From assembly GCA_035294085.1 (NCBI GenBank), contig DATGLP010000002.1:30061-94060 (forward strand): a stretch of 64,000 bases of DNA. Reading direction: 5' to 3'. Positions within the stretch are counted from its first letter, which is position 1, and every line of letters begins with the position of its first letter. Shown one piece after another: positions 1-64,000 of the stretch. Made by a program: the position numbers and the translations under genes. This DNA is from Acidimicrobiales bacterium (GTDB lineage: Bacteria > Actinomycetota > Acidimicrobiia > Acidimicrobiales > Bog-793). The notes under the pieces are model-generated. The model was not told where the DNA came from, ran no database searches, and saw only the letters and a list, made by a program, of their open reading frames with translations.

Positions 1-503
1 CGTGCGGCGCGCGTCGCCTCGAGCTGCGGGCCGAGCTGCGCCTTCGCGCGCGCCTCCTTCTCGAGGCGGGCGAGGCGGCGATCGACGGTCTCGAGGTCGG
101 CGAGGACGAGCTCGAGGTTGACGGTCGCGATGTCCTCGGCGGGGTCGACCCGGCCTTCGACGTGGACGACGTCCGCGTCGTCGAAGGCGCGCACGACCTG
201 GCAGATCGCGTCGACCTCGCGGATCGCGGCGAGGAAGCGGTTCCCGAGCCCCTCGCCCCTCGAGGCTCCGCGCACGAGGCCAGCGATGTCCACGAAGCGC
301 ACGGTGGCCGGGACGATCCGCTCGCTTCGGTAGAGGGCGGCGAGGCGCTCGAGGCGATCGTCGGGCAGGGCGACGACCCCGACGTTGGGGTCGATCGTGG
401 CGAAGGGGTAGTTCGCGGCGAGCGCCTCGGCGCGGGTCAGCGCGTTGAACAGCGTGGACTTCCCGACGTTCGGGAGTCCGACGATGCCGATCGACAGGGC
501 CAC
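1..503 (-). CDS. ychF: Ribosome-binding ATPase YchF (Obg-like GTPase family), N-terminal part; 3' end lies outside the window
   Basis: Reverse-strand translation from GTG (503-501): [23 protein letters not shown] (P-loop), ..[10 protein letters not shown].., ..[24 protein letters not shown].. AGGAGG lies 5 nt upstream of the GTG. Absent from the ORF track because it runs off the window. Confidence 0.9.
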
Positions 504-531
504 GCGCGCCTCCTTGGGGCTCTCGCCCAGC

Positions 532-939
532 CTACGGCTGCTGCGCTCGCCGTCCCTCGGGGGACCGACCGGCGCTCGCCTCGCGCCGGCGGCGCTCGTC
601 CTCGGCGGCCAGGCCGGCGAGGTAGGCGTTGTAGGCGGCGAGCTCGAGGTCGACGGGGTCGGGCGCACCGGCGGGGGCGTCGTCGTCGGCCGCCTCGGGC
701 GGCGTGCCGTCCTCGTGCAGCAGCCGCCACCACATGAACAGCGCGTAGCACGCGAACAGCGGCCACTCGAACGTGTAGGCCCAGCTGAGGGAGTTCCCGC
801 CGAGGGCGCGGTGCAGCTGCCAGTCGGTGAGCCAGGCGAAGGTCGGCAGGCACGCACCGAGCGCGACGTGCAGGCCGATCGCCCGCCTCGACAGCCACCG
901 CGAGCGCACGCCGCCAGGGTACCGGCGGTGAGCGGCCAC
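532..939 (-). CDS. Small integral membrane protein, function unknown
   Basis: 3' part of ORF-track frame 532..1473. From GTG at 939: [49 protein letters not shown] (two hydrophobic helices) plus an acidic tail. Ends 28 nt upstream of ychF on the same strand. Start choice uncertain. Confidence 0.5.
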
Positions 940-965
940 GTCGGGCTGCCGACGGCGAGCGGGCC

Positions 966-1235
966 GTGCCGACGCTAGCCTCGGGCGCGGTGCCAGCCTG
1001 GACGGAGCCGCAGGACGCGCCGGATGGGCGCGAGCCCGTCGGCGACGACCCGCTCGCCGACGCGAGGCGCATCGTCCACGAGCTCGAGGCCGAGCTGGAC
1101 CGCATCGAGGCGGAACTCGCCAGCCTCGAGCGCGAGCAGGCCGTCTGCGAGGTCTGCGCCACGCCGCTCGACGCCACCGAGACCGCTGGCGTGAGCCGCT
1201 GCGAGCGCCACGCCGTGCCGCCGCCCGCTCGCTAG
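966..1235 (+). CDS. Small hypothetical protein with coiled-coil segment and C-x2-C...C-x2-H motif (TraR/DksA-like zinc finger, tentative)
   Basis: 89-aa ORF, GTG start, GC3 near saturation. ..[46 protein letters not shown]. No stronger match recognisable by eye. Confidence 0.4.
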
Positions 1236-1253
1236 GCGCGCCCCGGCGACGCC

Positions 1254-1454
1254 TCAGGCCGCGGTGGCGTGTCCGGGGTGGGCGGGGCCGTTGTCGGGGC
1301 GCGCTGGCGGGCCCTCGGGCGCGCTCCCGGTCAGCTCGAGCGCGAGCTGCGCGGCCGTGCGCAGCCCGGGGTGCAGGCGCAGGGGGGCAGGCTCGCACGC
1401 CAGCAGGTACGAGGGCGGCTCGCCGCCCGCTCCTCTCGGTCGCCGGATCCGCAT
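1254..1454 (-). CDS. Hypothetical 66-aa protein
   Basis: ATG preceded by GAAGGGGGG (SD-like) 4-5 nt upstream. GC3 almost 100% in this frame. No recognisable motif. Confidence 0.3.
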   Translation of the reverse strand: MRIRRPRGAGGEPPSYLLACEPAPLRLHPGLRTAAQLALELTGSAPEGPPARPDNGPAHPGHATAA

Positions 1455-1624
1455 GGGGCCCCCCTTCGCTCACCCGTCCACCCAGAGCGAGCCACGGCGG
1501 CCGGGGGCGCCGGTAGGGCCGAAGGTCGCTCGCCGCGGGCGGGCGCCGGGTTGCCTCGCGCCGTACGGGTCAGGCAGAGGTCGAAGGGTCGCCACCGGCG
1601 CCGGCGGGCCCGGCGGTCCCGAGC

Positions 1625-1667
1625 CGCGGCCGCCGGCTGGCGTCGACGGGGCCGACCGGCGGCCGCG
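1625..1667 (-). terminator. Stem-loop 11-12 nt downstream of sodN stop (terminator-like, no U-tract)
   Basis: Perfect inverted repeat GCGGCCGCCGG (1626-1636) / CCGGCGGCCGC (1656-1666), extendable to 12 bp, with a 19-nt loop. No T-run follows on the sodN strand. Confidence 0.35.
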
Positions 1668-1677
1668 CCAGGTTGGG

Positions 1678-2097
1678 CTAGGCCTTCTTCGTCTCCCAGA
1701 AGATGCGGTCGATCTCGGCGATCTCGTCGAGCAGGCGGGTGCCCACCGCGACGTCGTTCGTCTTCTTCGCCTCGCCCGCGGACTTCGTCGCCTTCCAGAA
1801 CAGCTCGTGGAGCTGGGGGTACCGCTCGAGGTGCTCCGGCTTGAAGTAGTCGGTCCACAGCACCCACAGGTGGTGCTTCACGAGCTCGGCGCGCTGCTCT
1901 TTGATCGTGACCGCCCGCTCCTTGAACACCGGGTCGTCCGAGGCGTGGTACTTCTCCATGATCGCCTTGACCGACTCCGCCTCGATCCTCGCCTGCGCGG
2001 GGTCGTAGACGCCGCAGGGCAGGTCGCAGTGGGCGTGCACGACGCTCGGGGTGCGCGCCCGGTCGAGCAGCTGCAGGAGGCGTGAGGTGAGATGCAT
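1678..2097 (-). CDS. sodN: Nickel-containing superoxide dismutase precursor
   Basis: MHLTSRLLQLLDRARTPSVVHA|HCDLPCGVYDPAQARIEAESVKA...IFWETKKA. HCDLPCGVYDP is the Ni-hook, and the rest is colinear with Streptomyces NiSOD as I recall it. AAGGAG lies 7 nt upstream of the ATG. Confidence 0.95.
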   Translation of the reverse strand: MHLTSRLLQLLDRARTPSVVHAHCDLPCGVYDPAQARIEAESVKAIMEKYHASDDPVFKERAVTIKEQRAELVKHHLWVLWTDYFKPEHLERYPQLHELFWKATKSAGEAKKTNDVAVGTRLLDEIAEIDRIFWETKKA

Positions 2098-2203
2098 GCG
2101 TCGACTCCTTCGATCGCAGGTACCTGAGCGTCGCCAGCGACGCGGCCGGACCGCCGGCGTCGGCGAACGGGTCAACATTACCGGTCCCCACCCCGCTCGC
2201 CTC

Positions 2204-2626
2204 GTGGCCGCGTCGCTGCTGGCCGGGATCGGCGCCACCGTGGCCTGGCTCGCCGGCCGGCGCGTCGAGGTGCGCGGCCCGAGCATGCTTCCGACGCTCG
2301 CGGACGGCGAGCGCCTCCTCGTGCGCCGCACGCGGCGCGTGCGCCCGGGGGACCTCGTCGTCGTGCGCGACCCCGACGACCCGGGACGTCTCCTCGTGAA
2401 GCGGCTGCTCGCCCGCGAGGGCTCGAGGCTGTGGCTCGGTGGCGACAACCCCCGCGCGAGCCGCGACAGCCGCGCCTTCGGGCCCGTCGGGCGAGACCTG
2501 CTCGTCGGCGTCGCCTGGTACCGGTACGCGCCGAGCTCGGCAGCGGGCCGGCTGGCGCGCCCGGCGCGCGAGCCGCGCGGCGAGCGAGCCCAAGGGCGGC
2601 GGGGGGCGCTCCCCGGTACGCTGTAG
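2204..2626 (+). CDS. sodX: NiSOD maturation endopeptidase SodX (S26 signal-peptidase family)
   Basis: TM helix (VAASLLAGIGATVAWLAG), then GPSMLPTL (catalytic Ser box), ..LVKRLL.. (Lys box), ..GDNPRASRDSRAFGPV. Divergent from sodN. Start uncertain: GTG 2204 preferred because GC3 of codons 2096-2130 is non-coding-like; the alternative is ATG 2096. Confidence 0.8.
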   Translation: MAASLLAGIGATVAWLAGRRVEVRGPSMLPTLADGERLLVRRTRRVRPGDLVVVRDPDDPGRLLVKRLLAREGSRLWLGGDNPRASRDSRAFGPVGRDLLVGVAWYRYAPSSAAGRLARPAREPRGERAQGRRGALPGTL

Positions 2627-2632
2627 CGTCCC

Positions 2633-3886
2633 ATGCGCAGGGTGGCGATGCTCTCCATGCACACGTCGCCGCTCGCCCAGCCCGGAACGGGCGACGGCGG
2701 CGGCATGAACGTCTACGTGCGCGAGCTCTCCTCGGCGCTCGCGCGAGCCGGCGTCACCTGCGACGTCTACACGCGCGCGACGGCGCCGGGACAGCCGGCG
2801 TCGGTGGCCGTCGAGCCGGGGCTCACGGTCCACCACCTCGTCGCCGGTCCGCCCGCCGAGGTGCCCAAGGGCCGTCTGCACACCCTCGTCGACGCCTTCG
2901 CGCAGGCGGTCGAGGCGGCGATGGAGACCGCGGCGGAGAGCGGTGGTCCCGCCGAGGTGATCCACGCCAACTACTGGCTGTCGGGCGTGGCGGGCCACGC
3001 GCTCAAGCACCGCCTCGGCCTCCCGCTCGTCTCCACCTTCCACACCCTCGACCGGGTGAAGGCGGAGGCGAGCCCGGAGGAGCTCGACCCCGAGGCGCCA
3101 GGCCGGCGGGCGAACGCCGAGGCAGCCGTGATCGAGTGCTCGGACGCCGTCCTCGCGTCGTGCACCGTCGAGGTGGACCAGCTCGTCGACCTCTACGGGG
3201 CCGACCCCGGGCGCGTCGAGGTGGTCGCGCCCGGCGTCGACCACGCCTTCTTCTCCCCGGGCGACAAGGCGCAGGCGCGCCGCGCCCTGCGACTCGAGGA
3301 GCGTGCGCCGATCCTCCTCTTCGTCGGCCGGATCCAGCCGCTCAAGGCGGCGGACGTGGCGCTGCGGGTCCTCGCGGCCCTCCGGGCGGGCGGCCTCGAC
3401 GGCGCTCGTCTCGTCGTCGTCGGCGGGCCGAGCGGGCCGCGCGGCGAGGAGGAGTACGTGGCGCTGCGCGGGCTCGCCGTCGCGCTCGGCCTCGAGGCGG
3501 CGGTCTCCTTCGTCGCGCCCCAGCCCCACGAGCTCCTCTCCACCTACTACCGGGCGGCCGACTGCTGCATCGTGCCCAGCCGCTCGGAGTCGTTCGGGCT
3601 CGTCGCCCTCGAGGCGGCCGCCTGCGGCACGCCGGTCGTCGCCGCCGCCGTCGGCGGGCTCACGACGCTCGTCGAGCACGGCCGCACCGGGTACCTCGTC
3701 GAGCGGGGCGACGTCGCCGGCTTCAGCGCGGCGGTGGAGGCGGTCCTCAGCCGGCCGTCCCTCGCCGCCGCCCTCGGCGAGCGCGCGGCGCGTGTCGCCA
3801 GGCGCTACACGTGGCCGACGGCCGCGGCGCGCCTCGCCTCGCTCTACGAGGACCTCGCGGCGCGCACGCTCGTCGAGTGCGCCTGA
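2633..3886 (+). CDS. mshA: D-inositol-3-phosphate glycosyltransferase (mycothiol biosynthesis, GT4)
   Basis: MRRVAMLSMHTSPLAQPGTGDGGGMNVYVRELS... is a typical MshA N-terminus. C-terminal GT4 motifs are present (..VPSRSESFGLVALEAAACGTPVVA..). Confidence 0.85.
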   Translation: MRRVAMLSMHTSPLAQPGTGDGGGMNVYVRELSSALARAGVTCDVYTRATAPGQPASVAVEPGLTVHHLVAGPPAEVPKGRLHTLVDAFAQAVEAAMETAAESGGPAEVIHANYWLSGVAGHALKHRLGLPLVSTFHTLDRVKAEASPEELDPEAPGRRANAEAAVIECSDAVLASCTVEVDQLVDLYGADPGRVEVVAPGVDHAFFSPGDKAQARRALRLEERAPILLFVGRIQPLKAADVALRVLAALRAGGLDGARLVVVGGPSGPRGEEEYVALRGLAVALGLEAAVSFVAPQPHELLSTYYRAADCCIVPSRSESFGLVALEAAACGTPVVAAAVGGLTTLVEHGRTGYLVERGDVAGFSAAVEAVLSRPSLAAALGERAARVARRYTWPTAAARLASLYEDLAARTLVECA

Positions 3887-3905
3887 GCGCCTAGCCTTCC
3901 CCGGC

Positions 3906-4700
3906 GTGCGGCGCGTCCTCGTGGTCGGTGGCGGTCGGATGGGCAGCGCGCTGCTCGGCGGCCTGCTCCGGGCGGGCTGGGCCGCGCCCGGCGAGTGCGC
4001 CGTGCTCGAGCGCCGGCCGGAGGCTCGTAGCGCCCTCGCGGCTCGCTTCGCCGGGGTCGCGGTCGTCGAGGCGCCCGTCGCGGCCGAAGCCGCCGTCCTC
4101 GCCGTCAAGCCGGACGACGCGAGGGGCGCGTGCGCGCTCGTGCGCTCCGGCGGGTACCGCCGGGTCCTCTCCGTCGTCGCGGGCGTGCGCCTCGCCACGC
4201 TCGAGGCATGGCTGGGGCCGCAGACGGCCGTCGTCCGGGCCATGCCGAACACGCCGGCGCTCGTCGGGGCCTCCGCGTCGGTGGTCGCGGGGGGCAGCGC
4301 GGCGACCGAGGAGGACCTCGCCTGGGCCGAGGAGGTCCTCTCGGCGATCGGCGTCGTCGTACGCCTGGACGAGCGGCTCGTCGACGCGGCGACGGGGCTG
4401 TCGGGCTCCGGGCCCGCCTACCTGTTCCTCGTCGCGGAGGCGCTCATCGACGCCGGCGTGCTCGCGGGTCTCGACCGGGACGTCGCGCGCACCCTCGCGC
4501 TCCAGACGATCCTCGGCGCGGGCCGCCTGCTCACCGAGAGCGGCGAGTCGCCCGAGGCGCTGCGCGCCGCGGTGACCTCGCCCGGCGGGACGACCGCCGC
4601 GGCGCTGCGCGTCCTCGAGGAGCGCTCCGTGCGCTCCGCGTTCCTCGAGGCGGTCCTCGCCGCGGCGCGCCGCGCCGAGGAGCTCGGCGGCGCCGGCTAG
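3906..4700 (+). CDS. proC: Pyrroline-5-carboxylate reductase
   Basis: GTG 3906: VRRVLVVGGGRMGSALLGGL (Rossmann), ..VVRAMPNTPALVG.., ..GLSGSGPAYLFLVAEAL.., ..VTSPGGTTAAAL.. Confidence 0.9.
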   Translation: MRRVLVVGGGRMGSALLGGLLRAGWAAPGECAVLERRPEARSALAARFAGVAVVEAPVAAEAAVLAVKPDDARGACALVRSGGYRRVLSVVAGVRLATLEAWLGPQTAVVRAMPNTPALVGASASVVAGGSAATEEDLAWAEEVLSAIGVVVRLDERLVDAATGLSGSGPAYLFLVAEALIDAGVLAGLDRDVARTLALQTILGAGRLLTESGESPEALRAAVTSPGGTTAAALRVLEERSVRSAFLEAVLAAARRAEELGGAG

Positions 4701-4773
4701 CGGCCGGTGCCCGCCGCGCCACCCCACTTCCCCCACGAACCCCACTGGCCTACAGTGCAAGCGGCGGAGAGGG

Positions 4774-4977
4774 GTGATCGAACTGACCGTCCACTACACG
4801 AAGTCGCAGTTCATGACGGTTGCCGAGGTGGCGCGGGTGCTGCGCGTCTCGAACATGACCGTCTACCGTCTCATCAGCTCGGGCCAGCTCGCGGCCGTGC
4901 GCGTCGGCAAGTCCTACCGGCTGCGGGAGGAGGACGTCGACCGCTACCTCGCGGCGCGCTTCACCGAGGCGGGCTGA
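4774..4977 (+). CDS. Small excisionase/MerR-type helix-turn-helix DNA-binding protein (Rv0500A-like position downstream of proC)
   Basis: ..MTVAEVARVLRVSNMTVYRLISSGQLAAVRVGKSYRLREEDVDRYL.. (HTH_17-like). GGAGAGGGG lies upstream of GTG 4774; an internal ATG at 4813 is an alternative start. Confidence 0.75.
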   Translation: MIELTVHYTKSQFMTVAEVARVLRVSNMTVYRLISSGQLAAVRVGKSYRLREEDVDRYLAARFTEAG

Positions 4978-5645
4978 GCAGCGCCCACCGGGCGCGTCGA
5001 CGCGACGACGAGGAAGCCGGCGAAGATCACGGCGACGCCGACGCCGAGCGCGACGGCGAACGCCGTCATGGCGCCGAACGCCGAGTTGGCGACGCCACTC
5101 GCGCCCGTGATGAGCGTGCCGGCGGCGATCAGCACGTTGCCGACGGCGACGGGGCCGCGCCGCCGGCGCGCCGCGCTGAGGATGGTGCCGGCGAGGATCA
5201 CGGCCGTGCCGCCCCCCGAGCCGACGCCCGCGAGGGCGCGCGGCAGCGGGCCGAGCACGGCGGAGCCCTGCGGCAGGCCGTGGGCGGGCAGGGGGTGCGT
5301 GAAGGGCGCGGTGGCCATGACGACGGCGGCCGCGACGGTCCACGCGGCGACGCCGAGGGCGAACCAGTCGCCGACGCGCGTTCGCAGGTGCAGGTAGACG
5401 GTGCCGAGCGCGAGCACGGGAACGTCGACGATCGCCCCGACGAGGTAGAAGAGGCGGAACGTCGGGCCGTCGAAGCCGCTCGTCGAGCCGAGGGCGAGGG
5501 CGCCCGACGCCAGGGCGAAGGCGAGGAACGCGAGCGCGAAGGCGAGCTCGTGGCGGGCCCGCCGGGTGAGGTAGCGCTCGAAGGTCGACAGCGACAGGCA
5601 GAGCGCGACGAGCGTCGCGGCGACGGCGGCCACCGAGGCGGTCAT
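4944..5645 (-). CDS. Polytopic integral membrane protein, function unknown
   Basis: 233-aa ORF with about 6-7 hydrophobic segments (..VAAVAATLVALCLSL.., ..FRLFYLVGAIVDVPVLALG.., ..AVALGVGVAVIFAGFLVV..). Its 3' end overlaps the convergent HTH gene by 34 nt. Confidence 0.6.
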   Translation of the reverse strand: MTASVAAVAATLVALCLSLSTFERYLTRRARHELAFALAFLAFALASGALALGSTSGFDGPTFRLFYLVGAIVDVPVLALGTVYLHLRTRVGDWFALGVAAWTVAAAVVMATAPFTHPLPAHGLPQGSAVLGPLPRALAGVGSGGGTAVILAGTILSAARRRRGPVAVGNVLIAAGTLITGASGVANSAFGAMTAFAVALGVGVAVIFAGFLVVASTRPVGAAQPASVKRAAR

Positions 5646-5648
5646 CGG

Positions 5649-5686
5649 GGCGAGTCTACGGAGAAGCGGCGAGTCTACGGAGAAGC
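5649..5686. repeat. Perfect 19-bp tandem direct repeat (x2) in the divergent intergenic region upstream of rex
   Basis: GGCGAGTCTACGGAGAAGC at 5649-5667 is repeated exactly at 5668-5686. The repeat starts 4 nt from the ATG (5645) of the membrane-protein gene and ends 67 nt before the rex GTG. Confidence 0.9.
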
Positions 5687-5752
5687 CTTGTCGCCAGGGC
5701 GAGCGGCCCGGTAGCGTCGGCGCCCGTCGAGGCCGAGGGGGGAGCGCGCTGG

Positions 5753-6430
5753 GTGCGGGGGATCCCCGGAGTCGCGGTCGTCCGGCTCGCCGCCTACCGG
5801 CGGGAGCTCGCCGACCTTCTCCGACGGGAGGAGGCGACCGTGTCGTCCTCCGAGCTCGCCTCGCGCCTCGGCGTCAACGCCGCCACGGTCCGGCGCGACC
5901 TCTCGCGCCTCGGCAGCTACGGGCTACGAGGCACCGGCTACGACGTCGCGCACCTCCTCGCGCGGGTGGACGCCGCCCTCGCGCTGGACCGGGACTGGCC
6001 CGTCGCGATCGTGGGCGTCGGCAACCTGGGTCGCGCGCTCGCGGGCTCGAGGGGCTTCACCTCGGACGGCTTCCGCGTCGTCGCCCTCGTCGACGTCGAT
6101 CCCAGGGTCGTCGGCTCGCGCGTCGGTACCACGCTCGTCGAGCACCTCGACGACCTCCCGGCGATCGTGGCGCGCGAGCACGTCGCGATCGGCATCGTGG
6201 CGACGCCGGCGAGCGCCGCGCAGCACGTCGTGTGGCGCCTCGCCGAGGCCGGCGTCCGCTCGATCCTCAACTTCGCGCCGGCGCACCTCGAGGTGCCCGA
6301 GGGGGTCGCCGTGCGCCACGTCGACCTCGCGGTCGAGCTCCAGGTCCTCGCCTACTTCGGCGCCCACGGCGAGGCGCGCCGGCTCGACCGGTCGAGGCCC
6401 CGACCGGCGGCTGCGGCCGGGCCTCGCTAA
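5753..6430 (+). CDS. rex: Redox-sensing transcriptional repressor Rex
   Basis: VRGIPGVAVVRLAAYRREL.. (winged helix), ..LGSYGLRGTGYDV.., ..VAIVGVGNLGRALA (NADH Rossmann), ..SILNFAP... Followed by hemA as in the Streptomyces rex-hem operon. Confidence 0.9.
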   Translation: MRGIPGVAVVRLAAYRRELADLLRREEATVSSSELASRLGVNAATVRRDLSRLGSYGLRGTGYDVAHLLARVDAALALDRDWPVAIVGVGNLGRALAGSRGFTSDGFRVVALVDVDPRVVGSRVGTTLVEHLDDLPAIVAREHVAIGIVATPASAAQHVVWRLAEAGVRSILNFAPAHLEVPEGVAVRHVDLAVELQVLAYFGAHGEARRLDRSRPRPAAAAGPR

Positions 6431-6523
6431 CCTCGGAGGTGATTGCCGGCCCCCGGGGGCAGCGCGCGTGGCCCCGGGGACCTGCGCCAACGACGCGCTC
6501 GGGACCGGCGGGAGGAGGTAGGC

Positions 6524-7798
6524 GTGTCGCTCGTCGTCGTCGGCGTCCACGAGCGCCGCGTCCCCCTCGACGTGTTCGAGCGCCTGGCCATTGGCGACTC
6601 CGACCTGCCGAAGGCACTCGAGCGGCTGTGCGACAGCCCGCACCTCTCGGAGGCCGTCGTCGTCTCGACCTGCATGCGCACCGAGGTCTACGCGGTGCTC
6701 GAGCGCTTCCACGACGGCCTCGCCGACATCCTCGCCTTCTTCGAGAGCCGCCTCGGCGCCTCGCCGGCGGCCGCCTCGCTCGGCGAGCACCTCCTCGTGG
6801 CCTACGACGATGCCGCGGCGCGCCACCTCTTCGAGGTGGCGGCTGGCGCGGACTCGGCCGTGCTGGGGGAGGGGGAGGTGCTCCGCCAGGTGCGCCGGGC
6901 CGGCGAGCGGGCGCTGCGCGAGCGGGCCGCCGGCCCCGTGCTCGCCGCGCTGTTCCGCCACGCCGTCGAGGCCGGCAAGCGCGTGCGCTCGGAGACGGGC
7001 ATCGCCCGGGGGACCACCTCCCTCGCGCACGTGGCCGTGGCGCTGGCGCGCCAGGGGCTCGGGGGGTCGCTCGAGGGCCGGCGGGCGCTCGTCATCGGTG
7101 CCGGCGAGATGGGGCAGGCGATCGCCGCCGCGCTCGCGCAGGAGCGCCCGGCGCCGGCGATCACCCTCGCGAACCGATCGACGGCGCGCGCGGCCCAGCT
7201 CGCGCAGCGACTCGGGGCACGCCACGTCGGGCTGGCGCGCCTTCGCGCCGAGCTCGCCGACGCCGACGTCGTCGTCACCGCCACCGCGGCCGGCGAGGTC
7301 CTCGTCGAGGAGGCCGACGTCGCCGGCGTGCTGGCGGAGCGGGCCGGACGGCCCCTCCTCGTCGTCGACGCGGCCGTGCCGCGTGACGTCGACCCCGCCG
7401 TCGGGTCGCTGCCCGGCGTGACCCTCCTCGACCTCGCCGCGCTCACGGCCTTCGCCGACGAGGGGCGGGCCGCGCGTCGCGCCGAGCTCGCGAGCGTCGA
7501 GCGCGTGATCGACGAGGAGCTCGAGCGCTACCGGATGAGCGCGCGCCAGCGCACGGTGGCGCCGGTCGTGGCCCAGCTCCGTGCGCGCGCCGAGCAGGTG
7601 CGCCTCGCGGAGCTCGAGCGGCTGTACCCGCTGCTCGAGCGGCTCGCCCCCGAGGAGCGCGCCAGCGTCGAGGCCCTGAGCCGGCGCATCGTCGCCAAGC
7701 TCCTCCACGCCCCGACGGTCGAGCTGAAGCGCGCCGCGGGGACGCCGAAGGGCCAGCGCCTCGCGGAGGCGCTGCGCACGTTGTTCGAGCTCTCCTGA
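6524..7798 (+). CDS. hemA: Glutamyl-tRNA reductase
   Basis: GTG 6524 preceded by GGAGGAGG: VSLVVVGVHERRVPLDVFERL..VVVSTCMRTEVYAV (catalytic Cys), ..ALVIGAGEMGQAIA (NADPH site). Confidence 0.9.
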   Translation: MSLVVVGVHERRVPLDVFERLAIGDSDLPKALERLCDSPHLSEAVVVSTCMRTEVYAVLERFHDGLADILAFFESRLGASPAAASLGEHLLVAYDDAAARHLFEVAAGADSAVLGEGEVLRQVRRAGERALRERAAGPVLAALFRHAVEAGKRVRSETGIARGTTSLAHVAVALARQGLGGSLEGRRALVIGAGEMGQAIAAALAQERPAPAITLANRSTARAAQLAQRLGARHVGLARLRAELADADVVVTATAAGEVLVEEADVAGVLAERAGRPLLVVDAAVPRDVDPAVGSLPGVTLLDLAALTAFADEGRAARRAELASVERVIDEELERYRMSARQRTVAPVVAQLRARAEQVRLAELERLYPLLERLAPEERASVEALSRRIVAKLLHAPTVELKRAAGTPKGQRLAEALRTLFELS

Positions 7799-7828
7799 GA
7801 TGACCGCGCGGTCCGCGCGACGCGCGCG

Positions 7829-8737
7829 ATGAGCGCGGCGCGCCTGCGGCTGGCGACGCGGCGCAGCCCGCTCGCCATGCGCCAGGCGGAGCTCGTCGCG
7901 GCGCAGCTCGAGGCGTCGAGCAGGATCGCCGTCGACCTCGTGCCGCTCGAGACGCTCGGCGACCGTCTCGCCGGGGTCCCCATCTCCTCGCTGGCCGGCC
8001 GCGGCGTGTTCAGCGCGGAGGTCGACCTGGCGGTGCTGTCGGGGCGTGCCGACGCGGCGGTGCACTCGGCGAAGGACCTGCCGGCGAGCAGCGCCGAGGA
8101 CGGGCTGTGCATCGCGGCGGTGCCCGAGCGCTCCGCCGTGCAGGACGCCCTCGTCGGCCGTCGCCTCGACGAGCTGGCGCCGGGTGCACTCGTCGCCACC
8201 GGCGCGCCCCGCCGGCGCGCCCAGCTCGCCTGGCTGCGCCCGGACCTCGGCTTCGTCGAGCTGCGCGGGAACGTGCACACGAGGCTGTCGAAGGTGCCCG
8301 CAGCCGGCGCGGTCGTCGTCGCGCTCGCGGCGCTCTGCCGCCTCGGCCTGGAGGCCGAGGCGGCCGAGGTGCTCCCGACGACCGCCGTCCTGCCCCAGGT
8401 CGGCCAGGGGGCGCTGGCCGTGCGCTGCCGGGAGGACGACGGTGCGACCCGCGAGGCGCTGGCGGCGATCGACCACCCGGGCTCGCACCGAGCGCTGCTC
8501 GCGGAGCGGGCGCTGCTCGCCGGCCTCGGGGGCGGCTGCGACGCGCCGATCGGCGGGCTCGCGACCGAGATCGGCGCTGGCGGCCTGCGGCTCGAGGGGG
8601 TCCTCGCGAGCGCCGACGGCCACGTCGTGGTCCGTCGCGCGCTCGAAGGCGACGACCCGACGGCGCTCGGCCGGGCCCTTGCCGCCGAGCTGCTCGAGGC
8701 CGCCGGAGGGAGGGCGCTCGTCGGGGATCGGCCGTGA
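7829..8737 (+). CDS. hemC: Porphobilinogen deaminase (hydroxymethylbilane synthase)
   Basis: ..LRLATRRSPLAMRQAELV.., ..VHSAKDLP.., ..LRGNVHTRL.., ..GGGCDAPIGG (dipyrromethane Cys). Confidence 0.9.
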   Translation: MSAARLRLATRRSPLAMRQAELVAAQLEASSRIAVDLVPLETLGDRLAGVPISSLAGRGVFSAEVDLAVLSGRADAAVHSAKDLPASSAEDGLCIAAVPERSAVQDALVGRRLDELAPGALVATGAPRRRAQLAWLRPDLGFVELRGNVHTRLSKVPAAGAVVVALAALCRLGLEAEAAEVLPTTAVLPQVGQGALAVRCREDDGATREALAAIDHPGSHRALLAERALLAGLGGGCDAPIGGLATEIGAGGLRLEGVLASADGHVVVRRALEGDDPTALGRALAAELLEAAGGRALVGDRP

Positions 8738-10227
8738 CCGTCTACCTCGTCGGAGCCGGCCCCGGCGATCCGGGGCTGCTCACGCGCCGCGCCGAGCGCC
8801 TCCTCCAGGCGGCGGACGTCGTCGTGCACGACCGCCTCGTCGACCCGGCGGTCCTCGCGCTGGCGCGACCGGGGGCCGAGCTCGTCGACGTCGGCAAGCC
8901 GGTCGGCGGCGGTGCCCCGGACCAGGGCGCGATCAACGACCTCCTCGTGCGCCGCGGGGCTCGCGAGACGGTCGTCCGGCTGAAGGGAGGGGACCCCTAC
9001 GTCTTCGGGCGCGGCGGGGAGGAGGCGCTCGCCCTCGAGGCCGCCGGCGTCGACTACGAGGTCGTCCCCGGCGTGCCGTCGATCGCCGCCGTGCCGGCGG
9101 CGGCCGGCGTCCCCCTCACGATGCGCGGGGTGTCCTCCACGATCGCCGTCGTGACCGGCCACGACCCGGGGGCGCTGGCGTCCTGGCCGCCGCCGTCGAG
9201 CCAGGCGACCCTCGTCGTGCTCATGGGCGCGGCCCGTCGCGCCGAGGTCGCCGAGCACCTCCTCGCCGCGGGCTGGCCGGAGGACACCCCGGTGCTCGCC
9301 GTCACGGCGGGGACGACGCCCGAGCAGACGAGCCTGCGCACGACCCTCGCAGGCCTCGGCGGCGCGCCGGTCGAGAGCCCGGCGACCATCGTGGTCGGCC
9401 GGGTGGCCGGGCTGCACCTCGCGTCCATCGAGGCCCGCCCGCTGTTCGGCTGGAGCGTCGTCGTGACCCGCCCGGCGCGCCAGGCGGGGCGCCTCCTCGA
9501 GCAGCTCGCCGAGGCGGGCGCGCGCCCGATCGCCTTCCCGACGATCGAGGTGGCACCGCCGAGCGACCCGGGCGCGCTCGAGGCCGCGGCGCGCCGAGCC
9601 GGGTCCTTCGAGTGGGTCGTCTTCGCGTCGGCGAACGCCGTCGAGGCGCTCTTCGCCCACCTGCGCGACGCGCGCGACCTCGGCGCTGCCCGGGTCGCCG
9701 CGGTCGGCCCCGCGACGGCGCGCGCGCTCGCCGAGCGGGGGGTGCGCGCCGACCTCGTCGCGACGCGCGCCGTCGCCGAGGGGCTCGTCGAGGCGTTCCC
9801 GCCGGCGCCGGAAGGGCGGCGGCCGCCGGTGCTCGTGCCCCGCGCCGCCGCCGCCCGCGACGCCCTTGTCGAGGGGCTCGCTGCGCTCGGCTACGAGGTC
9901 GAGGCCGTCGAGGCCTACCGCAGCGTCCCGCCCGCCGCCGCGGAGGAGGCGCTGCGCGCGCTCGAGGGCGCGCACGCCGTCGTCTTCTCCTCGCCGTCGA
10001 CGGTGCGCGGCTTCCTCGCGCTGGCCGGGCGCGAGCTGCTGCCGCCGGTCGCCGTGTCGATCGGACCCGAGACGACCCGCGCGGCGAAGGCCGCGGGGGT
10101 GGCAGTGGAGTGCGAGGCGACCCGTCACGACGCCGAGGGGATCGTCGCCGCCCTCGCCTCGTACGCACGCGGCCGGCCTCGCCCCGTGGGCGCGGGCCCG
10201 GGGGCGGGGGCGCCGGGCCCGCGGTAG
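8734..10227 (+). CDS. cobA-hemD: Bifunctional uroporphyrinogen-III C-methyltransferase / uroporphyrinogen-III synthase
   Basis: GTG 8734 overlaps the hemC TGA (GTGA). N-half: VYLVGAGPGDPGLLT..VVRLKGGDPYVFGRGGEE (SUMT). C-half: ..[26 protein letters not shown].. (HemD). The same fusion is known in mycobacterial hemD/cysG. Confidence 0.85.
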   Translation: MTVYLVGAGPGDPGLLTRRAERLLQAADVVVHDRLVDPAVLALARPGAELVDVGKPVGGGAPDQGAINDLLVRRGARETVVRLKGGDPYVFGRGGEEALALEAAGVDYEVVPGVPSIAAVPAAAGVPLTMRGVSSTIAVVTGHDPGALASWPPPSSQATLVVLMGAARRAEVAEHLLAAGWPEDTPVLAVTAGTTPEQTSLRTTLAGLGGAPVESPATIVVGRVAGLHLASIEARPLFGWSVVVTRPARQAGRLLEQLAEAGARPIAFPTIEVAPPSDPGALEAAARRAGSFEWVVFASANAVEALFAHLRDARDLGAARVAAVGPATARALAERGVRADLVATRAVAEGLVEAFPPAPEGRRPPVLVPRAAAARDALVEGLAALGYEVEAVEAYRSVPPAAAEEALRALEGAHAVVFSSPSTVRGFLALAGRELLPPVAVSIGPETTRAAKAAGVAVECEATRHDAEGIVAALASYARGRPRPVGAGPGAGAPGPR

Positions 10228-10237
10228 TCTCGTGCCG

Positions 10238-11245
10238 ATGCCCGAGCCGCTTCGCGTCGGCGGCTACCCGGCGAGGAGGATGCGCCGGCTGCGCCGCACG
10301 CCGGCGCTGCGGCGCATGGTCGCCGAGACGAGGCTGTCCGTCGACGACCTCGTCGCGCCGCTGTTCGTCCGGGAGGGCATCGACGAGCCGGTGCCGGTGG
10401 CGTCGATGCCCGGCGTCGTGCAGCACACGGTGGCGTCGCTGCGAGCCGAGGCGAAGCGCCTCGTGTCCCTCGGCGTGCCGGCGATCCTGCTCTTCGGCGT
10501 GCCCGAGCGCAAGGACGCCACCGGCTCGCAGGCGTCGGCCCCCGACGGGATCGTCCAGGTCGCGCTGGCGGAGCTGCGCGCCGAGGTGGGCGACGCGCTC
10601 GTGTGCATCGCGGACTGCTGCCTCGACGAGTACACCGACCACGGCCACTGCGGCCTCGTCCGCGCCGACGGCACGGTGGACAACGACGCCACCCTCGAGC
10701 GCTACGCGGAGATCGCCGTCGCCCAGGCTCGAGCCGGCGCCGACGTCGTCGCGCCGAGCGGGATGATGGACGGCCAGGTCTCGGCCATCCGGACCGCCCT
10801 CGACGCCGCCGGCCACGCCGAGACGGCGATCCTCGCCTACGCGGCGAAGTACGCGTCGGCCCTCTACGGGCCCTTCCGGGATGCCGTCGACGTGACGATC
10901 GCAGGCGGCGGCGACCGGCGCGGCTACCAGCAGGACCCCGCGAACCGGCGCGAGGCGCTCGCCGAGGTGCGGCTCGACCTGGCCGAGGGGGCCGACCTGG
11001 TCATGGTCAAGCCGGCGCTCTTCTACCTCGACGTGGTCTCGGACGTGCGCGCCGCGGTGGACGTTCCCGTCGTCACCTACCACGTCTCCGGCGAGTACGC
11101 GATGCTCGCCGCCGCCGCCGAGCGGGGCTGGCTCGACCGGCGCGCGGTCGCCCTCGAGGCGCTGTACGCGATGCGACGTGCCGGCGCCGACCTCGTGTGC
11201 ACGTACCTCGCCGCCGAGGTGGCCGAGGCGCTCGGCTCGCGGTGA
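10238..11245 (+). CDS. hemB: Porphobilinogen synthase (delta-aminolevulinate dehydratase)
   Basis: ..RRMRRLRRTPALRRMV.., ..CIADCCLDEYTDHGHCG (Zn site), ..APSGMMDG.., ..VMVKPA (Schiff-base Lys), ..YHVSGEYAM.. Confidence 0.92.
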   Translation: MPEPLRVGGYPARRMRRLRRTPALRRMVAETRLSVDDLVAPLFVREGIDEPVPVASMPGVVQHTVASLRAEAKRLVSLGVPAILLFGVPERKDATGSQASAPDGIVQVALAELRAEVGDALVCIADCCLDEYTDHGHCGLVRADGTVDNDATLERYAEIAVAQARAGADVVAPSGMMDGQVSAIRTALDAAGHAETAILAYAAKYASALYGPFRDAVDVTIAGGGDRRGYQQDPANRREALAEVRLDLAEGADLVMVKPALFYLDVVSDVRAAVDVPVVTYHVSGEYAMLAAAAERGWLDRRAVALEALYAMRRAGADLVCTYLAAEVAEALGSR

Positions 11246-12555
11246 GCCAGCGGCTCGCGTCGTCGGCAGCGCTCTTCGAGCGGGCACGCGCGGTCATCCC
11301 CGGCGGGGTGAACTCGCCGGTCCGGGCATTCCGTGCGGTCGGGGGCGAGCCGTTCTTCGTGGCGTCGGCCTCGGGTGCCTACGTCACCGACGTCGACGGG
11401 AGGCGCTACGTCGACTACGTGCAGTCCTGGGGCGCCTCCATCCTCGGCCACGCCCACCCCGAGGTGGTGCGCGCGGTGGCCGCCGCGGCCGAGCGGGGCA
11501 CCACCTTCGGCGCGCCGACCGAAGGCGAGGTCCGTCTCGCCGAGACGCTCGTCGAGGCCGTGCCCGGCTGCGAGATGGTCCGGCTCGTGTCGTCCGGGAC
11601 GGAGGCGGCGATGACGGCGGTGCGCGTCGCCCGGGGCTTCACCGGGCGCGACCGCATCGTGAAGTTCGCCGGCTGCTACCACGGCCACGCCGACGCGCTC
11701 CTCGCCGCGGGAGGAAGCGGCGTGGCCACGCTCGGGCTCGCGGGCTCGGCGGGCGTTCCGGCTCGAGCGGTCGCGGACACGCTCGTCGTGCCCTTCAACG
11801 TCGTCCCCGAGCTCGACGAGCGCGTCGCCTGCGTGATCGTCGAGCCGGTGGCGGCGAACATGGGCCTCGTCGCACCCGTGCCCGGCTTCCTCGAGGGCCT
11901 GCGCCGGGCGTGCGACGAGGTGGGCGCGCTCCTCGTCTTCGACGAGGTGATCACCGGCTTCCGGCTGGGGCGGGCCGGCGCCGCGGGCCGCTACCACGTC
12001 ACGCCGGACCTCGTGTGCCTCGGCAAGGTGATCGGCGGCGGCCTGCCGCTCGCCGCGCTGGGCGGACGGGCCGCGGTGATGGAGGTGCTCGCCCCTTCGG
12101 GCGAGGTCTACCAGGCGGGGACGCTGTCGGGGAACCCGCTCGCCACCGCCGCGGGCCTCGCGGTGCTCGGAGTGCTCGGCGACGACGCCTTCGAGCTCCT
12201 CGAGCGTCGCGTCGGCGCCCTCGTTGCCGGGCTCGCCGAGGCCTTCGCCGAGGCCGACCTCGCAGCGCAGGTGCCCCAGGTCGGCACGCTCGCGGGGGTC
12301 TTCTTCGCCGACGCGCCGGTGCGCGACTACGAGGGCGCTCGCGCCGCTGCGCACGAGCGCTACGCGGCCTTCTTCGCCGAGATGCTCGCGCGCGGCGTCG
12401 CGCTGCCGCCGAGCCCCTACGAGGTGCTCTTCTGCTCGCTCGCCCACGGCGAGGCGGAGCTCGCCCGCACGCTCGAGGCCGCCGCGGCCTCCGCCAGGGC
12501 GGTCGCGGCGGCCGAGCGGTCGCGGCGCGTCGCCAGGCGCACGAGGGCCCGGTAG
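11242..12555 (+). CDS. hemL: Glutamate-1-semialdehyde 2,1-aminomutase
   Basis: GTG 11242 overlaps the hemB TGA. ..IPGGVNSPVRAF.., ..YVDYVQSWGASILGHAHP.., ..LVFDEVITGFR.., ..LGKVIGGGLP (PLP Lys). Confidence 0.92.
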   Translation: MSQRLASSAALFERARAVIPGGVNSPVRAFRAVGGEPFFVASASGAYVTDVDGRRYVDYVQSWGASILGHAHPEVVRAVAAAAERGTTFGAPTEGEVRLAETLVEAVPGCEMVRLVSSGTEAAMTAVRVARGFTGRDRIVKFAGCYHGHADALLAAGGSGVATLGLAGSAGVPARAVADTLVVPFNVVPELDERVACVIVEPVAANMGLVAPVPGFLEGLRRACDEVGALLVFDEVITGFRLGRAGAAGRYHVTPDLVCLGKVIGGGLPLAALGGRAAVMEVLAPSGEVYQAGTLSGNPLATAAGLAVLGVLGDDAFELLERRVGALVAGLAEAFAEADLAAQVPQVGTLAGVFFADAPVRDYEGARAAAHERYAAFFAEMLARGVALPPSPYEVLFCSLAHGEAELARTLEAAAASARAVAAAERSRRVARRTRAR

Positions 12556-13814
12556 GCGAGCTCGGCCGGCCCGGTCTCGTCGTCGCGCAGCATGTTCGAC
12601 ATGATGCGCAGCACCCAGCCCATCACCGAGGCGGAGTGCATGCCCGTCGCCACGAGGCGGCGCATGAGGTCGGGCCGGCCCATGGCGCGCATGCAGGCGG
12701 ACGCGACCTTGTAGTAGAGGCCGTACTCCTCCTCGAGGCGTGCCGCGTAGGCGGCGAGGGCGCCCTGGCCGCCGCCCGCCGCCGCCTCCGAGATCGTCGT
12801 CGCCGCGAGCCGCCCGGTCTCGTACGCGTAGGCGATGCCCTCCCCGTTGAAGGGGTTGATCGCGCCCCCGGCGTCGCCGACGAGGAGCCAGTCCGGGCCG
12901 ACGCGCGGGCCGACCGACAGGCCGGTCGGCAGCCGTCCACCCGTCGGCGGCCCGAGGCGCGTCTCGGACGAGAGGCACCACGAGGTGGGCGCGAACGCGA
13001 CGAAGGCGTCGAAGAGCCTCGAGGTGTTCACGGAGCGCCAGCGGTCGAACGTCGACAGCAGGCCGACGCCGACGTTCACCCGTCCGTCGCCGAGCGGGAA
13101 GATCCACCCGTAGCCGGGGACCACGTTCCCCGCCTCGTCGCGCACGTCGAGGTGCGACTCGAGGTAGGGCTCAGCCGAGCGAGGCGAGGCGTAGTAGCCG
13201 CGAAGCGCCAGCCCGAGCGGCAGCGAGCGGTCCCGCTGCGTCCCGAGCGCGCGCCCGAAGCGCGAGTTGGCGCCGTCGGCGACGACGACGAAGCGGGCGC
13301 GCACCTCCGTCGTGGTGCCGCGCTCGCGCTCGACGACGACGGCGCCCTCGGCCGGCCCGCCTCGGCCTGCACCCGCACCGAGCGGCGCGACGGCCTCCGC
13401 GCCCTGCCAGAGCGTGGCCCCTGCCTTCTCCGCGTGCCCGGCGACGAGGGCGTCGAGGTCGCGCCGCGTGACGACGAGGCCATGGTCGGGCAGTCCTCGC
13501 CGGCGCGGCCAGGCGAGGGCGAGCTCCCTGGCGAAGGCGTGCGCCCGCAGCCCGACGAAGCGGTGGAACCCGGCGAGCTCGTCGCCGAGGCCCATGTCGT
13601 GCAGCTGACGGACCGACCGTGGGGTGAGGCCGTCGCCGCAGGTCTTGTCGCGCGGGAAGCGCTTCTTGTCGACGACGAGCACGTCGAGGCCGGCGGTGGC
13701 GAGCCAGTAGGCGGCGGCCGCCCCGCTCGGCCCCGCGCCGACGACGAGCACGTCGTGGCGGCGATCGCTGCGGGCGCGCCCGGCGGGCGGCGCGCCGTCG
13801 GAGGGTGCGGGCAC
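12417..13814 (-). CDS. FAD-dependent geranylgeranyl-reductase-family oxidoreductase (MenJ/GGR-like)
   Basis: ..HDVLVVGAGPSGAAAAYWLA (GxGxxG), ..RFPRDKTCGDGLTPRS.., ..LLVGDAGGAINPFNGEGI... Last ~46 codons are antisense to the hemL 3' end. Divergent from nuoA. Confidence 0.75.
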   Translation of the reverse strand: MPAPSDGAPPAGRARSDRRHDVLVVGAGPSGAAAAYWLATAGLDVLVVDKKRFPRDKTCGDGLTPRSVRQLHDMGLGDELAGFHRFVGLRAHAFARELALAWPRRRGLPDHGLVVTRRDLDALVAGHAEKAGATLWQGAEAVAPLGAGAGRGGPAEGAVVVERERGTTTEVRARFVVVADGANSRFGRALGTQRDRSLPLGLALRGYYASPRSAEPYLESHLDVRDEAGNVVPGYGWIFPLGDGRVNVGVGLLSTFDRWRSVNTSRLFDAFVAFAPTSWCLSSETRLGPPTGGRLPTGLSVGPRVGPDWLLVGDAGGAINPFNGEGIAYAYETGRLAATTISEAAAGGGQGALAAYAARLEEEYGLYYKVASACMRAMGRPDLMRRLVATGMHSASVMGWVLRIMSNMLRDDETGPAELAYRALVRLATRRDRSAAATALAEAAAASSVRASSASPWASEQKSTS

Positions 13815-13924
13815 GGCCCGAGCGTACCGGCCGGGGAGGCCCTCGGCCGTCCCGGCGCGCCGGACAGGGCGCTCGCGCCCAATGTGACCGCCTCCGGCGA
13901 GCCGTGGTAGAACGGGCCGAAGCC

Positions 13925-14377
13925 ATGGGAAGCCTCGACAGCTACCTGCCGATCTTCATGCTCCTCGTGCTCGGCGTGCTCTTCGCCGGGCTCTCCCTCG
14001 CCGCCTCCCGGCTGCTCGCCCCGCGCCGGCCGACGGCGGCGAAGGACGCCCCCTACGAGTGCGGGATCGTCCCCACCTACGAGCCGCCCCGGCGCTTCCC
14101 GGTGCGCTTCTACCTCGTCGCGATGATCTTCATCATCTTCGACATCGAAATTGTCTTCCTGTTCCCCTGGGCCGTCGTGTACCGTCAGCTCGGCCGCTTC
14201 GGCCTCGTCGAGATCATCGTCTTCGCGGCCGCGGTCTTCTTCTCGTTCCTCTACCTCGTCGCGGACGGCGCCATCGACTGGGGCCCGATCAAGCGCGTCC
14301 GCCCGGTGGCCCCCTCGGGCCGCACGACGCGCACGACGATCCGTCGCGCCGCCTCGGCGCCGGGGGAAGCGGCCTAG
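13925..14377 (+). CDS. nuoA: NADH-quinone oxidoreductase subunit A
   Basis: [18 protein letters not shown].., ..YECG.., ..[22 protein letters not shown].. Confidence 0.9.
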
Positions 14378-14386
14378 GAGGTCGGC

Positions 14387-14962
14387 GTGGCGTCCTGGCA
14401 GGGGCTCGAGTCGCTGACCCACAACTTCCTCGTCGGGCGGCTCGAGGAGCTCGTCAAGTGGGCCCGGCGCATGAGCATGTGGCCGGCCACCTTCGGCCTC
14501 GCGTGCTGCGCCATCGAGATGATGGCAGCGGGCACCGCCGAGTACGACCTCGCCCGCTTCGGCATGGAGGTCTTCCGGCCGTCGCCGCGCCAGGCCGACC
14601 TCATGATCGTGGCGGGGCGCGTCTCGCAGAAGATGGCCCCGGTGCTCCGCCAGGTCTACGACCAGATGGTCGAGCCGAAGTGGGTCATCTCCATGGGCGT
14701 GTGCGCGTCGACCGGGGGGATGTTCAACAACTACGCCATCGTCCAGGGCGTCGACGAGATCGTCCCCGTGGACGTCTACGCGCCGGGCTGCCCCCCGAGC
14801 CCGCAGACGCTCATGCACGCCATCCTCACGCTCCACGAGAAGGTGCGCACGGGAGAGCTCGCCCGTCGGCGCAAGGGGGCAGGCGCACCCACCGAGCCGG
14901 TCGAGGTCCCCGGCTGGGTGCAGCCGCTCTCGGTCCCGGTGCACGTCGGGACCCCGCGGTGA
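14387..14962 (+). CDS. nuoB: NADH-quinone oxidoreductase subunit B
   Basis: ..[14 protein letters not shown].., ..[14 protein letters not shown].., ..YAPGCPPSP (N2 cluster Cys ligands). Confidence 0.95.
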
Positions 14963-15483
14963 GCGCCGCCGCGGCACCGGGCGCACCGCTGCGGTCGCTG
15001 GCCGAGCTGCCGGCGTGCGCGGGCGTGCCCGCCGTCCGCTCGCACGACCAGGACGTGCTCTTCCCGAGCCGGGAGCGCTACGTGGCGCTCGCCGAGGCGC
15101 TGCGCGACGCCGGCTTCGCGATGTGCGCGGACCTCTGCGCCGTCGACTACCTGCGCCACCCGGACCGGCCGCTCCCCGCCGAGGTGGTGCCGGAGCGCTT
15201 CGAGGTGGTCGTCAACCTCCTCGCCCTCGATCCGTTCCAGCGCGTCCGCCTGCGCGTGCAGGTGCCCGAGGACGACGCCCGCTGCCCGACCCTCTTCTAC
15301 GTCTACCCGGGCAGCGAGAACATGGAGCGGGAGGCCTACGACCTGTTCGGGATCGTGTTCACCGACCACCCGGACATGACCCGCATCCTCATGCCCCAGG
15401 ACTGGGAGGGCCATCCGCTCCGCAAGGACTACAGCGTCGGCCGCGTCCCGGTGCAGTTCAAGGAGGCCCCGGGGCCGCGATGA
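14959..15483 (+). CDS. nuoC: NADH-quinone oxidoreductase subunit C
   Basis: GTG 14959 overlaps the nuoB TGA. ..[10 protein letters not shown].., ..[30 protein letters not shown].. Confidence 0.9.
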
Positions 15484-16871
15484 CCGTTCGCCGCGTCCTC
15501 CACCCGGACGCCCCCGGCGCGCGCACCGTCGTGCCCGACGAGGCCGAGGAGGCCCGCCTCGAGCACGAGACGCTGGAGGGTCCCCAGGAGCTACGCCCCC
15601 GCGAGGCGACGAGCCCGATCGAGCTGCTCATCGAGGAGGGTGCCGTGCTGCGGCTCCCCGAGGACGCGGCGCTCGACCCCGACGAGGCAGACGTGCGCTT
15701 CGGCGAGGGCGAGACCATGATCCTCAACCTGGGCCCGCAGCACCCCTCGACCCACGGCGTGCTGCGGATGATGCTCGAGCTCGAGGGCGAGACGGTGGTC
15801 CGCTCGAAGCCGATCATCGGCTACCTCCACACCGGGATGGAGAAGACCGGCGAGGAGCTGCCCTACATCTCCGGCGGGACGAACGTCACGCGCATGGACT
15901 ACCTCTCGCCGCTGTTCAACGAGCTCGTCTACGCCCTCGCCGTCGAGCGCCTCCTCGACGTGGAGGTCCCGCCGCGCGCGACGTGGATCCGGATGCTCAT
16001 GTGCGAGCTCAACCGCATCGCCTCGCACTGCATGTGGGCGGCGACGAACGGCATGGACCTCGCCTCGACGACGATGATGATCTTCGGCTTTCGCGAGCGC
16101 GACCTCGTCCTGTCCTTCTTCGAGAAGGTCACCGGGCTGCGGATGAACCACAACTACATCCGCCCCGGGGGGGTGGCCGCCGACCTGCCCGACGGCTGGG
16201 AGGACGACGTCGCCGCCGTCGTCGACACGATCGAGCTGCGCGTCGACGACTACGACGAGCTCATCACGAACCAGCCGATCTTCCGTGAGCGCACCGAGGG
16301 GGTCGGGATCATGCGGCCCGAGCTGGCGATTGCGCTCTCGGCCACCGGACCGATCCTGCGGGCCGCCGGCGTGCCGCTCGACCTGCGGCGCGCCCAGCCC
16401 TACCTCGCCTACGACGAGGTCGACTTCGACGTCATCGTCGGTACCGTCGGGGACACCTTCGACCGCTACGCGGTGCGGCTCCAGGAGATCCGCGAGTCGG
16501 TCCGCATCGTTCGCCAGATCCTCGAGAAGATGCCGGCCGGCGACTACCGCCTCCAGGACAAGAAGGTGACCCCGCCGCCTCGCGCCCGCATCGACGAGTC
16601 GATGGAGGCGCTCATCCACCACTTCAAGCTCTTCACGCGCGGCATCGAGGTGCCGGCCGGGGAGACCTACGTCGCCGTCGAGTCGCCCCGCGGCGAGCTC
16701 GGCTGCTACCTCGTCGCCGACGGCTCGAACAAGCCCTACCGGATGCACATCCGCGCGCCGAGCTTCGTCAACCTCCAGAGCGTGCCCGCCCTCCTGCGCC
16801 AGGGCCTCGTGGCGGACGCCATCGCCATCTTGTCGTCGGTGGACCCGGTGATCGGCGAGGTCGACCGCTGA
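15480..16871 (+). CDS. nuoD: NADH-quinone oxidoreductase subunit D
   Basis: ATG 15480 overlaps the nuoC TGA. ..LNLGPQHPSTHGVLRMMLELEGE.., ..YLHTGMEK.., ..VESPRGELG... Acidic N-terminal extension of about 75 aa before the conserved core. Confidence 0.95.
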   Translation: MTVRRVLHPDAPGARTVVPDEAEEARLEHETLEGPQELRPREATSPIELLIEEGAVLRLPEDAALDPDEADVRFGEGETMILNLGPQHPSTHGVLRMMLELEGETVVRSKPIIGYLHTGMEKTGEELPYISGGTNVTRMDYLSPLFNELVYALAVERLLDVEVPPRATWIRMLMCELNRIASHCMWAATNGMDLASTTMMIFGFRERDLVLSFFEKVTGLRMNHNYIRPGGVAADLPDGWEDDVAAVVDTIELRVDDYDELITNQPIFRERTEGVGIMRPELAIALSATGPILRAAGVPLDLRRAQPYLAYDEVDFDVIVGTVGDTFDRYAVRLQEIRESVRIVRQILEKMPAGDYRLQDKKVTPPPRARIDESMEALIHHFKLFTRGIEVPAGETYVAVESPRGELGCYLVADGSNKPYRMHIRAPSFVNLQSVPALLRQGLVADAIAILSSVDPVIGEVDR

Positions 16872-17449
16872 TGGCGCGCCTCAGCGCCGAGACGCGTCGG
16901 CGCGCCCTCGAGGTCGTCTCGCTCTACCCGAGGCGTCGCTCCGCCCTCATCCCGCTGTGCCACCTCGCCCAGGCGCAGGACGGCTACCTGAGCGCCGAGG
17001 CGATGGAGGACATCGCGGAGATCCTCGGGATCACCCCGGCGGAGGTGCGGGGCACGGCGAGCTTCTACGAGATGCTCCACCTCGAGCCGGTCGGTCGCCA
17101 CGTCATCGCCGTGTGCACGAACATCGCCTGCATGCTGCGCGGCGCCTACGAGCTGCTCGAGCACGCCGAGGCGCGCCTCGGGATCGGCGTCGGGCAGACG
17201 ACGCCGGACGGGGAGTTCACCCTCGAGGACGCCGAGTGCGTCGCGGCGTGCGACATCGCCCCGTGCGTGCAGGTGAACCACCGCTTCTTCGGGCCGCTCG
17301 ATCCGTCGGGCTTCGACTCGCTCGTCGAGGACCTGCGGCGCGGGGCCCTCGCCGACGTCGTACCACCGCACGGGGTGCTGTGCCGCGTCGAGCGGACCGT
17401 CGGCCTACCGGCGGCCGAGGCGCGCCGCGACGGGGGGGCGCGCCCGTGA
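16871..17449 (+). CDS. nuoE: NADH-quinone oxidoreductase subunit E
   Basis: ..YPRRRSALIPLCHLAQ.., ..VCTNIACMLRG.., ..AECVAACDIAPC (2Fe-2S ligands). Confidence 0.93.
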   Translation: MARLSAETRRRALEVVSLYPRRRSALIPLCHLAQAQDGYLSAEAMEDIAEILGITPAEVRGTASFYEMLHLEPVGRHVIAVCTNIACMLRGAYELLEHAEARLGIGVGQTTPDGEFTLEDAECVAACDIAPCVQVNHRFFGPLDPSGFDSLVEDLRRGALADVVPPHGVLCRVERTVGLPAAEARRDGGARP

Positions 17450-18756
17450 TCCGCACGCCCGAGCCGATCGTCACCGCCCGGCTCTCCTACGAGGACAGCC
17501 ACACCCTGGAGCGCTACCTCGCGACGGGCGGCTACGCGGGCCTGCGGCGCGCCCTCGAGCTCGGGCCCGAGGCCGTGCGCGCCGAGGTCGACCGGGCGAG
17601 CCTGCTCGGGCGCGGCGGCGCCGGCTTCCCTGCCGGGCGGAAGTGGTCGATGCTGCGGCCGGCGGCGACCACCTACCTCGTCGTGAACGGGGACGAGAGC
17701 GAGCCGGCCACGTTCAAGGACCACCTCCTCATCGAGCGCGACCCGCACCAGGTGATCGAGGGCGCGATCATCGCCGCCTTCGCGGTCGGTGCCGCCCAGG
17801 CGTTCGTCTTCTGCCGCGGGGAGTTCGCGCTCGGCCTCGAGCGGCTCACCCAGGCGTGCAACGAGGCGTACGAGCACGGCGCCCTCGGCGCCGACATCTT
17901 CGGGTCGGGCTTCTCGCTCGACCTCGTCGTGCACCCGGGTGCCGGCGCCTACATCTGCGGGGAGGAGACGGCCCTCCTCGAGAGCCTCGAGGGCAAGCGA
18001 GGCTTCCCCCGCATCAAGCCGCCGTACTTCCCGGCAGCGATCGGCCTGTACGGCGAGCCGACCGTCGTGAACAACGTCGAGACCGTCTCCAACCTTCCGT
18101 GGATCGTGCTGCACGGGGGGGAGGCCTTCGCCGCGCTCGGCCACGGCTCGTCGACGGGGACGCGCCTGTTCGCCCTCTCCGGTCAGGTGCTTCGGCCCGG
18201 CTGGTACGAGCTCGAGATGTCGAAGACGACCTTCCGCGACCTCATCTTCGACCCCTCCCTCGGCGGGGGGCTCGCACCGGGGCGCGAGCTCAAGGCCTTC
18301 ATCCCCGGGGGGGTCTCGGCCCCGTGGTTCGGCCCCGAGCACCTCGACCTCGGACTCGACCAGGAGGCGGTGGGCAAGGCCGGCTCGATGCTCGGCTCCG
18401 GCTCGGTCGTCGTGATGGACGACACGACCTGTGCGCTGCGCGCCGCGTGGCGCATCACCCGCTTCTTCTGGCGGGAGTCCTGCGGCCAGTGCACGCCGTG
18501 CCGAGAGGGCAGCGGCTGGCTCGAGAAGATCCTCTGGCGCCTCGAGCGCGGCGACGGTCGGGAGGAGGACGTCGACTTGCTGCTCGACGTCTGCGACAAC
18601 ATCGCTCCTGGCCTGACCTGGCCTCCCCAGATGACGACGATCTGCGTGCTCGGCCCCTCGATCCCCTCGTCGATCGCCTCGGCGATCCGCATGTTCCGCG
18701 ACGAGATCCTGCTGCACGTGAAGGAGGGCCGCTGCCCGCTGGGAGGCCGGCGGTGA
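17446..18756 (+). CDS. nuoF: NADH-quinone oxidoreductase subunit F
   Basis: GTG 17446 overlaps the nuoE TGA. ..GRGGAGFPAGRKW.., ..VVNGDESEPATFKD.., ..ESCGQCTPCREG (4Fe-4S N3). Confidence 0.95.
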   Translation: MIRTPEPIVTARLSYEDSHTLERYLATGGYAGLRRALELGPEAVRAEVDRASLLGRGGAGFPAGRKWSMLRPAATTYLVVNGDESEPATFKDHLLIERDPHQVIEGAIIAAFAVGAAQAFVFCRGEFALGLERLTQACNEAYEHGALGADIFGSGFSLDLVVHPGAGAYICGEETALLESLEGKRGFPRIKPPYFPAAIGLYGEPTVVNNVETVSNLPWIVLHGGEAFAALGHGSSTGTRLFALSGQVLRPGWYELEMSKTTFRDLIFDPSLGGGLAPGRELKAFIPGGVSAPWFGPEHLDLGLDQEAVGKAGSMLGSGSVVVMDDTTCALRAAWRITRFFWRESCGQCTPCREGSGWLEKILWRLERGDGREEDVDLLLDVCDNIAPGLTWPPQMTTICVLGPSIPSSIASAIRMFRDEILLHVKEGRCPLGGRR

Positions 18757-21419
18757 GCGAGACGGTCGCCTCGGCGCGCGTGAGCCTGACGATCGACGGC
18801 CGCGCCGTGACCGCGCACCCTGGCGAGCTCGTCATCGAGGCCGCCGAGCGCGCCGGCGTCTTCATCCCGCGCTTCTGCTACCACCCCCGGATGCGGCCGG
18901 TGGGCATGTGCCGGATGTGCCTCGTCGAGATCTCCGGCCCGCGCGGCTTCTCCCTGCAGCCCGCGTGCTTCGTGCGCGTCGCCGACGGCCAGGAGGTGCT
19001 GACCTCGTCGCCGAAGGCCCGCAAGGCGCAGGAGGGGGTGCTCGAGTACCTCCTCATCAACCACCCGCTCGACTGCCCGGTGTGCGACAAGGGCGGGGAG
19101 TGCCCGCTGCAGGACCAGGACCTCTCGCACGGGCCGGGCGAGAGCCGCTTCATCGAGGAGAAGCGCCACTGGGCGAAGCCGATCGCCATCAGCCCGCTCA
19201 TCCTGCTCGACCGCGAGCGCTGCATCCAGTGCGCCCGCTGCATCCGCTTCGCCGAGGAGGTCGCCGGCGAGGCGCTCATCGACTACTTCTCCCGTGGCGA
19301 CCGGATCGAGGTCGCGGTCTTCCCGGAGCGCCCGTTCAGCTCCTACTTCTCGGGCAACACCGCGCAGATCTGCCCGGTCGGCGCGCTCACGACCACCTCG
19401 TACCGCTTCAAGGCCCGCCCCTGGGACCTCGAGCAGGTCGAGACGACCTGCACGACCTGCGCGCTCGGCTGCCGGGTCGCCGCCCAGTCGTCGGCCGGCG
19501 CGCTCGTGCGCTACCTCGGCGTCGACTCGGACCCGATCAACCACAGCTGGCTGTGCGACAAGGGCCGCTTCGGCTTCGAGGCGACCCACGCCCCCTCCCG
19601 CCTCGTCGAGCCGCTCGTCGCCGAGGCCGGCGAGCAGCGCCCAGCGAGCTGGGCTCGCGCCCTGCGCCTCGTGGCGGACGAGCTGCGGGCAGCCGGCGCC
19701 GGCACCGATGACCCGCGCATCGGCGTCCTCGGCGGCGCCCGGCTCACGAACGAGGACGCGTACGCGTGGGCCAAGCTCGTCAAGTCCGTGCTGCGCACCG
19801 ACTCGGTCGACGCCCAGCTCGGCGACGGGGTGCCCGCCGTCCACCTGCTCGGCCTGCCGCGCGCGACGATCGAGGACCTCCTGCGCGCGCGCGCCGTCGT
19901 GCTGCTGTCGGGGGACCTGCGCGAGGAGCTCCCGGTCCTCTACCTGCGGCTGCGCGCGGCGGTGCTGTCCGGCGCGGTGTCGCTCGTCGAGTGCGGCACC
20001 CTCCCGAGCTCGCTCGCCGCGCACGCCTCGGTGCGCCTCCCCTACCGCCCCGGCGAGGCTGCTCGTCTCGCGAGCGCCCTCGCCGGGCGCGCGACAGAGG
20101 TGCCGGGCGTCGACCCCGCGTCGCTCGCCGCGGCCCGCCGCCTCCTCGAGGCCCCCGCGGGCGAGGCGGCCGGCGCGGGCGTGGTCGTCGTCGTCGGGCG
20201 CGCGTCGCTCGCGGAGTCGGGCGAGACGCTCGGGGCGGCCGCCTCGATCCTGCGCGACGCCCTGCCCGCGGCGCGCTTCTTCTCGGGTCTGCGCCGGGCG
20301 AACGTCCAGGGCGCGCTCGACATGGGCCTCGCGCCGGGCGTGCTCCCCGGGCGCGTCGCGCTCGGGGACGGCCGCGACTACTACGAGGCGGCGTGGGGGG
20401 CCCTCCCGGCGGCCGAGGGCCGGGACGCCACGGCGCTCCTCCAGGCTGTGGCCGCCGGGGAGCTCTCGGTCCTCGTCCTGCTCGGGGCCGACCCGCTCGC
20501 CGACTTCCCGGACCGCTCGCTCGCGCGCGAGGCGCTCTCGCGCGCGAGGTTCGTCGTCTCGCTCGGGACGCACCACGACGCCTCGAATCGGGCGGCCGCG
20601 GTCGTGCTGCCGCTCGCCGGGGACAACGAGCGCACCGGCACGACGACGAGCTGCGAGGGCCGGGTCACCCGCCTCGCCCAGAAGGTCCTCCCACCCGGCG
20701 TCGCCTGGCCGGCCTGGTCGGTCGCCGCGGAGCTCGCCCGCCTCCTCGGGGCTGACCTCGGCTTCGAGAACGTCGAGTCGATCGGCGAGGAGATCGCCTC
20801 CCTCGTTCCGACGCACCGAGGCCTGCGGCCGGACCTCCTCGGACGCCCCGAGTGGCGAGACGGCGTCGTCGTCCCGCTCTCGTCGGTCCCGGTCGCGATC
20901 GGGCGCTCGCCGCGGCCGATCGACGCGATGGCGACGCCGGGCATCGTGTCGGTGCCGGAGCAGGGAGCGCCGCTGTCGGCCGGCGCGGCGGTCCCGCCCG
21001 GGGGGGAGCCGCTCGGGCGGTCGGCCGGGATCGGCCGCACGGCGCCCTCGACGCTGCGCGCCGAGGCGCCGCCGACCCCGCCCGCGCCGGCGCGCCTGGA
21101 TGACTCCTCGCACCGTCTCGTCGTCACCCGCACCCTCTACGACCGCGGCACCCTCGTCGGCGCGAGCCGCTCGCTCGCGCAGCTCGCGCCCGAGCAGGTC
21201 CTGCGCGCCAACCCGGCGGACCTCGAGCGCCTCGGCGTCGCGCCCGGCGGCGCCGTGCGGCTGCGCTCGGCGCGCGGCGAGCTCGTCGTCCCGGCGCGGC
21301 CCGACGAGGGCGTGCCGAGCGGCGTCGTCGCGCTCAGCGCCAACGCCGTGGGCCCCGACCCCGGTGAGCTCGTGGACGCCACGGCGCTCGCCACCGACGT
21401 CCGGCTGGAGCGCGCGTAG
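18753..21419 (+). CDS. nuoG: NADH-quinone oxidoreductase subunit G
   Basis: GTG 18753 overlaps the nuoF TGA. ..[22 protein letters not shown].., ..[18 protein letters not shown].., ..[11 protein letters not shown].., ..CPVGALT.. 888 aa. Confidence 0.93.
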
Positions 21420-22615
21420 TGGGCGACCCGCTCTTCCTCCACGGCGTGGACCTCGGGGCCTTCGTCATCGCGCTCGTGAAGGTCGTCGTCGCGTTCGCCG
21501 CCCTGCTCGTCTCCGTCCTGCTCATGATCTGGTTCGAGCGCAAGGCGATCTCGGACATGCAGAACCGCATCGGGCCGAACCGCGCCGGTCCCTTCGGCAT
21601 CCTCCAGACGCTCGCGGACGGGACGAAGCTCTTCTTCAAGGAGGACCTCCTCCCCGAGCGGGCGGACCGCGTCGTGTTCCGGCTCGCGCCCTACCTCGCG
21701 CTGCTGCCCGCCTTCCTCGTCTTCACGATCGTCCCTGTCGGGGGGGTCGTCACCATCGCCCACCACGTCGTCGAGCTCCAGGTGGCGGACCCGCCGATCG
21801 GCATCCTCCTCCTCCTCGCCCTCTCGTCGGTCGCCGTCTACGGGACGATGCTCGCCGGGTGGTCCTCGGGCTCGAAGTACCCGCTGCTCGGCTCGGTGCG
21901 CGCCTCCGCCCAGATGATCTCCTACGAGGCCGCGATGGGGCTCACCGTCGTGATGGTGATCCTCGAGGCGCACAGCCTCTCGACGCGAGCCATCGTCGAC
22001 AGCCAGGCGCCGCACTTCTGGATGTGGAACGTCCTGCGCCTCGGCGTCGTTCCCTTCGCGATCTTCTTCGTCGCCTCGACCGCCGAGCTCAACCGCCCGC
22101 CGTTCGACCTCGCGGAGGGCGAGTCCGAGCTCGGCGGCGGCTTCCACACCGAGTACTCCTCGATCCGCTTCGCCCTCTTCTTCCTCGCCGAGTTCATGAA
22201 CACGGTGACGATGTCGGCGATCGTCGTCACGCTGTTCTTCGGCGGACCCGACGGTCCCGGGTTCCACGTCGTGCGCTGGCTGTGGCCCATCTTGTGGTTC
22301 GTCGGCAAGACGACCGTCTTCTGCTACGTCCAGGTCTGGATCCGGGCCTCGCTCCCGCGGATGCGCTACGACCAGCTGATGGAGCTCGGGTGGAAGCAGC
22401 TCATCCCGCTGTCGCTCGCGTGGCTCCTCATCGTCGCGGGCGTCATCGAGTCGGCGTCGTGGGGCCTCGGGCTCATCGGGGCGTGCCTCGTGGCGGGGCT
22501 GCTCCTCGCCCAGGCGCTGCGCGTCGCGCGCCGTCGTCGGGAGGCCCTCGCCGCGGCGGAGCTGCGCACCGTGGGCCTTCGACCGCTCGTCGACGGCGGC
22601 GAGGGGAGGGGCTAG
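21419..22615 (+). CDS. nuoH: NADH-quinone oxidoreductase subunit H
   Basis: GTG 21419 shares one nt with the nuoG TAG. ..[26 protein letters not shown].., ..[18 protein letters not shown].. Confidence 0.95.
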
Positions 22616-22617
22616 CC

Positions 22618-23310
22618 GTGGGTCTCCTCGACGACCTCCGGTTCTTCGGCGGCTTCAAGCAGACCTTGAAGCAGGTGGTCTCGCCGCGCGTCACGACCGA
22701 GTACCCCAAGGCGAAGCGCCCGAAGCCACCCCGGCTGCACGGGCGCCACGTCCTCAACCGCTACGAGGACGGGATGGAGAAGTGCATCGGCTGCGAGCTG
22801 TGCGCGGCGGTGTGCCCGGCCGACTGCATCTACGTGCGGGGCGCGGACAACCCCGAGGACGCGCCCGTGTCCCCGGGCGAGCGCTTCGGGTTCGTCTACG
22901 AGATCAACTACCTGCGCTGCATCCACTGCGACATGTGCGTCGAGGCCTGCCCCACGGAGGCGATCACCGAGTCGAAGCTCTTCGAGTTCTCCTTCACGAG
23001 CCGGGCGGACGCCATCTACACCCGTGCCGAGCTCCTCGTCGACGACGACGGGCGGCCGAAGCGGCTGCCCTGGGAGGACTGGCGGGAGGGCGAGGACGCG
23101 CACACCTCCGGCTGGATGCGGGCGACCGCGCCGTCGGGCGCGGCCGCCTACGAGGGGACGGTGCAGTGGTCCGGCGAGCTCGGCTACGGCGTGCGGCCAC
23201 CGGAGGGCGGCCAGAGCGGCCGGCGTGACGACGCCGCGACGGGCAACATCTCGATCCGCGAGGTCGCGGCGCGCAAGATCCCGGTGCGACTCGGCGGGAA
23301 GGTGCGCTGA
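22618..23310 (+). CDS. nuoI: NADH-quinone oxidoreductase subunit I
   Basis: Two ferredoxin motifs, [12 protein letters not shown] and [13 protein letters not shown]-terminal tail of about 60 aa beyond the conserved core. Confidence 0.93.
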
Positions 23311-23933
23311 TGGGCGGGGCGCACCTGCTCGCCGCGACCTACCCGGACGCCGTGACCTTCGCCGTCGCCGCGGCGATCTCGCTCGCCGGCGCCCTCGGGG
23401 TGGTCCTCGCGCGCAACCCCGTGCACGCGGCGCTGCTGCTCGTCATGACGCTCTTCGGCGTCGCCGTGCTCTTCCTCGAGGAGAACGCCCAGTTCCTCGC
23501 GGCGGTCCAGGTCATCGTCTACGCCGGGGCGATCGTCGTCCTCTTCCTCTTCGTGATCATGCTCCTCGGCGTCGACGAGCGGGAGCGGATCTTCAGCGAG
23601 CGGCTGCGCGTCCAGCGCGGCGTCTCGCTCCTCGTCGCCGCCGCGGTGCTCGCCGAGGTCCTCCTCCTCGGCACGGGGCACTGGACGACCGGCGCGCGCA
23701 GCGTGAGCGCGCCGCTCACGGGGCCGGGCTCCAACGTCGCCAAGCTCGGGCGCGCGCTCTTCACGACGTACCTCGTCCCCTTCGAGGTGACCTCCGCGCT
23801 CCTGGTCGTCGCGGTCATCGGCGCTGTCGTGCTGGCCCGCCGGCCGGGCCGGCGCCCCCTCGAGGAGATCGGCGCGCGCGCTCGCGAGCCCGAGGACGAC
23901 GAGGGCGAGCGCGAGGAGGTCGCCTCGCGATGA
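23310..23933 (+). CDS. nuoJ: NADH-quinone oxidoreductase subunit J
   Basis: TGATG junction with nuoI. ..[23 protein letters not shown].., ..[21 protein letters not shown].. Confidence 0.9.
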
Positions 23934-24235
23934 GCGTCGCCGCCTCGTGGTACCTCGTGCTCGCCGCCGCCCTCTTCACGATCGGCGCCGTCGGCCTCCT
24001 CGTGCGGCGGAACGTGCTCGTCATGTTCATGTGCATCGAGCTCATGCTGAACGCCGCCAACCTCACCTTCGTGACCTTCGCCCGCGAGCTGAACGACGTC
24101 GCCGGCCAGGTCGCGGTGTTCTTCGTCCTCGTCGTCGCGGCGGCGGAGGTTGTCGTGGGCCTCGGCATCATCGTCGCCCTCTTCCGCCGCCGCACCGGGG
24201 CGACCGCTGACGACGCCAACCTCCTGAAGGGCTGA
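23930..24235 (+). CDS. nuoK: NADH-quinone oxidoreductase subunit K
   Basis: ATGA junction with nuoJ. ..[27 protein letters not shown].., ..[15 protein letters not shown].. Confidence 0.92.
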
Positions 24236-24246
24236 TCGGACCGAAC

Positions 24247-26139
24247 GTGCTGCACGCCGCCTTCCTCATCCCCGCCTTCCCGCTCCTCGGCTTCGCGCTG
24301 CTCGTGGCGTTCGGGCGCCGGCTCGGCAACCCGCTCGCCGGCTGGCTCGCGACGGCGTTCGTCGCGGCGTCCTTCGTCGTCACGGCGGTCGTCTTCGCGG
24401 CGCTCTTCGAGCGCGCGCCGGCCCACCGGCAGGTCACCGAGCACCTCTTCCCGTGGTTCTCCGTCGAGCGCCTGCACGTCGGCGTGGGACTGCTCCTCGA
24501 CCCGCTGTCGCTCACGATGGCCGCCTTCGTCACCGGGGTGAGCGCGCTCATCCACCTCTACTCGGTCGGCTACATGCGCCACGACGAGCGTTTCGAGCAG
24601 TTCTTCTGCTACATGAACCTCTTCGTCCTCTGCATGCTCATGCTCGTCCTGTCGAGCAACCTCCTCGTCACCTTCTTCGGCTGGGAGGGCGTCGGGGTCT
24701 GCTCGTACCTGCTCATCGCCTTCTGGTTCGAGCGACCGAGCGCGGCGAGCGCCGGGAAGAAGGCCATGATCTACAACCGGGTCGGCGACGCCGGCTTCCT
24801 CCTCGCCCTCTTCCTCATCTTCGAGCGCACCGGCAGCCTCGACTACACGGTGGTCTTCTCTCGCCTCTCGCGCCTGTCGAGCGGGGATCTCGTCGCCGTC
24901 GGCCTCCTGCTCTTCCTGGGGGCGGTGGGCAAGTCCGCCCAGATCCCGCTGTTCCCCTGGCTCGCCGACGCCATGGAGGGCCCGACGCCGGTCTCGGCGC
25001 TCATCCACGCGGCGACGATGGTCACCGCTGGCGTCTACCTCATGTGCCGGATCAACCCGGTGCTGCACCTCGCGCCCGACGCGGCGCACGTGATCGCCTG
25101 GCTCGGCGCCGTCACCGCGTTCGTGGCCGCCATGGCGGCGACCTCGCAGACCGACATCAAGAAGGTGCTCGCCTACTCGACGGTCTCGCAGCTCGGCTAC
25201 ATGTTCCTCGCCGCCGGGTCCGGGGCCTACGTCGCGGCGATCTTCCTCATGCTGACGCACGCCTTCTACAAGGCGCTCCTCTTCCTCGGCGCCGGGGCGG
25301 TGATCCACGCCATGGACGAGGAGCAGGACCTGCGGCTGATGGGCGCGCTCGGGAGGCTGATGCCGCTCACGGCCGTCACCTTCCTCGTCGGCTGGCTGGC
25401 GATCGCCGGCGTGCCCCCGCTGTCGGGGTTCTGGTCGAAGGGGGAGGTGCTCCTCAACGCCTGGGCGGTGAGCCCGGCGCTGTGGGCGATCGGGGCCGTC
25501 ACGGCCGTGCTCACCGCCTACTACATGGGGCGCGAGTACTTCCTCGTGTTCCTCGGCGTGCGCCGCTGGGGACGCGAGCACGGCGCGGCGCTCGCGCAGG
25601 TCCAGCCGCACGACCCCGACTGGGTGATGTCGGCCCCCATCGTCGTGCTCGCCGCGTGCTCGGCGCTCGCCGGGTTCATCAACCTCCCCTTCCACCCCGA
25701 CTTCGTCCTCCTCGAGCGGTGGCTCGACCCCGTCGTGCGGCGCACGCTCCTCGTCCACCACTGGAGCGTCCCCGAGCTGTGGGCCTTCGCCGTCGCCGAC
25801 GGCGTCCTCGCGCTGGCCGGCGTCCTCCTCGCCGCCGCGGCCTGGCGCAGCGCGAGCGAGCGACCTGCCCTCGAGCCGCGCGCCCTCTACATGGCGTGGT
25901 TCCTCGACTGGGCGCTCGACCGCTTCATCGCCCGGCCGGGCACGGTGCTCGCCGAGGTGGCCAGCTCGGTCGACCGCTCCGTCGTCGACGGCGCCGTGAA
26001 CGGGCTCGCCCGCCTCGTGCGTGCGGGCGGGCAGCGCCTGCGGCGGGTGCAGAACGGCTACGTCCGCTCCTACGCCCTCGGCCTCCTCGGCGGCGTCGTC
26101 GTCCTCGTCGCCTACCTCCTCGTGCGGGCGGGCGGTTGA
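24247..26139 (+). CDS. nuoL: NADH-quinone oxidoreductase subunit L
   Basis: ..FFGWEGVGVCSYLLIAFW.., ..GKSAQIPLFPWLADAMEGPTPVSALIHAATMVTAGVYL.. (antiporter-like). Confidence 0.93.
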   Translation: MLHAAFLIPAFPLLGFALLVAFGRRLGNPLAGWLATAFVAASFVVTAVVFAALFERAPAHRQVTEHLFPWFSVERLHVGVGLLLDPLSLTMAAFVTGVSALIHLYSVGYMRHDERFEQFFCYMNLFVLCMLMLVLSSNLLVTFFGWEGVGVCSYLLIAFWFERPSAASAGKKAMIYNRVGDAGFLLALFLIFERTGSLDYTVVFSRLSRLSSGDLVAVGLLLFLGAVGKSAQIPLFPWLADAMEGPTPVSALIHAATMVTAGVYLMCRINPVLHLAPDAAHVIAWLGAVTAFVAAMAATSQTDIKKVLAYSTVSQLGYMFLAAGSGAYVAAIFLMLTHAFYKALLFLGAGAVIHAMDEEQDLRLMGALGRLMPLTAVTFLVGWLAIAGVPPLSGFWSKGEVLLNAWAVSPALWAIGAVTAVLTAYYMGREYFLVFLGVRRWGREHGAALAQVQPHDPDWVMSAPIVVLAACSALAGFINLPFHPDFVLLERWLDPVVRRTLLVHHWSVPELWAFAVADGVLALAGVLLAAAAWRSASERPALEPRALYMAWFLDWALDRFIARPGTVLAEVASSVDRSVVDGAVNGLARLVRAGGQRLRRVQNGYVRSYALGLLGGVVVLVAYLLVRAGG

Positions 26140-26141
26140 CG

Positions 26142-27713
26142 ATGCCGGCCACGGCCGCCTTCCCCTACCTCACGGCGCTCGTCCTCGTGCCGGCGGGCGC
26201 CGCGCTCGTCGTCCTCGCGCTGCCGAGGTCGGCGCGCGCCGCGATCCGGGCCGTCGCGCTCGCCGGATCGCTCGGCGTGCTCGGCGTCGCGGCGGCGGTG
26301 CTCGCCGAGTTCAAGGTCGGCGTCGCCGGCTACCAGCTCGCCACCTTCCACGAGTGGGTCCCCGCGCTCGGGATCTCCTGGAACCTCGGGATCGACGGCA
26401 TCTCGCTCTTCCTCGTCGTGCTCACGGCGGCCCTCTTCCCGCTCGTGCTCCTCGGCGCGGCCGAGCGAGAGGAGCCGAAGGCCTTCGCCTTCTGGCTCCT
26501 CGTGCTCGAGGCGGGCTGCCTCGGCAGCTTCCTCTCGCTCGACCTGCTCTTCTTCTACCTGTTCTTCGAGACGACGCTCGTCCCCGTCTACTTCCTCATC
26601 GCCGGCTGGGGGCACGAGCGGCGGGCGTACGCGGCGACGAAGTTCTTCCTCTACACCTTCGGCGCCTCGCTGCTCATGCTCGTGGGCATCGTCGCCCTCG
26701 TCGTCGTGCACGAGCACCAGACCGGCGTGACGACGTTCGACTCGCTCGCGCTCGCGTCGACGCACCTGTCGGGCGCGGCGGGCGTCCTGCTGTTCCTCGC
26801 CTTCACCGCCGCCTTCGCCGTGAAGGCACCGGTCGTGCCCTTCCACACCTGGCAGCCCGACGCCTACCGGGAGGCCCCGGTCTCGGCGACGGTGCTGCTC
26901 GCGGCGGTGATGGCGAAGCTCGGCGCCTACGGGATGGTCCGCTTCGACCTCGGGCTCTTCCCGCACGCCTCGCGAGTGGTGGCGCCGGTGCTCCTCGTGC
27001 TCGGCGTGGTCGGGATCCTCTACGGCGGCGTCGTCGCCGCGGCGCAGCGCGACCTGAAGCGCCTCGTCGCCTACTCCTCGATCGCGCACCTCGGCTTCAT
27101 CGTGCTCGGCCTGTTCGCGCTGACCGGCACCTCGGTCTCGGGCGCGGTGCTCGAGATGCTCAACCACGGCGTGTACACGGCCGCCCTCTTCCTGTGCGTC
27201 GGGATGATCTTCCGGCGGGCCGGCACCTTCTCGATGCGCAGCCTCGGCGGCGGCGTCCAGAAGGTCGCACCGGCCTTCGCGGGCGTCTTCCTCCTCAGCG
27301 CGCTCGCGGCGATCGGCGTCCCCGGCCTGAACGGCTTCGTCAGCGAGTTCCTCATCCTCCTCGGGGTCTTCCAGGTGCACCGCTACTACGCCGTGGCGGC
27401 CGTCGTCGGCGTCGTCGTCGCCGCCGTCTACCTCCTGTGGGCCTACCAGCAGGTCTTCCACGGCCCGCGCCCGGCTGTCGTCGAGGCGCCCGGCGCGGCG
27501 CCGGCGCGCTTTCGGGAGCTCACCTGGCGCGAGGGTCTCGTCCTCCTGCCCCTGCTCGGCGCGATCGTCTTCCTCGGCGTCTACCCCAAGCCGGTCCTCG
27601 ACCGGATCACCCCGTCGGTGAGCCGTGTCGTCGCCCACGTCCAGGCCGCCGCGCCGGCCACCGCGCGAACGCCGGTCGCGACGGGCGGGTCACGCAAGGA
27701 GGCAGCCAGGTGA
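26142..27713 (+). CDS. nuoM: NADH-quinone oxidoreductase subunit M
   Basis: ..GIDGISLFLVVLT.., ..FFETTLVPVYFLI.., ..KAPVVPFHTWQPDAY.., ..LKRLVAYSSIAHLGF.. Confidence 0.93.
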   Translation: MPATAAFPYLTALVLVPAGAALVVLALPRSARAAIRAVALAGSLGVLGVAAAVLAEFKVGVAGYQLATFHEWVPALGISWNLGIDGISLFLVVLTAALFPLVLLGAAEREEPKAFAFWLLVLEAGCLGSFLSLDLLFFYLFFETTLVPVYFLIAGWGHERRAYAATKFFLYTFGASLLMLVGIVALVVVHEHQTGVTTFDSLALASTHLSGAAGVLLFLAFTAAFAVKAPVVPFHTWQPDAYREAPVSATVLLAAVMAKLGAYGMVRFDLGLFPHASRVVAPVLLVLGVVGILYGGVVAAAQRDLKRLVAYSSIAHLGFIVLGLFALTGTSVSGAVLEMLNHGVYTAALFLCVGMIFRRAGTFSMRSLGGGVQKVAPAFAGVFLLSALAAIGVPGLNGFVSEFLILLGVFQVHRYYAVAAVVGVVVAAVYLLWAYQQVFHGPRPAVVEAPGAAPARFRELTWREGLVLLPLLGAIVFLGVYPKPVLDRITPSVSRVVAHVQAAAPATARTPVATGGSRKEAAR

Positions 27714-29284
27714 GCGTCCTTCTGGCCGCGGCCCTCGCCCTGCCGAGGATCGACTACACGGCGATCCTCCCTGAGCTCATTCTCCTCGGCGGCGCCCTCG
27801 TGCTCGTCACCGCCTCCGCGCTCAGCTGGCGCCAGATCCCGACCGAGGCGTACGCGAGCGCGACGGTCGGCTTCGGCGGGGCTGCGCTCATCGCGTCGCT
27901 CGTCCTCGTGCACGACGTCTCGCGTCACGGTCCGTTCACGACCGTCGCCCAGTCCATCGTCGTCGACGGCTTCTCGTCGTTCGCCCTCGTGCTCGTCTCG
28001 ACGATCGTGCTGCTCGCGGCCATCCTCGCCGCCGGCTTCCTGCGGCGGGAGGCGATCGCCGGCTGCGAGTACTACGCGCTGGCGCTCATCTCCTGCGCGG
28101 GGGCGATGTTCATGGCGGCGGCGAACGACCTCATCCTCATCTTCCTCGGGCTCGAGGTCCTCTCGATCCCGCTGTACGTGCTGGCAGGCCTCGACCGGCG
28201 ACGCGCGGCCTCGAGCGAGGCCGCGCTCAAGTACTTCATCCTCGGCGCCTTCTCCTCGGCGATCTTCGTCTACGGCATCGCCCTCACCTACGGGGCGACC
28301 GGTTCGACCCAGCTCGCCGAGATCGCCGCCTTCCTCGCCCGCAACGTCGTGACGAACGACGGCGTGCTCCTCGGCGGCCTCGCCCTCCTCCTCGTCGGCT
28401 TCGGCTTCAAGGTGGCCGCGGTCCCCTTCCACATGTGGACCCCCGACGTCTACCAGGGCTCGCCCTCGGCGGCCGTCGGGTTCATGGCCTCGATCGCCAA
28501 GGTGGGAGCCTTCGCCGCCGCGCTGCGGGTCTTCGTGTCCTCGTTCCCGACGCTGCGGTCCTCCTGGCAGCCGGTGGTGTGGGTGCTCGCCGTCCTCACG
28601 ATGGGGCTCGGCGCCCTCCTCGTCCTCGTGCAGCAGGACGTGAAGCGGCTGCTCGCCTACTCCTCGATCAACCACGCCGGCTTCATCCTCCTCGGGCTGC
28701 AGGCGGCGAGCGACCGGGGGGTGGCGGCGGCGCTCTTCTACCTGTTCGCCTACAGCCTGCTCGTCCTCGGCAGCTTCGCCGTCGTCGTCGTCGTCGGCGG
28801 CCCGGGCGACGAGGCGCACGACGTCGCGCGCTACCGGGGGCTCGCGCGCACGAGGCCCGTCCTCGCCGCGGCCTTCGCCCTCCTGCTCCTCGCGCAGGCC
28901 GGGGTGCCCTTCACGACGGGCTTCTTCTCGAAGTTCTACGTCGTGCTGGCCGCCGTCGCCGCGCACAGCTACGCGCTCGCGGTGATCGCAGTCGTCTCGG
29001 CCGCGATCACCGCCTTCTTCTACCTGCGCCTCGTCTTCTTGATGTTCGCCGCGACCGCCGTGCCCTCGCCGGTCGGCGCGGCCGACGCCGATCCGAGCCC
29101 GGCCGGCGTCGCGCTGCTCGCGCCCGCGGCGCCCGTCGCCTCCGGCGCGCGCGCGGCGGAGGTGGAGGTCTCGCCGTGGGCGGCGACGGGGATCGCCTGC
29201 TGCGTCGTCGTGACGCTCCTCTTCGGCGTCTGGCCCCAGCCCCTCATCGCCTTCGCGCACCAGGCGACGCTCCTCATCCGCTGA
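27710..29284 (+). CDS. nuoN: NADH-quinone oxidoreductase subunit N
   Basis: GTG 27710 overlaps the nuoM TGA. ..LGLEVLSIPLYVLAG.., ..KVAAVPFHMWTPDVYQGSP.., ..VKRLLAYSSINHAGF.. Confidence 0.93.
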   Translation: MSVLLAAALALPRIDYTAILPELILLGGALVLVTASALSWRQIPTEAYASATVGFGGAALIASLVLVHDVSRHGPFTTVAQSIVVDGFSSFALVLVSTIVLLAAILAAGFLRREAIAGCEYYALALISCAGAMFMAAANDLILIFLGLEVLSIPLYVLAGLDRRRAASSEAALKYFILGAFSSAIFVYGIALTYGATGSTQLAEIAAFLARNVVTNDGVLLGGLALLLVGFGFKVAAVPFHMWTPDVYQGSPSAAVGFMASIAKVGAFAAALRVFVSSFPTLRSSWQPVVWVLAVLTMGLGALLVLVQQDVKRLLAYSSINHAGFILLGLQAASDRGVAAALFYLFAYSLLVLGSFAVVVVVGGPGDEAHDVARYRGLARTRPVLAAAFALLLLAQAGVPFTTGFFSKFYVVLAAVAAHSYALAVIAVVSAAITAFFYLRLVFLMFAATAVPSPVGAADADPSPAGVALLAPAAPVASGARAAEVEVSPWAATGIACCVVVTLLFGVWPQPLIAFAHQATLLIR

Positions 29285-29303
29285 GCGCGCCCGGGCGCGA
29301 CCC

Positions 29304-29792
29304 TCAGTCCCGCAGGTTGCCGAACTGGAGCGGGATGCCGAGGTCCTCGGCCTTCAGCCTGGTGATCGCCGCCTGGAGGTCGTCGCGTCGCTTCCCGCTG
29401 ACGCGCACCTGGCCGCCCTGGGTCTGGGCGGTCAGGCCCTTGAGGCCGAGCTCTCGCACGATCCGGCCGATCGCCTTCGCCCGCTCGGCGTCGATGCCGG
29501 CCTGGAGGCGGACGTGCTGGCGCACGGTCCCCTTCGCCGCCTCCTCGACCTTGCCGTAGGAGAGGGCCTTCAGCGAGACGTGCCGGCGGACGAGCTTCTC
29601 CTCGAGGAGCTGGACGAGAGCCCTGAGCCGGTCCTCGGTCGGCGCGTGCAGCTCGATCTCGTGTCCGGCGAGCGAGATCGACGAGCCGGTCCCCTTGAAG
29701 TCGAAGCGCGTCGCCACCTCGCGCGCCGCCTGGTCGACGGCGTTGCGGACCTCCTGGAGGTCCACCTCCGAGGTCACGTCGAAGCTCGGCAC
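29304..29792 (-). CDS. yajQ: YajQ/UPF0234-family nucleotide (c-di-GMP)-binding protein
   Basis: MPSFDVTSEVDLQEVRNAVDQAAREVATRFDFKG.. is the classic YajQ N-terminus. 162 aa. Convergent with nuoN (19-nt gap). Confidence 0.88.
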   Translation of the reverse strand: MPSFDVTSEVDLQEVRNAVDQAAREVATRFDFKGTGSSISLAGHEIELHAPTEDRLRALVQLLEEKLVRRHVSLKALSYGKVEEAAKGTVRQHVRLQAGIDAERAKAIGRIVRELGLKGLTAQTQGGQVRVSGKRRDDLQAAITRLKAEDLGIPLQFGNLRD

Positions 29793-29865
29793 GAGAGAAA
29801 GCTAGCGCGCGCCGGCTCGGCGCCCTCCCGCCGAACACAAGGAATCCGGTATCGTGTGGTGGCCA

Positions 29866-29947
29866 GGGTCGGTACCCAAGCGGACAACGGGAGCAGACTG
29901 TAAATCTGCCGGCATCGCCTTCGTAGGTTCGAATCCTACCCGGCCCA
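29866..29947 (+). tRNA. tRNA-Tyr: tRNA-Tyr (anticodon GTA), long variable arm, CCA not encoded
   Basis: Hand-folded: GGGTCGG/CCGGCCC acceptor (one G-U), CAGAC-TGTAAAT-CTGCC anticodon arm, 12-nt variable arm GGCATCGCCTTC, GTAGG-TTCGAAT-CCTAC T-arm, discriminator A. Colinear with E. coli tRNA-Tyr. Confidence 0.92.
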
Positions 29948-30313
29948 CCGCAGCGCCCGCCGGGGCGCTCGCGCCGGATCCTGGGCGCGACGACCCGCGG
30001 CCTACCCCGTGGCGGCGACGAGCAGGCGAACGACGCGACGGGCGGGGGAGCGTCGACCGCGGCGCCACGCGGGCTCGGCGCCGGCCGCGACCTCGACCCC
30101 CCTCGACCCGCGGCGTGCGCACCGTGGCGGCGGTGGTCCGCCGGCGGCCTTCGGGCGGGGGTGGGTCGCTCGCCCGTCAGGCGAGGGGACGGCGCGAACG
30201 AGGCGCAGGCGGTCGTGTCGGTCGGCGTCGTCGGGTCGCACACGAGCCGGCCGGCCGCTCGCTCGACGACGGCGACCTCGGACCGGTCGAGGCCTGGACG
30301 CGCCGGAGCGAGG

Positions 30314-31057
30314 CTACCGGCGGCTCGGTCCCGCCGAGGCGGGGGTGCGCGCGCGCCTTCCTCGCTTCGGCCCCGCGCTCGCACCGGGCGAGGCGGCGCG
30401 CACCTTCGCGGCGATGAGCCGGGCGAGCGCCCGGGCGCCCGGACCGTCGATCGGCAGGTGGGTGCCGTCGGCGTAGAACCAACCCGGGTGGTGGGCAGCG
30501 AGCGCGGCCCAGTCGGCGACGACCGCGTTGCGTGCCGCCGCCGCGCCGGCGCGAAGGACGGCGTTCACGCTGTCCTGCCAGGGACGGTCGACGTGGACGG
30601 TGACGAGGACGACGCGCCGCACCCGGCGGAGGACGGCGAGCAGCTCGCGAAGCTCGGTCGGTGTCACCGGGCCGTTCGTCCCGAGGGCGACGACGACGAC
30701 CGAGCCGAGCCGGTGCTCGGCCCGCAGGCGCTCGGCGAGCGAGATGCCCGCGCTGAACTGCAGGCCGACGGCGGCGTGGATGGCGACGCCGGGGAGGAGC
30801 GCCCGCAGCTCGTCGGCGTAGTCGAGCATCACCGAGTCGCCGATGGCCGTCACCCGACCGGCGCCTGGACCGGTGCGCGCGCGCTCGTGAGCGGAGCGGG
30901 TGGCCGGCGTCCCCTGGGCGCGCGGGCGTGCGCTCGCCGTCCCGCCCCCCGCGGCGCAGCCGCCGAGCACGAGCGCTGCGCACGCGAGCGCGGCGAGCCG
31001 CCGGGCGTGCCCGCCCGCCGCGGCCGGCTCAGCGCCACGTGCTGCCCGCCGTCGCAC
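30314..31057 (-). CDS. SGNH/GDSL-type hydrolase lipoprotein
   Basis: Lipobox ..LAALACAALVLGGC.., then ..VTAIGDSVMLDY (block I Ser), ..VVVVALGTNG (block III), ..FYADGTHLP (block V D-x-x-H). Start uncertain (GTG 31057, GTG ~31084 or ATG 31126). Overlaps the 3' end of the upstream membrane-protein gene. Confidence 0.7.
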   Translation of the reverse strand: MRRRAARGAEPAAAGGHARRLAALACAALVLGGCAAGGGTASARPRAQGTPATRSAHERARTGPGAGRVTAIGDSVMLDYADELRALLPGVAIHAAVGLQFSAGISLAERLRAEHRLGSVVVVALGTNGPVTPTELRELLAVLRRVRRVVLVTVHVDRPWQDSVNAVLRAGAAAARNAVVADWAALAAHHPGWFYADGTHLPIDGPGARALARLIAAKVRAASPGASAGPKRGRRARTPASAGPSRR

Positions 31058-33725
31058 CGAGAGCGTCGCGTCCCCTCCCCGCACCTCGCCAGAGCCCGGT
31101 CCGGTCGCCCGCGCGCGCCGCGCCACGCCCGGCCCTCCGGCGGCGCGTCGCCAGCCAGTCGCCAGCGGCGAGGGCGACGAGCGCCGCCCACCCGGCGCCG
31201 GCGAGCGCGGCGCCGAGCTCGGATCCGGGCGCAGTGTAGAGAAAGGTCACCGAGGACCGGCCCGCGGGCAGGCGCACGGCCTGGACGAGGCCGAAGCGGC
31301 GGATGCGGACGGGGCGTCCGTCCACCTCGGCGTGCCAGCCAGGCAGGTCGGCGACGCTGCGCACGAGGAGGAAGGCTGCGGCCGCCCTCGCCTCGACGGT
31401 CTCGCGCGCACCGAGGTCGTGCCAGGACAGCTCGGCCGTCGGGCGGGACCGGCCGAGCGCGACGGCGGCGAGGTGTCCGATCGCCCGGGTGTCGAGGAAG
31501 GTGGCGTAGGGGCCGATGGGTGGTCCAGGGCGCCAGTGGGGCGGTGCCACGGCCGCGGCGAGCGCTCCCGACGGGGAGAACGCGCGCCGAGGGGTCTCCA
31601 CGACGACGCGCACGCGGCCTCGGTCGGGCGGCAGGACGAGCCCCACCGCGGCCTCGCCGCCGAAGCGCTCGCTCACGGCGGCTCCCGGCCCCGGCGTGCC
31701 GGGGCCGAGCGGTGCGAGCAGGCGCCCCCGCGCCGTGAGGAGGCGGGTGCGGCGCGCCAGGGCGGCGAGGCCGTCGGCGGTCCCGCGGCTCGCTCGCGGC
31801 CACGCGAGGCGCACCCCGACGACGTCCTCGCGCCGGCCGAAGTACCGGACGGTCGCCGCCGAGGGGGCGAGCGGGATCGGGCGGCCCTCGCCCGCCGGCA
31901 CCTCGAAGGACCCCGGCAGCGCGAGCAGGGCGCGCACGTCGAGCTCGTCGGCGACGCGCCCGGCGAGGGCCGCGGGCGAGACGACGTCCTGGCCGTGGGT
32001 CCCCGTGGCTCGGGCGTAGGGACCCCAGGCGAGCGAGCCGTAGCCCTGGGCGCTGTGGAGGCGGTAGAGGACGTTGAGGTCGGGCGCGCCGAGCTCGTCG
32101 AGGGCGAGGCCGCCGGCGCGCGCCGGGTCGTCGACGACGAAGCGCCCCTCCGGCCCGACGAGGCGCGCGAGCGACCGCTCGAGGGCGTTGGCGCGCCCGA
32201 GCGCGCGCGCCGGCGTCGGCGCGAAGGAGCTCTCGTTCGCCCAGAAGGTCACGAGGTCGACGAGGGCGAGGGCGACGAGCAGGGCGCGCCGACGACGGAC
32301 GCCGGCGCGGTGGCCCAGGAGGAGGAAGGCGAGGGCGGCGAGCCCGACGGCGCCGGCCGTGGCGAGGTAGGGGGCGACGGCGCGCACGCTCCACGGTCCG
32401 GTCGGCCCACCGGCGAGCGCGCGTGCGACCGCCGTCCCGCCGAGCGCCGTCGCACCGAGGAGCGCGAGGAGGACGAGGGGGGCGAGCGCGCCGAGGCGGC
32501 GCGCCGTGGCGCCGGCGCCTCCCGGCGCCAGGAGCGCCTGCGCGAAGTGGGCGTAGAGCACCGCGGCGGCGAGCGCGAAGAGGAGGAGCGCGCGGCTCGG
32601 CAGGCGGCTCAGGCCGACGACCGGCAGGTGGACGAGGAGGTGGGGGAGGGGCGTCCGGCTGCCGAGCGCGATCGCGACGCCGAGGGCGCCGATCGCGTAC
32701 CAGACGCGCAGCGGGCGGCCCTCCCGGCGCAGCGCGCCGGGGGCGAGCCCGAGCGTGCCGGCGAGGGCGAGCATCCCCGGGTAGGCGTCCGTCTCGGCGA
32801 GGTTGTAGCGGCCGACGTAGGCGGCGAGCCCGAGCGGCCCGCCGCCGAGCAGGTGCGGGGCGACGAGCACGGTGAGCAGGGCCGGGGTCAGCGACCCGCT
32901 CGTGAAGAAGCCGACGCTGCCCGCCGACCGCTGCGAGACGGCGACGAAGGCCGACCCGGGGAGGAGCTGGACCGCGGCGACGAGGCCGCCCAAGGCGGCG
33001 CCGACGGCGAAGCGACCGGCGCGCGCCAGGCGGCGCCCGGGCCTGGCGAGCAGGTGCGCCGCGTAGACGGCGGCGGCCAGCGCCGCGTACCAGGCGGCCT
33101 CCGGGCTGCCGGCGAGGCCGATGCCGCCGAGGCAGGCGGCGAGGAGCGCGACGAGCGCCGGCACGTGGCGGCACCGGTCGTCGGCGAGGCGCTCGAGGGC
33201 GACGAGGGCGAACGCGAGCCCAGCGCCGGTCTCGACGACGTCGACGTGCACGGCCTGGGAGGCGAGGTAGCCGCCGAGCCCGAAGCTGGCGCCGCCGAGC
33301 GCCGCGGCGAGCGGGTCGAGCCCGCGCAGGCGGAGGAAGACGTACAGGCCGCTGGCCGCGGCGCCGTAGGCGAGCGCCTCGACGAGCACGTAGGCGGCGA
33401 GCGGGGGCAGGACGGCGAAGGCGAGCACCCCGGGGGACGCCGCGCCGGCGTTGATGCCCCCGAGCAGCGGTGTCCCGGAGAAGTCGTAGGGGTCGTAGGT
33501 GGCGAGCGCGCCGTGGCGCAGGAGCGCCCCGGCCAGCGCGCGCAGCGGGAGGTTCTGGATGACCGCGTCGCCCGTGAGGAGCGGGTAGCCCGCGAGAGCG
33601 GGGAGGCCGAGCAGCACGAGCGGGACGAGGACGAGGAGGGCGACGGCCACGAGGTCCCGCCGGTCGACCCGCCGGAGGGCCGGCAGCGGCGCCGGCGCCC
33701 GACCCGCTCCCGCCCCGGCGCGCAT
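31029..33725 (-). CDS. Large polytopic membrane protein with extracytoplasmic C-domain and terminal TM helix (YfhO-like / GT-C-like, family uncertain)
   Basis: 898 aa. N-terminal ~450 aa has more than 10 hydrophobic helices, followed by a soluble ~400-aa domain and a final helix (..GAGWAALVALAAGDWL..). This architecture is typical of YfhO-type glycan-modifying membrane proteins. Confidence 0.6.
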   Translation of the reverse strand: MRAGAGAGRAPAPLPALRRVDRRDLVAVALLVLVPLVLLGLPALAGYPLLTGDAVIQNLPLRALAGALLRHGALATYDPYDFSGTPLLGGINAGAASPGVLAFAVLPPLAAYVLVEALAYGAAASGLYVFLRLRGLDPLAAALGGASFGLGGYLASQAVHVDVVETGAGLAFALVALERLADDRCRHVPALVALLAACLGGIGLAGSPEAAWYAALAAAVYAAHLLARPGRRLARAGRFAVGAALGGLVAAVQLLPGSAFVAVSQRSAGSVGFFTSGSLTPALLTVLVAPHLLGGGPLGLAAYVGRYNLAETDAYPGMLALAGTLGLAPGALRREGRPLRVWYAIGALGVAIALGSRTPLPHLLVHLPVVGLSRLPSRALLLFALAAAVLYAHFAQALLAPGGAGATARRLGALAPLVLLALLGATALGGTAVARALAGGPTGPWSVRAVAPYLATAGAVGLAALAFLLLGHRAGVRRRRALLVALALVDLVTFWANESSFAPTPARALGRANALERSLARLVGPEGRFVVDDPARAGGLALDELGAPDLNVLYRLHSAQGYGSLAWGPYARATGTHGQDVVSPAALAGRVADELDVRALLALPGSFEVPAGEGRPIPLAPSAATVRYFGRREDVVGVRLAWPRASRGTADGLAALARRTRLLTARGRLLAPLGPGTPGPGAAVSERFGGEAAVGLVLPPDRGRVRVVVETPRRAFSPSGALAAAVAPPHWRPGPPIGPYATFLDTRAIGHLAAVALGRSRPTAELSWHDLGARETVEARAAAAFLLVRSVADLPGWHAEVDGRPVRIRRFGLVQAVRLPAGRSSVTFLYTAPGSELGAALAGAGWAALVALAAGDWLATRRRRAGRGAARAGDRTGLWRGAGRGRDALGATAGSTWR

Positions 33726-33793
33726 GGCGGAACGCTACCGAAGCGCCCCGGCGCGTCGGCTCGTCGCGCCGGTGCTGGCGTAAGCTCGCGACC

Positions 33794-35461
33794 ATGCCGA
33801 CCGCTGCCGAGCGGGTGCCACGCCGCGCCGGCTGGGCGCGATGGCCCGAGCGGTTCGCCCGGCGCCTCGAGTACGCCGCCGCGCTCGGCGCCCACCTGCT
33901 CCAGCGCCCGGGACGGCCCGCACCGCCGGTCGAGCCGTACGTCCCCGGCGAGACCCCCCTCGCGCGGCGCCTCGCGTGGCCCGTCGTGCTCGGCTTCGTC
34001 GCCTCGGTCCTCATCTTCCTCGGCGGGACGCAGCCGAACTCGCCGTTCACCTTCAAGCACGCCGGCGCCTGGTACTTCGGGATTCCCCACGTCGCCGCGG
34101 AGTCCTCCGCCTACACCCCCGCCCCCGGCCAGTGGCTCTTCGTCGGCGTCGTCGCCGTCTACGCCGGGATGCTCCTCCTCCTGCGCGCCTGGTTCGACGT
34201 CGTGCGGACCATGAGCCGCCACCCCGGCGTCCCGGTGTCGCGCCTCGTGCCGGTGTTCGTCGCCTGGGTGCTGCCGCTGCTCGTCGTGGCCCCGCTGTTC
34301 TCGAAGGACGTCTACAGCTACGCCGCGCAGGGCGAGATGATGGCGCACGGGATCAACCCCTACCACTACGGTCCCAGCCTGCTGAGCAGCGGCTCCCCCT
34401 TCAGCCAGCTCGTCGACCCGCTGTGGGGCAACGTCTCGTCGCCCTACGGACCGGTCTTCCTCGCCCTGGCCGGCGGCATCGTCGCGGCGAGCGGCCACAA
34501 CGTCTTGCTCTCGGTCGTCGGCCTGCGTCTGCTCGCCCTCGCCGGTACCGTCCTGTTCGCGTGCGCGGTCCCGGTCATCGCCCGTTCGTTCAACCGTGAC
34601 GCCGCCACCGCGTTCGCCGTCGCCGCGCTGAACCCGCTCGTCCTGCTGCACCTCGTCGCCGGGGCGCACAACGACGCCCTCATGCTCGGCCTGCTCGTCC
34701 CGGGCTACGCGCTGGCGCGCCGCGGCCACCCGGTGCTCGGCGTGGCGCTGTGCGGGCTCGCCGCGGCCGTGAAGGTGCCGGCCATCCTCGGGGCCGTCTA
34801 CATCGGCTGGGAGTGGTGGGGCCCGGGACGTCCCGTCAGCGAGCGGCTCCGGCCCACGCTCGCGTGCCTCGCGGGCGCCGTCGGCGTCATGGCGGTCTGC
34901 TCCGAGGCGGTCGGCCTCGGCTGGGGCTGGATCTCCGGGCTGCAGAACCCGGACACCGTGAGGTCCTGGCTGGACCCGGCGACGGGCCTCGGCCTGTTCC
35001 TCGGTCGGGTCGTCTCCGCGGTCGGCCTCGGCGACCACACGCACGTGCTGCTCACGATCTGCCGGGGCGCGGCCTTCGTCCTCGCCGGGCTGATCGGGCT
35101 GCGCCTGCTGCGCAGCTCGGACCGCATCGGCGCGCTGTCGGCGATGGGGTGGACCTACGTGGCTGTCGTGCTGCTCGGCCCGGTCGTCCAGCCGTGGTAC
35201 GCGGCGTGGGGCTTCGTGTTCCTCGCGCCGATCGCCGAGGGTCGGACCCGTCGGGTGCTCCTCGTGGTCTCGGGGATCGCCTGCTTCGTCGGCCTGCCCG
35301 GCGGGCGGGTCCTCGTCGACGAGCTCGCCAACGCCAACCCGGGGATGGTCGCGCTCGCCTCGGGCGCGCTCGTGGCCTTCGCCGCCGCCCTCGTCGCGCC
35401 CCGCCTGCGGCGGGGCCTCGGTGGCCAGGTGAAGGACGGGCTCTCGGCCGAGCGCGCCTGA
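33794..35461 (+). CDS. GT-C family polyprenol-phosphate-sugar-dependent glycosyltransferase (MptB/PimE-like mannosyltransferase)
   Basis: ..APLFSKDVYSYAAQGEMMAHGINPYHYGP..PYGPVFL.. (first-loop acidic motif of mycobacterial GT-C mannosyltransferases), ..AAVKVPA.., >10 TM helices. Confidence 0.6.
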   Translation: MPTAAERVPRRAGWARWPERFARRLEYAAALGAHLLQRPGRPAPPVEPYVPGETPLARRLAWPVVLGFVASVLIFLGGTQPNSPFTFKHAGAWYFGIPHVAAESSAYTPAPGQWLFVGVVAVYAGMLLLLRAWFDVVRTMSRHPGVPVSRLVPVFVAWVLPLLVVAPLFSKDVYSYAAQGEMMAHGINPYHYGPSLLSSGSPFSQLVDPLWGNVSSPYGPVFLALAGGIVAASGHNVLLSVVGLRLLALAGTVLFACAVPVIARSFNRDAATAFAVAALNPLVLLHLVAGAHNDALMLGLLVPGYALARRGHPVLGVALCGLAAAVKVPAILGAVYIGWEWWGPGRPVSERLRPTLACLAGAVGVMAVCSEAVGLGWGWISGLQNPDTVRSWLDPATGLGLFLGRVVSAVGLGDHTHVLLTICRGAAFVLAGLIGLRLLRSSDRIGALSAMGWTYVAVVLLGPVVQPWYAAWGFVFLAPIAEGRTRRVLLVVSGIACFVGLPGGRVLVDELANANPGMVALASGALVAFAAALVAPRLRRGLGGQVKDGLSAERA

Positions 35462-35478
35462 GTCGGCGCCTCGAGCGC

Positions 35479-36384
35479 TCAGCGAGCGGCGAGGAACTGC
35501 TCGATCGCCTCGGCGATGCCCGAGGCGATCGCCTCCCGGCCGGCCGGGTCCTCGAGGATCGCCGTCTCGGCCGGGTCGGTGATGAACAGCGGCTCGACGA
35601 GGGCGCCGGGCATGTCGCTCGGGTCGTCGTTGAAGCCGGGCGCGCGCGGACCGAGCAGGTAGAGGTGGTCGTAGGCGGCGCCGGCGGCGGTGAGCGCCGG
35701 ACCGCCGACGTTCGTGTCCGGCGTCACGCCGCGCGCCGGGACGTCCCAGCCGCCGCGGGCGAGCGAGGCGACGACGTCGTGCTCGAGGAGCGAGGCGAGC
35801 CGCTCGTTCTCGGCCGAGAAGCTGCGGGCCGCGTCGTAGGTGGTGAGGGCGCCCCCCACGTTCGGGTCGGAGAAGGCGTTGAAGTGGATGGACACGAGCA
35901 CCGCGGCGTGCGCCTCGTTGGCGCAGCGCACCCGCGCCGCGAGGTCGGCGTGCTCGCCGGCCGCGGTGAGCACCGTCCCGTCGAGGTCGCCGGGGCCGAG
36001 CGCCGCGACCGGGCCGTCGACCGTGCGCGACAGGACGACCGTGTAGCCGTCGGAACGCAGCAGCGCGCCGGTGGCGAGCTCGACGGGGAGGGTGAACTGC
36101 TTCTCCTCGACGCGCTGGCCGGCCGGATCGACGCCGATCGAGCCGGGGTCCGGCCCGCCGTGGCCGGCGTCGAGGAAGACGGTCTCGTGCCGGTTGCCCT
36201 GTGTCGGTCCGAGCTCGACGCAGGCGCCCGGGGCGAAGGTGCCCGCGAGGGCGGTCGGGCCGCTCGCCGTGGCGTGCGACGCGAGGCGGCTCGCTCCGTA
36301 GGCGGCGAGGGCGGCGACGCCGAGGACGACGAGCACCCGGCGGCTGCGTCGTCGCGGCCTCGGTCGCCGGTGCGCCGCCGTCAT
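35479..36384 (-). CDS. N-acetylmuramoyl-L-alanine amidase (Amidase_3), membrane-anchored/secreted
   Basis: ATG 36384: [30 protein letters not shown] (signal/anchor), ..VFLDAGHGGPDPG.., ..VLVSIHFNAF.., ..GALVEPLFITDP.. (Zn-ligand blocks). Confidence 0.8.
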   Translation of the reverse strand: MTAAHRRPRPRRRSRRVLVVLGVAALAAYGASRLASHATASGPTALAGTFAPGACVELGPTQGNRHETVFLDAGHGGPDPGSIGVDPAGQRVEEKQFTLPVELATGALLRSDGYTVVLSRTVDGPVAALGPGDLDGTVLTAAGEHADLAARVRCANEAHAAVLVSIHFNAFSDPNVGGALTTYDAARSFSAENERLASLLEHDVVASLARGGWDVPARGVTPDTNVGGPALTAAGAAYDHLYLLGPRAPGFNDDPSDMPGALVEPLFITDPAETAILEDPAGREAIASGIAEAIEQFLAAR

Positions 36385-36569
36385 CGTCCGGGAAGCTGCC
36401 GGCGCCCAGCCCGCTCCTGCCTCGTGCCCGCGCCGGCCACGGGCGGCCACGGTAGCGGGGCTGGTCCGGTCACCGGCGTCGCCTCGCGCGCATCCGCGCG
36501 GTCCCAGGTGGCCAGAGGGTGTCGGGGGTGTCCGCACCCGCGCGCGCCTCGGCGGCGCGCCGGCCTGCC

Positions 36570-37058
36570 TCACAGCAGGCGCTGCATGACGGCCACGTCG
36601 AGCCAGCGTCCGAACTTCCGGCCGATCTCGCGCTCGACGCCGACGAGCTCGAAGCCGCACGAGCGGTGGAGGGCGATCGAGGCGGCGTGGTCGCCCACGA
36701 TGCGGGCGACGACGGAGTGGAAGCCCTGGGCGCTCGCGAGCCGGACGATATCGGCGAGCAGCGCCTTGCCCACGCCCTGGCCGCGGTGGGGCGCCGCGAC
36801 GTAGACGGAGTCCTCGGCGGTCGTCGAGTAGGCCGGGCGGGGCCGGTAGGGGGAGAGCGAGGCGAACCCGACGACCTCCCCGTCGCGCACGGCCACGATC
36901 GCGGGGTACGCGCCGCGGTGCGCCGCGATCCACGCGCGCTGCTCCTCGGCGGTGCGCTCGACGAGGTCGAAGGTGGCCGTCGACCCGACGACCTCGGCGT
37001 TGTAGATCGTCCGGATCGCCTCGGCGTCGCCGTCCTCGACGATGCGTAGCTCGAGCAC
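36570..37058 (-). CDS. GNAT N-acetyltransferase, phosphinothricin-acetyltransferase (PAT) subfamily
   Basis: ..IYNAEVVGSTATFDLVERTAEEQRAWI.., ..GEVVGFASLSPYRPRPAY.., ..VYVAAPHRGQGVGKALL (acetyl-CoA motif A). Confidence 0.8.
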   Translation of the reverse strand: MLELRIVEDGDAEAIRTIYNAEVVGSTATFDLVERTAEEQRAWIAAHRGAYPAIVAVRDGEVVGFASLSPYRPRPAYSTTAEDSVYVAAPHRGQGVGKALLADIVRLASAQGFHSVVARIVGDHAASIALHRSCGFELVGVEREIGRKFGRWLDVAVMQRLL

Positions 37059-37155
37059 GGCCCGACACTACCGGCCGGCACCCGCCGGCGAGCCTCCTCA
37101 CGCCAGCGACGTGCGCACGGTACACTGCCGGCGAGCGGGGACGTGGTCCCGCCTC

Positions 37156-37227
<72 letters not shown>

Positions 37228-37231
37228 CCCG

Positions 37232-37308
37232 GGCGGCGTAGCTCAGTTGGTGAGAGCACACGGCTCATAATCGTGGGGTCGCCGGTTCGAGTCCGGCCGC
37301 CGCTACCA
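37232..37308 (+). tRNA. tRNA-Met: tRNA-Met (anticodon CAT, elongator-type), CCA encoded
   Basis: GGCGGCG/CGCCGCT acceptor (G1-U72), CACGG-CTCATAA-TCGTG anticodon arm (no 3xGC initiator signature), GCCGG-TTCGAGT-CCGGC T-arm, A-CCA. Lies 4 nt after tRNA-Thr. Confidence 0.9.
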
Positions 37309-37345
37309 GGTCGAAGGGCGCGCGCTCGAGCGAAGGAGGAGTCGC

Positions 37346-37510
37346 GTGGCGAAGGCGGAGAAGCGCGTGCAGGTCACCCTCGAGTGCGAGGTGTGCAAGC
37401 GGCGCAACTACATCACGACGAAGAACAAGAACAACGACCGCGAGCGCATCGAGCTGCGCAAGTACTGCCGGTTCGACCGCCGGCACACGAACCACAAGGA
37501 GACGCGCTAG
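37346..37510 (+). CDS. rpmG: 50S ribosomal protein L33
   Basis: GTG 37346 preceded by GAAGGAGGA: [54 protein letters not shown] (54 aa, too short for the ORF track). Mycobacterium-like position after thrT-metT. Confidence 0.92.
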
Positions 37511-37518
37511 GCGGGCCG

Positions 37519-38166
37519 GTGCCGGTGGAGGCCTCGCTCGAGGACCTCGCCCTCGCGGCACGCGACGGCGACGTCGACGCCTTCGGCCGGCTCGTCGTCG
37601 CCACCTCCCCGCAGGTGTACGCCCTCGCGCGCCGGCTCGTCGGCAACGACGACGACGCCGCCGACGTCATGCAGGAGACCTACCTGCGGGCCTTCCGGGC
37701 CATCTCGGCGTTCCGCCGCGAGGCGGGCGTGACGACCTGGCTCTACCGGATCGCCGCGAACTGCTCGGCGACGCACCTCGAGCGGCGCCGGCGCCGGCGC
37801 TCGGAGCACCTCGGGGACGACGTCGCCATCGCCGAGCCCCGGCGCGAGCGTGACCCGCAGGCCGCCGCCGACGACGGGGACGACCGCCGCCGGCTCGTCG
37901 CGGCGCTCGGGGCGCTGCCCTACGAGCTGCGCGCCGTCGTCGTGCTGCGGGACGTCTACGACCTGCCGCACGAGGCCATCGCGCAGGAGCTCGGGATCTC
38001 GCGGGCCGCGGCTCGGGTGCGCCTGCACCGTGCTCGGCGCAGGCTGCGCGACGCCCTGTTCGGTCCCGTGGCCGCCGAGGCTCGGCCGGCCGAGGGGGGC
38101 GGGAGCGTGGAGCTGCTCGGCCGGCGCCGGGCCCCGGCGACGCGAGGTCGGCGTGCCGCCGGCTGA
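37519..38166 (+). CDS. ECF (group 4) RNA polymerase sigma-70 family factor
   Basis: GTG 37519, 9 nt after the rpmG stop. Region 2: ..DAADVMQETYLRAFRAISAFRREAGVTTWLYRIAAN... Region 4: ..LPYELRAVVVLRDVYDLPHEAIAQELGISRAAARVRLHRARRRL.. Confidence 0.88.
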   Translation: MPVEASLEDLALAARDGDVDAFGRLVVATSPQVYALARRLVGNDDDAADVMQETYLRAFRAISAFRREAGVTTWLYRIAANCSATHLERRRRRRSEHLGDDVAIAEPRRERDPQAAADDGDDRRRLVAALGALPYELRAVVVLRDVYDLPHEAIAQELGISRAAARVRLHRARRRLRDALFGPVAAEARPAEGGGSVELLGRRRAPATRGRRAAG

Positions 38167-38536
38167 GGCGGTCCGCTGCGCCGCCGTCGCGGCGGCGCTG
38201 CCGGCGCTGCTCGACCGGCGCGGCGAGCCGCCGAGCGAGATCGAGGCCCACGTCGAGACGTGCCTGCGCTGCCAGGCGGAGCTCGCCCGCTACCGCCGCC
38301 TGCTCCGCCTGCTCGTGCAGCTGCGCGAGGAGACGGTCGCACCGCCCGACGGCGTCGTCGCCGAGGCGATCGAGGCGATCTGGCGCGCCGCGAGGCGCCG
38401 CGCGGTCCGCTCGGCGCTGCGCGGGCGCCGACTGGCCTACGCCTCGGGCCTCGTCGCGAGCGTGCTCGCGGCGGTGGCGCTCGTCGTGCGGGCCCGTGCC
38501 CGGCCGGCGCGGGCGACGTCGCCGGTCGGCGGCTAG
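38153..38536 (+). CDS. Zinc-binding (ZAS-type) membrane-anchored anti-sigma factor
   Basis: GTG 38153 overlaps the sigma gene 3' end by 14 nt. H-x3-C-x2-C motif (HVETCLRC). Single C-terminal TM (LAYASGLVASVLAAVALVV) with only a ~15-aa tail beyond it. Confidence 0.75.
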   Translation: MPPAEAVRCAAVAAALPALLDRRGEPPSEIEAHVETCLRCQAELARYRRLLRLLVQLREETVAPPDGVVAEAIEAIWRAARRRAVRSALRGRRLAYASGLVASVLAAVALVVRARARPARATSPVGG

Positions 38537-38632
38537 GCGCCGGCGGACCTTCGGGCAGCCGGTGCTATCGTGGGCCTGCCCCGCTCGCGGGCGAATCGGC
38601 GCGAACGACGCGGTCGGTCGTCCGCCGCGCAG

Positions 38633-38706
38633 AGGGCAGTAGCTCAAGTGGGTAGAGCACCGGTCTCCAAAACCGGCGGTTGGGGGTTCGAGTCCCTCCT
38701 GCCCTG
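38633..38706 (+). tRNA. tRNA-Trp: tRNA-Trp (anticodon CCA), CCA end not encoded
   Basis: AGGGCAG/CTGCCCT acceptor, CCGGT-CTCCAAA-ACCGG anticodon arm, GGGGG-TTCGAGT-CCCTC T-arm, discriminator G. Conserved position upstream of secE. Confidence 0.92.
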
Positions 38707-38730
38707 CTCGCCAGGAACCAGAGGACGACC

Positions 38731-39042
38731 GTGAACCGACAGACGAAGCGCCTGCTGCAGCGGCAGGGGCAGCTCGGCGCCGACGGCACCCCGGCGCCTC
38801 GCCGCCCGCCGGCCACCCTGGCGCGTCGCCCGCCGGAGGCGCGCCGCGCTAGCCTGGGGAAGCGTTTCGCCCAGTTCATGCGCGAGGTGCGGAGCGAGCT
38901 CGCGAAGGTCATCTGGCCTCGCCGAGCCGAGGTGGTGAACTACTCCACCGTCGTGCTCACGACGCTCGTGCTGCTTTCGCTCCTCATCTTCGGGCTGAAC
39001 TACCTGTTCGCCAAGGGGGTGCTGTTCCTCTACCGGAGGTAG
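38731..39042 (+). CDS. secE: Preprotein translocase subunit SecE
   Basis: GTG 38731: basic N-region, then ..FMREVRSELAKVIWPRRAEVVNYSTVVLTTLVLLSLLIFGLNYLF.. (the conserved SecE TM3 region). Track ORF start 38680 would overlap the tRNA. Confidence 0.88.
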   Translation: MNRQTKRLLQRQGQLGADGTPAPRRPPATLARRPPEARRASLGKRFAQFMREVRSELAKVIWPRRAEVVNYSTVVLTTLVLLSLLIFGLNYLFAKGVLFLYRR

Positions 39043-39126
39043 GACCTCGGCGGCACCGGTGCCCGGCGGGCGCCGGGCGGGCGAGGTGGTCAGGCGGCCG
39101 GGACGGGCCGGCACCGAGAGACGAGC

Positions 39127-39786
39127 ATGGTGATGACGACGTACACGAGCGACGACGGGGGCGAGGCGCCGGTCGAGGTGGACGACCTCGAGGGCGAGCC
39201 GCTCGAGGAGGACGAGGCTCCGGCGCGTCCGCCGAGCCCCTACGACCGGCCGGGCCGCTGGTACGTCGTGCACACCTACGCCGGCTACGAGAACAAGGTG
39301 AAGTCCAACCTCGAGAGCCGCATCTCCTCCATGAACATGGAGGACCGCATCTACGAGGTCGTCATCCCGATGGAGGACGCCGTCGAGTTCAAGAACGGCA
39401 AGAAGGTCACCGTCCAGCGCAAGGTGTTCCCCGGCTACCTGCTGTGCCGCTGCGAGCTCGACGACGACTCGTGGTCGGTCATCCGCCAGACGCCGGGCGT
39501 GACCGGCTTCGTCGGTCCCGGCACGAAGCCGACGCCGCTGTCGCGAGCCGAGGTGGAGAGCATCCTGCAGGTGCGCGAGGAGGGGGCCGAGGGTCCCAAG
39601 CAGCGCCGCCCGCGCCTCGAGCACGAGGTCGGCGAGACGGTGCGCGTGCGCGAGGGCCCCTTCGCCGACTTCACCGGGCAGGTAGCCGAGATCAACGAGG
39701 ACCAGCTCAAGCTGAAGGTCCTCGTCAACATCTTCGGACGAGAGACGCCGGTCGAGCTGGACTTCAGCCAGGTCGCGAAGCTCTAG
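39127..39786 (+). CDS. nusG: Transcription termination/antitermination factor NusG
   Basis: Acidic N-extension, then ..[20 protein letters not shown].. (NGN), ..[30 protein letters not shown].., KOW: ..[22 protein letters not shown].. Confidence 0.95.
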
Positions 39787-39817
39787 GCGCGTCGGCAAGG
39801 ATCAGGAGAGGGCTCGC

Positions 39818-40246
39818 ATGGCACGCAGGCGCGTCACCGCCGTCGTCAAGATCCAGCTCCCCGCCGGCCAGGCGACGCCGGCGCCGCCGGTCGGCACGGC
39901 GCTCGGCCCGCACGGCGTGCAGACGATGGAGTTCTGCAAGCAGTACAACGCCGCGACCGAGAGCCAGCGCGGGACGATCATCCCTGTCGAGATCACGATC
40001 TACGAGGACCGCTCCTTCACCTTCGTCCTGAAGACGCCCCCGACGACCGTGCTCTTGCGGGAGGCCGCCGGGCTCGACAAGGGGAGCAAGGCTCCCGGCC
40101 GGGAGCAGAGCGGGACGGTGACCGAGGAGCAGCTCGAGGCGATCGCGCGCACGAAGCAGCCCGACCTCAACGCCAACGACCTCGAGTCGGCCAAGCGCCA
40201 GGTGGAGGGGACGGCGCGCTCGATGGGCATCACCGTGGCCCGCTGA
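39818..40246 (+). CDS. rplK: 50S ribosomal protein L11
   Basis: ..[35 protein letters not shown].. Confidence 0.97.
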
Positions 40247-40273
40247 GCGGGCGGGCGAGAGCGGAGGGAGCAG

Positions 40274-40999
40274 ATGGCTCGCAACGGCAAGCGGTACCTC
40301 GACGCGCTGAAGCGGCTCGACCGCAGGCAGCTGTACTCGCCCGCGGAGGCGATCGACCTCGTGAAGAGCCTGGCGAGCGCGCGCTTCGACGAGACCGTCG
40401 AGCTCGCCGTGCGCCTCGGCGTCGACCCGCGCCGCGCCGACCAGATCGTGCGCGGCTCGCTCAGCCTTCCGGCGGGGACCGGCAAGGCCGTGCGCGTCGC
40501 CGTGTTCGCCGCCGGGGAGCAGGCGGCCGAGGCGCGCGCCGCGGGGGCCGACGTCGTCGGGGCGGACGACCTCGTGGCGCGCGTCGAGAAGGAAGGCTTC
40601 CTCGACTTCGACGTCGCGATCGCGACGCCCGACCTGATGCCCCAGGTCGGTCGGCTCGGGCGGGTGCTCGGGCCGCGCGGCCTCATGCCGAACCCGAGGA
40701 CGGGCACCGTCACGGCGGACGTCGGGCGCACCGTCGCCGAGTACCGCAGCGGCAGGATCGAGTACCGCACCGACCGCGTCGGCAACGTGCACGTGCCGAT
40801 CGGCAAGGTCTCCTTCGAGCGCTCGGCGCTGCTCGCCAACTTCCGCGCCGTGATCGACGAGCTGCAGCGCGCGAAGCCGGCGGCCGCGAAGGGGCGCTAC
40901 CTGCGAGCCATCACGGTCTGCTCGACGATGGGACCCGGCGTACGCGTCGACCCGAACCGGACGCGCCTCGCCGACGAGGACCTCGCGGCGACGGCCTAG
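40274..40999 (+). CDS. rplA: 50S ribosomal protein L1
   Basis: [55 protein letters not shown].. Confidence 0.97.
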
Positions 41000-41172
41000 C
41001 GGCGAGCGTGTAGCCTGGGCGCGCCGCGGGTGCCCGCGGCCGCCGAAGACATCTGGTGCGCCTGGCGGCGCCGAAGGGGTGGGGCGTCCCACCCGCCCGA
41101 CGAGGCGAGCACGTGCGGTCGCGCACGTCTGCCCCTCGGCTCCGCCTGGTCGTCGCCGCTGGAGGGAGCAGC
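41000..41172 (+). promoter_or_regulatory. rplJ 5' leader (candidate L10(L12)4 autoregulatory leader)
   Basis: A 173-nt untranslated gap before rplJ, unusual in this tightly packed region. Contains the hairpin GGGTGGG-GCGT-CCCACCC (41077-41094) and GGAGGGAG just before the GTG. Assignment is by position only. Confidence 0.4.
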
Positions 41173-41733
41173 GTGGCAACGAGCGTGCGGGACCCGAGGC
41201 CGTCGAAGGTCGCGGTCGTGGACGAGGTCCGCGAGCGCCTGGCGGGCTCGGGCGCGGCGATCCTCACCGAGTACCGCGGACTGCGCGTCAGCGAGCTCCA
41301 GGCGCTGCGCCGCTCGCTCGCCGCCGCGGGCGGTGAGTACAAGGTGTTCAAGAACACCTTGGTGCGGCGCGCGGCCCACGAGAGCGGGCTCGGGGCCCTC
41401 GAGGAGCTCCTCGTCGGGCCGACCGCGATCGCCTTCGTGCACGGCGACGTCGCCGCGGTGGCGAGGGTGCTGCGGGACTTCGCCCGCACGCACCCGAGCC
41501 TCGTCGTGAAGGGCGGCCTCGTCGGTACGAGCGTCATCGACGAGCGGGCGGCCGCCGCGCTCGCCGACCTCCCGACGCGCGAGCAGCTGCTCGCCCTCGT
41601 GGCCGGCGCGCTCGCCGCCCCGCTCCAGCGGTTCGCGGCGCTGCTCAAGGCGCTGCCGCAGAACTTCGCGTACGGGCTCGCGGCGCTCGTCGAAGCCCGC
41701 GGCGCGCCGGCCGAGCGCGCCGAGGGCGCCTGA
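41173..41733 (+). CDS. rplJ: 50S ribosomal protein L10
   Basis: GTG 41173 after GGAGGGAG: VATSVRDPRPSKVAVVDEVRERLAGSGAAILTEYRGLRVSELQALRRSL..YKVFKNTL.. Confidence 0.93.
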   Translation: MATSVRDPRPSKVAVVDEVRERLAGSGAAILTEYRGLRVSELQALRRSLAAAGGEYKVFKNTLVRRAAHESGLGALEELLVGPTAIAFVHGDVAAVARVLRDFARTHPSLVVKGGLVGTSVIDERAAAALADLPTREQLLALVAGALAAPLQRFAALLKALPQNFAYGLAALVEARGAPAERAEGA

Positions 41734-41781
41734 GCGCGCGGGCCTCGACAGGCCGGACCGAGAAGGAGGAGGGAGACCCAC

Positions 41782-42165
41782 ATGGTGACCAAGCAGGAGA
41801 TCCTCGACGGGATCGCGAGCATGACCGTGCTCGAGCTCTCCGAGCTGCTCAAGGAGTTCGAGGAGCGCTTCGGCGTGACGGCCGCCGCCCCGGTCGCCGT
41901 CGCTGCGCCGGCCCCGGCCGGCGCGAGCGCGCCCGAGCCGGTCGTCGAGGAGCAGGAGGAGTTCGACGTCGTCCTCGCCTCGGCGGGCGACAAGAAGATC
42001 CAGGTGATCAAGGAGGTCCGGGCGCTCACGAGCCTCGGGCTCAAGGAGGCGAAGGACCTCGTCGACTCGGCACCCAAGCCGGTGCTCGAGAAGGTGTCGA
42101 AGGAGGACGCGGAGAAGGCGAAGGCCCAGCTCGAGGCCGCGGGCGCGACCGTCGAGCTGCGCTAG
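41782..42165 (+). CDS. rplL: 50S ribosomal protein L7/L12
   Basis: ..[26 protein letters not shown].., ..[24 protein letters not shown].. Confidence 0.97.
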
Positions 42166-42170
42166 GACGG

Positions 42171-42198
42171 CGGCGCCGCCGGGAGCGGACCGGCGCCG
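42171..42198 (+). terminator. Stem-loop immediately after rplL (attenuator/terminator-like, no U-tract)
   Basis: The self-complementary octamer CGGCGCCG occurs at 42171-42178 and 42191-42198 (8-bp stem, 12-nt loop), 6 nt after the rplL stop. Confidence 0.3.
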
Positions 42199-42203
42199 CA
42201 GGC

Positions 42204-42232
42204 TTGACCCGGCGGTGCACGTCCTTTACCCT
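42204..42232 (+). promoter_or_regulatory. Candidate housekeeping-sigma promoter for rpoBC
   Basis: TTGACC (42204-42209), 17-nt spacer, TACCCT (42227-42232). About 165 nt upstream of the rpoB start. Confidence 0.45.
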
Positions 42233-42397
42233 GCGCATGGCGCGCGCGCAGCGTGCGTTGCGCCCTTCGGCGCGCGCCGGTAAGCTCTGCTCACCGTGCC
42301 CGCTCGCCACGCGACGTCTCTCTCGCCAGCGTGCTGACGCGCGCCCGGACTGCCGCAGCCCCTGCCGTCTCGACCTGTGTCTGCGAGGAGTAGGCCC

Positions 42398-49946
<7,549 letters not shown>

Positions 49947-49950
<4 letters not shown>

Positions 49951-51446
49951 AGCTCGAGCGCAGCGGGCGCGCCGGCAGGCCGGCGCGCCCCGCGCTCGAG
50001 CGCGGTGAGCACCGCCGCCGCGGCGGCGACGGCGGCGAGGAAGAAGGCGGCGGCGCTGAAGCCGCTCGGGACGTGCGCCGTCCCCGTCGCACCCGCCAGC
50101 GTGTACACGAGGCCCGTGAGGGCGAGGCCGAGCGCGGTGCCGGTCCCGCGCGACATGTTGAGGACCCCGCTCGCCACGCCTGCCTGCACCTTGGGCGCCG
50201 AGGCCATGACGGAGGCCGAGTTCGGCGCGATGAACAGGCCAGCGCCCACCCCGAGGAGGGCGAGGGCGGCGACGAGGGGCCCGGTGGCCGGGCGCGTGAG
50301 GCCGACGACGGCGAGCACGGCGGCTGAGATCGCCATGCCGCTCACGGTGAGCGGTCGAGGTCCGACGCGGTCCGCGAGACGGCCGGCGAACGGCGCCGTC
50401 AGCCCGAGCGCGAGGGGCAGCGCGGCGAGCTCGAGGCCGGTACCGGCAGGGGACAGGTGCCGGCCGTGCTCGAGGAAGAAGGGGATGACGAAGAGCACGC
50501 CGAAGAGGACGACGAAGGCGAGCACGCCGCCGGCGATGCCGATGCTGAATGCAGGCCGCTCGAAGAGCGTGAGGTCGAGGAGCGGGTCGCGCGCGCTCCG
50601 CTCCCGGCGGACGAAGGCGATCGCGGCCGCCACCGCCGTGACGAGGAGCACGAGGATTGCCGGCGAGGCCCAGCCCCACTCGTCGCCGTAGGAGACGGCG
50701 AGGAGCAGCGCGGCGGTCGCCGGCACGAAGAGCACGAGGCCGAGCCAGTCGAACCGGGCGCTGGCCTGGAGGTGGCGGCTGCGCGGCAGGAGGAAGCGGG
50801 AGGCGACGATCGCCACGATGCCGACCGGCACGTTGACGGAGAAGATGAGCCGCCACCCCCCGGCGGCGAGGAGCGCGCCCCCGACCGCCGGACCGAGAGC
50901 AAGGCCGAGCGCCTGCGCGGCGCCCTGCACGCCGATGCCTCGGCCGAGCGACTCCTTGGGGAGCGCGAGGTAGATGATGGCGACGCTGTTCGCCTGCAGC
51001 ATCGCGGCGCCGAGCGCCTGGAGGACGCGGAAGAGGTCGAGGCTGAGCAGGCTCGGCGCGAGGGCGCACAGCCCCGAGCCGAGCGTGAAGACGACGAAGC
51101 CGTAGCTGTAGAGGAGCTTGCGTCCGACCGTGTCGGCGACGCGCCCGACGGCCGTGACCATCGTCACGAGCACGAGGAGGTAGCTGAGGCCGACCCAGGT
51201 GACGGCGCCGACGCTCGCGTCGAAGGCGCGCTGGAGGCTCGGTAGGGCGACGGTCACGATGCTCGCGTCGAGCTGGCCCATGAAGGCGCCGATGCAGACC
51301 GTCCCGAGGGCGAACAGGTGGGCCTTGGGGTGCCGCCGGAGCCACTCGGGGCGTCCGGGTTCGCGCAGCAGGGCCGACAGCCCGCGCGCGCGACGCGCCG
51401 ACACCTCGCCTGGCGGTTCGTCCTCCACCTCGAGGTGCTCCAGCAC
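49947..51446 (-). CDS. MFS transporter, DHA2 (EmrB/QacA, 14-TM) family
   Basis: ..[23 protein letters not shown].., ..[12 protein letters not shown] (motif A), 14 hydrophobic segments. GGGAGGA SD upstream of GTG 51446. Its stop shares the CTAG tetranucleotide with the rpoC stop. Confidence 0.85.
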
Positions 51447-51502
51447 GCCCCATCCTCCCTCCCCGAAATGGAGAAGTCAAAGAGGTAGGATTGCACACGT
51501 AG

Positions 51503-51518
51503 ATAAGCGATCACTTAT
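51503..51518. promoter_or_regulatory. LysR-box-like dyad ATAAG-N6-CTTAT in the MFS/LysR divergent region
   Basis: ATAAGCGATCACTTAT. The right arm overlaps the LysR ATG (51517). It lies in the only clearly AT-enriched stretch of the 70-nt intergenic region. The geometry is T-N12-A rather than the canonical T-N11-A. Confidence 0.35.
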
Positions 51519-52437
51519 GGACATCCGGCGACTCACCATCTTCCTCGCCGTGGTCGACGAGGGTGGCTTCACCGCGGCCGCCGCGGCGCTCGGGATGTCG
51601 CAGCCCGCCGTGTCCCAGGCGGTGCGCGAGCTCGAGCGCGAGCTGTCGACCGAGCTCTTCCACCGCCTCGGGCGCGGCGTCCGACTCACGCCCGCCGGGG
51701 AGGCGCTCGTCGCGCCGGCGCGGCGCGCGCTGCGCGACCTGGCGGCCGGGCGGGCAGCCGTCGACGAGGTCGTCGGCGGGCGCGCCGGCCGCCTCGACCT
51801 CGCCTGCCTGCCCACGCTCGCCGTCGACCCCGTCGCACCGCTCGTCGGTGCCTTCCGCCGGTCGTTCCCGGAGGTCACCGTCGTGCTCGCCGCGCCGGAG
51901 GACGCCGCGGAGCTCGCCGAGCTCGTCCGCTCGGGGCGTTGCGAGGTGGGGATCACCGAGGCCGAGGCGGCCGCCGGCCTCGTCGCCCACGGGCTCGCGG
52001 CCCAGGACTTCCTCGTGGCCGCGCCGCCCGGCGCGCCGCTCGCCTCCCCGGTCGCGCTGGCCGGGCTCGCCGGGCGCCCCCTCGTGGCCGCGCCGCCCGG
52101 CTCCTCGACGCGCCGCCTCGTCGACGAGGCCTTCGCTCGCGCGGGCGTCCGACCGTCCATCGCCGTCGAGGCGGCCCAGCGCGAGGCGCTGCTGCCGCTC
52201 ATCGCCGCGGGCGCCGGCACGGGGGTGCTGCCGCGGCCGCTCGCCGAGGTCGCCGCGCGTCTCGGCTGCGTCGTGGCGACGCCGGACCCCCCGATCGTGC
52301 GGCGCGTCGCCCTCGTGCAGCGAGACGCCCCGCTCACCCCCGCGGCCCGCCGGTTCCTGGAGCTCGCCCTCGGGCGCCTGCCCGCCTCGGCGACCGCTCG
52401 CCGGCGAGCGCAGCGGTTCGGGGAGCCGGGTCCCTAA
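51517..52437 (+). CDS. LysR-family transcriptional regulator
   Basis: MDIRRLTIFLAVVDEGGFTAAAAALGMSQPAVSQAVRELERELSTELFHRLGRGVRLTPAG.. (canonical LysR wHTH) plus a substrate-binding domain. Confidence 0.92.
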   Translation: MDIRRLTIFLAVVDEGGFTAAAAALGMSQPAVSQAVRELERELSTELFHRLGRGVRLTPAGEALVAPARRALRDLAAGRAAVDEVVGGRAGRLDLACLPTLAVDPVAPLVGAFRRSFPEVTVVLAAPEDAAELAELVRSGRCEVGITEAEAAAGLVAHGLAAQDFLVAAPPGAPLASPVALAGLAGRPLVAAPPGSSTRRLVDEAFARAGVRPSIAVEAAQREALLPLIAAGAGTGVLPRPLAEVAARLGCVVATPDPPIVRRVALVQRDAPLTPAARRFLELALGRLPASATARRRAQRFGEPGP

Positions 52438-52700
52438 CCGAGCCATAACCCTTCGCACATCGAAGGCACGTGGACTCCTCATGGCCCTCACACGCTCGCG
52501 TCCTACGGTCGCTCCTGCGAGCGCGGCCGGACGGAGGGGGTGGTGGCGAGCGGAGACGATGCCGGGACCGGCGACGCAGGCTCTGCCGGTGCGCCGGGCA
52601 CGAGACGCCACGCCGCTCGGCGTGGCCGAGGTGGCCGGGGGCGCGCGTGCGCGGCTCGGCCTGCCCCGGCACCGGCCGGGGCCAGAGGTGAACGGAGCGT

Positions 52701-53411
52701 GTGATGCAGCTGATCGGTGCGGGACTGCCGAGGACGGCGACGCTGTCGCAGAAGATCGCCCTCGAGATGCTCGGGCTCAGGCCCTGCTACCACATGGTCG
52801 ACGTGCTCGCTGACCTCGGCAGGGCGCGGCGGTGGACCGAGCTGCTCGAGGGCGGCGGAGGCTGGGACGAGGTCTTCGCCGGCTACGAGGCGACGGTCGA
52901 CTGGCCGGGCGCCTTCTTCTACCGAGAGCTCATCGAGGTCTACCCGGACGCGAAGGTGCTCCTCAGCGTGCGCGACGGCGCCGCGTGGGAGCGCAGCATG
53001 CTCGACACCATCTGGGGCGTCCTCTACGGCGACAGCCTCATGCGCGACCTCTCGTCGGCGCGCGCCCGGGTGGACGCGGCCTGGCGCGACTACCTCGAGC
53101 TCATGGAGCGGATGTGGCAGAAGAGCGGGCTGCTCGGCTGCGAGGACGGTAGCGGCACCGGCTCGATGGCACGCGCCATGGAGCGCTACAACGCCGAGGT
53201 GCGCGCGAGCGTCCCGGCGGACCGGCTCCTCGTGTGGTCGGTGGCCGACGGCTGGGCCCCGCTTTGCGAGTTCCTCGAGGTCCCCGTGCCCGACTCCCCC
53301 TTCCCCCGGGTGAACGACAGCGCGGCCTTCGCCGACCGGATCATCGACTCGTCCCTCGCGCTCCTCTGCGACTGGCGACTCCCCGACGGGCGGGCCGCCG
53401 CTACGGCGTGA
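52701..53411 (+). CDS. Cytoplasmic sulfotransferase-family protein (Sulfotransfer_4-like)
   Basis: N-terminal ..IGAGLPRTATLS.. (5'-PSB P-loop-like motif G-x-P-R-T-G/A-T), ..VLLSVRD.., ..ERYNAEVRASVPADRLLVW.., ..PFPRVND... No signal peptide or TM. GGAG lies 6 nt before ATG 52704 (GTG 52701 is the alternative). Confidence 0.7.
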   Translation: MMQLIGAGLPRTATLSQKIALEMLGLRPCYHMVDVLADLGRARRWTELLEGGGGWDEVFAGYEATVDWPGAFFYRELIEVYPDAKVLLSVRDGAAWERSMLDTIWGVLYGDSLMRDLSSARARVDAAWRDYLELMERMWQKSGLLGCEDGSGTGSMARAMERYNAEVRASVPADRLLVWSVADGWAPLCEFLEVPVPDSPFPRVNDSAAFADRIIDSSLALLCDWRLPDGRAAATA

Positions 53412-56401
53412 GCGCGGGCGCCGCCGCGCTCGCGCCCGCCGTCCCGGAGGAGGTGCCGCCGTCCGCCCGCCACCTCGGCGGGCGGACGGCGTGGCTCCTC
53501 GCCCTGTGCTGCGTCGCGCAGTTCATGGTCATCTTGGACCTGAGCATCGTGAACGTGGCGCTCCCCTCGATCCAGGCGGGGCTCGCCTTCTCCTCGGCGG
53601 ACCTGCAGTGGGTCGTGGACGCGTACGCGATCGTGTTCGCGGGGTTCCTCATGGTGGGCGGCCGAGCCGCCGACCACTTCGGGCAGCGCAGAACGCTCGT
53701 CGCCGCGCTCGGGCTCTTCGCGTTCACCTCGCTCGCCGGGGGGCTGGCTCCCGACGGGGACGTCCTCATCGTCGCCCGCGGCGCGCAGGGCCTCGCCGGC
53801 GCGCTCATGGCCGCGGCCTCCCTCGCCGTCATCACGTCGTCGTTCGCGGCTGGACCGGCGCGCAACCGGGCCATCGCCCTGTGGGGGGCGATGAACGGCG
53901 CCGGCGGGGCGGCCGGGACGCTCCTCGGCGGGCTGCTCACCGAGGGCCTCGGCTGGCGCTGGGTGCTCCTCATCAACCCGCCGATCGGCGTGGCCGCCGC
54001 CGTCCTCGCCGTGCGCCTCGTCGTCGACCGCCGCGGCGAGAGCCGGCGGGGCTTCGACCTCGCCGGCGCGCTCAGCCTCACCGGTGGCCTCTGCCTGCTC
54101 GTGCTCGGGATCGTGAACGCGACGAGCGAGCACCTGACCGCCCCGAGCGCCCTCGCGCCGATCCTCGCCGGCGCCGCCCTCCTCGTCGCCTTCGTGCTCG
54201 TGGAGCTGCACGTCGCGACCGCGCCGATCGTCCCGCTGCGGCGCATCGGCGGGCCGCTCGCCGGCGCGAACGCGGTCGTGGCGCTGTTCAGCGCGGCGCT
54301 CTTCCCGATGTGGTACGTGAGCTCGCTCTACCTCCAGCAGGTCCTCGGCCTCTCGCCGCTCGCCGCGGGCCTCGCCTTCCTGCCGATGGCGCTCGTCATC
54401 ATGCTCGCCGCCCGGGGGGCCGGCTCGCTCGTCGGCCGCTTCGGGGTCCGGGCGGTCCTCTCGGGCGGGCTGGCGATGATGTGCGGCGGCATGCTGCTGC
54501 TCGCCCGCATCGAGCCGAGCGGGAGCGCCCTCGGCTACGTCGTGCTGCCCGGCGTGCTCACGGCCGCCGGGATCGGCCTCGCGGTCGTCCCCTCGACGAT
54601 CGCTGCCACCCAGAGCGCCGGCCGCGAGCTCGCCGGGCTCGCGAGCGGTCTCGTCAACACGGCGCGCCAGGCGGGTGGCGGCCTCGGCCTCGCGCTCCTC
54701 GCCTCGCTCGCGACCGTCGTCACCACCTCGGAGATCGGCCGCAACCGCCCCGTCGACGTGGCGCTGACCGACGGCTTCCGGCTCGCCTTCCTCGTCGGCG
54801 CCGCCCTGGTCGCCCTCGCCCTCGTGGCGACCCTCGCGCTCGTGGCGCGCCCGACGGCGGCCGACCCGGGCGCGGGCGGGACCAGGTCCCGGTCGGGAAG
54901 GGCGCGCCTTGGCCTGCCCGGCGCCGTGGCGGTGCTGCTCGCCGGCTTCGCTGGCCTCGACTTCGGCGTCGCCGGCGGGAGCGGGGCGCCGATCGGCGCC
55001 TACTCGCTCGCCGGTTCCCGCAGCTTCGTGTCGGCCCCGAGCCTGCACCCGCCGCGCCTCACGGTGGTGCGCAGCTCGCTGCCGCCCGCCCCCGCCGACA
55101 TCATGCTCGCCAGCTTCTACGACCTCACGAGCCCGCCGATGGATGGCCAGAGCGGCCCGCTCATCGTGAACAGCCGGCTCCAGCTCGTCTGGTTCAAGCA
55201 GGTCCCTCGCGACGTCGTGGCGTCGAACCTGAGCGAGCAGACCTACGACGGCGAGCCCGTCCTCGCCTGGTGGCAGGGGCGCGTCACCGACACGGGCGCG
55301 ACCGAGAGCGGCGAGGACGTCGTCGTCGACCGCCACTACCGGGTCGTCGCGACCCTGCGCGGGGCAGACGGCTGGATCATCTCCATGCACTCGCTCGTGA
55401 TCGTCGGGCACGACGCCTGGGTGACGGCGAACCGGGACGTCCCCTACGACCTCTACCGCTACGGCGGCACCGAGCGCGGGGCGCTCACCGACTCGGCCGT
55501 GCAGGAGTACGACCTGCGCACGGGCCGGCTGCTGTACACCTGGGACGCGCTCGACCACGTCCCGCTCTCCGACTCCTACGCCAACCCGCCGCGCAACGGC
55601 TTCCCGTGGGACGCCTACCACGTGAACTCGGCGGAGGTCCTGCCGGGGAACCGGCTCCTCGTCTCGATGCGCAACACCTGGGCCGCGTACCTCGTCGACG
55701 CGTCGACGGGCCGGGTGCTGTGGACGCTCGGCGGCAAGCACTCGACGTTCCGGTTCGGTCCCGGCGCCTCCTTCGCCTGGCAGCACGACGTCATGCTGCG
55801 GCGGGGGTCGCTCGTGACCATGTTCGACGACGAGTGCTGCCAGATCAGCGGCGCCGGCACCTACCTCGCGCCCCGCGCCCCGTCACGGGGGCTCGAGCTC
55901 CGGCTGGACCTGGCGACGAGGCGCGCGACCCTCGTGCGCCAGTACGGCCCCGGCACCTACTCGGCCGCCTACATGGGCAGCCTCGACCCCCTGCCCGGCG
56001 GCGACGTCCTCGTGGGGTGGGGCGCGGTCCCGCACATCGCCGAGTACACGGCGCAGGGCCGGCTCGTCTTCGACGCGACGCTGCCCGGCCCCGACCTCAG
56101 CTACCGCGCCACGCCGCTCGAGCACTGGCGCGGCGAGCCGCTCTCGCCGCCCGCCGGCGCGGCGCGCCGGCGCGGGCGCGGCTCGGTCGTCTACGCGAGC
56201 TGGAACGGCGCCACCGAGGTTGCCGCGTGGCGGGTGCTCGCCGGCCGCAGCGCCGCGTCGCTCGTCGCGGTGGCGAGGCGGGCCCGCTCGGGCTTCGAGA
56301 CGGCGGTGCCGCTGCGGCGCTCGTACCCCGTCTACGAGGTCGAGGCCCTCGACGCGCACGGCCGGGTCCTCGGGACCTCGGCGCCGTTCGGGGCGCGCTG
56401 A
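53408..56401 (+). CDS. Fusion protein: DHA2-type MFS transporter (14 TM) + extra TM helix + arylsulfotransferase (ASST)-like domain
   Basis: GTG 53408 overlaps the sulfotransferase TGA (GTGA). The MFS part has ..QFMVILDLSIVNVALPSIQ.., ..GGRAADHFGQRR.. and 14 helices up to ~54850. The linker RSRSGRARLGLPGAVAVLLAGFAGLDFGVAG is a 15th helix. The C-terminal ~450 aa are colinear with the next ASST gene (..WWQGRV.., ..FPWDAYHVNS.., ..FAWQHD.., ..VYASWNGATEVAAW..). One uninterrupted frame. Confidence 0.8.
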   Translation: MSAGAAALAPAVPEEVPPSARHLGGRTAWLLALCCVAQFMVILDLSIVNVALPSIQAGLAFSSADLQWVVDAYAIVFAGFLMVGGRAADHFGQRRTLVAALGLFAFTSLAGGLAPDGDVLIVARGAQGLAGALMAAASLAVITSSFAAGPARNRAIALWGAMNGAGGAAGTLLGGLLTEGLGWRWVLLINPPIGVAAAVLAVRLVVDRRGESRRGFDLAGALSLTGGLCLLVLGIVNATSEHLTAPSALAPILAGAALLVAFVLVELHVATAPIVPLRRIGGPLAGANAVVALFSAALFPMWYVSSLYLQQVLGLSPLAAGLAFLPMALVIMLAARGAGSLVGRFGVRAVLSGGLAMMCGGMLLLARIEPSGSALGYVVLPGVLTAAGIGLAVVPSTIAATQSAGRELAGLASGLVNTARQAGGGLGLALLASLATVVTTSEIGRNRPVDVALTDGFRLAFLVGAALVALALVATLALVARPTAADPGAGGTRSRSGRARLGLPGAVAVLLAGFAGLDFGVAGGSGAPIGAYSLAGSRSFVSAPSLHPPRLTVVRSSLPPAPADIMLASFYDLTSPPMDGQSGPLIVNSRLQLVWFKQVPRDVVASNLSEQTYDGEPVLAWWQGRVTDTGATESGEDVVVDRHYRVVATLRGADGWIISMHSLVIVGHDAWVTANRDVPYDLYRYGGTERGALTDSAVQEYDLRTGRLLYTWDALDHVPLSDSYANPPRNGFPWDAYHVNSAEVLPGNRLLVSMRNTWAAYLVDASTGRVLWTLGGKHSTFRFGPGASFAWQHDVMLRRGSLVTMFDDECCQISGAGTYLAPRAPSRGLELRLDLATRRATLVRQYGPGTYSAAYMGSLDPLPGGDVLVGWGAVPHIAEYTAQGRLVFDATLPGPDLSYRATPLEHWRGEPLSPPAGAARRRGRGSVVYASWNGATEVAAWRVLAGRSAASLVAVARRARSGFETAVPLRRSYPVYEVEALDAHGRVLGTSAPFGAR

Positions 56402-56670
56402 TGGCACCGGCCGGGCGCGCCTCGAGCGTCGCCGACCGTCGCGCGCGCCGGCGTCCGTCGCCACCCGTGGCCGGACCGGCCGGCCGGAGCGTGGGGGGCG
56501 CCAGGGCGGCGCGGGTCGGCACCGGGCGCCCGCGCGCTCGCGCGCTGCGACGCGCCGCGGTCGCGCTGGCGCTCGCCGCCACGGCGTTCGCCGCCGCAGC
56601 CTGCGGCTCGGGCGGCCATCCGACGGGCACGACGACGACCACGGCGAGCACGCGTGGCTACGGCTACTAG
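56401..56670 (+). CDS. Small putative lipoprotein
   Basis: ATG 56401 in a TGATG junction with the fusion gene. Arg-rich n-region, h-region AVALALAATAFAAAAC with lipobox-like A-A-A-C, then a short Gly/Thr-rich mature part. High GC3. Confidence 0.35.
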   Translation: MAPAGRASSVADRRARRRPSPPVAGPAGRSVGGARAARVGTGRPRARALRRAAVALALAATAFAAAACGSGGHPTGTTTTTASTRGYGY

Positions 56671-56745
56671 CACCGTCGTGGTCGCGACCCCGCCGGCCGG
56701 GCGCGCGCTCGCGGCCGACTCGGCGCTGCCCGGGGCGGTGCGGCG

Positions 56746-58290
56746 GTGATCCCCTCCGAGGGATCGGCCTCGGCGAGGGGCTCGGGCGGCGGGCGCGTCC
56801 TGAGCCGCCGGCAGCTCCTCGCCTCGGCCGCGGGGGGCCTCGTCGGGCTCGTCGCGGCCGGCGTCGTCGGCTACGAGTGGCCGCACGCCGCCGGCCCGGG
56901 CGCGTCGCAGTCGGGCGCCGAGGAGGCGTCCGGCGCCGTCGACTCCTTCGTCAGCCGGCCGGACCTGCGCCCGCCGCGGGTGCGCGTCCAGCGCCTCGGC
57001 CCGGTCGCCGACCCGGGGCGCCGCATCTTCCTCGCGCTGCGCTACGCGCCGGGGATGTCGGGCCAGCAGGGGCTCGCCATCGTGGACTACGCCGGGCGCC
57101 TCGTGTGGTTCCGCCCTGTCGCGGGCGCCGACCCCTTCGACTGCGACGCCCAGCGCTACCGCGGCCAGCCGGTGCTCACGTGGTGGCAGGGCACGGTCGT
57201 CGCCGGGCACGGCGCGGGCGTCGGCGAGATGGCCGACGCCTCCTACCGCCGCCTCGCCACGATCCGCGCCGGCGACGGCCTCGCGGCGGACCTGCACGAG
57301 CTCAACCTCACCGCGCGCGGCACCGCCCTCGTGACCGCCTACGAGACGGTGACGGCGGACCTCTCGCGCCTGGGTGGATCCCGGCGCGCGGCCGTCCTCG
57401 CCGGCCACGCCCAGGAGATCGACCTCGCCACGGGCGCCGTGCTCTTCGACTGGGACAGCCTGCGCCACGTCGGCGTCGAGGAGAGCTACCTGCCGCTGCC
57501 GAGTGGCGCGAGCGTGCCCTACGACTACTTCCACATCAACTCGGTCGCCGAGACCCCCGACGGCAACCTCCTCGTCTCGGCGCGCAACACCTGGGCGCTG
57601 TACAAGGTCGACCGGTCGAGCGGCGAGGTGCTCTGGCGGCTGAACGGGAAGCGGTCCGACTTCAGCGTCGCGAAGCAGGCTCGCTTCTACTGGCAGCACG
57701 ACGCCCGCATGCCCGATCCGGCGACGCTCACCGTCTTCGACGACGGGGCGTCCCCGCCGGAGGAGCGGCAGTCGAGGGCCCTCCTGCTCGACGTGGACGC
57801 GCGGGCGATGCACGTTCGCCTGCGACGCGCCTACCTCCACCCGGCTCGGTTCCTCGCGGCGAACCAGGGGAGCATGCAGCTGCTGCCGGGCGGGCACGTC
57901 TTCGTCGGCTGGGGCAACCAGCCCTACTTCTCCGAGTTCGCACCCGACGGCGCGCTCGTCCTCGACGGCGAGCTGCCGCTCGGCGTGCGCTCGTACCGCG
58001 CGTTCAGCCACCCGTGGGTCGGCCGTCCTCTCGAGCCCCCCGCCGTCGCGCTGCGGGCGAACCCCGCGGGCGGCACGACCGTCTACGCCAGCTGGAACGG
58101 CGCGACGCAGGTCGCCACGTGGCTCGTCCTCGCTGGACCCAGCGCGTCCTCGCTCGCCCCGGTCGGCTCCCAGCCCTGGTCGGGGTTCGAGACTGCGATC
58201 GCCGTCGCGTCGAGCGGTCCGTACTTCGCGGTCGTGGCGCTCGACGCCTCGGGACGCGAGCTGCGCCGCTCCGGGATCGTGCGCCTCTGA
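56746..58290 (+). CDS. Secreted arylsulfotransferase (ASST)-family protein with twin-arginine signal
   Basis: ..GRVLSRRQLLASAAGGLVGLVAAGVVG.. (Tat-type S-R-R-x-L-L), ..TWWQGTV.., ..PYDYFHINSVAETPDGNLLVSARN.., ..FYWQHDARM.., ..VYASWNGATQVATW... Confidence 0.75.
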   Translation: MIPSEGSASARGSGGGRVLSRRQLLASAAGGLVGLVAAGVVGYEWPHAAGPGASQSGAEEASGAVDSFVSRPDLRPPRVRVQRLGPVADPGRRIFLALRYAPGMSGQQGLAIVDYAGRLVWFRPVAGADPFDCDAQRYRGQPVLTWWQGTVVAGHGAGVGEMADASYRRLATIRAGDGLAADLHELNLTARGTALVTAYETVTADLSRLGGSRRAAVLAGHAQEIDLATGAVLFDWDSLRHVGVEESYLPLPSGASVPYDYFHINSVAETPDGNLLVSARNTWALYKVDRSSGEVLWRLNGKRSDFSVAKQARFYWQHDARMPDPATLTVFDDGASPPEERQSRALLLDVDARAMHVRLRRAYLHPARFLAANQGSMQLLPGGHVFVGWGNQPYFSEFAPDGALVLDGELPLGVRSYRAFSHPWVGRPLEPPAVALRANPAGGTTVYASWNGATQVATWLVLAGPSASSLAPVGSQPWSGFETAIAVASSGPYFAVVALDASGRELRRSGIVRL

Positions 58291-58330
58291 GGGCGCGCCG
58301 TGACGGCGGGCGAGCCAGTATGGAGCGGCG

Positions 58331-59146
58331 ATGGCACCGCGGGGCTGCATCACGTTGCTCACCGACTACGGCCTCACCGGTGGCTTCGTCGGGGCGCTGC
58401 ACGCCGTCGCCCAGAAGCTGGCGCCCGGGGTGACGGTCGTCGACCTCGACCACGCGATCCCGGCAGGCGACGTCCGCCTCGGTGCGCTCCGCCTCGAGCG
58501 GCTGGTCCCCCTCCTGCCCCCCGGGGTCCACGTCGGCGTCGTCGACCCGGGCGTCGGGGGCGGTCGGCGCGCCGTCGCGCTGCAGGCCGGCGAGGACCAC
58601 GTCTTCGTCGGGCCCGACAACGGGCTGCTCGTGTGGGCGGCCGAGGCGCTGTCTCCGGCACCGAGCCTCGTCGTCCTCGACCGGGAGGAGTACTTCCTCG
58701 AGCGGCGGTCGAGGACGTTCGACGGCCGGGACGTCTTCGTCCCCGTCGCCGCCCACCTCGCGAGGGGCTGCTCGCTCGCCGACGTCGGCTCGCCCGCCGA
58801 CCCCGGGACGCTCGAGCGCTGCCGACGCCCGGCGCCTCGGCGCCTCGGCGAGGCCGCGTGGGAGCTCGAGGTCCTCCAGGTGGACGGCTTCGGCAACGTC
58901 CAGTTCAGCGGCGACGCGGCGCACGTCCGACTCCTCGGGCTCGAGCCGGGCGATCCCGTCGTCGTCGAGGGGGGCGGCGTGCAGCTCGTCGCCACCTTCG
59001 CCGAGACCTTCAGCGACGTCGGGCGCGGCGCGCCGGTCGTCCTCGTCGACAGCGACGGGCAGCTCTCGCTCGCGCTGAACGCGGGCCGGGCCGACGAGGT
59101 GCTCCGGGCACCTCTCGGCGCGACCGTCGTGCTCCGGCGACCCTGA
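58331..59146 (+). CDS. SAM hydroxide adenosyltransferase / SAM-dependent halogenase family protein (DUF62)
   Basis: ..ITLLTDYGLTGGFVGAL.., ..HVGVVDPGVGGGRRAV.., ..VGPDNGLL.., ..TFDGRDVFVPVAAHLA.., ..VDGFGNV... Colinear with archaeal/bacterial DUF62 proteins as I recall them. Confidence 0.8.
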   Translation: MAPRGCITLLTDYGLTGGFVGALHAVAQKLAPGVTVVDLDHAIPAGDVRLGALRLERLVPLLPPGVHVGVVDPGVGGGRRAVALQAGEDHVFVGPDNGLLVWAAEALSPAPSLVVLDREEYFLERRSRTFDGRDVFVPVAAHLARGCSLADVGSPADPGTLERCRRPAPRRLGEAAWELEVLQVDGFGNVQFSGDAAHVRLLGLEPGDPVVVEGGGVQLVATFAETFSDVGRGAPVVLVDSDGQLSLALNAGRADEVLRAPLGATVVLRRP

Positions 59147-59381
59147 CGCCGGACGGCGCCGAGGCCGCCGCCTGCCGGGTCGCGCCGGGCGCGGGCTCCT
59201 CGAGGGCGCACCAGGCTCGCTGACCTGCGCCGCGCCGGCCGAACGTGGTGGCCCTGCGGCTGCCGGTCGGAACCCGGCGTCCCGGCGGCGCGAGCCTCGG
59301 CGGTTAGCATGGCCCGCGCCGTGCGGGGCAGGCCTGAGGGCACCGGTCCCGTCGTCCGGACGGGCAGGAACGGGAGCAGCG

Positions 59382-60371
59382 GTGGGCGTCGTGGAGGTCT
59401 CGGTCGCGATCGACGACTACGAGCACGTGCGCGCCCTCGCCGACGGGGACGTCCGCGTCCCCGGCGCCACCTTCACCTTCCACCGCCTGCCGACCCCCTC
59501 GGAGATCTTCCACCGGCAGTTCCGCTTCGGCGAGTGGGACGTCTCGGAGATGTCCCTCGCCCTCTACTGCGGCATGCGCTCGGCGGGCGACGAGCGTTTC
59601 GTCGCCATCCCGGTCTTTCCGCTGCGCAGGTTCCGCCACTCCTGCGTCTTCGTCGCCGCCAGCTCGCCGCTCCGGCGCCTCGAGGACCTCGCCGGCAGGC
59701 GCGTCGGGGTGCCCGAGTGGGGCCAGACCGCGGGTGTCTGGGTGCGGGGGATCCTCGAGGACGACCACGGCGTCGGCCTCGGCGACGTCGAGTGGGTCCA
59801 GGGCGGCGTCGCCGAGGTGGGGCGTCCCGAGCACCTCCACCTCGCGCTGCCGCCCGGCGTGCGCCTCGGGCGCGTGGCCGACGCGCCGCTTATCGACAAG
59901 CTCCTCGCCGGCGAGCTCGACGCCATCGTCTCGGCGCTGTTCCCCCAGGAGCTCCTCGCGTCCGGTCGCTGCCGGCCGCTCCTCGCCGACTGGCGCGCCG
60001 CCGAGCTCGACTACTACGACCGGACGGGGATCGTCCCGATCATGCACCTCGTCGTCGTGCGCCGCGAGGTCCACGAGGCGCACCGCTGGCTCGCGAAGGA
60101 GCTCGTCAAGGCCTTCGACGCAGCGAAGGCGCGCGCCCTCGAGCGCCTCTGCTCGGCGCAGGCCTCGCTCTATCCCGTCCCGCACCTCGCCGAGGTCGCG
60201 AGCGAGCTCGTCGGGCGCTTCGGGGGCGACCCGTGGCCCTACGGGCTCGAGGCGAACCGGCACGCGCTCGCCACCTTCCTCCGCTACGCGGCCGCGCAGG
60301 GCCTGCTCGAGCGGGAGCTCGGACCCGAGGAGCTCTTCGCTCCCTCCTCGATCGACGTCTTCCACGCCTGA
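59382..60371 (+). CDS. 4,5-dihydroxyphthalate-decarboxylase-like (PhtD family, periplasmic-binding-protein fold) protein
   Basis: ..DYEHVRALADGDVRV.., ..EIFHRQFRFGEWDVSEMSLALY.., ..FVAIPVFPLRRFRHSCVFV.., ..TGIVPIMHLVVVRREV.., ..WPYGLEANRHALATFLRYAAAQGL..PEELFAP... Family call from remembered motifs only. Confidence 0.55.
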   Translation: MGVVEVSVAIDDYEHVRALADGDVRVPGATFTFHRLPTPSEIFHRQFRFGEWDVSEMSLALYCGMRSAGDERFVAIPVFPLRRFRHSCVFVAASSPLRRLEDLAGRRVGVPEWGQTAGVWVRGILEDDHGVGLGDVEWVQGGVAEVGRPEHLHLALPPGVRLGRVADAPLIDKLLAGELDAIVSALFPQELLASGRCRPLLADWRAAELDYYDRTGIVPIMHLVVVRREVHEAHRWLAKELVKAFDAAKARALERLCSAQASLYPVPHLAEVASELVGRFGGDPWPYGLEANRHALATFLRYAAAQGLLERELGPEELFAPSSIDVFHA

Positions 60372-60555
60372 CCTCGCTGGGGCGACGCGCCGGGCGGCCG
60401 TGTTCGGGCGGCTTCGCCGGCCACCCGCTCGCCCTCTCGCCGGCCCGGCTGGTCGTCGCGGCACGCCGCGGGCAGGCCCTCCGGAGGCGTGGTCGCCGGG
60501 GCGAACAGAAGATGGCACCACGCGTGCGGTCGTCGCGCACCATGCTGGGAGACCG

Positions 60556-63500
60556 ATGCGCTGCGCGTCGGGCGCCCTCGCGGCGCGCGAGGTGGGCTGG
60601 CGGCGCCCTCGGGGTGGTGCCGTCGGGCCCGCGCGCCGGTCGGGGCTCCTGGCGCTCGCCGGCCTGGCGGGGCTGGTCGGCGCCGTGGTCTCCTCGGCGA
60701 GCGGGGCCGAGGCGCTCGCGGCGCCGCGGCCGCGTGCGGCCGTTCCGACCGGCTGGCGGGTCGGGATGGCGCCGACGGTCGGCTTCGTGCGCGCCCATCG
60801 AGGGCTGTTCCCGAGCTCGACCGCCTCGGCGCCGACGTCCGGGGTCTCCGACCTCACGTACGGCGGGGGCCAGGTGATCAGCGGGGCGCCTCGCGTCTAC
60901 CTCGACTTCTGGGGGAGCCAGTGGGGGAGCGAGACCACCGACGCGGCGGGCGACGCGACCTTCTCGGGGGACCCCGACGCGCTCGCGCCGACCCTCCAGG
61001 AGCTCTTCAGGGGCCTCGGCAGCGGGGGAGAGACCTGGAGCGGCACGACCACCGAGTACTGCGAGACCGGGTCGATCGTCGTCGAGACCGGCGCGACGAG
61101 CTGCCCGTCGGGGGCGACGAGCGTCGGCTACCCTGCCGGCGGCGCGCTCGCGGGGGTCTGGGAGGACGCGGCCTCGCCCGCGCCCGCGTCGGCGACGCCC
61201 AGCCAGATCGCGCAGGAGGCGATCGCCGCGGCCGCGCACTTCGGGAACGGGTCGCCGAGCGCCAACGCGAGCGCGATCTACGTCGTCGTCTCGCCGACCG
61301 GGACGAACCCCGGCGGCGGCTTCGGCACGACCTACTGCGCCTGGCACGACGACACCGCCGACGGCTACTCGGTGCAGCCGAGCTACCCCGGCGAGGACCT
61401 GCCCTTCGTCAACCTCCCCTACGTCCCCGACGCCGGCGCGGACTGCGGCGCGTACTCGGTGGACGCGGGGAGCGCCGGCCTCCTCGACGGCCTCACCGAG
61501 GTCGCGGTGCACGAGTACGCCGAGACGCTCACGGATCCCTTCCCGCCCACGGGCTGGATCGACCCGAACGGCTACGAGATCGCCGACAAGTGCGCCTACC
61601 TCCCCTTCGGCGAGCCCAGCGGCGTGCAGGACGTCGCCCTGTCGACCGGCACCTTCGCCGTCCAGTCGCTGTGGTCGAACGGCCTCGGCCGCTGCGTCGT
61701 CGCTGCGCCGGTGCTCTCGGACGGCTCGCCGGATCCGGGCGTCGTCGACCTGTCGGCTCCTTCGAGCGAGACGACCGACGTGCACGACACCGCGCACGTC
61801 GCGCTCTCCGTCGACGACCCCGGCGAGACGGTCTCCTTCGGCGCTACCGGCCTGCCGCCGGGCCTCGAGATCGACCCCGCGACGGGGCTCGTCTCGGGCT
61901 CGCCGAGCGCGACCGGGACCTACTCGGTCACCGTCACGGCGAGCGACGCCGCGGGCAGGCAGGCGCGGGCGTTCTTCCCCTGGATGGTGCCCGGGACCGA
62001 CGACGTGCGCTTCGCGAGCGGGTACGCGCTCGAGACGAGCGTCCCCGGTCGAGCCGTCGACCTCGACGTCGCGGCGGCGTCGTCCTCGGCCGGGTTCCCC
62101 GTCTCCTACGAGGCGAGCGGGTTGCCGCCCGGGCTCTCGATGTCGTCCACGGGGGTCGTCTCGGGCTCGCCGAGCGCGACCGGGACCTTCGCCGTGTCGC
62201 TCGTGGCGACCGACGCCGCCGGCGCGAGCGCCGCGACGTCCCTCACCTGGAGGGTCCTGCCGGCGAGCGCGGTGGTCGACCTCGCGAGCCCCGCCCTCGC
62301 ATCGACGACGGTCGGCGGCCCGGTCGACCTCTCCCTCAGCGCGACCGACGCGGGCGTGGCGGTCGCGAGCTACGGCGCCACCGGCCTGCCGCCCGGGCTC
62401 GCGCTCGATCCCTCGACCGGCGTCATCTCGGGGGTGCCGACGGCCGCGGGGACCGACGCGGTCGTCCTCTCGGCGACGGGCGTGGACGGCTCCGTTGCGA
62501 GCCGGTCGCTCGCCTGGACGGTCGAGCCGGACGCCGTCGCGCTCTCGAGCCCCGGCGCCCAGCGCACGACGGTCTCCCAGGCCGTCGACCTTCCGCTCAG
62601 CGCCACGGACGCCGCCGGGTCGAGCCTGTCCTACGGCGCCACCGGCCTGCCGCCCGGGCTCGCGCTCGATCCCTCGACGGGCGTCATCTCCGGCGTGGCG
62701 ACGGTCGCGGGGACCTACGCCGTCACCGTCAGCGCGCGCGCGGCGACGGGCGCCTCGGCGAGCGCGACCTTCGACTGGCGCGTCCTGCCCGCCCCCACCC
62801 GGGCCGCGCCGCCGCCCGCCGCGGTCGGCCGTGCCCAGCTCGCGGCGCCTGCCTCCGGGGTCGTCCGGGCGGGCGGGACGGTCCGCCTCGTTCGCACCGT
62901 CACGCGCGGCCTGCGGGTGACGGTCACGGTGCCTCGCGGCGCGCTGGCGCCGGGCACGACGGTGAGCCTGTACCCGGTGGCGAGCGCTACCGGCCTGCGC
63001 GAGGCGGTCCGAAGCGGCCAGCGGCTCCTCGCGGGGTTCGCGCTCTCCTGGCGCGCCCCGACCGGCGGGGCGCCCGTGGCGAGGCTGCCGGTCGCAGTGG
63101 TGCTCGACGGGCGCGCGCTCGCCGCCGGGGACGCGCTCTACGAGGTCACCTCGCCGGGTCGCCGGTCGCGCCCGACAGCGACCGGGCGCGCCGTCGGGCG
63201 CCTGGAGCTCTCGCGTCCGGGCGTGGTCGTCCTCGTCGCGACGCCCGGCGTCGCCGTCGTCGGCGACGGACGCCTCGTGCTCGACGGTCGCGGGGTCGAG
63301 GTCCTCCTCGCGTGCTCGCGCAGCGCCTGCCGGGGGGTCGCGACGCTCGAGCAGGTCCGTGTCGTGGCGGCGCGCGAGCGCGTCGTGAGGGACGTGCAGG
63401 TCGGACGGCGCACGGTGCGGCGCACCGTGACGCAGGTCGCGCGCCGGCGGACGGTTGTCGTCCTCGCCCGCGCGCGCTGGTCCGCCCCGGCCGGCGCGGC

Positions 63501-63708
63501 GCGCCTCGTCGTCCTCGCGCTCGCCGCGCCAGGTCGGGCCGTGCTCGAGCCGCCCTCGCGGCCAGTCTCCGCCACGCTCGAGGTGACGGTGGCGGGCGGA
63601 ACCGGGCTCTCCCGGCGCGTCGTCGTCGTCCGAGGCGGCGAGCGGGCCCACCTGGCGGCGAGCCGGTCGTTCGGCGCCGGCCGGGCGCGAGGAGGCGCCG
63701 CTCGCTGA
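60556..63708 (+). CDS. Large secreted protein: signal peptide + unassigned ~370-aa N-domain + 4 He_PIG-type Ig repeats + Arg/Val-rich beta C-domain
   Basis: ATG 60556: ..ARRSGLLALAGLAGLVGAVVSSASGAEA (signal, possibly Tat). N-domain motifs: VYLDFWGSQWG, YCAWHDD, VHEYAETLTDP, DKCAY, SLWSN..RC. Four repeats of ..GATGLPPGLxxDPxTGxxSGxPxxxGTYxVTV... No LPxTG, no TM. An upstream in-frame ORF extension to 59734 is rejected because it overlaps the PhtD-like gene. Confidence 0.7.
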   Translation: MRCASGALAAREVGWRRPRGGAVGPARRSGLLALAGLAGLVGAVVSSASGAEALAAPRPRAAVPTGWRVGMAPTVGFVRAHRGLFPSSTASAPTSGVSDLTYGGGQVISGAPRVYLDFWGSQWGSETTDAAGDATFSGDPDALAPTLQELFRGLGSGGETWSGTTTEYCETGSIVVETGATSCPSGATSVGYPAGGALAGVWEDAASPAPASATPSQIAQEAIAAAAHFGNGSPSANASAIYVVVSPTGTNPGGGFGTTYCAWHDDTADGYSVQPSYPGEDLPFVNLPYVPDAGADCGAYSVDAGSAGLLDGLTEVAVHEYAETLTDPFPPTGWIDPNGYEIADKCAYLPFGEPSGVQDVALSTGTFAVQSLWSNGLGRCVVAAPVLSDGSPDPGVVDLSAPSSETTDVHDTAHVALSVDDPGETVSFGATGLPPGLEIDPATGLVSGSPSATGTYSVTVTASDAAGRQARAFFPWMVPGTDDVRFASGYALETSVPGRAVDLDVAAASSSAGFPVSYEASGLPPGLSMSSTGVVSGSPSATGTFAVSLVATDAAGASAATSLTWRVLPASAVVDLASPALASTTVGGPVDLSLSATDAGVAVASYGATGLPPGLALDPSTGVISGVPTAAGTDAVVLSATGVDGSVASRSLAWTVEPDAVALSSPGAQRTTVSQAVDLPLSATDAAGSSLSYGATGLPPGLALDPSTGVISGVATVAGTYAVTVSARAATGASASATFDWRVLPAPTRAAPPPAAVGRAQLAAPASGVVRAGGTVRLVRTVTRGLRVTVTVPRGALAPGTTVSLYPVASATGLREAVRSGQRLLAGFALSWRAPTGGAPVARLPVAVVLDGRALAAGDALYEVTSPGRRSRPTATGRAVGRLELSRPGVVVLVATPGVAVVGDGRLVLDGRGVEVLLACSRSACRGVATLEQVRVVAARERVVRDVQVGRRTVRRTVTQVARRRTVVVLARARWSAPAGAARLVVLALAAPGRAVLEPPSRPVSATLEVTVAGGTGLSRRVVVVRGGERAHLAASRSFGAGRARGGAAR
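61741..62790 (+). repeat. Four tandem ~87-89-codon He_PIG (putative Ig) domain repeats inside the secreted-protein gene
   Basis: Repeat cores: 61831-61990, 62100-62262, 62360-62530, 62625-62790. The DNA is near-identical between units 3 and 4 (62371-62430 vs 62632-62691, 1 mismatch in 60 nt). Units 1 and 2 share a 33-nt identical block (61889-61921 vs 62156-62188). Confidence 0.85.
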
Positions 63709-63824
63709 CCGCTCGCCCGTCCCGGGCGACCCACACCGTCGCCGACGGGCCGGGCCCCCGGTCCCCGCGCGGGATCGGGCCTGGCCCGACTCGGTGCGCC
63801 GTGCGCCCGGTCCCCCCGAAGCCC

Positions 63825-64000
63825 TCAGGAGCGCACGATGTGGCAGGTGCGCACGGGCTCGAGGCGGTAGACGACGCGGGGGAGGCGCACGGCGACGACG
63901 ATCCGCCGGCCGTGGCGGATCTCCACCTCGTGCACCGTGACGAGGCGTCGCACGACGACGAGCCGGCGCACCCTGACGCGGCGCCGGTGGCCGTCGACGA
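63825..64000 (-). CDS. C-terminal 58 codons of an unknown Arg/Val-rich protein (5' part outside the window)
   Basis: Reverse frame reads ..VDGHRRRVRVRRLVVVRRLVTVHEVEIRHGRRIVVAVRLPRVVYRLEPVRTCHIVRS*, with GC3 of essentially 100%. Absent from the ORF track because no start lies in the window. Confidence 0.45.
   Translation of the reverse strand, partial: VDGHRRRVRVRRLVVVRRLVTVHEVEIRHGRRIVVAVRLPRVVYRLEPVRTCHIVRS

Follow-up and report, generated by a model that had tools for sequence, protein, structure and literature searches.

To what does an extracytoplasmic arylsulfate sulfotransferase (ASST) pass its sulfuryl groups, and from where does it receive them? Genuine ASST donors are reportedly known essentially from the caprazamycin system alone, according to work from 2013. 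Most bacterial ASSTs have no identified natural acceptor and hence no assigned physiological role (2026 review, PMC13426309), and the only ASST route that has been worked out is that of the caprazamycin and liposidomycin-type antibiotic pathways. The question is raised by the 64-kb stretch of DNA analysed here (the window), in which a sulfotransferase gene is followed by two genes encoding ASST domains. An earlier note on this DNA proposed a relay, in which a PAPS-dependent sulfotransferase would sulfate a carrier in the cytoplasm, an MFS transporter would export it and external ASST domains would trans-sulfate an acceptor. We have followed up this proposal by profile searches, structure prediction and comparison of related loci.

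Organisation of the locus

The six genes described in the earlier note were found on one strand between 52701 and 60371, with all of the features given for them (Table 1). Reading of the sequence showed the gene calls to be correct, as were the GTGA overlap between the sulfotransferase stop and the fusion start (53408-53411), the TGATG overlap between the fusion stop and the lipoprotein start (56399-56403) and the gap of 263 nt between the LysR gene and the sulfotransferase gene. For the sulfotransferase, the ATG at 52704, chosen also by an independent gene caller, is the probable start codon, with the GTG at 52701 as the alternative. HMM searches against Pfam supported the sulfotransferase, MFS, ASST and SAM hydrolase assignments. 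For the PhtD-like gene the Pfam matches were weak, but the assignment was upheld by a match to PDB entry 9jp7, named '4,5-dihydroxyphthalate decarboxylase' (E 2.1e-67).

The flanks of the locus contain rpoB/rpoC, the MFS/LysR pair, the SAM hydrolase and decarboxylase genes and a gene for a He_PIG-repeat protein, and no natural-product cluster was seen among these flanking genes. No PAPS-pathway or sulfatase genes were found in the 64 kb. A scan for promoters and terminators at 51.4-61 kb found none, the G+C content of 75% making such a scan uninformative.

Table 1. Features of the locus, numbered from the first nucleotide of the window
Feature	Position	Strand	Remarks
Second DHA2 MFS gene, divergent from LysR	49947-51446	-	73-nt intergenic region to LysR
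LysR-type regulator	51520-52437	+	HTH_1 + LysR_substrate
Predicted Cpz8-type PAPS-dependent sulfotransferase (Sulfotransfer_4)	52704-53411	+	235 aa; PF17784
Fusion protein, transporter half: DHA2-type MFS core (14 TMs) and 15th TM	53408-54970	+	MFS_1
Fusion protein, predicted extracytoplasmic Cpz4-like ASST domain	55025-56401	+	Arylsulfotran_2 + Arylsulfotrans; stop codon 56399-56401
Predicted small lipoprotein, 89-aa precursor	56401-56670	+	Hydrophobic stretch and lipobox-like AAAC/GS
Free Tat-signal ASST paralogue, Cpz4 homologue	56746-58290	+	Arylsulfotran_2; SRRQLL
SAM hydroxide adenosyltransferase / (R)-SAM hydrolase-like gene	58331-59146	+	SAM_HAT_N + SAM_HAT_C
4,5-dihydroxyphthalate decarboxylase-like (PhtD-like) gene	59382-60371	+	PDB 9jp7

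The sulfotransferase and the two ASST domains

The sulfotransferase matched the Pfam family Sulfotransfer_4 (PF17784, E 8.9e-63) and, among PDB sequences, Cpz8 (9kf1/9kf2, E 6.9e-43) and SgdX2 (E 9e-42); the names of the 9kf1, 9kf2, 9kf4 and 9kf6 entries used here were taken from their Foldseek descriptions. Its predicted structure (pLDDT 83.8) was aligned by Foldseek to the Cpz8-PAP complex with a TM score of 0.84-0.88 at 41% identity, and resembled tyrosylprotein sulfotransferases (TPSTs) weakly (TM about 0.35). The GLPRTAT motif on which the earlier note relied was confirmed in the sequence, and both PRTxT (aa 9-13) and R90-x7-S98 were invariant among the aligned sulfotransferases. The enzyme is of the Sulfotransfer_4 family and carries its PAPS-binding motifs, as Cpz8 does.

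In the fusion protein, MFS_1 was matched with E 4e-44 (151 bits, cut-off 33.4), and the ASST half was recognised by both Arylsulfotran_2 (E 6.6e-38) and Arylsulfotrans (30.6 bits, cut-off 24.2). Positions 5-409 of the TIGR00711 EmrB model aligned to the MFS half with 192.6 bits, below the cut-off of 230.2. The fusion reported in the earlier note is real, while its count of 14 TMs has to be amended: hydropathy and inspection, on which the topology and lipobox calls of this study are based, gave 15 hydrophobic segments, fourteen in the core and an extra one at aa 501-521, preceded by a loop rich in Lys and Arg. Following an odd number of segments, the fused ASST domain is predicted to be outside the cell. 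The direction of transport is taken from membership of the MFS family alone. No earlier description of such a fusion, or of the small lipoprotein encoded after it, was found in the literature searched.

The free ASST matched Arylsulfotran_2 (E 6e-55) and the sequence of Cpz4 (9kf4/9kf6, E 8e-113), and a profile built from the fusion and free ASST domains matched Cpz4 with E 4e-151. Its structural model, of moderate quality (pLDDT 62.6, with the first, N-terminal, 180 residues poor), was aligned to Cpz4 with a TM score of 0.76-0.79 at 45% identity (Foldseek). The protein has a twin-arginine motif, SRRQLL, with a hydrophobic stretch after it, in agreement with the Tat signal noted before. In a profile alignment to 3ELQ, H263, N265, R280 and Q317-H318 of the free ASST corresponded to H356, N358, R374 and Q435-H436 of E. 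coli AssT. The equivalents of AssT H356, N358, R374 and H436 were invariant in 14 ASST domains, and the same active-site columns (H-x-N, R and WQH) were invariant in 15 fusions, so that the catalytic histidine H436 and the sulfuryl-coordinating H356, N358 and R374 all have their counterparts in these proteins. Judged by its sequence and model, the free ASST would be a PAPS-independent enzyme of the Cpz4 type. Up to five free ASST paralogues were seen in relatives.

A predicted small lipoprotein ending in tyrosine

The small lipoprotein which the earlier note placed after the fusion was recovered as an 89-aa ORF, called also by the independent gene caller on the source contig, with a hydrophobic stretch that ends in AAAC/GS. 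Its predicted mature part, CGSGGHPTGTTTTTASTRGYGY, has Gly-Tyr at the C-terminus. The conservation of this tyrosine is a new feature, missed in the earlier note. A short putative lipoprotein with a Ser-, Thr- or His-rich sequence and Gly/Ala-Tyr at its end was encoded at 41 of the 46 fusion loci, a tally to which the His-rich lipoproteins were added by direct inspection, making the Tyr terminus near-universal. By comparison, 175 of 29,423 background ORFs (0.6%) ended in Tyr, and among the 679 ORFs of at least 30 aa in the window the small lipoprotein was the only one to do so; in the MFS-only control loci none of 95 lipobox-like ORFs (0/95) ended in Tyr. The cleavage sites of the relatives' lipoproteins read AG/C, TG/C or SA/C. 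Searches of NCBIfam with the small lipoprotein returned sub-threshold matches to lipoprotein signal regions alone, 'invert_tail' among them. In three of the related loci (L094, L118 and L155), in which a complete fusion is not seen, the gene for the Tyr-terminated lipoprotein adjoins the sulfotransferase gene.

Known sulfotyrosine sites sit in an acidic context. The terminal Tyr of the lipoprotein is flanked by Gly/Ala and basic residues, and TPST-type action on an acidic Tyr motif was rejected because the Tyr is C-terminal in a non-acidic context and the fold likeness to TPSTs is weak. The lipoprotein may be a tethered phenolic acceptor or carrier of sulfate, and the phenol of its terminal Tyr is the most consistently co-encoded acceptor candidate.

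Conservation of the module

Comparison of about 130 related loci gave a four-gene core, consisting of the sulfotransferase, the MFS-ASST fusion, the small lipoprotein and the Tat-signal ASST, the order of which recurs in many unrelated contigs. The neighbourhood search proposed in the earlier note thus bore out its expectation, as the sulfotransferase and fusion genes are recurrent and often overlapping neighbours. The sulfotransferase gene lies immediately upstream of the fusion in L002, L003, L010, L088 and L089, and the overlap of stop and start seen in the window is also present in L088. When the search was started from the sulfotransferase, all three long contigs examined carried the fusion (3/3). 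Among metagenome loci anchored on the sulfotransferase, an MFS gene was directly downstream in 25 of the 62 that could be assessed, and all of these downstream MFS genes that extended far enough (18/18) were MFS-ASST fusions; neither ASST nor MFS was seen in 27 of the 62. In GTDB species representatives, mostly Solirubrobacterales, a sulfotransferase was found within 8 kb at 3 of 21 fusion loci. For fusion loci with no sulfotransferase nearby, either the enzyme would be encoded elsewhere or another donor would be used.

Fusion-like proteins were numerous, with 2,171 matches at E <= 1e-10, some of which may be due to the MFS or ASST half alone, and the full fusion architecture was found in more than 120 protein clusters. 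By these sequence comparisons the fusion module has a wide distribution, which takes in Solirubrobacterales, Acidimicrobiales and other soil Actinomycetota.

In some relatives, genes for PAPS synthesis and for PAP phosphatase were found inside or beside the cluster. In L086, genes for CysD, CysN/CysC and CysQ, all exceeding their NCBIfam cut-offs, lie between the sulfotransferase and the fusion, and a CysQ-like gene follows the fusion in L089. A sulfatase-like gene adjoins the module in L085.

The gene neighbourhoods differ from relative to relative. By tblastn, no homologue of the SAM hydrolase, the PhtD-like decarboxylase or LysR was found near the module in 83 + 80 related loci; the two weak LysR matches were both in MFS-only loci. 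The three genes were rejected as members of the module on this basis, and the SAM hydrolase and PhtD-like genes are, by sequence comparison, neighbours outside it. LysR is divergently paired with another MFS gene across a 73-nt intergenic gap and is probably not the regulator of the module. The suggestion in the earlier note that the decarboxylase could supply the phenolic carrier is left without comparative support, because no decarboxylase match was present in the 163 comparison loci. Neither the cluster nor the Pfam lists of related loci included a carrier-making enzyme, which in the caprazamycin system is Cpz6, a type III PKS; PKS genes were absent from the cluster and from the Pfam lists of nine related neighbourhoods.

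A proposed route and its alternatives

The best explanation for the module, and one we hold to be fairly probable, is a transmembrane version of the two-step sulfation of Cpz8/Cpz4 type. The relay logic of the earlier note is well supported because the sulfotransferase and ASST are homologous to the proven pair Cpz8 and Cpz4; the gene order, the PAPS genes of relatives and the predicted position of the ASST outside the cell also speak for it, and the part assigned to the decarboxylase is the one that did not stand. Against the explanation count the lack of a carrier-making enzyme in the cluster and the Pfam lists of related loci, the small share of GTDB fusion loci (3/21) with a sulfotransferase within 8 kb, the 27 of 62 metagenome loci with neither ASST nor MFS, and the score of the MFS half below the cut-off of the DHA2 subfamily model.

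In such a route, the cytoplasmic Sulfotransfer_4 enzyme would, as its homology suggests, transfer sulfate from PAPS to a carrier, a small phenolic or enolic molecule. The MFS half would carry the aryl sulfate out, which is consistent with the fusion and with the coupling of the genes. The 15th helix would hold the ASST on the outer face of the membrane, where, as the conserved residues suggest, the histidine of WQH (the equivalent of E. coli AssT His436) would take the sulfuryl group. This group could then be delivered to an extracytoplasmic acceptor, possibly the phenol of the C-terminal Tyr of the lipoprotein, held at the tip of a flexible Ser-, Thr- or His-rich stalk. The same acceptor may be used by the free, Tat-exported ASST, which may otherwise relay sulfate to further targets. 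Since Cpz4 and LipB sulfate sugar hydroxyls, the acceptor could also be a glycan and not tyrosine. A speculative extension, on the unlikely side in our opinion, is that the lipoprotein Tyr is a protein-borne sulfuryl carrier (a 'sulfo-carrier protein'), loaded by the fused ASST and unloaded by the free ASSTs onto different acceptors in the envelope or the surroundings, in the way that ACP or lipoyl domains act as swinging arms.

Another use for the same genes could be detoxification, with the sulfotransferase conjugating incoming toxic phenolics, for example compounds from lignin or humic material, the MFS expelling the conjugates, the ASSTs redistributing or salvaging the sulfuryl groups and the lipoprotein acting as an accessory or assembly factor. 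The origin of the loci in soil metagenomes would fit with this, as would the likeness of the MFS half to drug-efflux DHA2 pumps, which it resembles most, the sulfatase-like gene beside the module in L085, and the presence among the Sulfotransfer_4 relatives of the xenobiotic-activating oxamniquine sulfotransferase of Schistosoma. However, efflux alone has no need of a covalently fused, catalytically intact ASST or of several ASST paralogues, the finding of PAPS-synthesis genes within the cluster is better matched by a dedicated sulfate flux than by occasional detoxification, and the Tyr terminus of the lipoprotein would be left unexplained, so that we regard this explanation as quite unlikely.

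The lipoprotein could itself be the substrate of the sulfotransferase, which would sulfate its C-terminal Tyr in the cytoplasm in the manner of RaxST and RaxX; the tethered sulfotyrosine would then donate to the ASSTs, and the cargo of the MFS would be either the acceptor or an unrelated compound. We consider this very unlikely: the characterised close relatives (Cpz8, SgdX2 and the Schistosoma SULT) all act on small molecules, translational coupling of the sulfotransferase to the MFS suggests that its product is the cargo, and the Tyr lies between Gly/Ala and basic residues, not acidic ones. On its side are the absence of a conserved gene for a small-molecule carrier, the distant fold likeness to tyrosylprotein sulfotransferases and the three loci in which the lipoprotein and sulfotransferase genes are side by side with no complete fusion seen. 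It is highly improbable that the ASST-like propellers serve an envelope process as binding or scaffold modules, the Tyr tail being used as a signal for sorting, docking or regulation: all four residues that handle the sulfuryl group are unchanged in the fusion and the free paralogues alike, the proteins are close in identity to Cpz4, for which a reaction intermediate is among the deposited structures, and the genes are linked to a PAPS-dependent sulfotransferase and to CysDNC/CysQ. Such a role would be compatible with the frequency of Ser/Thr-rich stalk lipoproteins in envelopes, with the moderate model of the free ASST and with the fact that the fused ASST subfamily is known from sequence alone.

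If two-step sulfation across the membrane is what the module carries out, it would take the worked-out ASST route beyond antibiotic pathways, to a cell-surface system found widely among soil Actinomycetota. It would name a supply line, from PAPS through a Cpz8-like enzyme to a fused exporter, together with an acceptor candidate that can be synthesised, a peptide ending in Gly-Tyr. Confirmation would mean that bacteria sulfate protein tyrosines outside the cytoplasm or operate a sulfate shuttle, and would provide new PAPS-independent biocatalysts with known partners. Should the lipoprotein prove to be a sulfo-carrier, this would be the first natural donor-acceptor circuit for an entire class of ASSTs.

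Comparison with known sulfation systems

RaxST is a PAPS-dependent tyrosylprotein sulfotransferase, and the RaxX exporter is an ABC peptidase-transporter. In the RaxX/RaxST/RaxB system, as here, a small secreted ribosomal peptide with a possibly sulfated Tyr is encoded beside a sulfotransferase and an exporter. Unlike RaxX, the window peptide is a predicted lipoprotein whose conserved Tyr is strictly the last residue, and its sulfation is proposed to be extracytoplasmic and carried out by an ASST, whereas RaxST acts directly on the peptide.

SgdX2 of sungeidine biosynthesis (PDB 8Y9P), called an 'activating sulfotransferase' in the title of its publication, shares the Sulfotransfer_4 fold with the window enzyme (E 9e-42, TM 0.90). 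Its sulfate is reportedly installed as a leaving group within a single pathway, and neither an ASST nor an exporter is known to act with it.

AssT of E. coli CFT073 (3ELQ/3ETS) and the ASSTs of gut bacteria and Desulfitobacterium share the beta-propeller fold with the window ASSTs (Foldseek E 1.4e-8), which carry equivalents of AssT H356, N358, R374 and the catalytic H436 and are predicted to be extracytoplasmic, as AssT is. The PAPS-independent ping-pong transfer between phenols (PMC13426309) is presumably a further likeness. The identity is about 16%, and the best Pfam match of the window ASST is PF14269, not PF05935. Neither donor nor acceptor has been identified in nature for AssT-type enzymes (PMC13426309), whereas the gene context in the window proposes both.

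The closest parallel is the sulfation of caprazamycin (A-90289/liposidomycin) by Cpz6, Cpz8, Cpz4 and LipB, which has two enzyme families in common with the window. In this proven two-step pair, PAPS-dependent Cpz8 acts before PAPS-independent Cpz4, together with Cpz6 (PMC4257720, PMC6731281). The logic is also in common, in that a carrier is first sulfated at the expense of PAPS and then gives up its sulfate, through an ASST, to the final acceptor. The statement in the earlier note that no system with this logic had been described is refuted by this pathway, which has no export step (PMC4257720, PMC6731281). The type III PKS and antibiotic biosynthetic genes of the caprazamycin system were not seen in the window locus. 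In contrast to caprazamycin, one ASST of the window module forms a single protein with a putative MFS exporter and has a predicted position outside the membrane, the other has a Tat signal, and a Tyr-terminated lipoprotein is co-encoded. The caprazamycin genes are confined to a Streptomyces secondary-metabolite cluster, while the window module is spread over soil Actinomycetota. Taken with these differences, the sequence evidence makes it reasonably probable that the window module is a variant of Cpz8/Cpz4-type sulfation which is predicted to span the membrane.

Results

The module and its neighbours

The cluster region of the window (~75% G+C) carries six genes in a row on one strand, as the earlier note had read from the sequence alone, and this layout was borne out by Pfam, by the match of the last gene to a solved decarboxylase and by an independent gene caller, which made the same calls, the 89-aa open reading frame (ORF) included, on the public contig with the window sequence. 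Pfam matches supported the sulfotransferase, transporter, ASST and SAM hydrolase assignments, and the GTGA and TGATG overlaps and the 263 nt between the end of the upstream LysR gene and the cluster start are visible in the window sequence itself. The sulfotransferase start is probably the ATG at 52704.

Features of the window and of the comparison loci (L numbers; loci around homologues of the fusion or the sulfotransferase)
Feature	Locus	Position	Strand	Match or character
LysR gene and second DHA2-type MFS gene	window	49947-52437	minus (MFS)	MFS 499 aa, 30% identical to fused MFS
Sulfotransferase	window	52701/52704-53411	same as other five	Sulfotransfer_4, Pfam E 8.9e-63
Extra C-terminal helix of sulfotransferase	window	53316-53411		aa 206-235; helix 206-233 in model
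MFS-ASST fusion	window	53408-56401	same	single 997-aa protein; MFS_1 N-terminal, Arylsulfotran_2/Arylsulfotrans C-terminal (Pfam)
Vicinal Cys-Cys of fusion	window	55829-55834		aa 808-811, FDDxCCQ
Small ORF	window	56401-56670	same	89 aa; no family match
Free ASST	window	56746-58290	same	second Arylsulfotran_2 protein (Pfam)
SAM hydrolase	window	58331-59146	same	SAM_HAT_N, SAM_HAT_C (Pfam)
Decarboxylase-like gene	window	59382-60371	same	4,5-dihydroxyphthalate decarboxylase 9jp7, E 2.1e-67
Repeat ORF, tested from 60640	window	60640-63708		four He_PIG (putative Ig) repeats
Sulfatase-family gene	L085	12157-13602		directly after small lipoprotein gene
Sulfate-activation genes	L086	8816-12367		between sulfotransferase and fusion
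ORF called between sulfotransferase and fusion	L087	8724-9227		167 aa; no family match, odd composition
Larger tailed lipoprotein	L089	5243-5794		beside module
Larger tailed lipoprotein	L158	1654-2169	minus	beside module
Tandem Tyr-terminated lipoprotein genes	L105	7747-8345		three, after fusion
Tandem Tyr-terminated lipoprotein genes	L116	3950-4630		three, after fusion

The MFS-ASST fusion architecture is common. At E <= 1e-10, 2,171 proteins match the fusion, from sources that include Acidimicrobiales, Solirubrobacteraceae, Nocardiopsaceae and other Actinomycetota, and the best 120 of these 2,171 all have E = 0, about 1,000 aa and the same Pfam content, except for one entry lacking the weaker PF05935 (Arylsulfotrans) match. 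The sulfotransferase and the fusion recur as neighbours, in keeping with the grouping proposed earlier: the Sulfotransfer_4 gene directly precedes the fusion, in the same orientation, in five comparison loci (L002, L003, L010, L088 and L089) and is no more than 8 kb away in L011 and L019. Starting from the sulfotransferase, the fusion was present in 3/3 long contigs examined. Among the 62 sulfotransferase-anchored metagenome loci with enough downstream sequence, an MFS gene was directly downstream in 25, and an MFS-ASST fusion was found in 18/18 of those reaching far enough downstream; ten more of the 62 had ASST or MFS matches elsewhere in the locus and 27 had neither.

In most Solirubrobacterales species representatives there was no sulfotransferase within +/-8 kb of the fusion (present in 3/21), and one to five free ASST paralogues surround the fusion instead. 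Four whole loci of this kind (L006, L015, L018 and L020) have three to five such paralogues, 37-48% identical to the free ASST of the window, with one fusion, one lipoprotein gene and no sulfotransferase found within 8 kb. The ORF called between sulfotransferase and fusion in L087 is probably a spurious call in the intergenic spacer.

The SAM hydrolase and the decarboxylase, both counted into the cluster by the earlier note, and LysR are neighbours and not module members. The first two had no tblastn match in 83 plus 80 comparison loci, and LysR had none beside the module, its two weak matches both being in MFS-only loci. In the window, the LysR gene is divergent from the second DHA2 gene, 73 nt away. 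Divergence from an adjacent gene is the usual arrangement of a LysR regulator and its target, so LysR more likely controls that transporter. The second MFS gene stops right against the rpoC reading frame, which ends at 49950. Downstream of the cluster, the He_PIG-repeat ORF showed no association with the module in other loci compared.

A predicted lipoprotein ending in tyrosine

What had been described simply as a small lipoprotein has a feature that was overlooked, a C-terminal tyrosine. Counterparts of the 89-aa ORF occur nearly everywhere among the fusion loci, and the terminal tyrosine is what they have in common.

Predicted mature parts of the small lipoproteins
Locus	Predicted mature part
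window	CGSGGHPTGTTTTTASTRGYGY
L002	CGSSNSSGQTTTTTAPNGY
L003	CGPSHSGSNNNSHSHSKKEPNGY
L088	CGSGHSNGTTTTTTIPSGY
L085	CGPSSGSGGGGSSPSPSGQPGY
Solirubrobacterales loci (end)	...TTTTKHKSKPAY
L120	CGPSHHHKSGVGPGGY

A Tyr-terminated lipoprotein gene was found in 41/46 of all fusion loci, comprising 23/24 fusion-anchored loci (exception L014; L010 is cut and was left out of the count), 4/5 of L085-L089 (exception L087) and 14/17 metagenome loci with a complete fusion (exceptions L097, L098 and L129). The background of Tyr-ending ORFs is 0.6% (175/29,423 ORFs of at least 30 aa), none of 95 lipobox-like small ORFs from 58 MFS-only control loci ends in this way, and exactly 1/679 ORFs in the 64-kb window does so, namely the 89-aa lipoprotein ORF. 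The residue before the tyrosine is Gly or Ala in 46/55 cases. None of the curated families covers these lipoproteins; their matches, all under threshold, were to the signal regions of lipoproteins.

In the window, L002, L003, L085 and L088, the gene comes after the fusion in the same orientation, and in Solirubrobacterales it is divergent and directly upstream of the fusion. Versions of 100-270 aa, Thr/Pro-rich and ending alike, occur in L009, L012, L021, L037, L086 and L114. In L089 and L158 a Thr-rich tail ending GGY or GYGY is joined to a larger lipoprotein, that of L089 being a Lipoprotein_15 protein (Pfam), and larger tailed lipoproteins also adjoin the sulfotransferase in L094, L106, L142 and L147 (minus strand). 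The tails in these six loci read ...TTTTTAKSSYGGY, ...SGGYGY or ...TTTGVSCEPNC[DG]Y. As the same tail is found on larger lipoproteins, the Thr-rich stalk with its terminal tyrosine acts like a transferable C-terminal tag. The tandem copies of L105 and L116 resemble RiPP precursor arrays; they have very short mature parts with many His residues (e.g. CSSHHHHHHHHHRINGY, CGSHHHHHHKTFHPAGY and CGPSHHHHHKSHCCAGY), whose His runs point to metal binding.

The enzymes and the fusion

The closest solved relatives of the sulfotransferase are 9kf1/9kf2 (E 6.9e-43) and SgdX2, and those of the free ASST are 9kf4/9kf6 (E 8e-113). According to the Foldseek descriptions, these are proteins of caprazamycin synthesis from Streptomyces sp., the sulfotransferase Cpz8 alone (9kf1) and with PAP (9kf2), and the ASST Cpz4 and its reaction intermediate (9kf4/9kf6). 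The sulfotransferase model (pLDDT 83.8) superposed on Cpz8 with a TM of 0.84-0.88 at 41% identity, and the free ASST model (pLDDT 62.6) on Cpz4 with 0.76-0.79 at 45%, E. coli AssT being the next match. PRTxT (aa 9-13) and R90...S98 of the sulfotransferase are invariant among twenty close homologues, and the R-to-S spacing of eight is that of the canonical 3'-phosphate-binding motif. Fusion-associated sulfotransferases keep an extra C-terminal helix, with F209 and W224 invariant, that runs beyond the alignment end with the 212-aa Cpz8 and may serve as a docking site for the transporter.

When a profile built from 14 ASST domains was aligned to E. coli AssT, its FHINS...SaRNT fell on W354-A-H356-V-N358...R374 and its WQHD on Q435-H436. 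The corresponding residues, H263, N265, R280 and H318 of the free ASST, are the same in all 14 domains and also in 15 full-length fusions, and the residues aligned here are exactly the catalytic histidine and sulfuryl-coordinating set of AssT (2026 review, PMC13426309). A vicinal Cys-Cys is invariant in the ASST domain of 15/15 aligned fusions; the free ASST has FDDGASPP at this place.

Hydropathy gave the MFS core of the fusion the 14 segments expected of a DHA2 transporter, which agrees with the earlier count for the core, while the whole fusion has 15. The NCBIfam EmrB model aligned over positions 5-409 with a score under its cut-off. After the core, a loop with five Lys/Arg leads to the 15th segment (aa 501-521); two weak peaks beyond it (aa 657-673 and 938-954, KD 1.1-1.2) are read as propeller strands. 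With an odd number of segments, the ASST domain would lie across the membrane from the N-terminus, i.e. outside, a position suggested by hydropathy, with which the SRRQLL twin-arginine motif of the free ASST agrees.

Discussion

The best-supported reading, from homology to Cpz8/Cpz4, the fused domains, and the coupling and context of the genes, is a relay of the Cpz8/Cpz4 type stretched across the membrane, which is the logic that the earlier note had put forward. A small carrier would be sulfated in the cytoplasm by the PAPS-dependent enzyme, the MFS half of the fusion would export it, the histidine of the tethered ASST would capture the sulfuryl group and the group would then be delivered outside the cell. 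The strongest context evidence for a PAPS-using first step feeding the fusion is the complete PAPS-making and PAP-removing set of L086, in which CysD (509 bits), bifunctional CysN/CysC (1017 bits) and the PAP phosphatase CysQ (285 bits) all exceed curated NCBIfam cut-offs. A CysQ-like gene also follows the fusion in L089, and the window itself has no CysD, CysN/CysC or CysQ genes. The sulfatase-family product of L085, with arylsulfatase and choline-sulfatase matches well under cut-offs, may cleave sulfate off or return the carrier for reuse.

ASSTs act on phenols, and tyrosine has one as its side chain; the tethered C-terminal tyrosine of the lipoprotein is the leading candidate for acceptor or relay. 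Tyrosine-containing peptides are among the acceptors of gut ASSTs (PMC13426309). A glycan on the Thr-rich stalk could also be the acceptor, because Cpz4 and LipB sulfate sugar hydroxyls. Rival to the relay as a whole are a role in detoxification, direct cytoplasmic sulfation of the tyrosine on the lipoprotein precursor, and an ASST domain that is non-catalytic. The main gap of the relay model is the carrier, as caprazamycin has the type III PKS Cpz6 and no equivalent is present in the module.

The relay logic itself is not new. The earlier note knew of no such system, and two-step sulfation in caprazamycin biosynthesis, as recounted in PMC4257720 and PMC6731281, both citing 2013 primary work, is its precedent. 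In the literature searched and the curated family libraries, three things were undescribed: the covalent linkage of an ASST and a DHA2 exporter in one protein, where an extra helix would place the ASST outside, the Tyr-terminated lipoprotein partner, and the presence of the module outside antibiotic gene clusters across several actinobacterial classes. For an enzyme class of largely obscure physiology, the module provides a donor route and an acceptor that are concrete and open to testing. With Cpz8 and Cpz4 it shares the enzyme types and, on this reading, the logic of the relay, to which it adds the DHA2 exporter fusion and the Tyr-terminated lipoprotein.

Follow-up and report, generated by a model that had tools for sequence, protein, structure and literature searches.

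The 64-kbp window (the whole stretch of DNA analysed, 64,000 nucleotides) contains a single gene in which a DHA2-type MFS transporter module of 14 transmembrane helices is joined through an additional helix (TM15) to an ASST domain predicted to lie outside the cytoplasm. The MFS–ASST fusion gene is real and is widely conserved in soil actinobacteria, and a literature search found no paper on the MFS–TM15–ASST architecture. We consider it probable (roughly 0.6) that the fusion takes part in a two-step sulfation of the Cpz8/Cpz4 type that is split across the membrane, with export through the MFS module and a tethered enzyme outside. The features are as follows (positions are those of the window).

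52701–53411, forward strand: cytoplasmic PAPS-dependent sulfotransferase, a Cpz8 homologue (Pfam Sulfotransfer_4, PF17784, 8.9e-63).
53408–56401, forward strand: whole fusion gene (MFS, TM15 and ASST domain), 997 codons plus stop.
53408–54847, forward strand: DHA2-type MFS module, residues 1–480, with 14 TM helices and both ends predicted to be cytoplasmic.
54848–54913, forward strand: cytoplasmic basic loop between TM14 and TM15, residues 481–502 (ARPTAADPGAGGTRSRSGRARLG), rich in K/R.
54914–54970, forward strand: TM15, residues 503–521, located by hydropathy and AlphaFold2 and predicted to be topology-inverting (N-in, C-out).
54971–55057, forward strand: putative extracytoplasmic tether, residues 522–550, of low pLDDT and with the conserved sequence GAPIGAY...SFVSAP.LHPP.
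55058–56398, forward strand: Cpz4-type PAPS-independent ASST domain, all-beta, residues 551–997, predicted extracytoplasmic.
55784–55786, forward strand: codon of His793, in the motif WQHD; this His aligns with AssT His436 and is predicted to be the catalytic residue that accepts the sulfuryl group.
55835–55840, forward strand: vicinal Cys810–Cys811, specific to the fused clade and invariant in 39/39 members.
56746–58290, forward strand: stand-alone Cpz4-type ASST paralogue with a Tat-type signal/anchor (VLSRRQLLASAAGG...; PF14269, 6e-55).

The fusion gene lies within a stop-free frame spanning 53234–56401, and translation from the GTG at 53408 gives 997 aa followed by a stop, the same length as database copy P0001 and similar to that of the homologues (about 990–1000 aa). 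Third-position GC in this frame is 0.90–1.00 throughout 54500–55400 and thus shows nothing to indicate a change of frame at the MFS/ASST junction; translation, frame scan and third-position GC together bear out the uninterrupted 997-codon frame of the original prediction. The start codon shares bases with the TGA of the upstream Cpz8-like gene (GTGA). The original prediction also held that the fusion is genuine and proposed a database search for others, which agrees: every one of the 120 best protein clusters (948–1105 aa) has the MFS–ASST architecture (PF07690 plus PF14269), and the fusion is a single frame without a stop at 80/80 species-representative genome loci, closed MAG chromosomes among them. 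Independent assemblies (NCBI, ENA, JGI, Logan) show the same fusion, and its hosts include Solirubrobacterales, Acidimicrobiales, Gaiellales and others. Recurrence on this scale places the architecture far beyond chance.

The MFS module matches Pfam MFS_1 at aa 35–427 (4e-44; 151.4 bits against a cut-off of 33.4), and the AlphaFold2 model contains all 14 helices between residues 24 and 478, as expected from its earlier description as a 14-helix DHA2 transporter. A 19-residue hydropathy scan detects 13 of the 14, the glycine-rich TM5 falling under the threshold and being visible only as AlphaFold2 helix 150–180. DHA2 transporters have 14 helices, compared with 12 in DHA1. The top NCBIfam models are DHA2 efflux pumps, all under their curated cut-offs, and the TIGR00711 EmrB/DHA2 threshold is not reached (192.6 versus 230.2 bits). 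The nearest unfused relatives are ~495 aa long, stop after TM14 and share only 45–51% identity, which together with the low EmrB-subfamily score indicates a DHA2-like relative belonging to a distinct clade. The nearest structures by Foldseek are EfpA (8UFD, TM 0.83), QacA and EmrB (range 0.77–0.83), which have the fold and helix count of the MFS module in common but end in the cytoplasm after TM14, whereas the fusion family continues with TM15 and an enzyme of 450 aa predicted to lie outside. The module is classed as a DHA2-type 14-helix exporter with putative proton-coupled efflux activity.

The basic stretch and hydrophobic helix that had been described behind the MFS module (TRSRSGRARLGLPGAVAVLLAGFAGLDFGV) are present there. 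The hydropathy peak of TM15 corresponds to residues 503–521 (nt 54914–54970) and the AlphaFold2 helix to residues 497–521. All 39 aligned homologues have a hydrophobic TM15 (mean Kyte-Doolittle 1.8–2.95), the window protein being the family minimum at 1.8–2.0 and the others ranging from 2.0 to 2.95. The loop ahead of it carries five K/R and one D/E in the window protein, 2–9 K/R in each of the 39 homologues, and 310 K/R versus 35 D/E summed over the family; about one K/R per protein follows TM15, and K/R counts are 16.1 in predicted inside loops versus 7.0 outside. Because TM15 is conserved with a K/R-rich cytoplasmic flank, the ASST domain is placed outside by the positive-inside rule and the odd helix count, a predicted location to which the signal peptides of Cpz4 and the paralogues also point. 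Hydropathy and the AlphaFold2 model give 14 helices plus TM15, and the C-terminal domain is predicted outside, in line with the inverting role first assigned to the 15th helix. TM15 aligns with the h-region of the Tat-type signal at the N-terminus of the downstream paralogue and is probably derived from a secreted enzyme's signal or anchor, much as its look of a retained signal peptide had suggested. Beyond TM15, the 28 tether residues 523–550 have pLDDT below 50 in the AlphaFold2 model, with conserved columns at G530, F540, V541, P544, L546, H547, P548 and P549. The full-length model has a pTM of 0.56, at which the inter-domain geometry is not confident, and it would thus be consistent with tethering and co-localisation of enzyme and pore only, rather than with fixed docking. 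The channelling of substrate out of the pore into the active site, suggested in the original prediction, would be hypothetical on this model.

The C-terminal domain contains a Pfam Arylsulfotran_2 match (PF14269) at aa 611–890 (6.6e-38; 131.2 bits against a cut-off of 27). Its match to Cpz4 (PDB 9KF4; E 8.2e-80) covers protein residues 539–992, the query being the 519 aa encoded by 54842–56398 aligned over its residues 61–514, and Foldseek gives 36% identity and a TM-score of 0.89. The domain is colinear with the paralogue at 56746–58290, as the original prediction stated (43% identity over 520 columns, E 1e-99), and this alignment begins within the basic and hydrophobic N-terminal segment. 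In the alignment with E. coli AssT, His793 corresponds to His436 (N at this position in entry 4P04), His738 to His356 and Arg755 to Arg374. His793 is invariant in 39 fused proteins and in a set of 26 fused plus stand-alone domains, and the equivalents of His738 and Arg755 are likewise invariant in fused and stand-alone members, whereas Cys810–Cys811 is missing at the aligned position in both Cpz4 and the window paralogue. The fused domain is therefore a Cpz4 homologue with an intact catalytic set, and is predicted to transfer sulfuryl groups from aryl sulfates independently of PAPS. E. coli AssT (EcAST, PDB 3ELQ, PF05935) resembles it in its beta-rich fold family and in the conserved equivalents of His436, His356 and Arg374, and it acts outside the cytoplasm, as is predicted for the fused domain. 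It differs in that the profile match is weak (E 4e-5 over about 80 residues), in being a soluble, periplasmic, DsbL/DsbI-dependent enzyme that is neither membrane-tethered nor transporter-fused, and in that a vicinal Cys-Cys pair is peculiar to the fused clade.

The protein encoded upstream of the fusion has as its best structural match Cpz8 in complex with PAP (PDB 9KF1/9KF2; E 6.9e-43), with 39–40% identity and TM-scores of 0.81–0.87 for its AlphaFold2 model (pLDDT 87.6). The pairing of this Cpz8-type gene with a Cpz4-type fused domain is the most informative part of the context and had been overlooked. Downstream, the paralogue carries the twin-arginine motif SRRQLL, and its closest relatives at other loci have SRRKVLL or SRREFL; Cpz4 itself begins with a signal peptide, and 68 of 120 Cpz4 homologues have a Tat-like motif. 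Other window neighbours are rpoB/rpoC, a LysR regulator, a second MFS gene and a SAM hydroxide adenosyltransferase gene. There is no type III PKS or sulfatase gene within the 64-kb window, and no natural-product cluster supplying a final acceptor is seen among the window neighbours.

For 80 genomes, neighbouring genes were counted up to a distance of 10 kb from the fusion. At least one of an extra ASST, a Cpz8-like sulfotransferase, a sulfatase or a type III PKS is present at 66 loci, and 14 have no such sulfur partner within that distance. An extra ASST is the most frequent (58/80), followed by the Cpz8-like gene (only 27/80), the sulfatase (22/80) and the type III PKS (10/80, beside the Cpz8-like gene). 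The PKS is nearest to alpha-pyrone synthases, and its position adjoining the Cpz8-like gene fits donor synthesis rather than salvage. The sulfatase combines a CxPxR site with a Tat motif, and because of this Tat signal it is expected to act outside the cell.

The closest known system is Cpz4/Cpz8/Cpz6 of caprazamycin biosynthesis (Streptomyces sp. MK730-62F2; PDB 9KF4/9KF6 and 9KF1/9KF2), in which Cpz4 uses as sulfate donors triketide pyrones that Cpz8 has sulfated beforehand (Tang et al. 2013, summarised in PMC4257720). The fused domain and the upstream protein are homologues of Cpz4 and Cpz8 respectively, and the type III PKS gene beside the Cpz8-like gene at some related loci is a further likeness. 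The differences are that a Cpz4-type enzyme is here joined covalently to a 14-helix MFS by an extra helix, that the window locus adjoins rpoB/rpoC and has neither a liponucleoside cluster nor a PKS gene, and that the setting is genomes of Solirubrobacterales, Acidimicrobiales and Gaiellales instead of a Streptomyces antibiotic cluster.

By analogy, the Cpz8-type enzyme would move sulfate from PAPS to a small phenolic or pyrone carrier in the cytoplasm, and the resulting aryl sulfate would be exported through the MFS module. PAPS is absent on the outer side; there, the fused domain would take the sulfuryl group onto His793 and hand it to an acceptor outside the cytoplasm, an external transfer that the Tat-exported paralogue would carry out as well. 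This reading is favoured because the Cpz8 homologue overlaps the start of the fusion gene and because the ASST family works outside, as indicated by the Cpz4 signal peptide, the Tat-like homologues and the paralogue's SRRQLL; the E. coli AST is likewise periplasmic (PMC13426309). The architecture and its conservation, the predicted topology, the Cpz4 and Cpz8 homologies, the intact catalytic set and the gene neighbourhood are results of the analysis, while the transported compound, the direction of flow and the identities of carrier and acceptor are inferred. Counted against it are the window's lack of a type III PKS or sulfatase gene, the low frequency of linked Cpz8-like genes and the 14 loci with no sulfur partner, the sub-threshold EmrB-subfamily score, the pTM of 0.56 with a low-pLDDT tether, and the possibility that the MFS exports the acceptor instead of the donor.

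It is possible that the same architecture serves this last role, with the MFS module exporting a toxic phenolic, an antibiotic or a natural product that the ASST domain sulfates on exit, for detoxification, maturation or self-resistance, and with the sulfate donor leaving by another route. The nearest structures EfpA and QacA are DHA2 drug and lipid exporters, the substrate of Cpz4 is a finished antibiotic and not a simple phenol (PMC13426309), and many loci have no Cpz8-like gene within 10 kb. An external donor would nevertheless still be required, for which the operon offers no other exporter, the overlap of the Cpz8-like stop with the fusion start ties donor synthesis to the transporter, and the window has no biosynthetic cluster for an end product.

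A reversed flow is unlikely. The ASST domain would then transfer sulfate from aryl sulfate esters in the environment to a carrier phenol, which the MFS module would import, and the Cpz8-like enzyme or a sulfatase would free the sulfate inside. The several ASST paralogues and the sulfatase at many related loci fit an external turnover of sulfate esters, and ASSTs are reversible between phenols (PMC13426309), but the MFS is of the drug:H+ antiporter (efflux) type, the linked sulfatase is Tat-exported and so acts outside, and the type III PKS beside the Cpz8-like gene fits donor making.

The route by which the C-terminal domain crosses the membrane could also differ, with Sec inserting helices 1–14 and Tat then moving the folded domain, TM15 serving as an internal Tat signal, although we think this rather improbable. 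Dual Sec-Tat families are known (PMC5449189), and their members (actinobacterial Rieske Sco2149, Sco3746; Tooke et al. 2017) likewise have a last helix like a tethered signal before a large outside globular domain; the stand-alone ASST relatives are Tat substrates. The Tat-type signal of the paralogue aligns with TM15, RR lies right ahead of TM15 in 46/117 family members (some as RRxFxV or RRLAV), and TM15 of the window protein is the least hydrophobic in the family. On the other side, the window protein has RSRSGRARL directly ahead of its last helix, with no consensus twin-arginine motif, and RR is missing in 61% of members although the motif is the defining requirement (PMC5449189). A dual Sec-Tat protein would have a weakly hydrophobic last helix with positive charges behind it; the family's TM15 is mostly strongly hydrophobic (Kyte-Doolittle 2.0–2.95) with about one K/R per protein following it, and ASSTs contain no cofactor that would demand folded export.

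Initiation at the in-frame GTG at 54842, which the original prediction had offered as a source of a separately secreted ASST beside the full-length protein, is very improbable. The peptide would open with a signal-like basic and hydrophobic segment, but this codon is one of 57 in-frame ATG/GTG/TTG codons, no Shine-Dalgarno-like sequence lies within 20 nt upstream of it, residue 479 is variable in the homologues (V 13, L 12, A 6, I 4, others), and a separate secreted ASST paralogue is already encoded downstream. That two adjacent genes were joined by assembly error or frameshift is ruled out by conservation of the fusion across relatives, with no point found in favour of it and with continuous third-position GC, concordant independent assemblies and one frame in all 80 genomes against it.

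For the soil actinobacteria that carry this fusion, the split two-step sulfation remains the preferred reading, and the neighbouring genes suggest a relay that would take activated sulfate outward on a small carrier molecule.

The gene at 53408-56401 joins a DHA2-type MFS transporter to a C-terminal arylsulfotransferase (ASST) domain of the Cpz4 type, connected by a fifteenth hydrophobic helix (TM15). The features of the surrounding region are as follows.

38656-42165: several short high-GC3 genes ahead of the presumed rpoB and rpoC
42338-49950 (+): two very long high-GC3 frames that by size and position look like rpoB and rpoC
49947-51446 (-): second DHA2-type MFS protein, divergent from the LysR gene and just upstream of the sulfotransferase operon
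51511-52437 (+): LysR regulator
52701-53411 (+): Cpz8-like PAPS-dependent sulfotransferase
53408-56401 (+): MFS-ASST fusion gene
54971-55057: codons of the tether (residues 522-550)
55835-55840: codons of Cys810-Cys811
56746-58290 (+): stand-alone Cpz4-type ASST (the window paralogue)
58331-59146 (+): SAM hydroxide adenosyltransferase (PF01887/PF20257), 40 nt after the window paralogue
59382-60371 (+): protein with weak matches to periplasmic binding-protein folds below cut-off (Phosphonate-bd, 7.8e-4; NMT1, 8.4e-3) and no obvious signal peptide

Many long antisense ORFs in the window are by-products of its ~75% GC content, and a promoter and terminator scan of 52300-59300 gave no usable signal.

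The fusion gene lies in a stop-free frame spanning 53234-56401. Translation from GTG 53408, which shares the sequence GTGA with the TGA stop of the upstream gene, gives 997 residues followed by a stop; the database copy has the same length and homologues are ~990-1000 aa long. Pfam places MFS_1 at residues 35-427 (4e-44) and Arylsulfotran_2 (PF14269) at residues 611-890 (6.6e-38). Among NCBIfam models, DHA2 efflux pumps score best, each of them under its curated cut-off (e.g. TIGR00711, 192.6 bits against the EmrB-subfamily threshold of 230.2). From residue 479 onwards the protein is 43% identical to the window paralogue over 520 columns (E 1e-99), and this alignment opens within the basic and hydrophobic N-terminal segment. 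GC3 remains at 0.90-1.00 in the fusion frame across 54500-55400, so that a frame change at the MFS/ASST junction is not suggested. The two parts are also in one frame with no stop between them in all 80 related loci kept from species-representative genomes; together with the continuous GC3 this rules out an assembly or frameshift artefact and bears out the original prediction of a genuine fusion.

A database search for other MFS-ASST fusions agrees, with both Pfam domains present in all of the best 120 protein clusters (948-1105 aa; 59-65% identity to the query), which derive from NCBI, ENA, JGI and Logan assemblies and include one Nocardiopsaceae MAG. Scanning a single genome from each species gives at least 600 stretches that match a pattern, and 592 of the matches listed encode a relative; Solirubrobacterales dominate the hosts among these listed matches, alongside Acidimicrobiales, Gaiellales, Thermoleophilia and unclassified Actinomycetota. 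The combination is already in databases under the automatic names 'MFS transporter' or 'EmrB/QacA subfamily', and a literature search found no paper combining MFS, fusion and arylsulfotransferase.

Unfused relatives were sought in a library clustered at 50% identity, in which the fused family shrinks to a few representatives of 774-1021 aa. Ordinary MFS proteins of ~495 aa rank next (45-51% identity) and match the query only to residue ~480-497; the nearest unfused relatives thus end after TM14. Neither of two of these that were inspected (P0247 and P0248) adjoins an ASST gene: the neighbours are a DUF899 protein with a dehydrogenase in one case, and lipase-like and thioesterase-like proteins in the other. 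No split orthologues with separate MFS and ASST genes were found among the 80 loci, the best 120 clusters and the nearest unfused MFS proteins. The fused C-terminal domains share 55-64% identity among themselves and only 37-44% with stand-alone paralogues, and these relationships, with the one-frame fusion across the family, point to a single old fusion event.

The fused domain matches PDB entries 9KF4/9KF6 (E 8e-80), which Foldseek also returns for it (36% identity, TM 0.89) and which represent Streptomyces Cpz4, the sulfotransferase in caprazamycin biosynthesis that does not require PAPS. When a profile built from both fused and stand-alone domains is aligned with E. coli AssT, His793 (motif WQHD) pairs with His436, His738 (YHVNS) with His356, and Arg755 with Arg374; none of the three varies among 39 fused proteins or among 26 mixed domains, fused and stand-alone. 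His436 is the catalytic histidine of this enzyme class in E. coli AssT (PMC13426309), a position occupied by N in entry 4P04. A vicinal pair, Cys810-Cys811 (DDECCQISGAG), is invariant in 39 of 39 aligned fused proteins but absent from both Cpz4 and the window paralogue, and may form a disulfide specific to the fused clade.

Full-length Cpz4 (P0391, 491 aa) begins with MALLVTAVLTLALGSAPGLAAQ, a predicted signal peptide, and its orthologue from SANK 60405 (P0393) has the Tat-like sequence STRRALTLLVG...ASA. Tat-like motifs occur in the first 70 residues of 68 of 120 Cpz4 homologues; in the window paralogue the motif reads SRRQLL, and in the proteins closest to it SRRKVLL or SRREFL. A motif search over 113 stand-alone paralogues gave none in 88, because many have extra N-terminal domains, and was informative only for those closely related to the window paralogue. 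Judged by these N-terminal sequences, the Cpz4 family acts outside the cytoplasm, which suggests that the second step of two-step sulfation is generally located there.

In the AlphaFold2 model of the fusion protein (mean pLDDT 77.8), residues 24-478 hold 14 helices, of which a 19-residue hydropathy scan recovers 13, the glycine-rich TM5 falling under the threshold. These are followed by a helix at 497-521, a low-confidence segment at 523-550 and an all-beta domain extending to the C-terminus. TM15, with its hydropathy peak at residues 503-521, is a hydrophobic segment 18-19 residues long in 39 of 39 aligned members (mean Kyte-Doolittle 1.8-2.95), and the loop ahead of it contains 2-9 K/R and 0-2 D/E. 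A 16-residue stretch running into the beginning of TM15 totals 310 K/R and 35 D/E across 117 members. Loops predicted to be inside carry a mean of 16.1 K/R, compared to 7.0 for those predicted outside, 2.9 of which fall within the 39 residues after TM15. The hydrophobic TM15 and the inside-biased K/R predict a cytoplasmic N-terminus and TM14-TM15 loop with the enzyme domain outside, in line with the proposal that a fifteenth helix inverts the topology. The signal peptides of stand-alone family members and the invariant cysteine pair of the fused clade both fit this location, and we are highly confident that the fusion is genuine and its enzyme domain external.

The Cpz8-like gene immediately upstream matches Pfam Sulfotransfer_4 (9e-63) and PDB entries 9KF1/9KF2 (E 7e-43), whose titles name Cpz8 with and without PAP; these are also the top structural matches of its AlphaFold2 model (pLDDT 87.6; 39-40% identity, TM 0.81-0.87). 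Its database copy (P0121) has 235 aa, one residue less than the reading from GTG 52701, and the start is probably ATG 52704.

Across the 80 genomes, several genes of related function lie no more than 10 kb from the fusion: between one and five extra ASST paralogues in 58, a Cpz8-like gene in 27 (immediately upstream in 12), a sulfatase in 22 and a type III PKS in 10, with one or more of these present in 66. The PKS loci (L003, coordinates 4225-5274, minus strand; L014, L019, L035, L036, L044, L049, L062, L075 and L077) have the PKS upstream of the fusion, usually in the order PKS, Cpz8-like, ASST, fusion, ASST. The nearest matches of the PKS are Pks11 and Pks18, which are alpha-pyrone synthases; in seven of the ten loci the PKS is directly beside the Cpz8-like gene, recalling Cpz6 of the caprazamycin pathway. 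The sulfatase (e.g. L003 556-2358; also L012 and ~20 other loci) is typically 2-6 kb from the fusion, often among further ASST paralogues, and is of the Cys type (formylglycine site CGPSR), with DRRNFLAKG as its Tat motif. Two different genomes carry, at equivalent positions, a 52-aa minus-strand gene with no Pfam hit that separates an ASST paralogue from the fusion (L001 7703-7861; L003 7757-7915). In an Acidimicrobiales MAG, the ASST paralogue adjoining the fusion operon (L004 23-1525, minus strand) has an in-frame stop and is a pseudogene or a sequencing error.

Other neighbours in the window are not conserved with the fusion, including the presumed rpoB/rpoC, the LysR regulator (found in one of 80 related loci) and the second DHA2-type MFS protein, which is ~30% identical to the fused MFS and whose pairing with LysR is likewise not conserved. 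The SAM hydroxide adenosyltransferase is absent from all 80 related loci and so is probably unrelated to the fusion system.

In the caprazamycin pathway, according to Tang et al. (2013) as related in PMC4257720, a type III PKS supplies triketide pyrones, which Cpz8 sulfates using PAPS, and the resulting aryl sulfates are the donors for Cpz4. No type III PKS or sulfatase gene is present in the 64-kb window, and with the PKS and product cluster absent the system is not a full caprazamycin-type member. The locus is most aptly viewed as a two-step sulfation module of the Cpz8/Cpz4 type whose second enzyme is joined to an exporter. It is not part of an antibiotic cluster, and many soil Actinomycetota carry it.

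We propose that this module operates as a sulfation relay across the membrane, with a probability of roughly 0.6 for the whole model. In the cytoplasm, the Cpz8-like enzyme would transfer sulfate from PAPS to a small carrier, either phenolic or a pyrone, and the sulfated carrier would leave through the MFS module. The tethered domain and the Tat-exported paralogue would then accept the sulfuryl group on His793, or its equivalent, and hand it to acceptors outside, where PAPS is unavailable. Tethering, co-localisation and fixed 1:1 expression of the MFS and ASST parts are supported. The suggested channelling of substrate from the pore to the active site is hypothetical at this level of model confidence, with pLDDT below 50 at residues 523-550 and a pTM of 0.56 for the full-length protein. 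The tether sequence is, however, conserved (GAPIGAY..GAYSFVSAP.LHPP), which leaves room for a defined contact, and it may act as such a contact or as a lid rather than a loose linker.

Of the other readings, export by the MFS module of the acceptor rather than the donor is unlikely, and a reverse flow in which sulfate is scavenged is more doubtful still. Tat-dependent insertion of TM15 is slightly less probable again: dual Sec-Tat proteins are defined by a twin arginine (PMC5449189), which is not conserved here, as the window protein and 61% of members lack it. The suggested internal initiation at GTG 54842 is very improbable and the proposal is not sustained, as 57 start-like codons including this one lie in frame, nothing resembling a Shine-Dalgarno sequence precedes it, and the residue it encodes is not conserved.

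PAPS cannot exit the cell. The relay may extend to a widespread 'sulfate shuttle' of soil actinobacteria, in which sulfate would pass from PAPS to a carrier, through the MFS module, and by way of the tethered ASST and secreted paralogues to acceptors in the envelope or environment; we consider this tentative, with the odds somewhat against it. If true, confinement of PAPS to the cell would be the reason for two-step sulfation, and PAPS-independent sulfotransferases would have in the shuttle their first dedicated route of donor export. To our knowledge, Cpz6/Cpz8/Cpz4 is the sole system with genuine donors. For most PAPS-independent aryl sulfotransferases the natural donors, acceptors and physiological roles are not known (reviewed in PMC13426309). 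A conserved gene in which a Cpz4-type enzyme is coupled to an exporter, itself overlapping a Cpz8-type gene, offers a concrete and testable candidate route for activated sulfate to the cell exterior. The fusion also lends itself naturally to testing how transporters and enzymes are coupled, may serve as a self-contained catalyst for whole-cell sulfation, and points to unexplored extracellular sulfation chemistry in the abundant but poorly studied Solirubrobacterales, Acidimicrobiales and Gaiellales.
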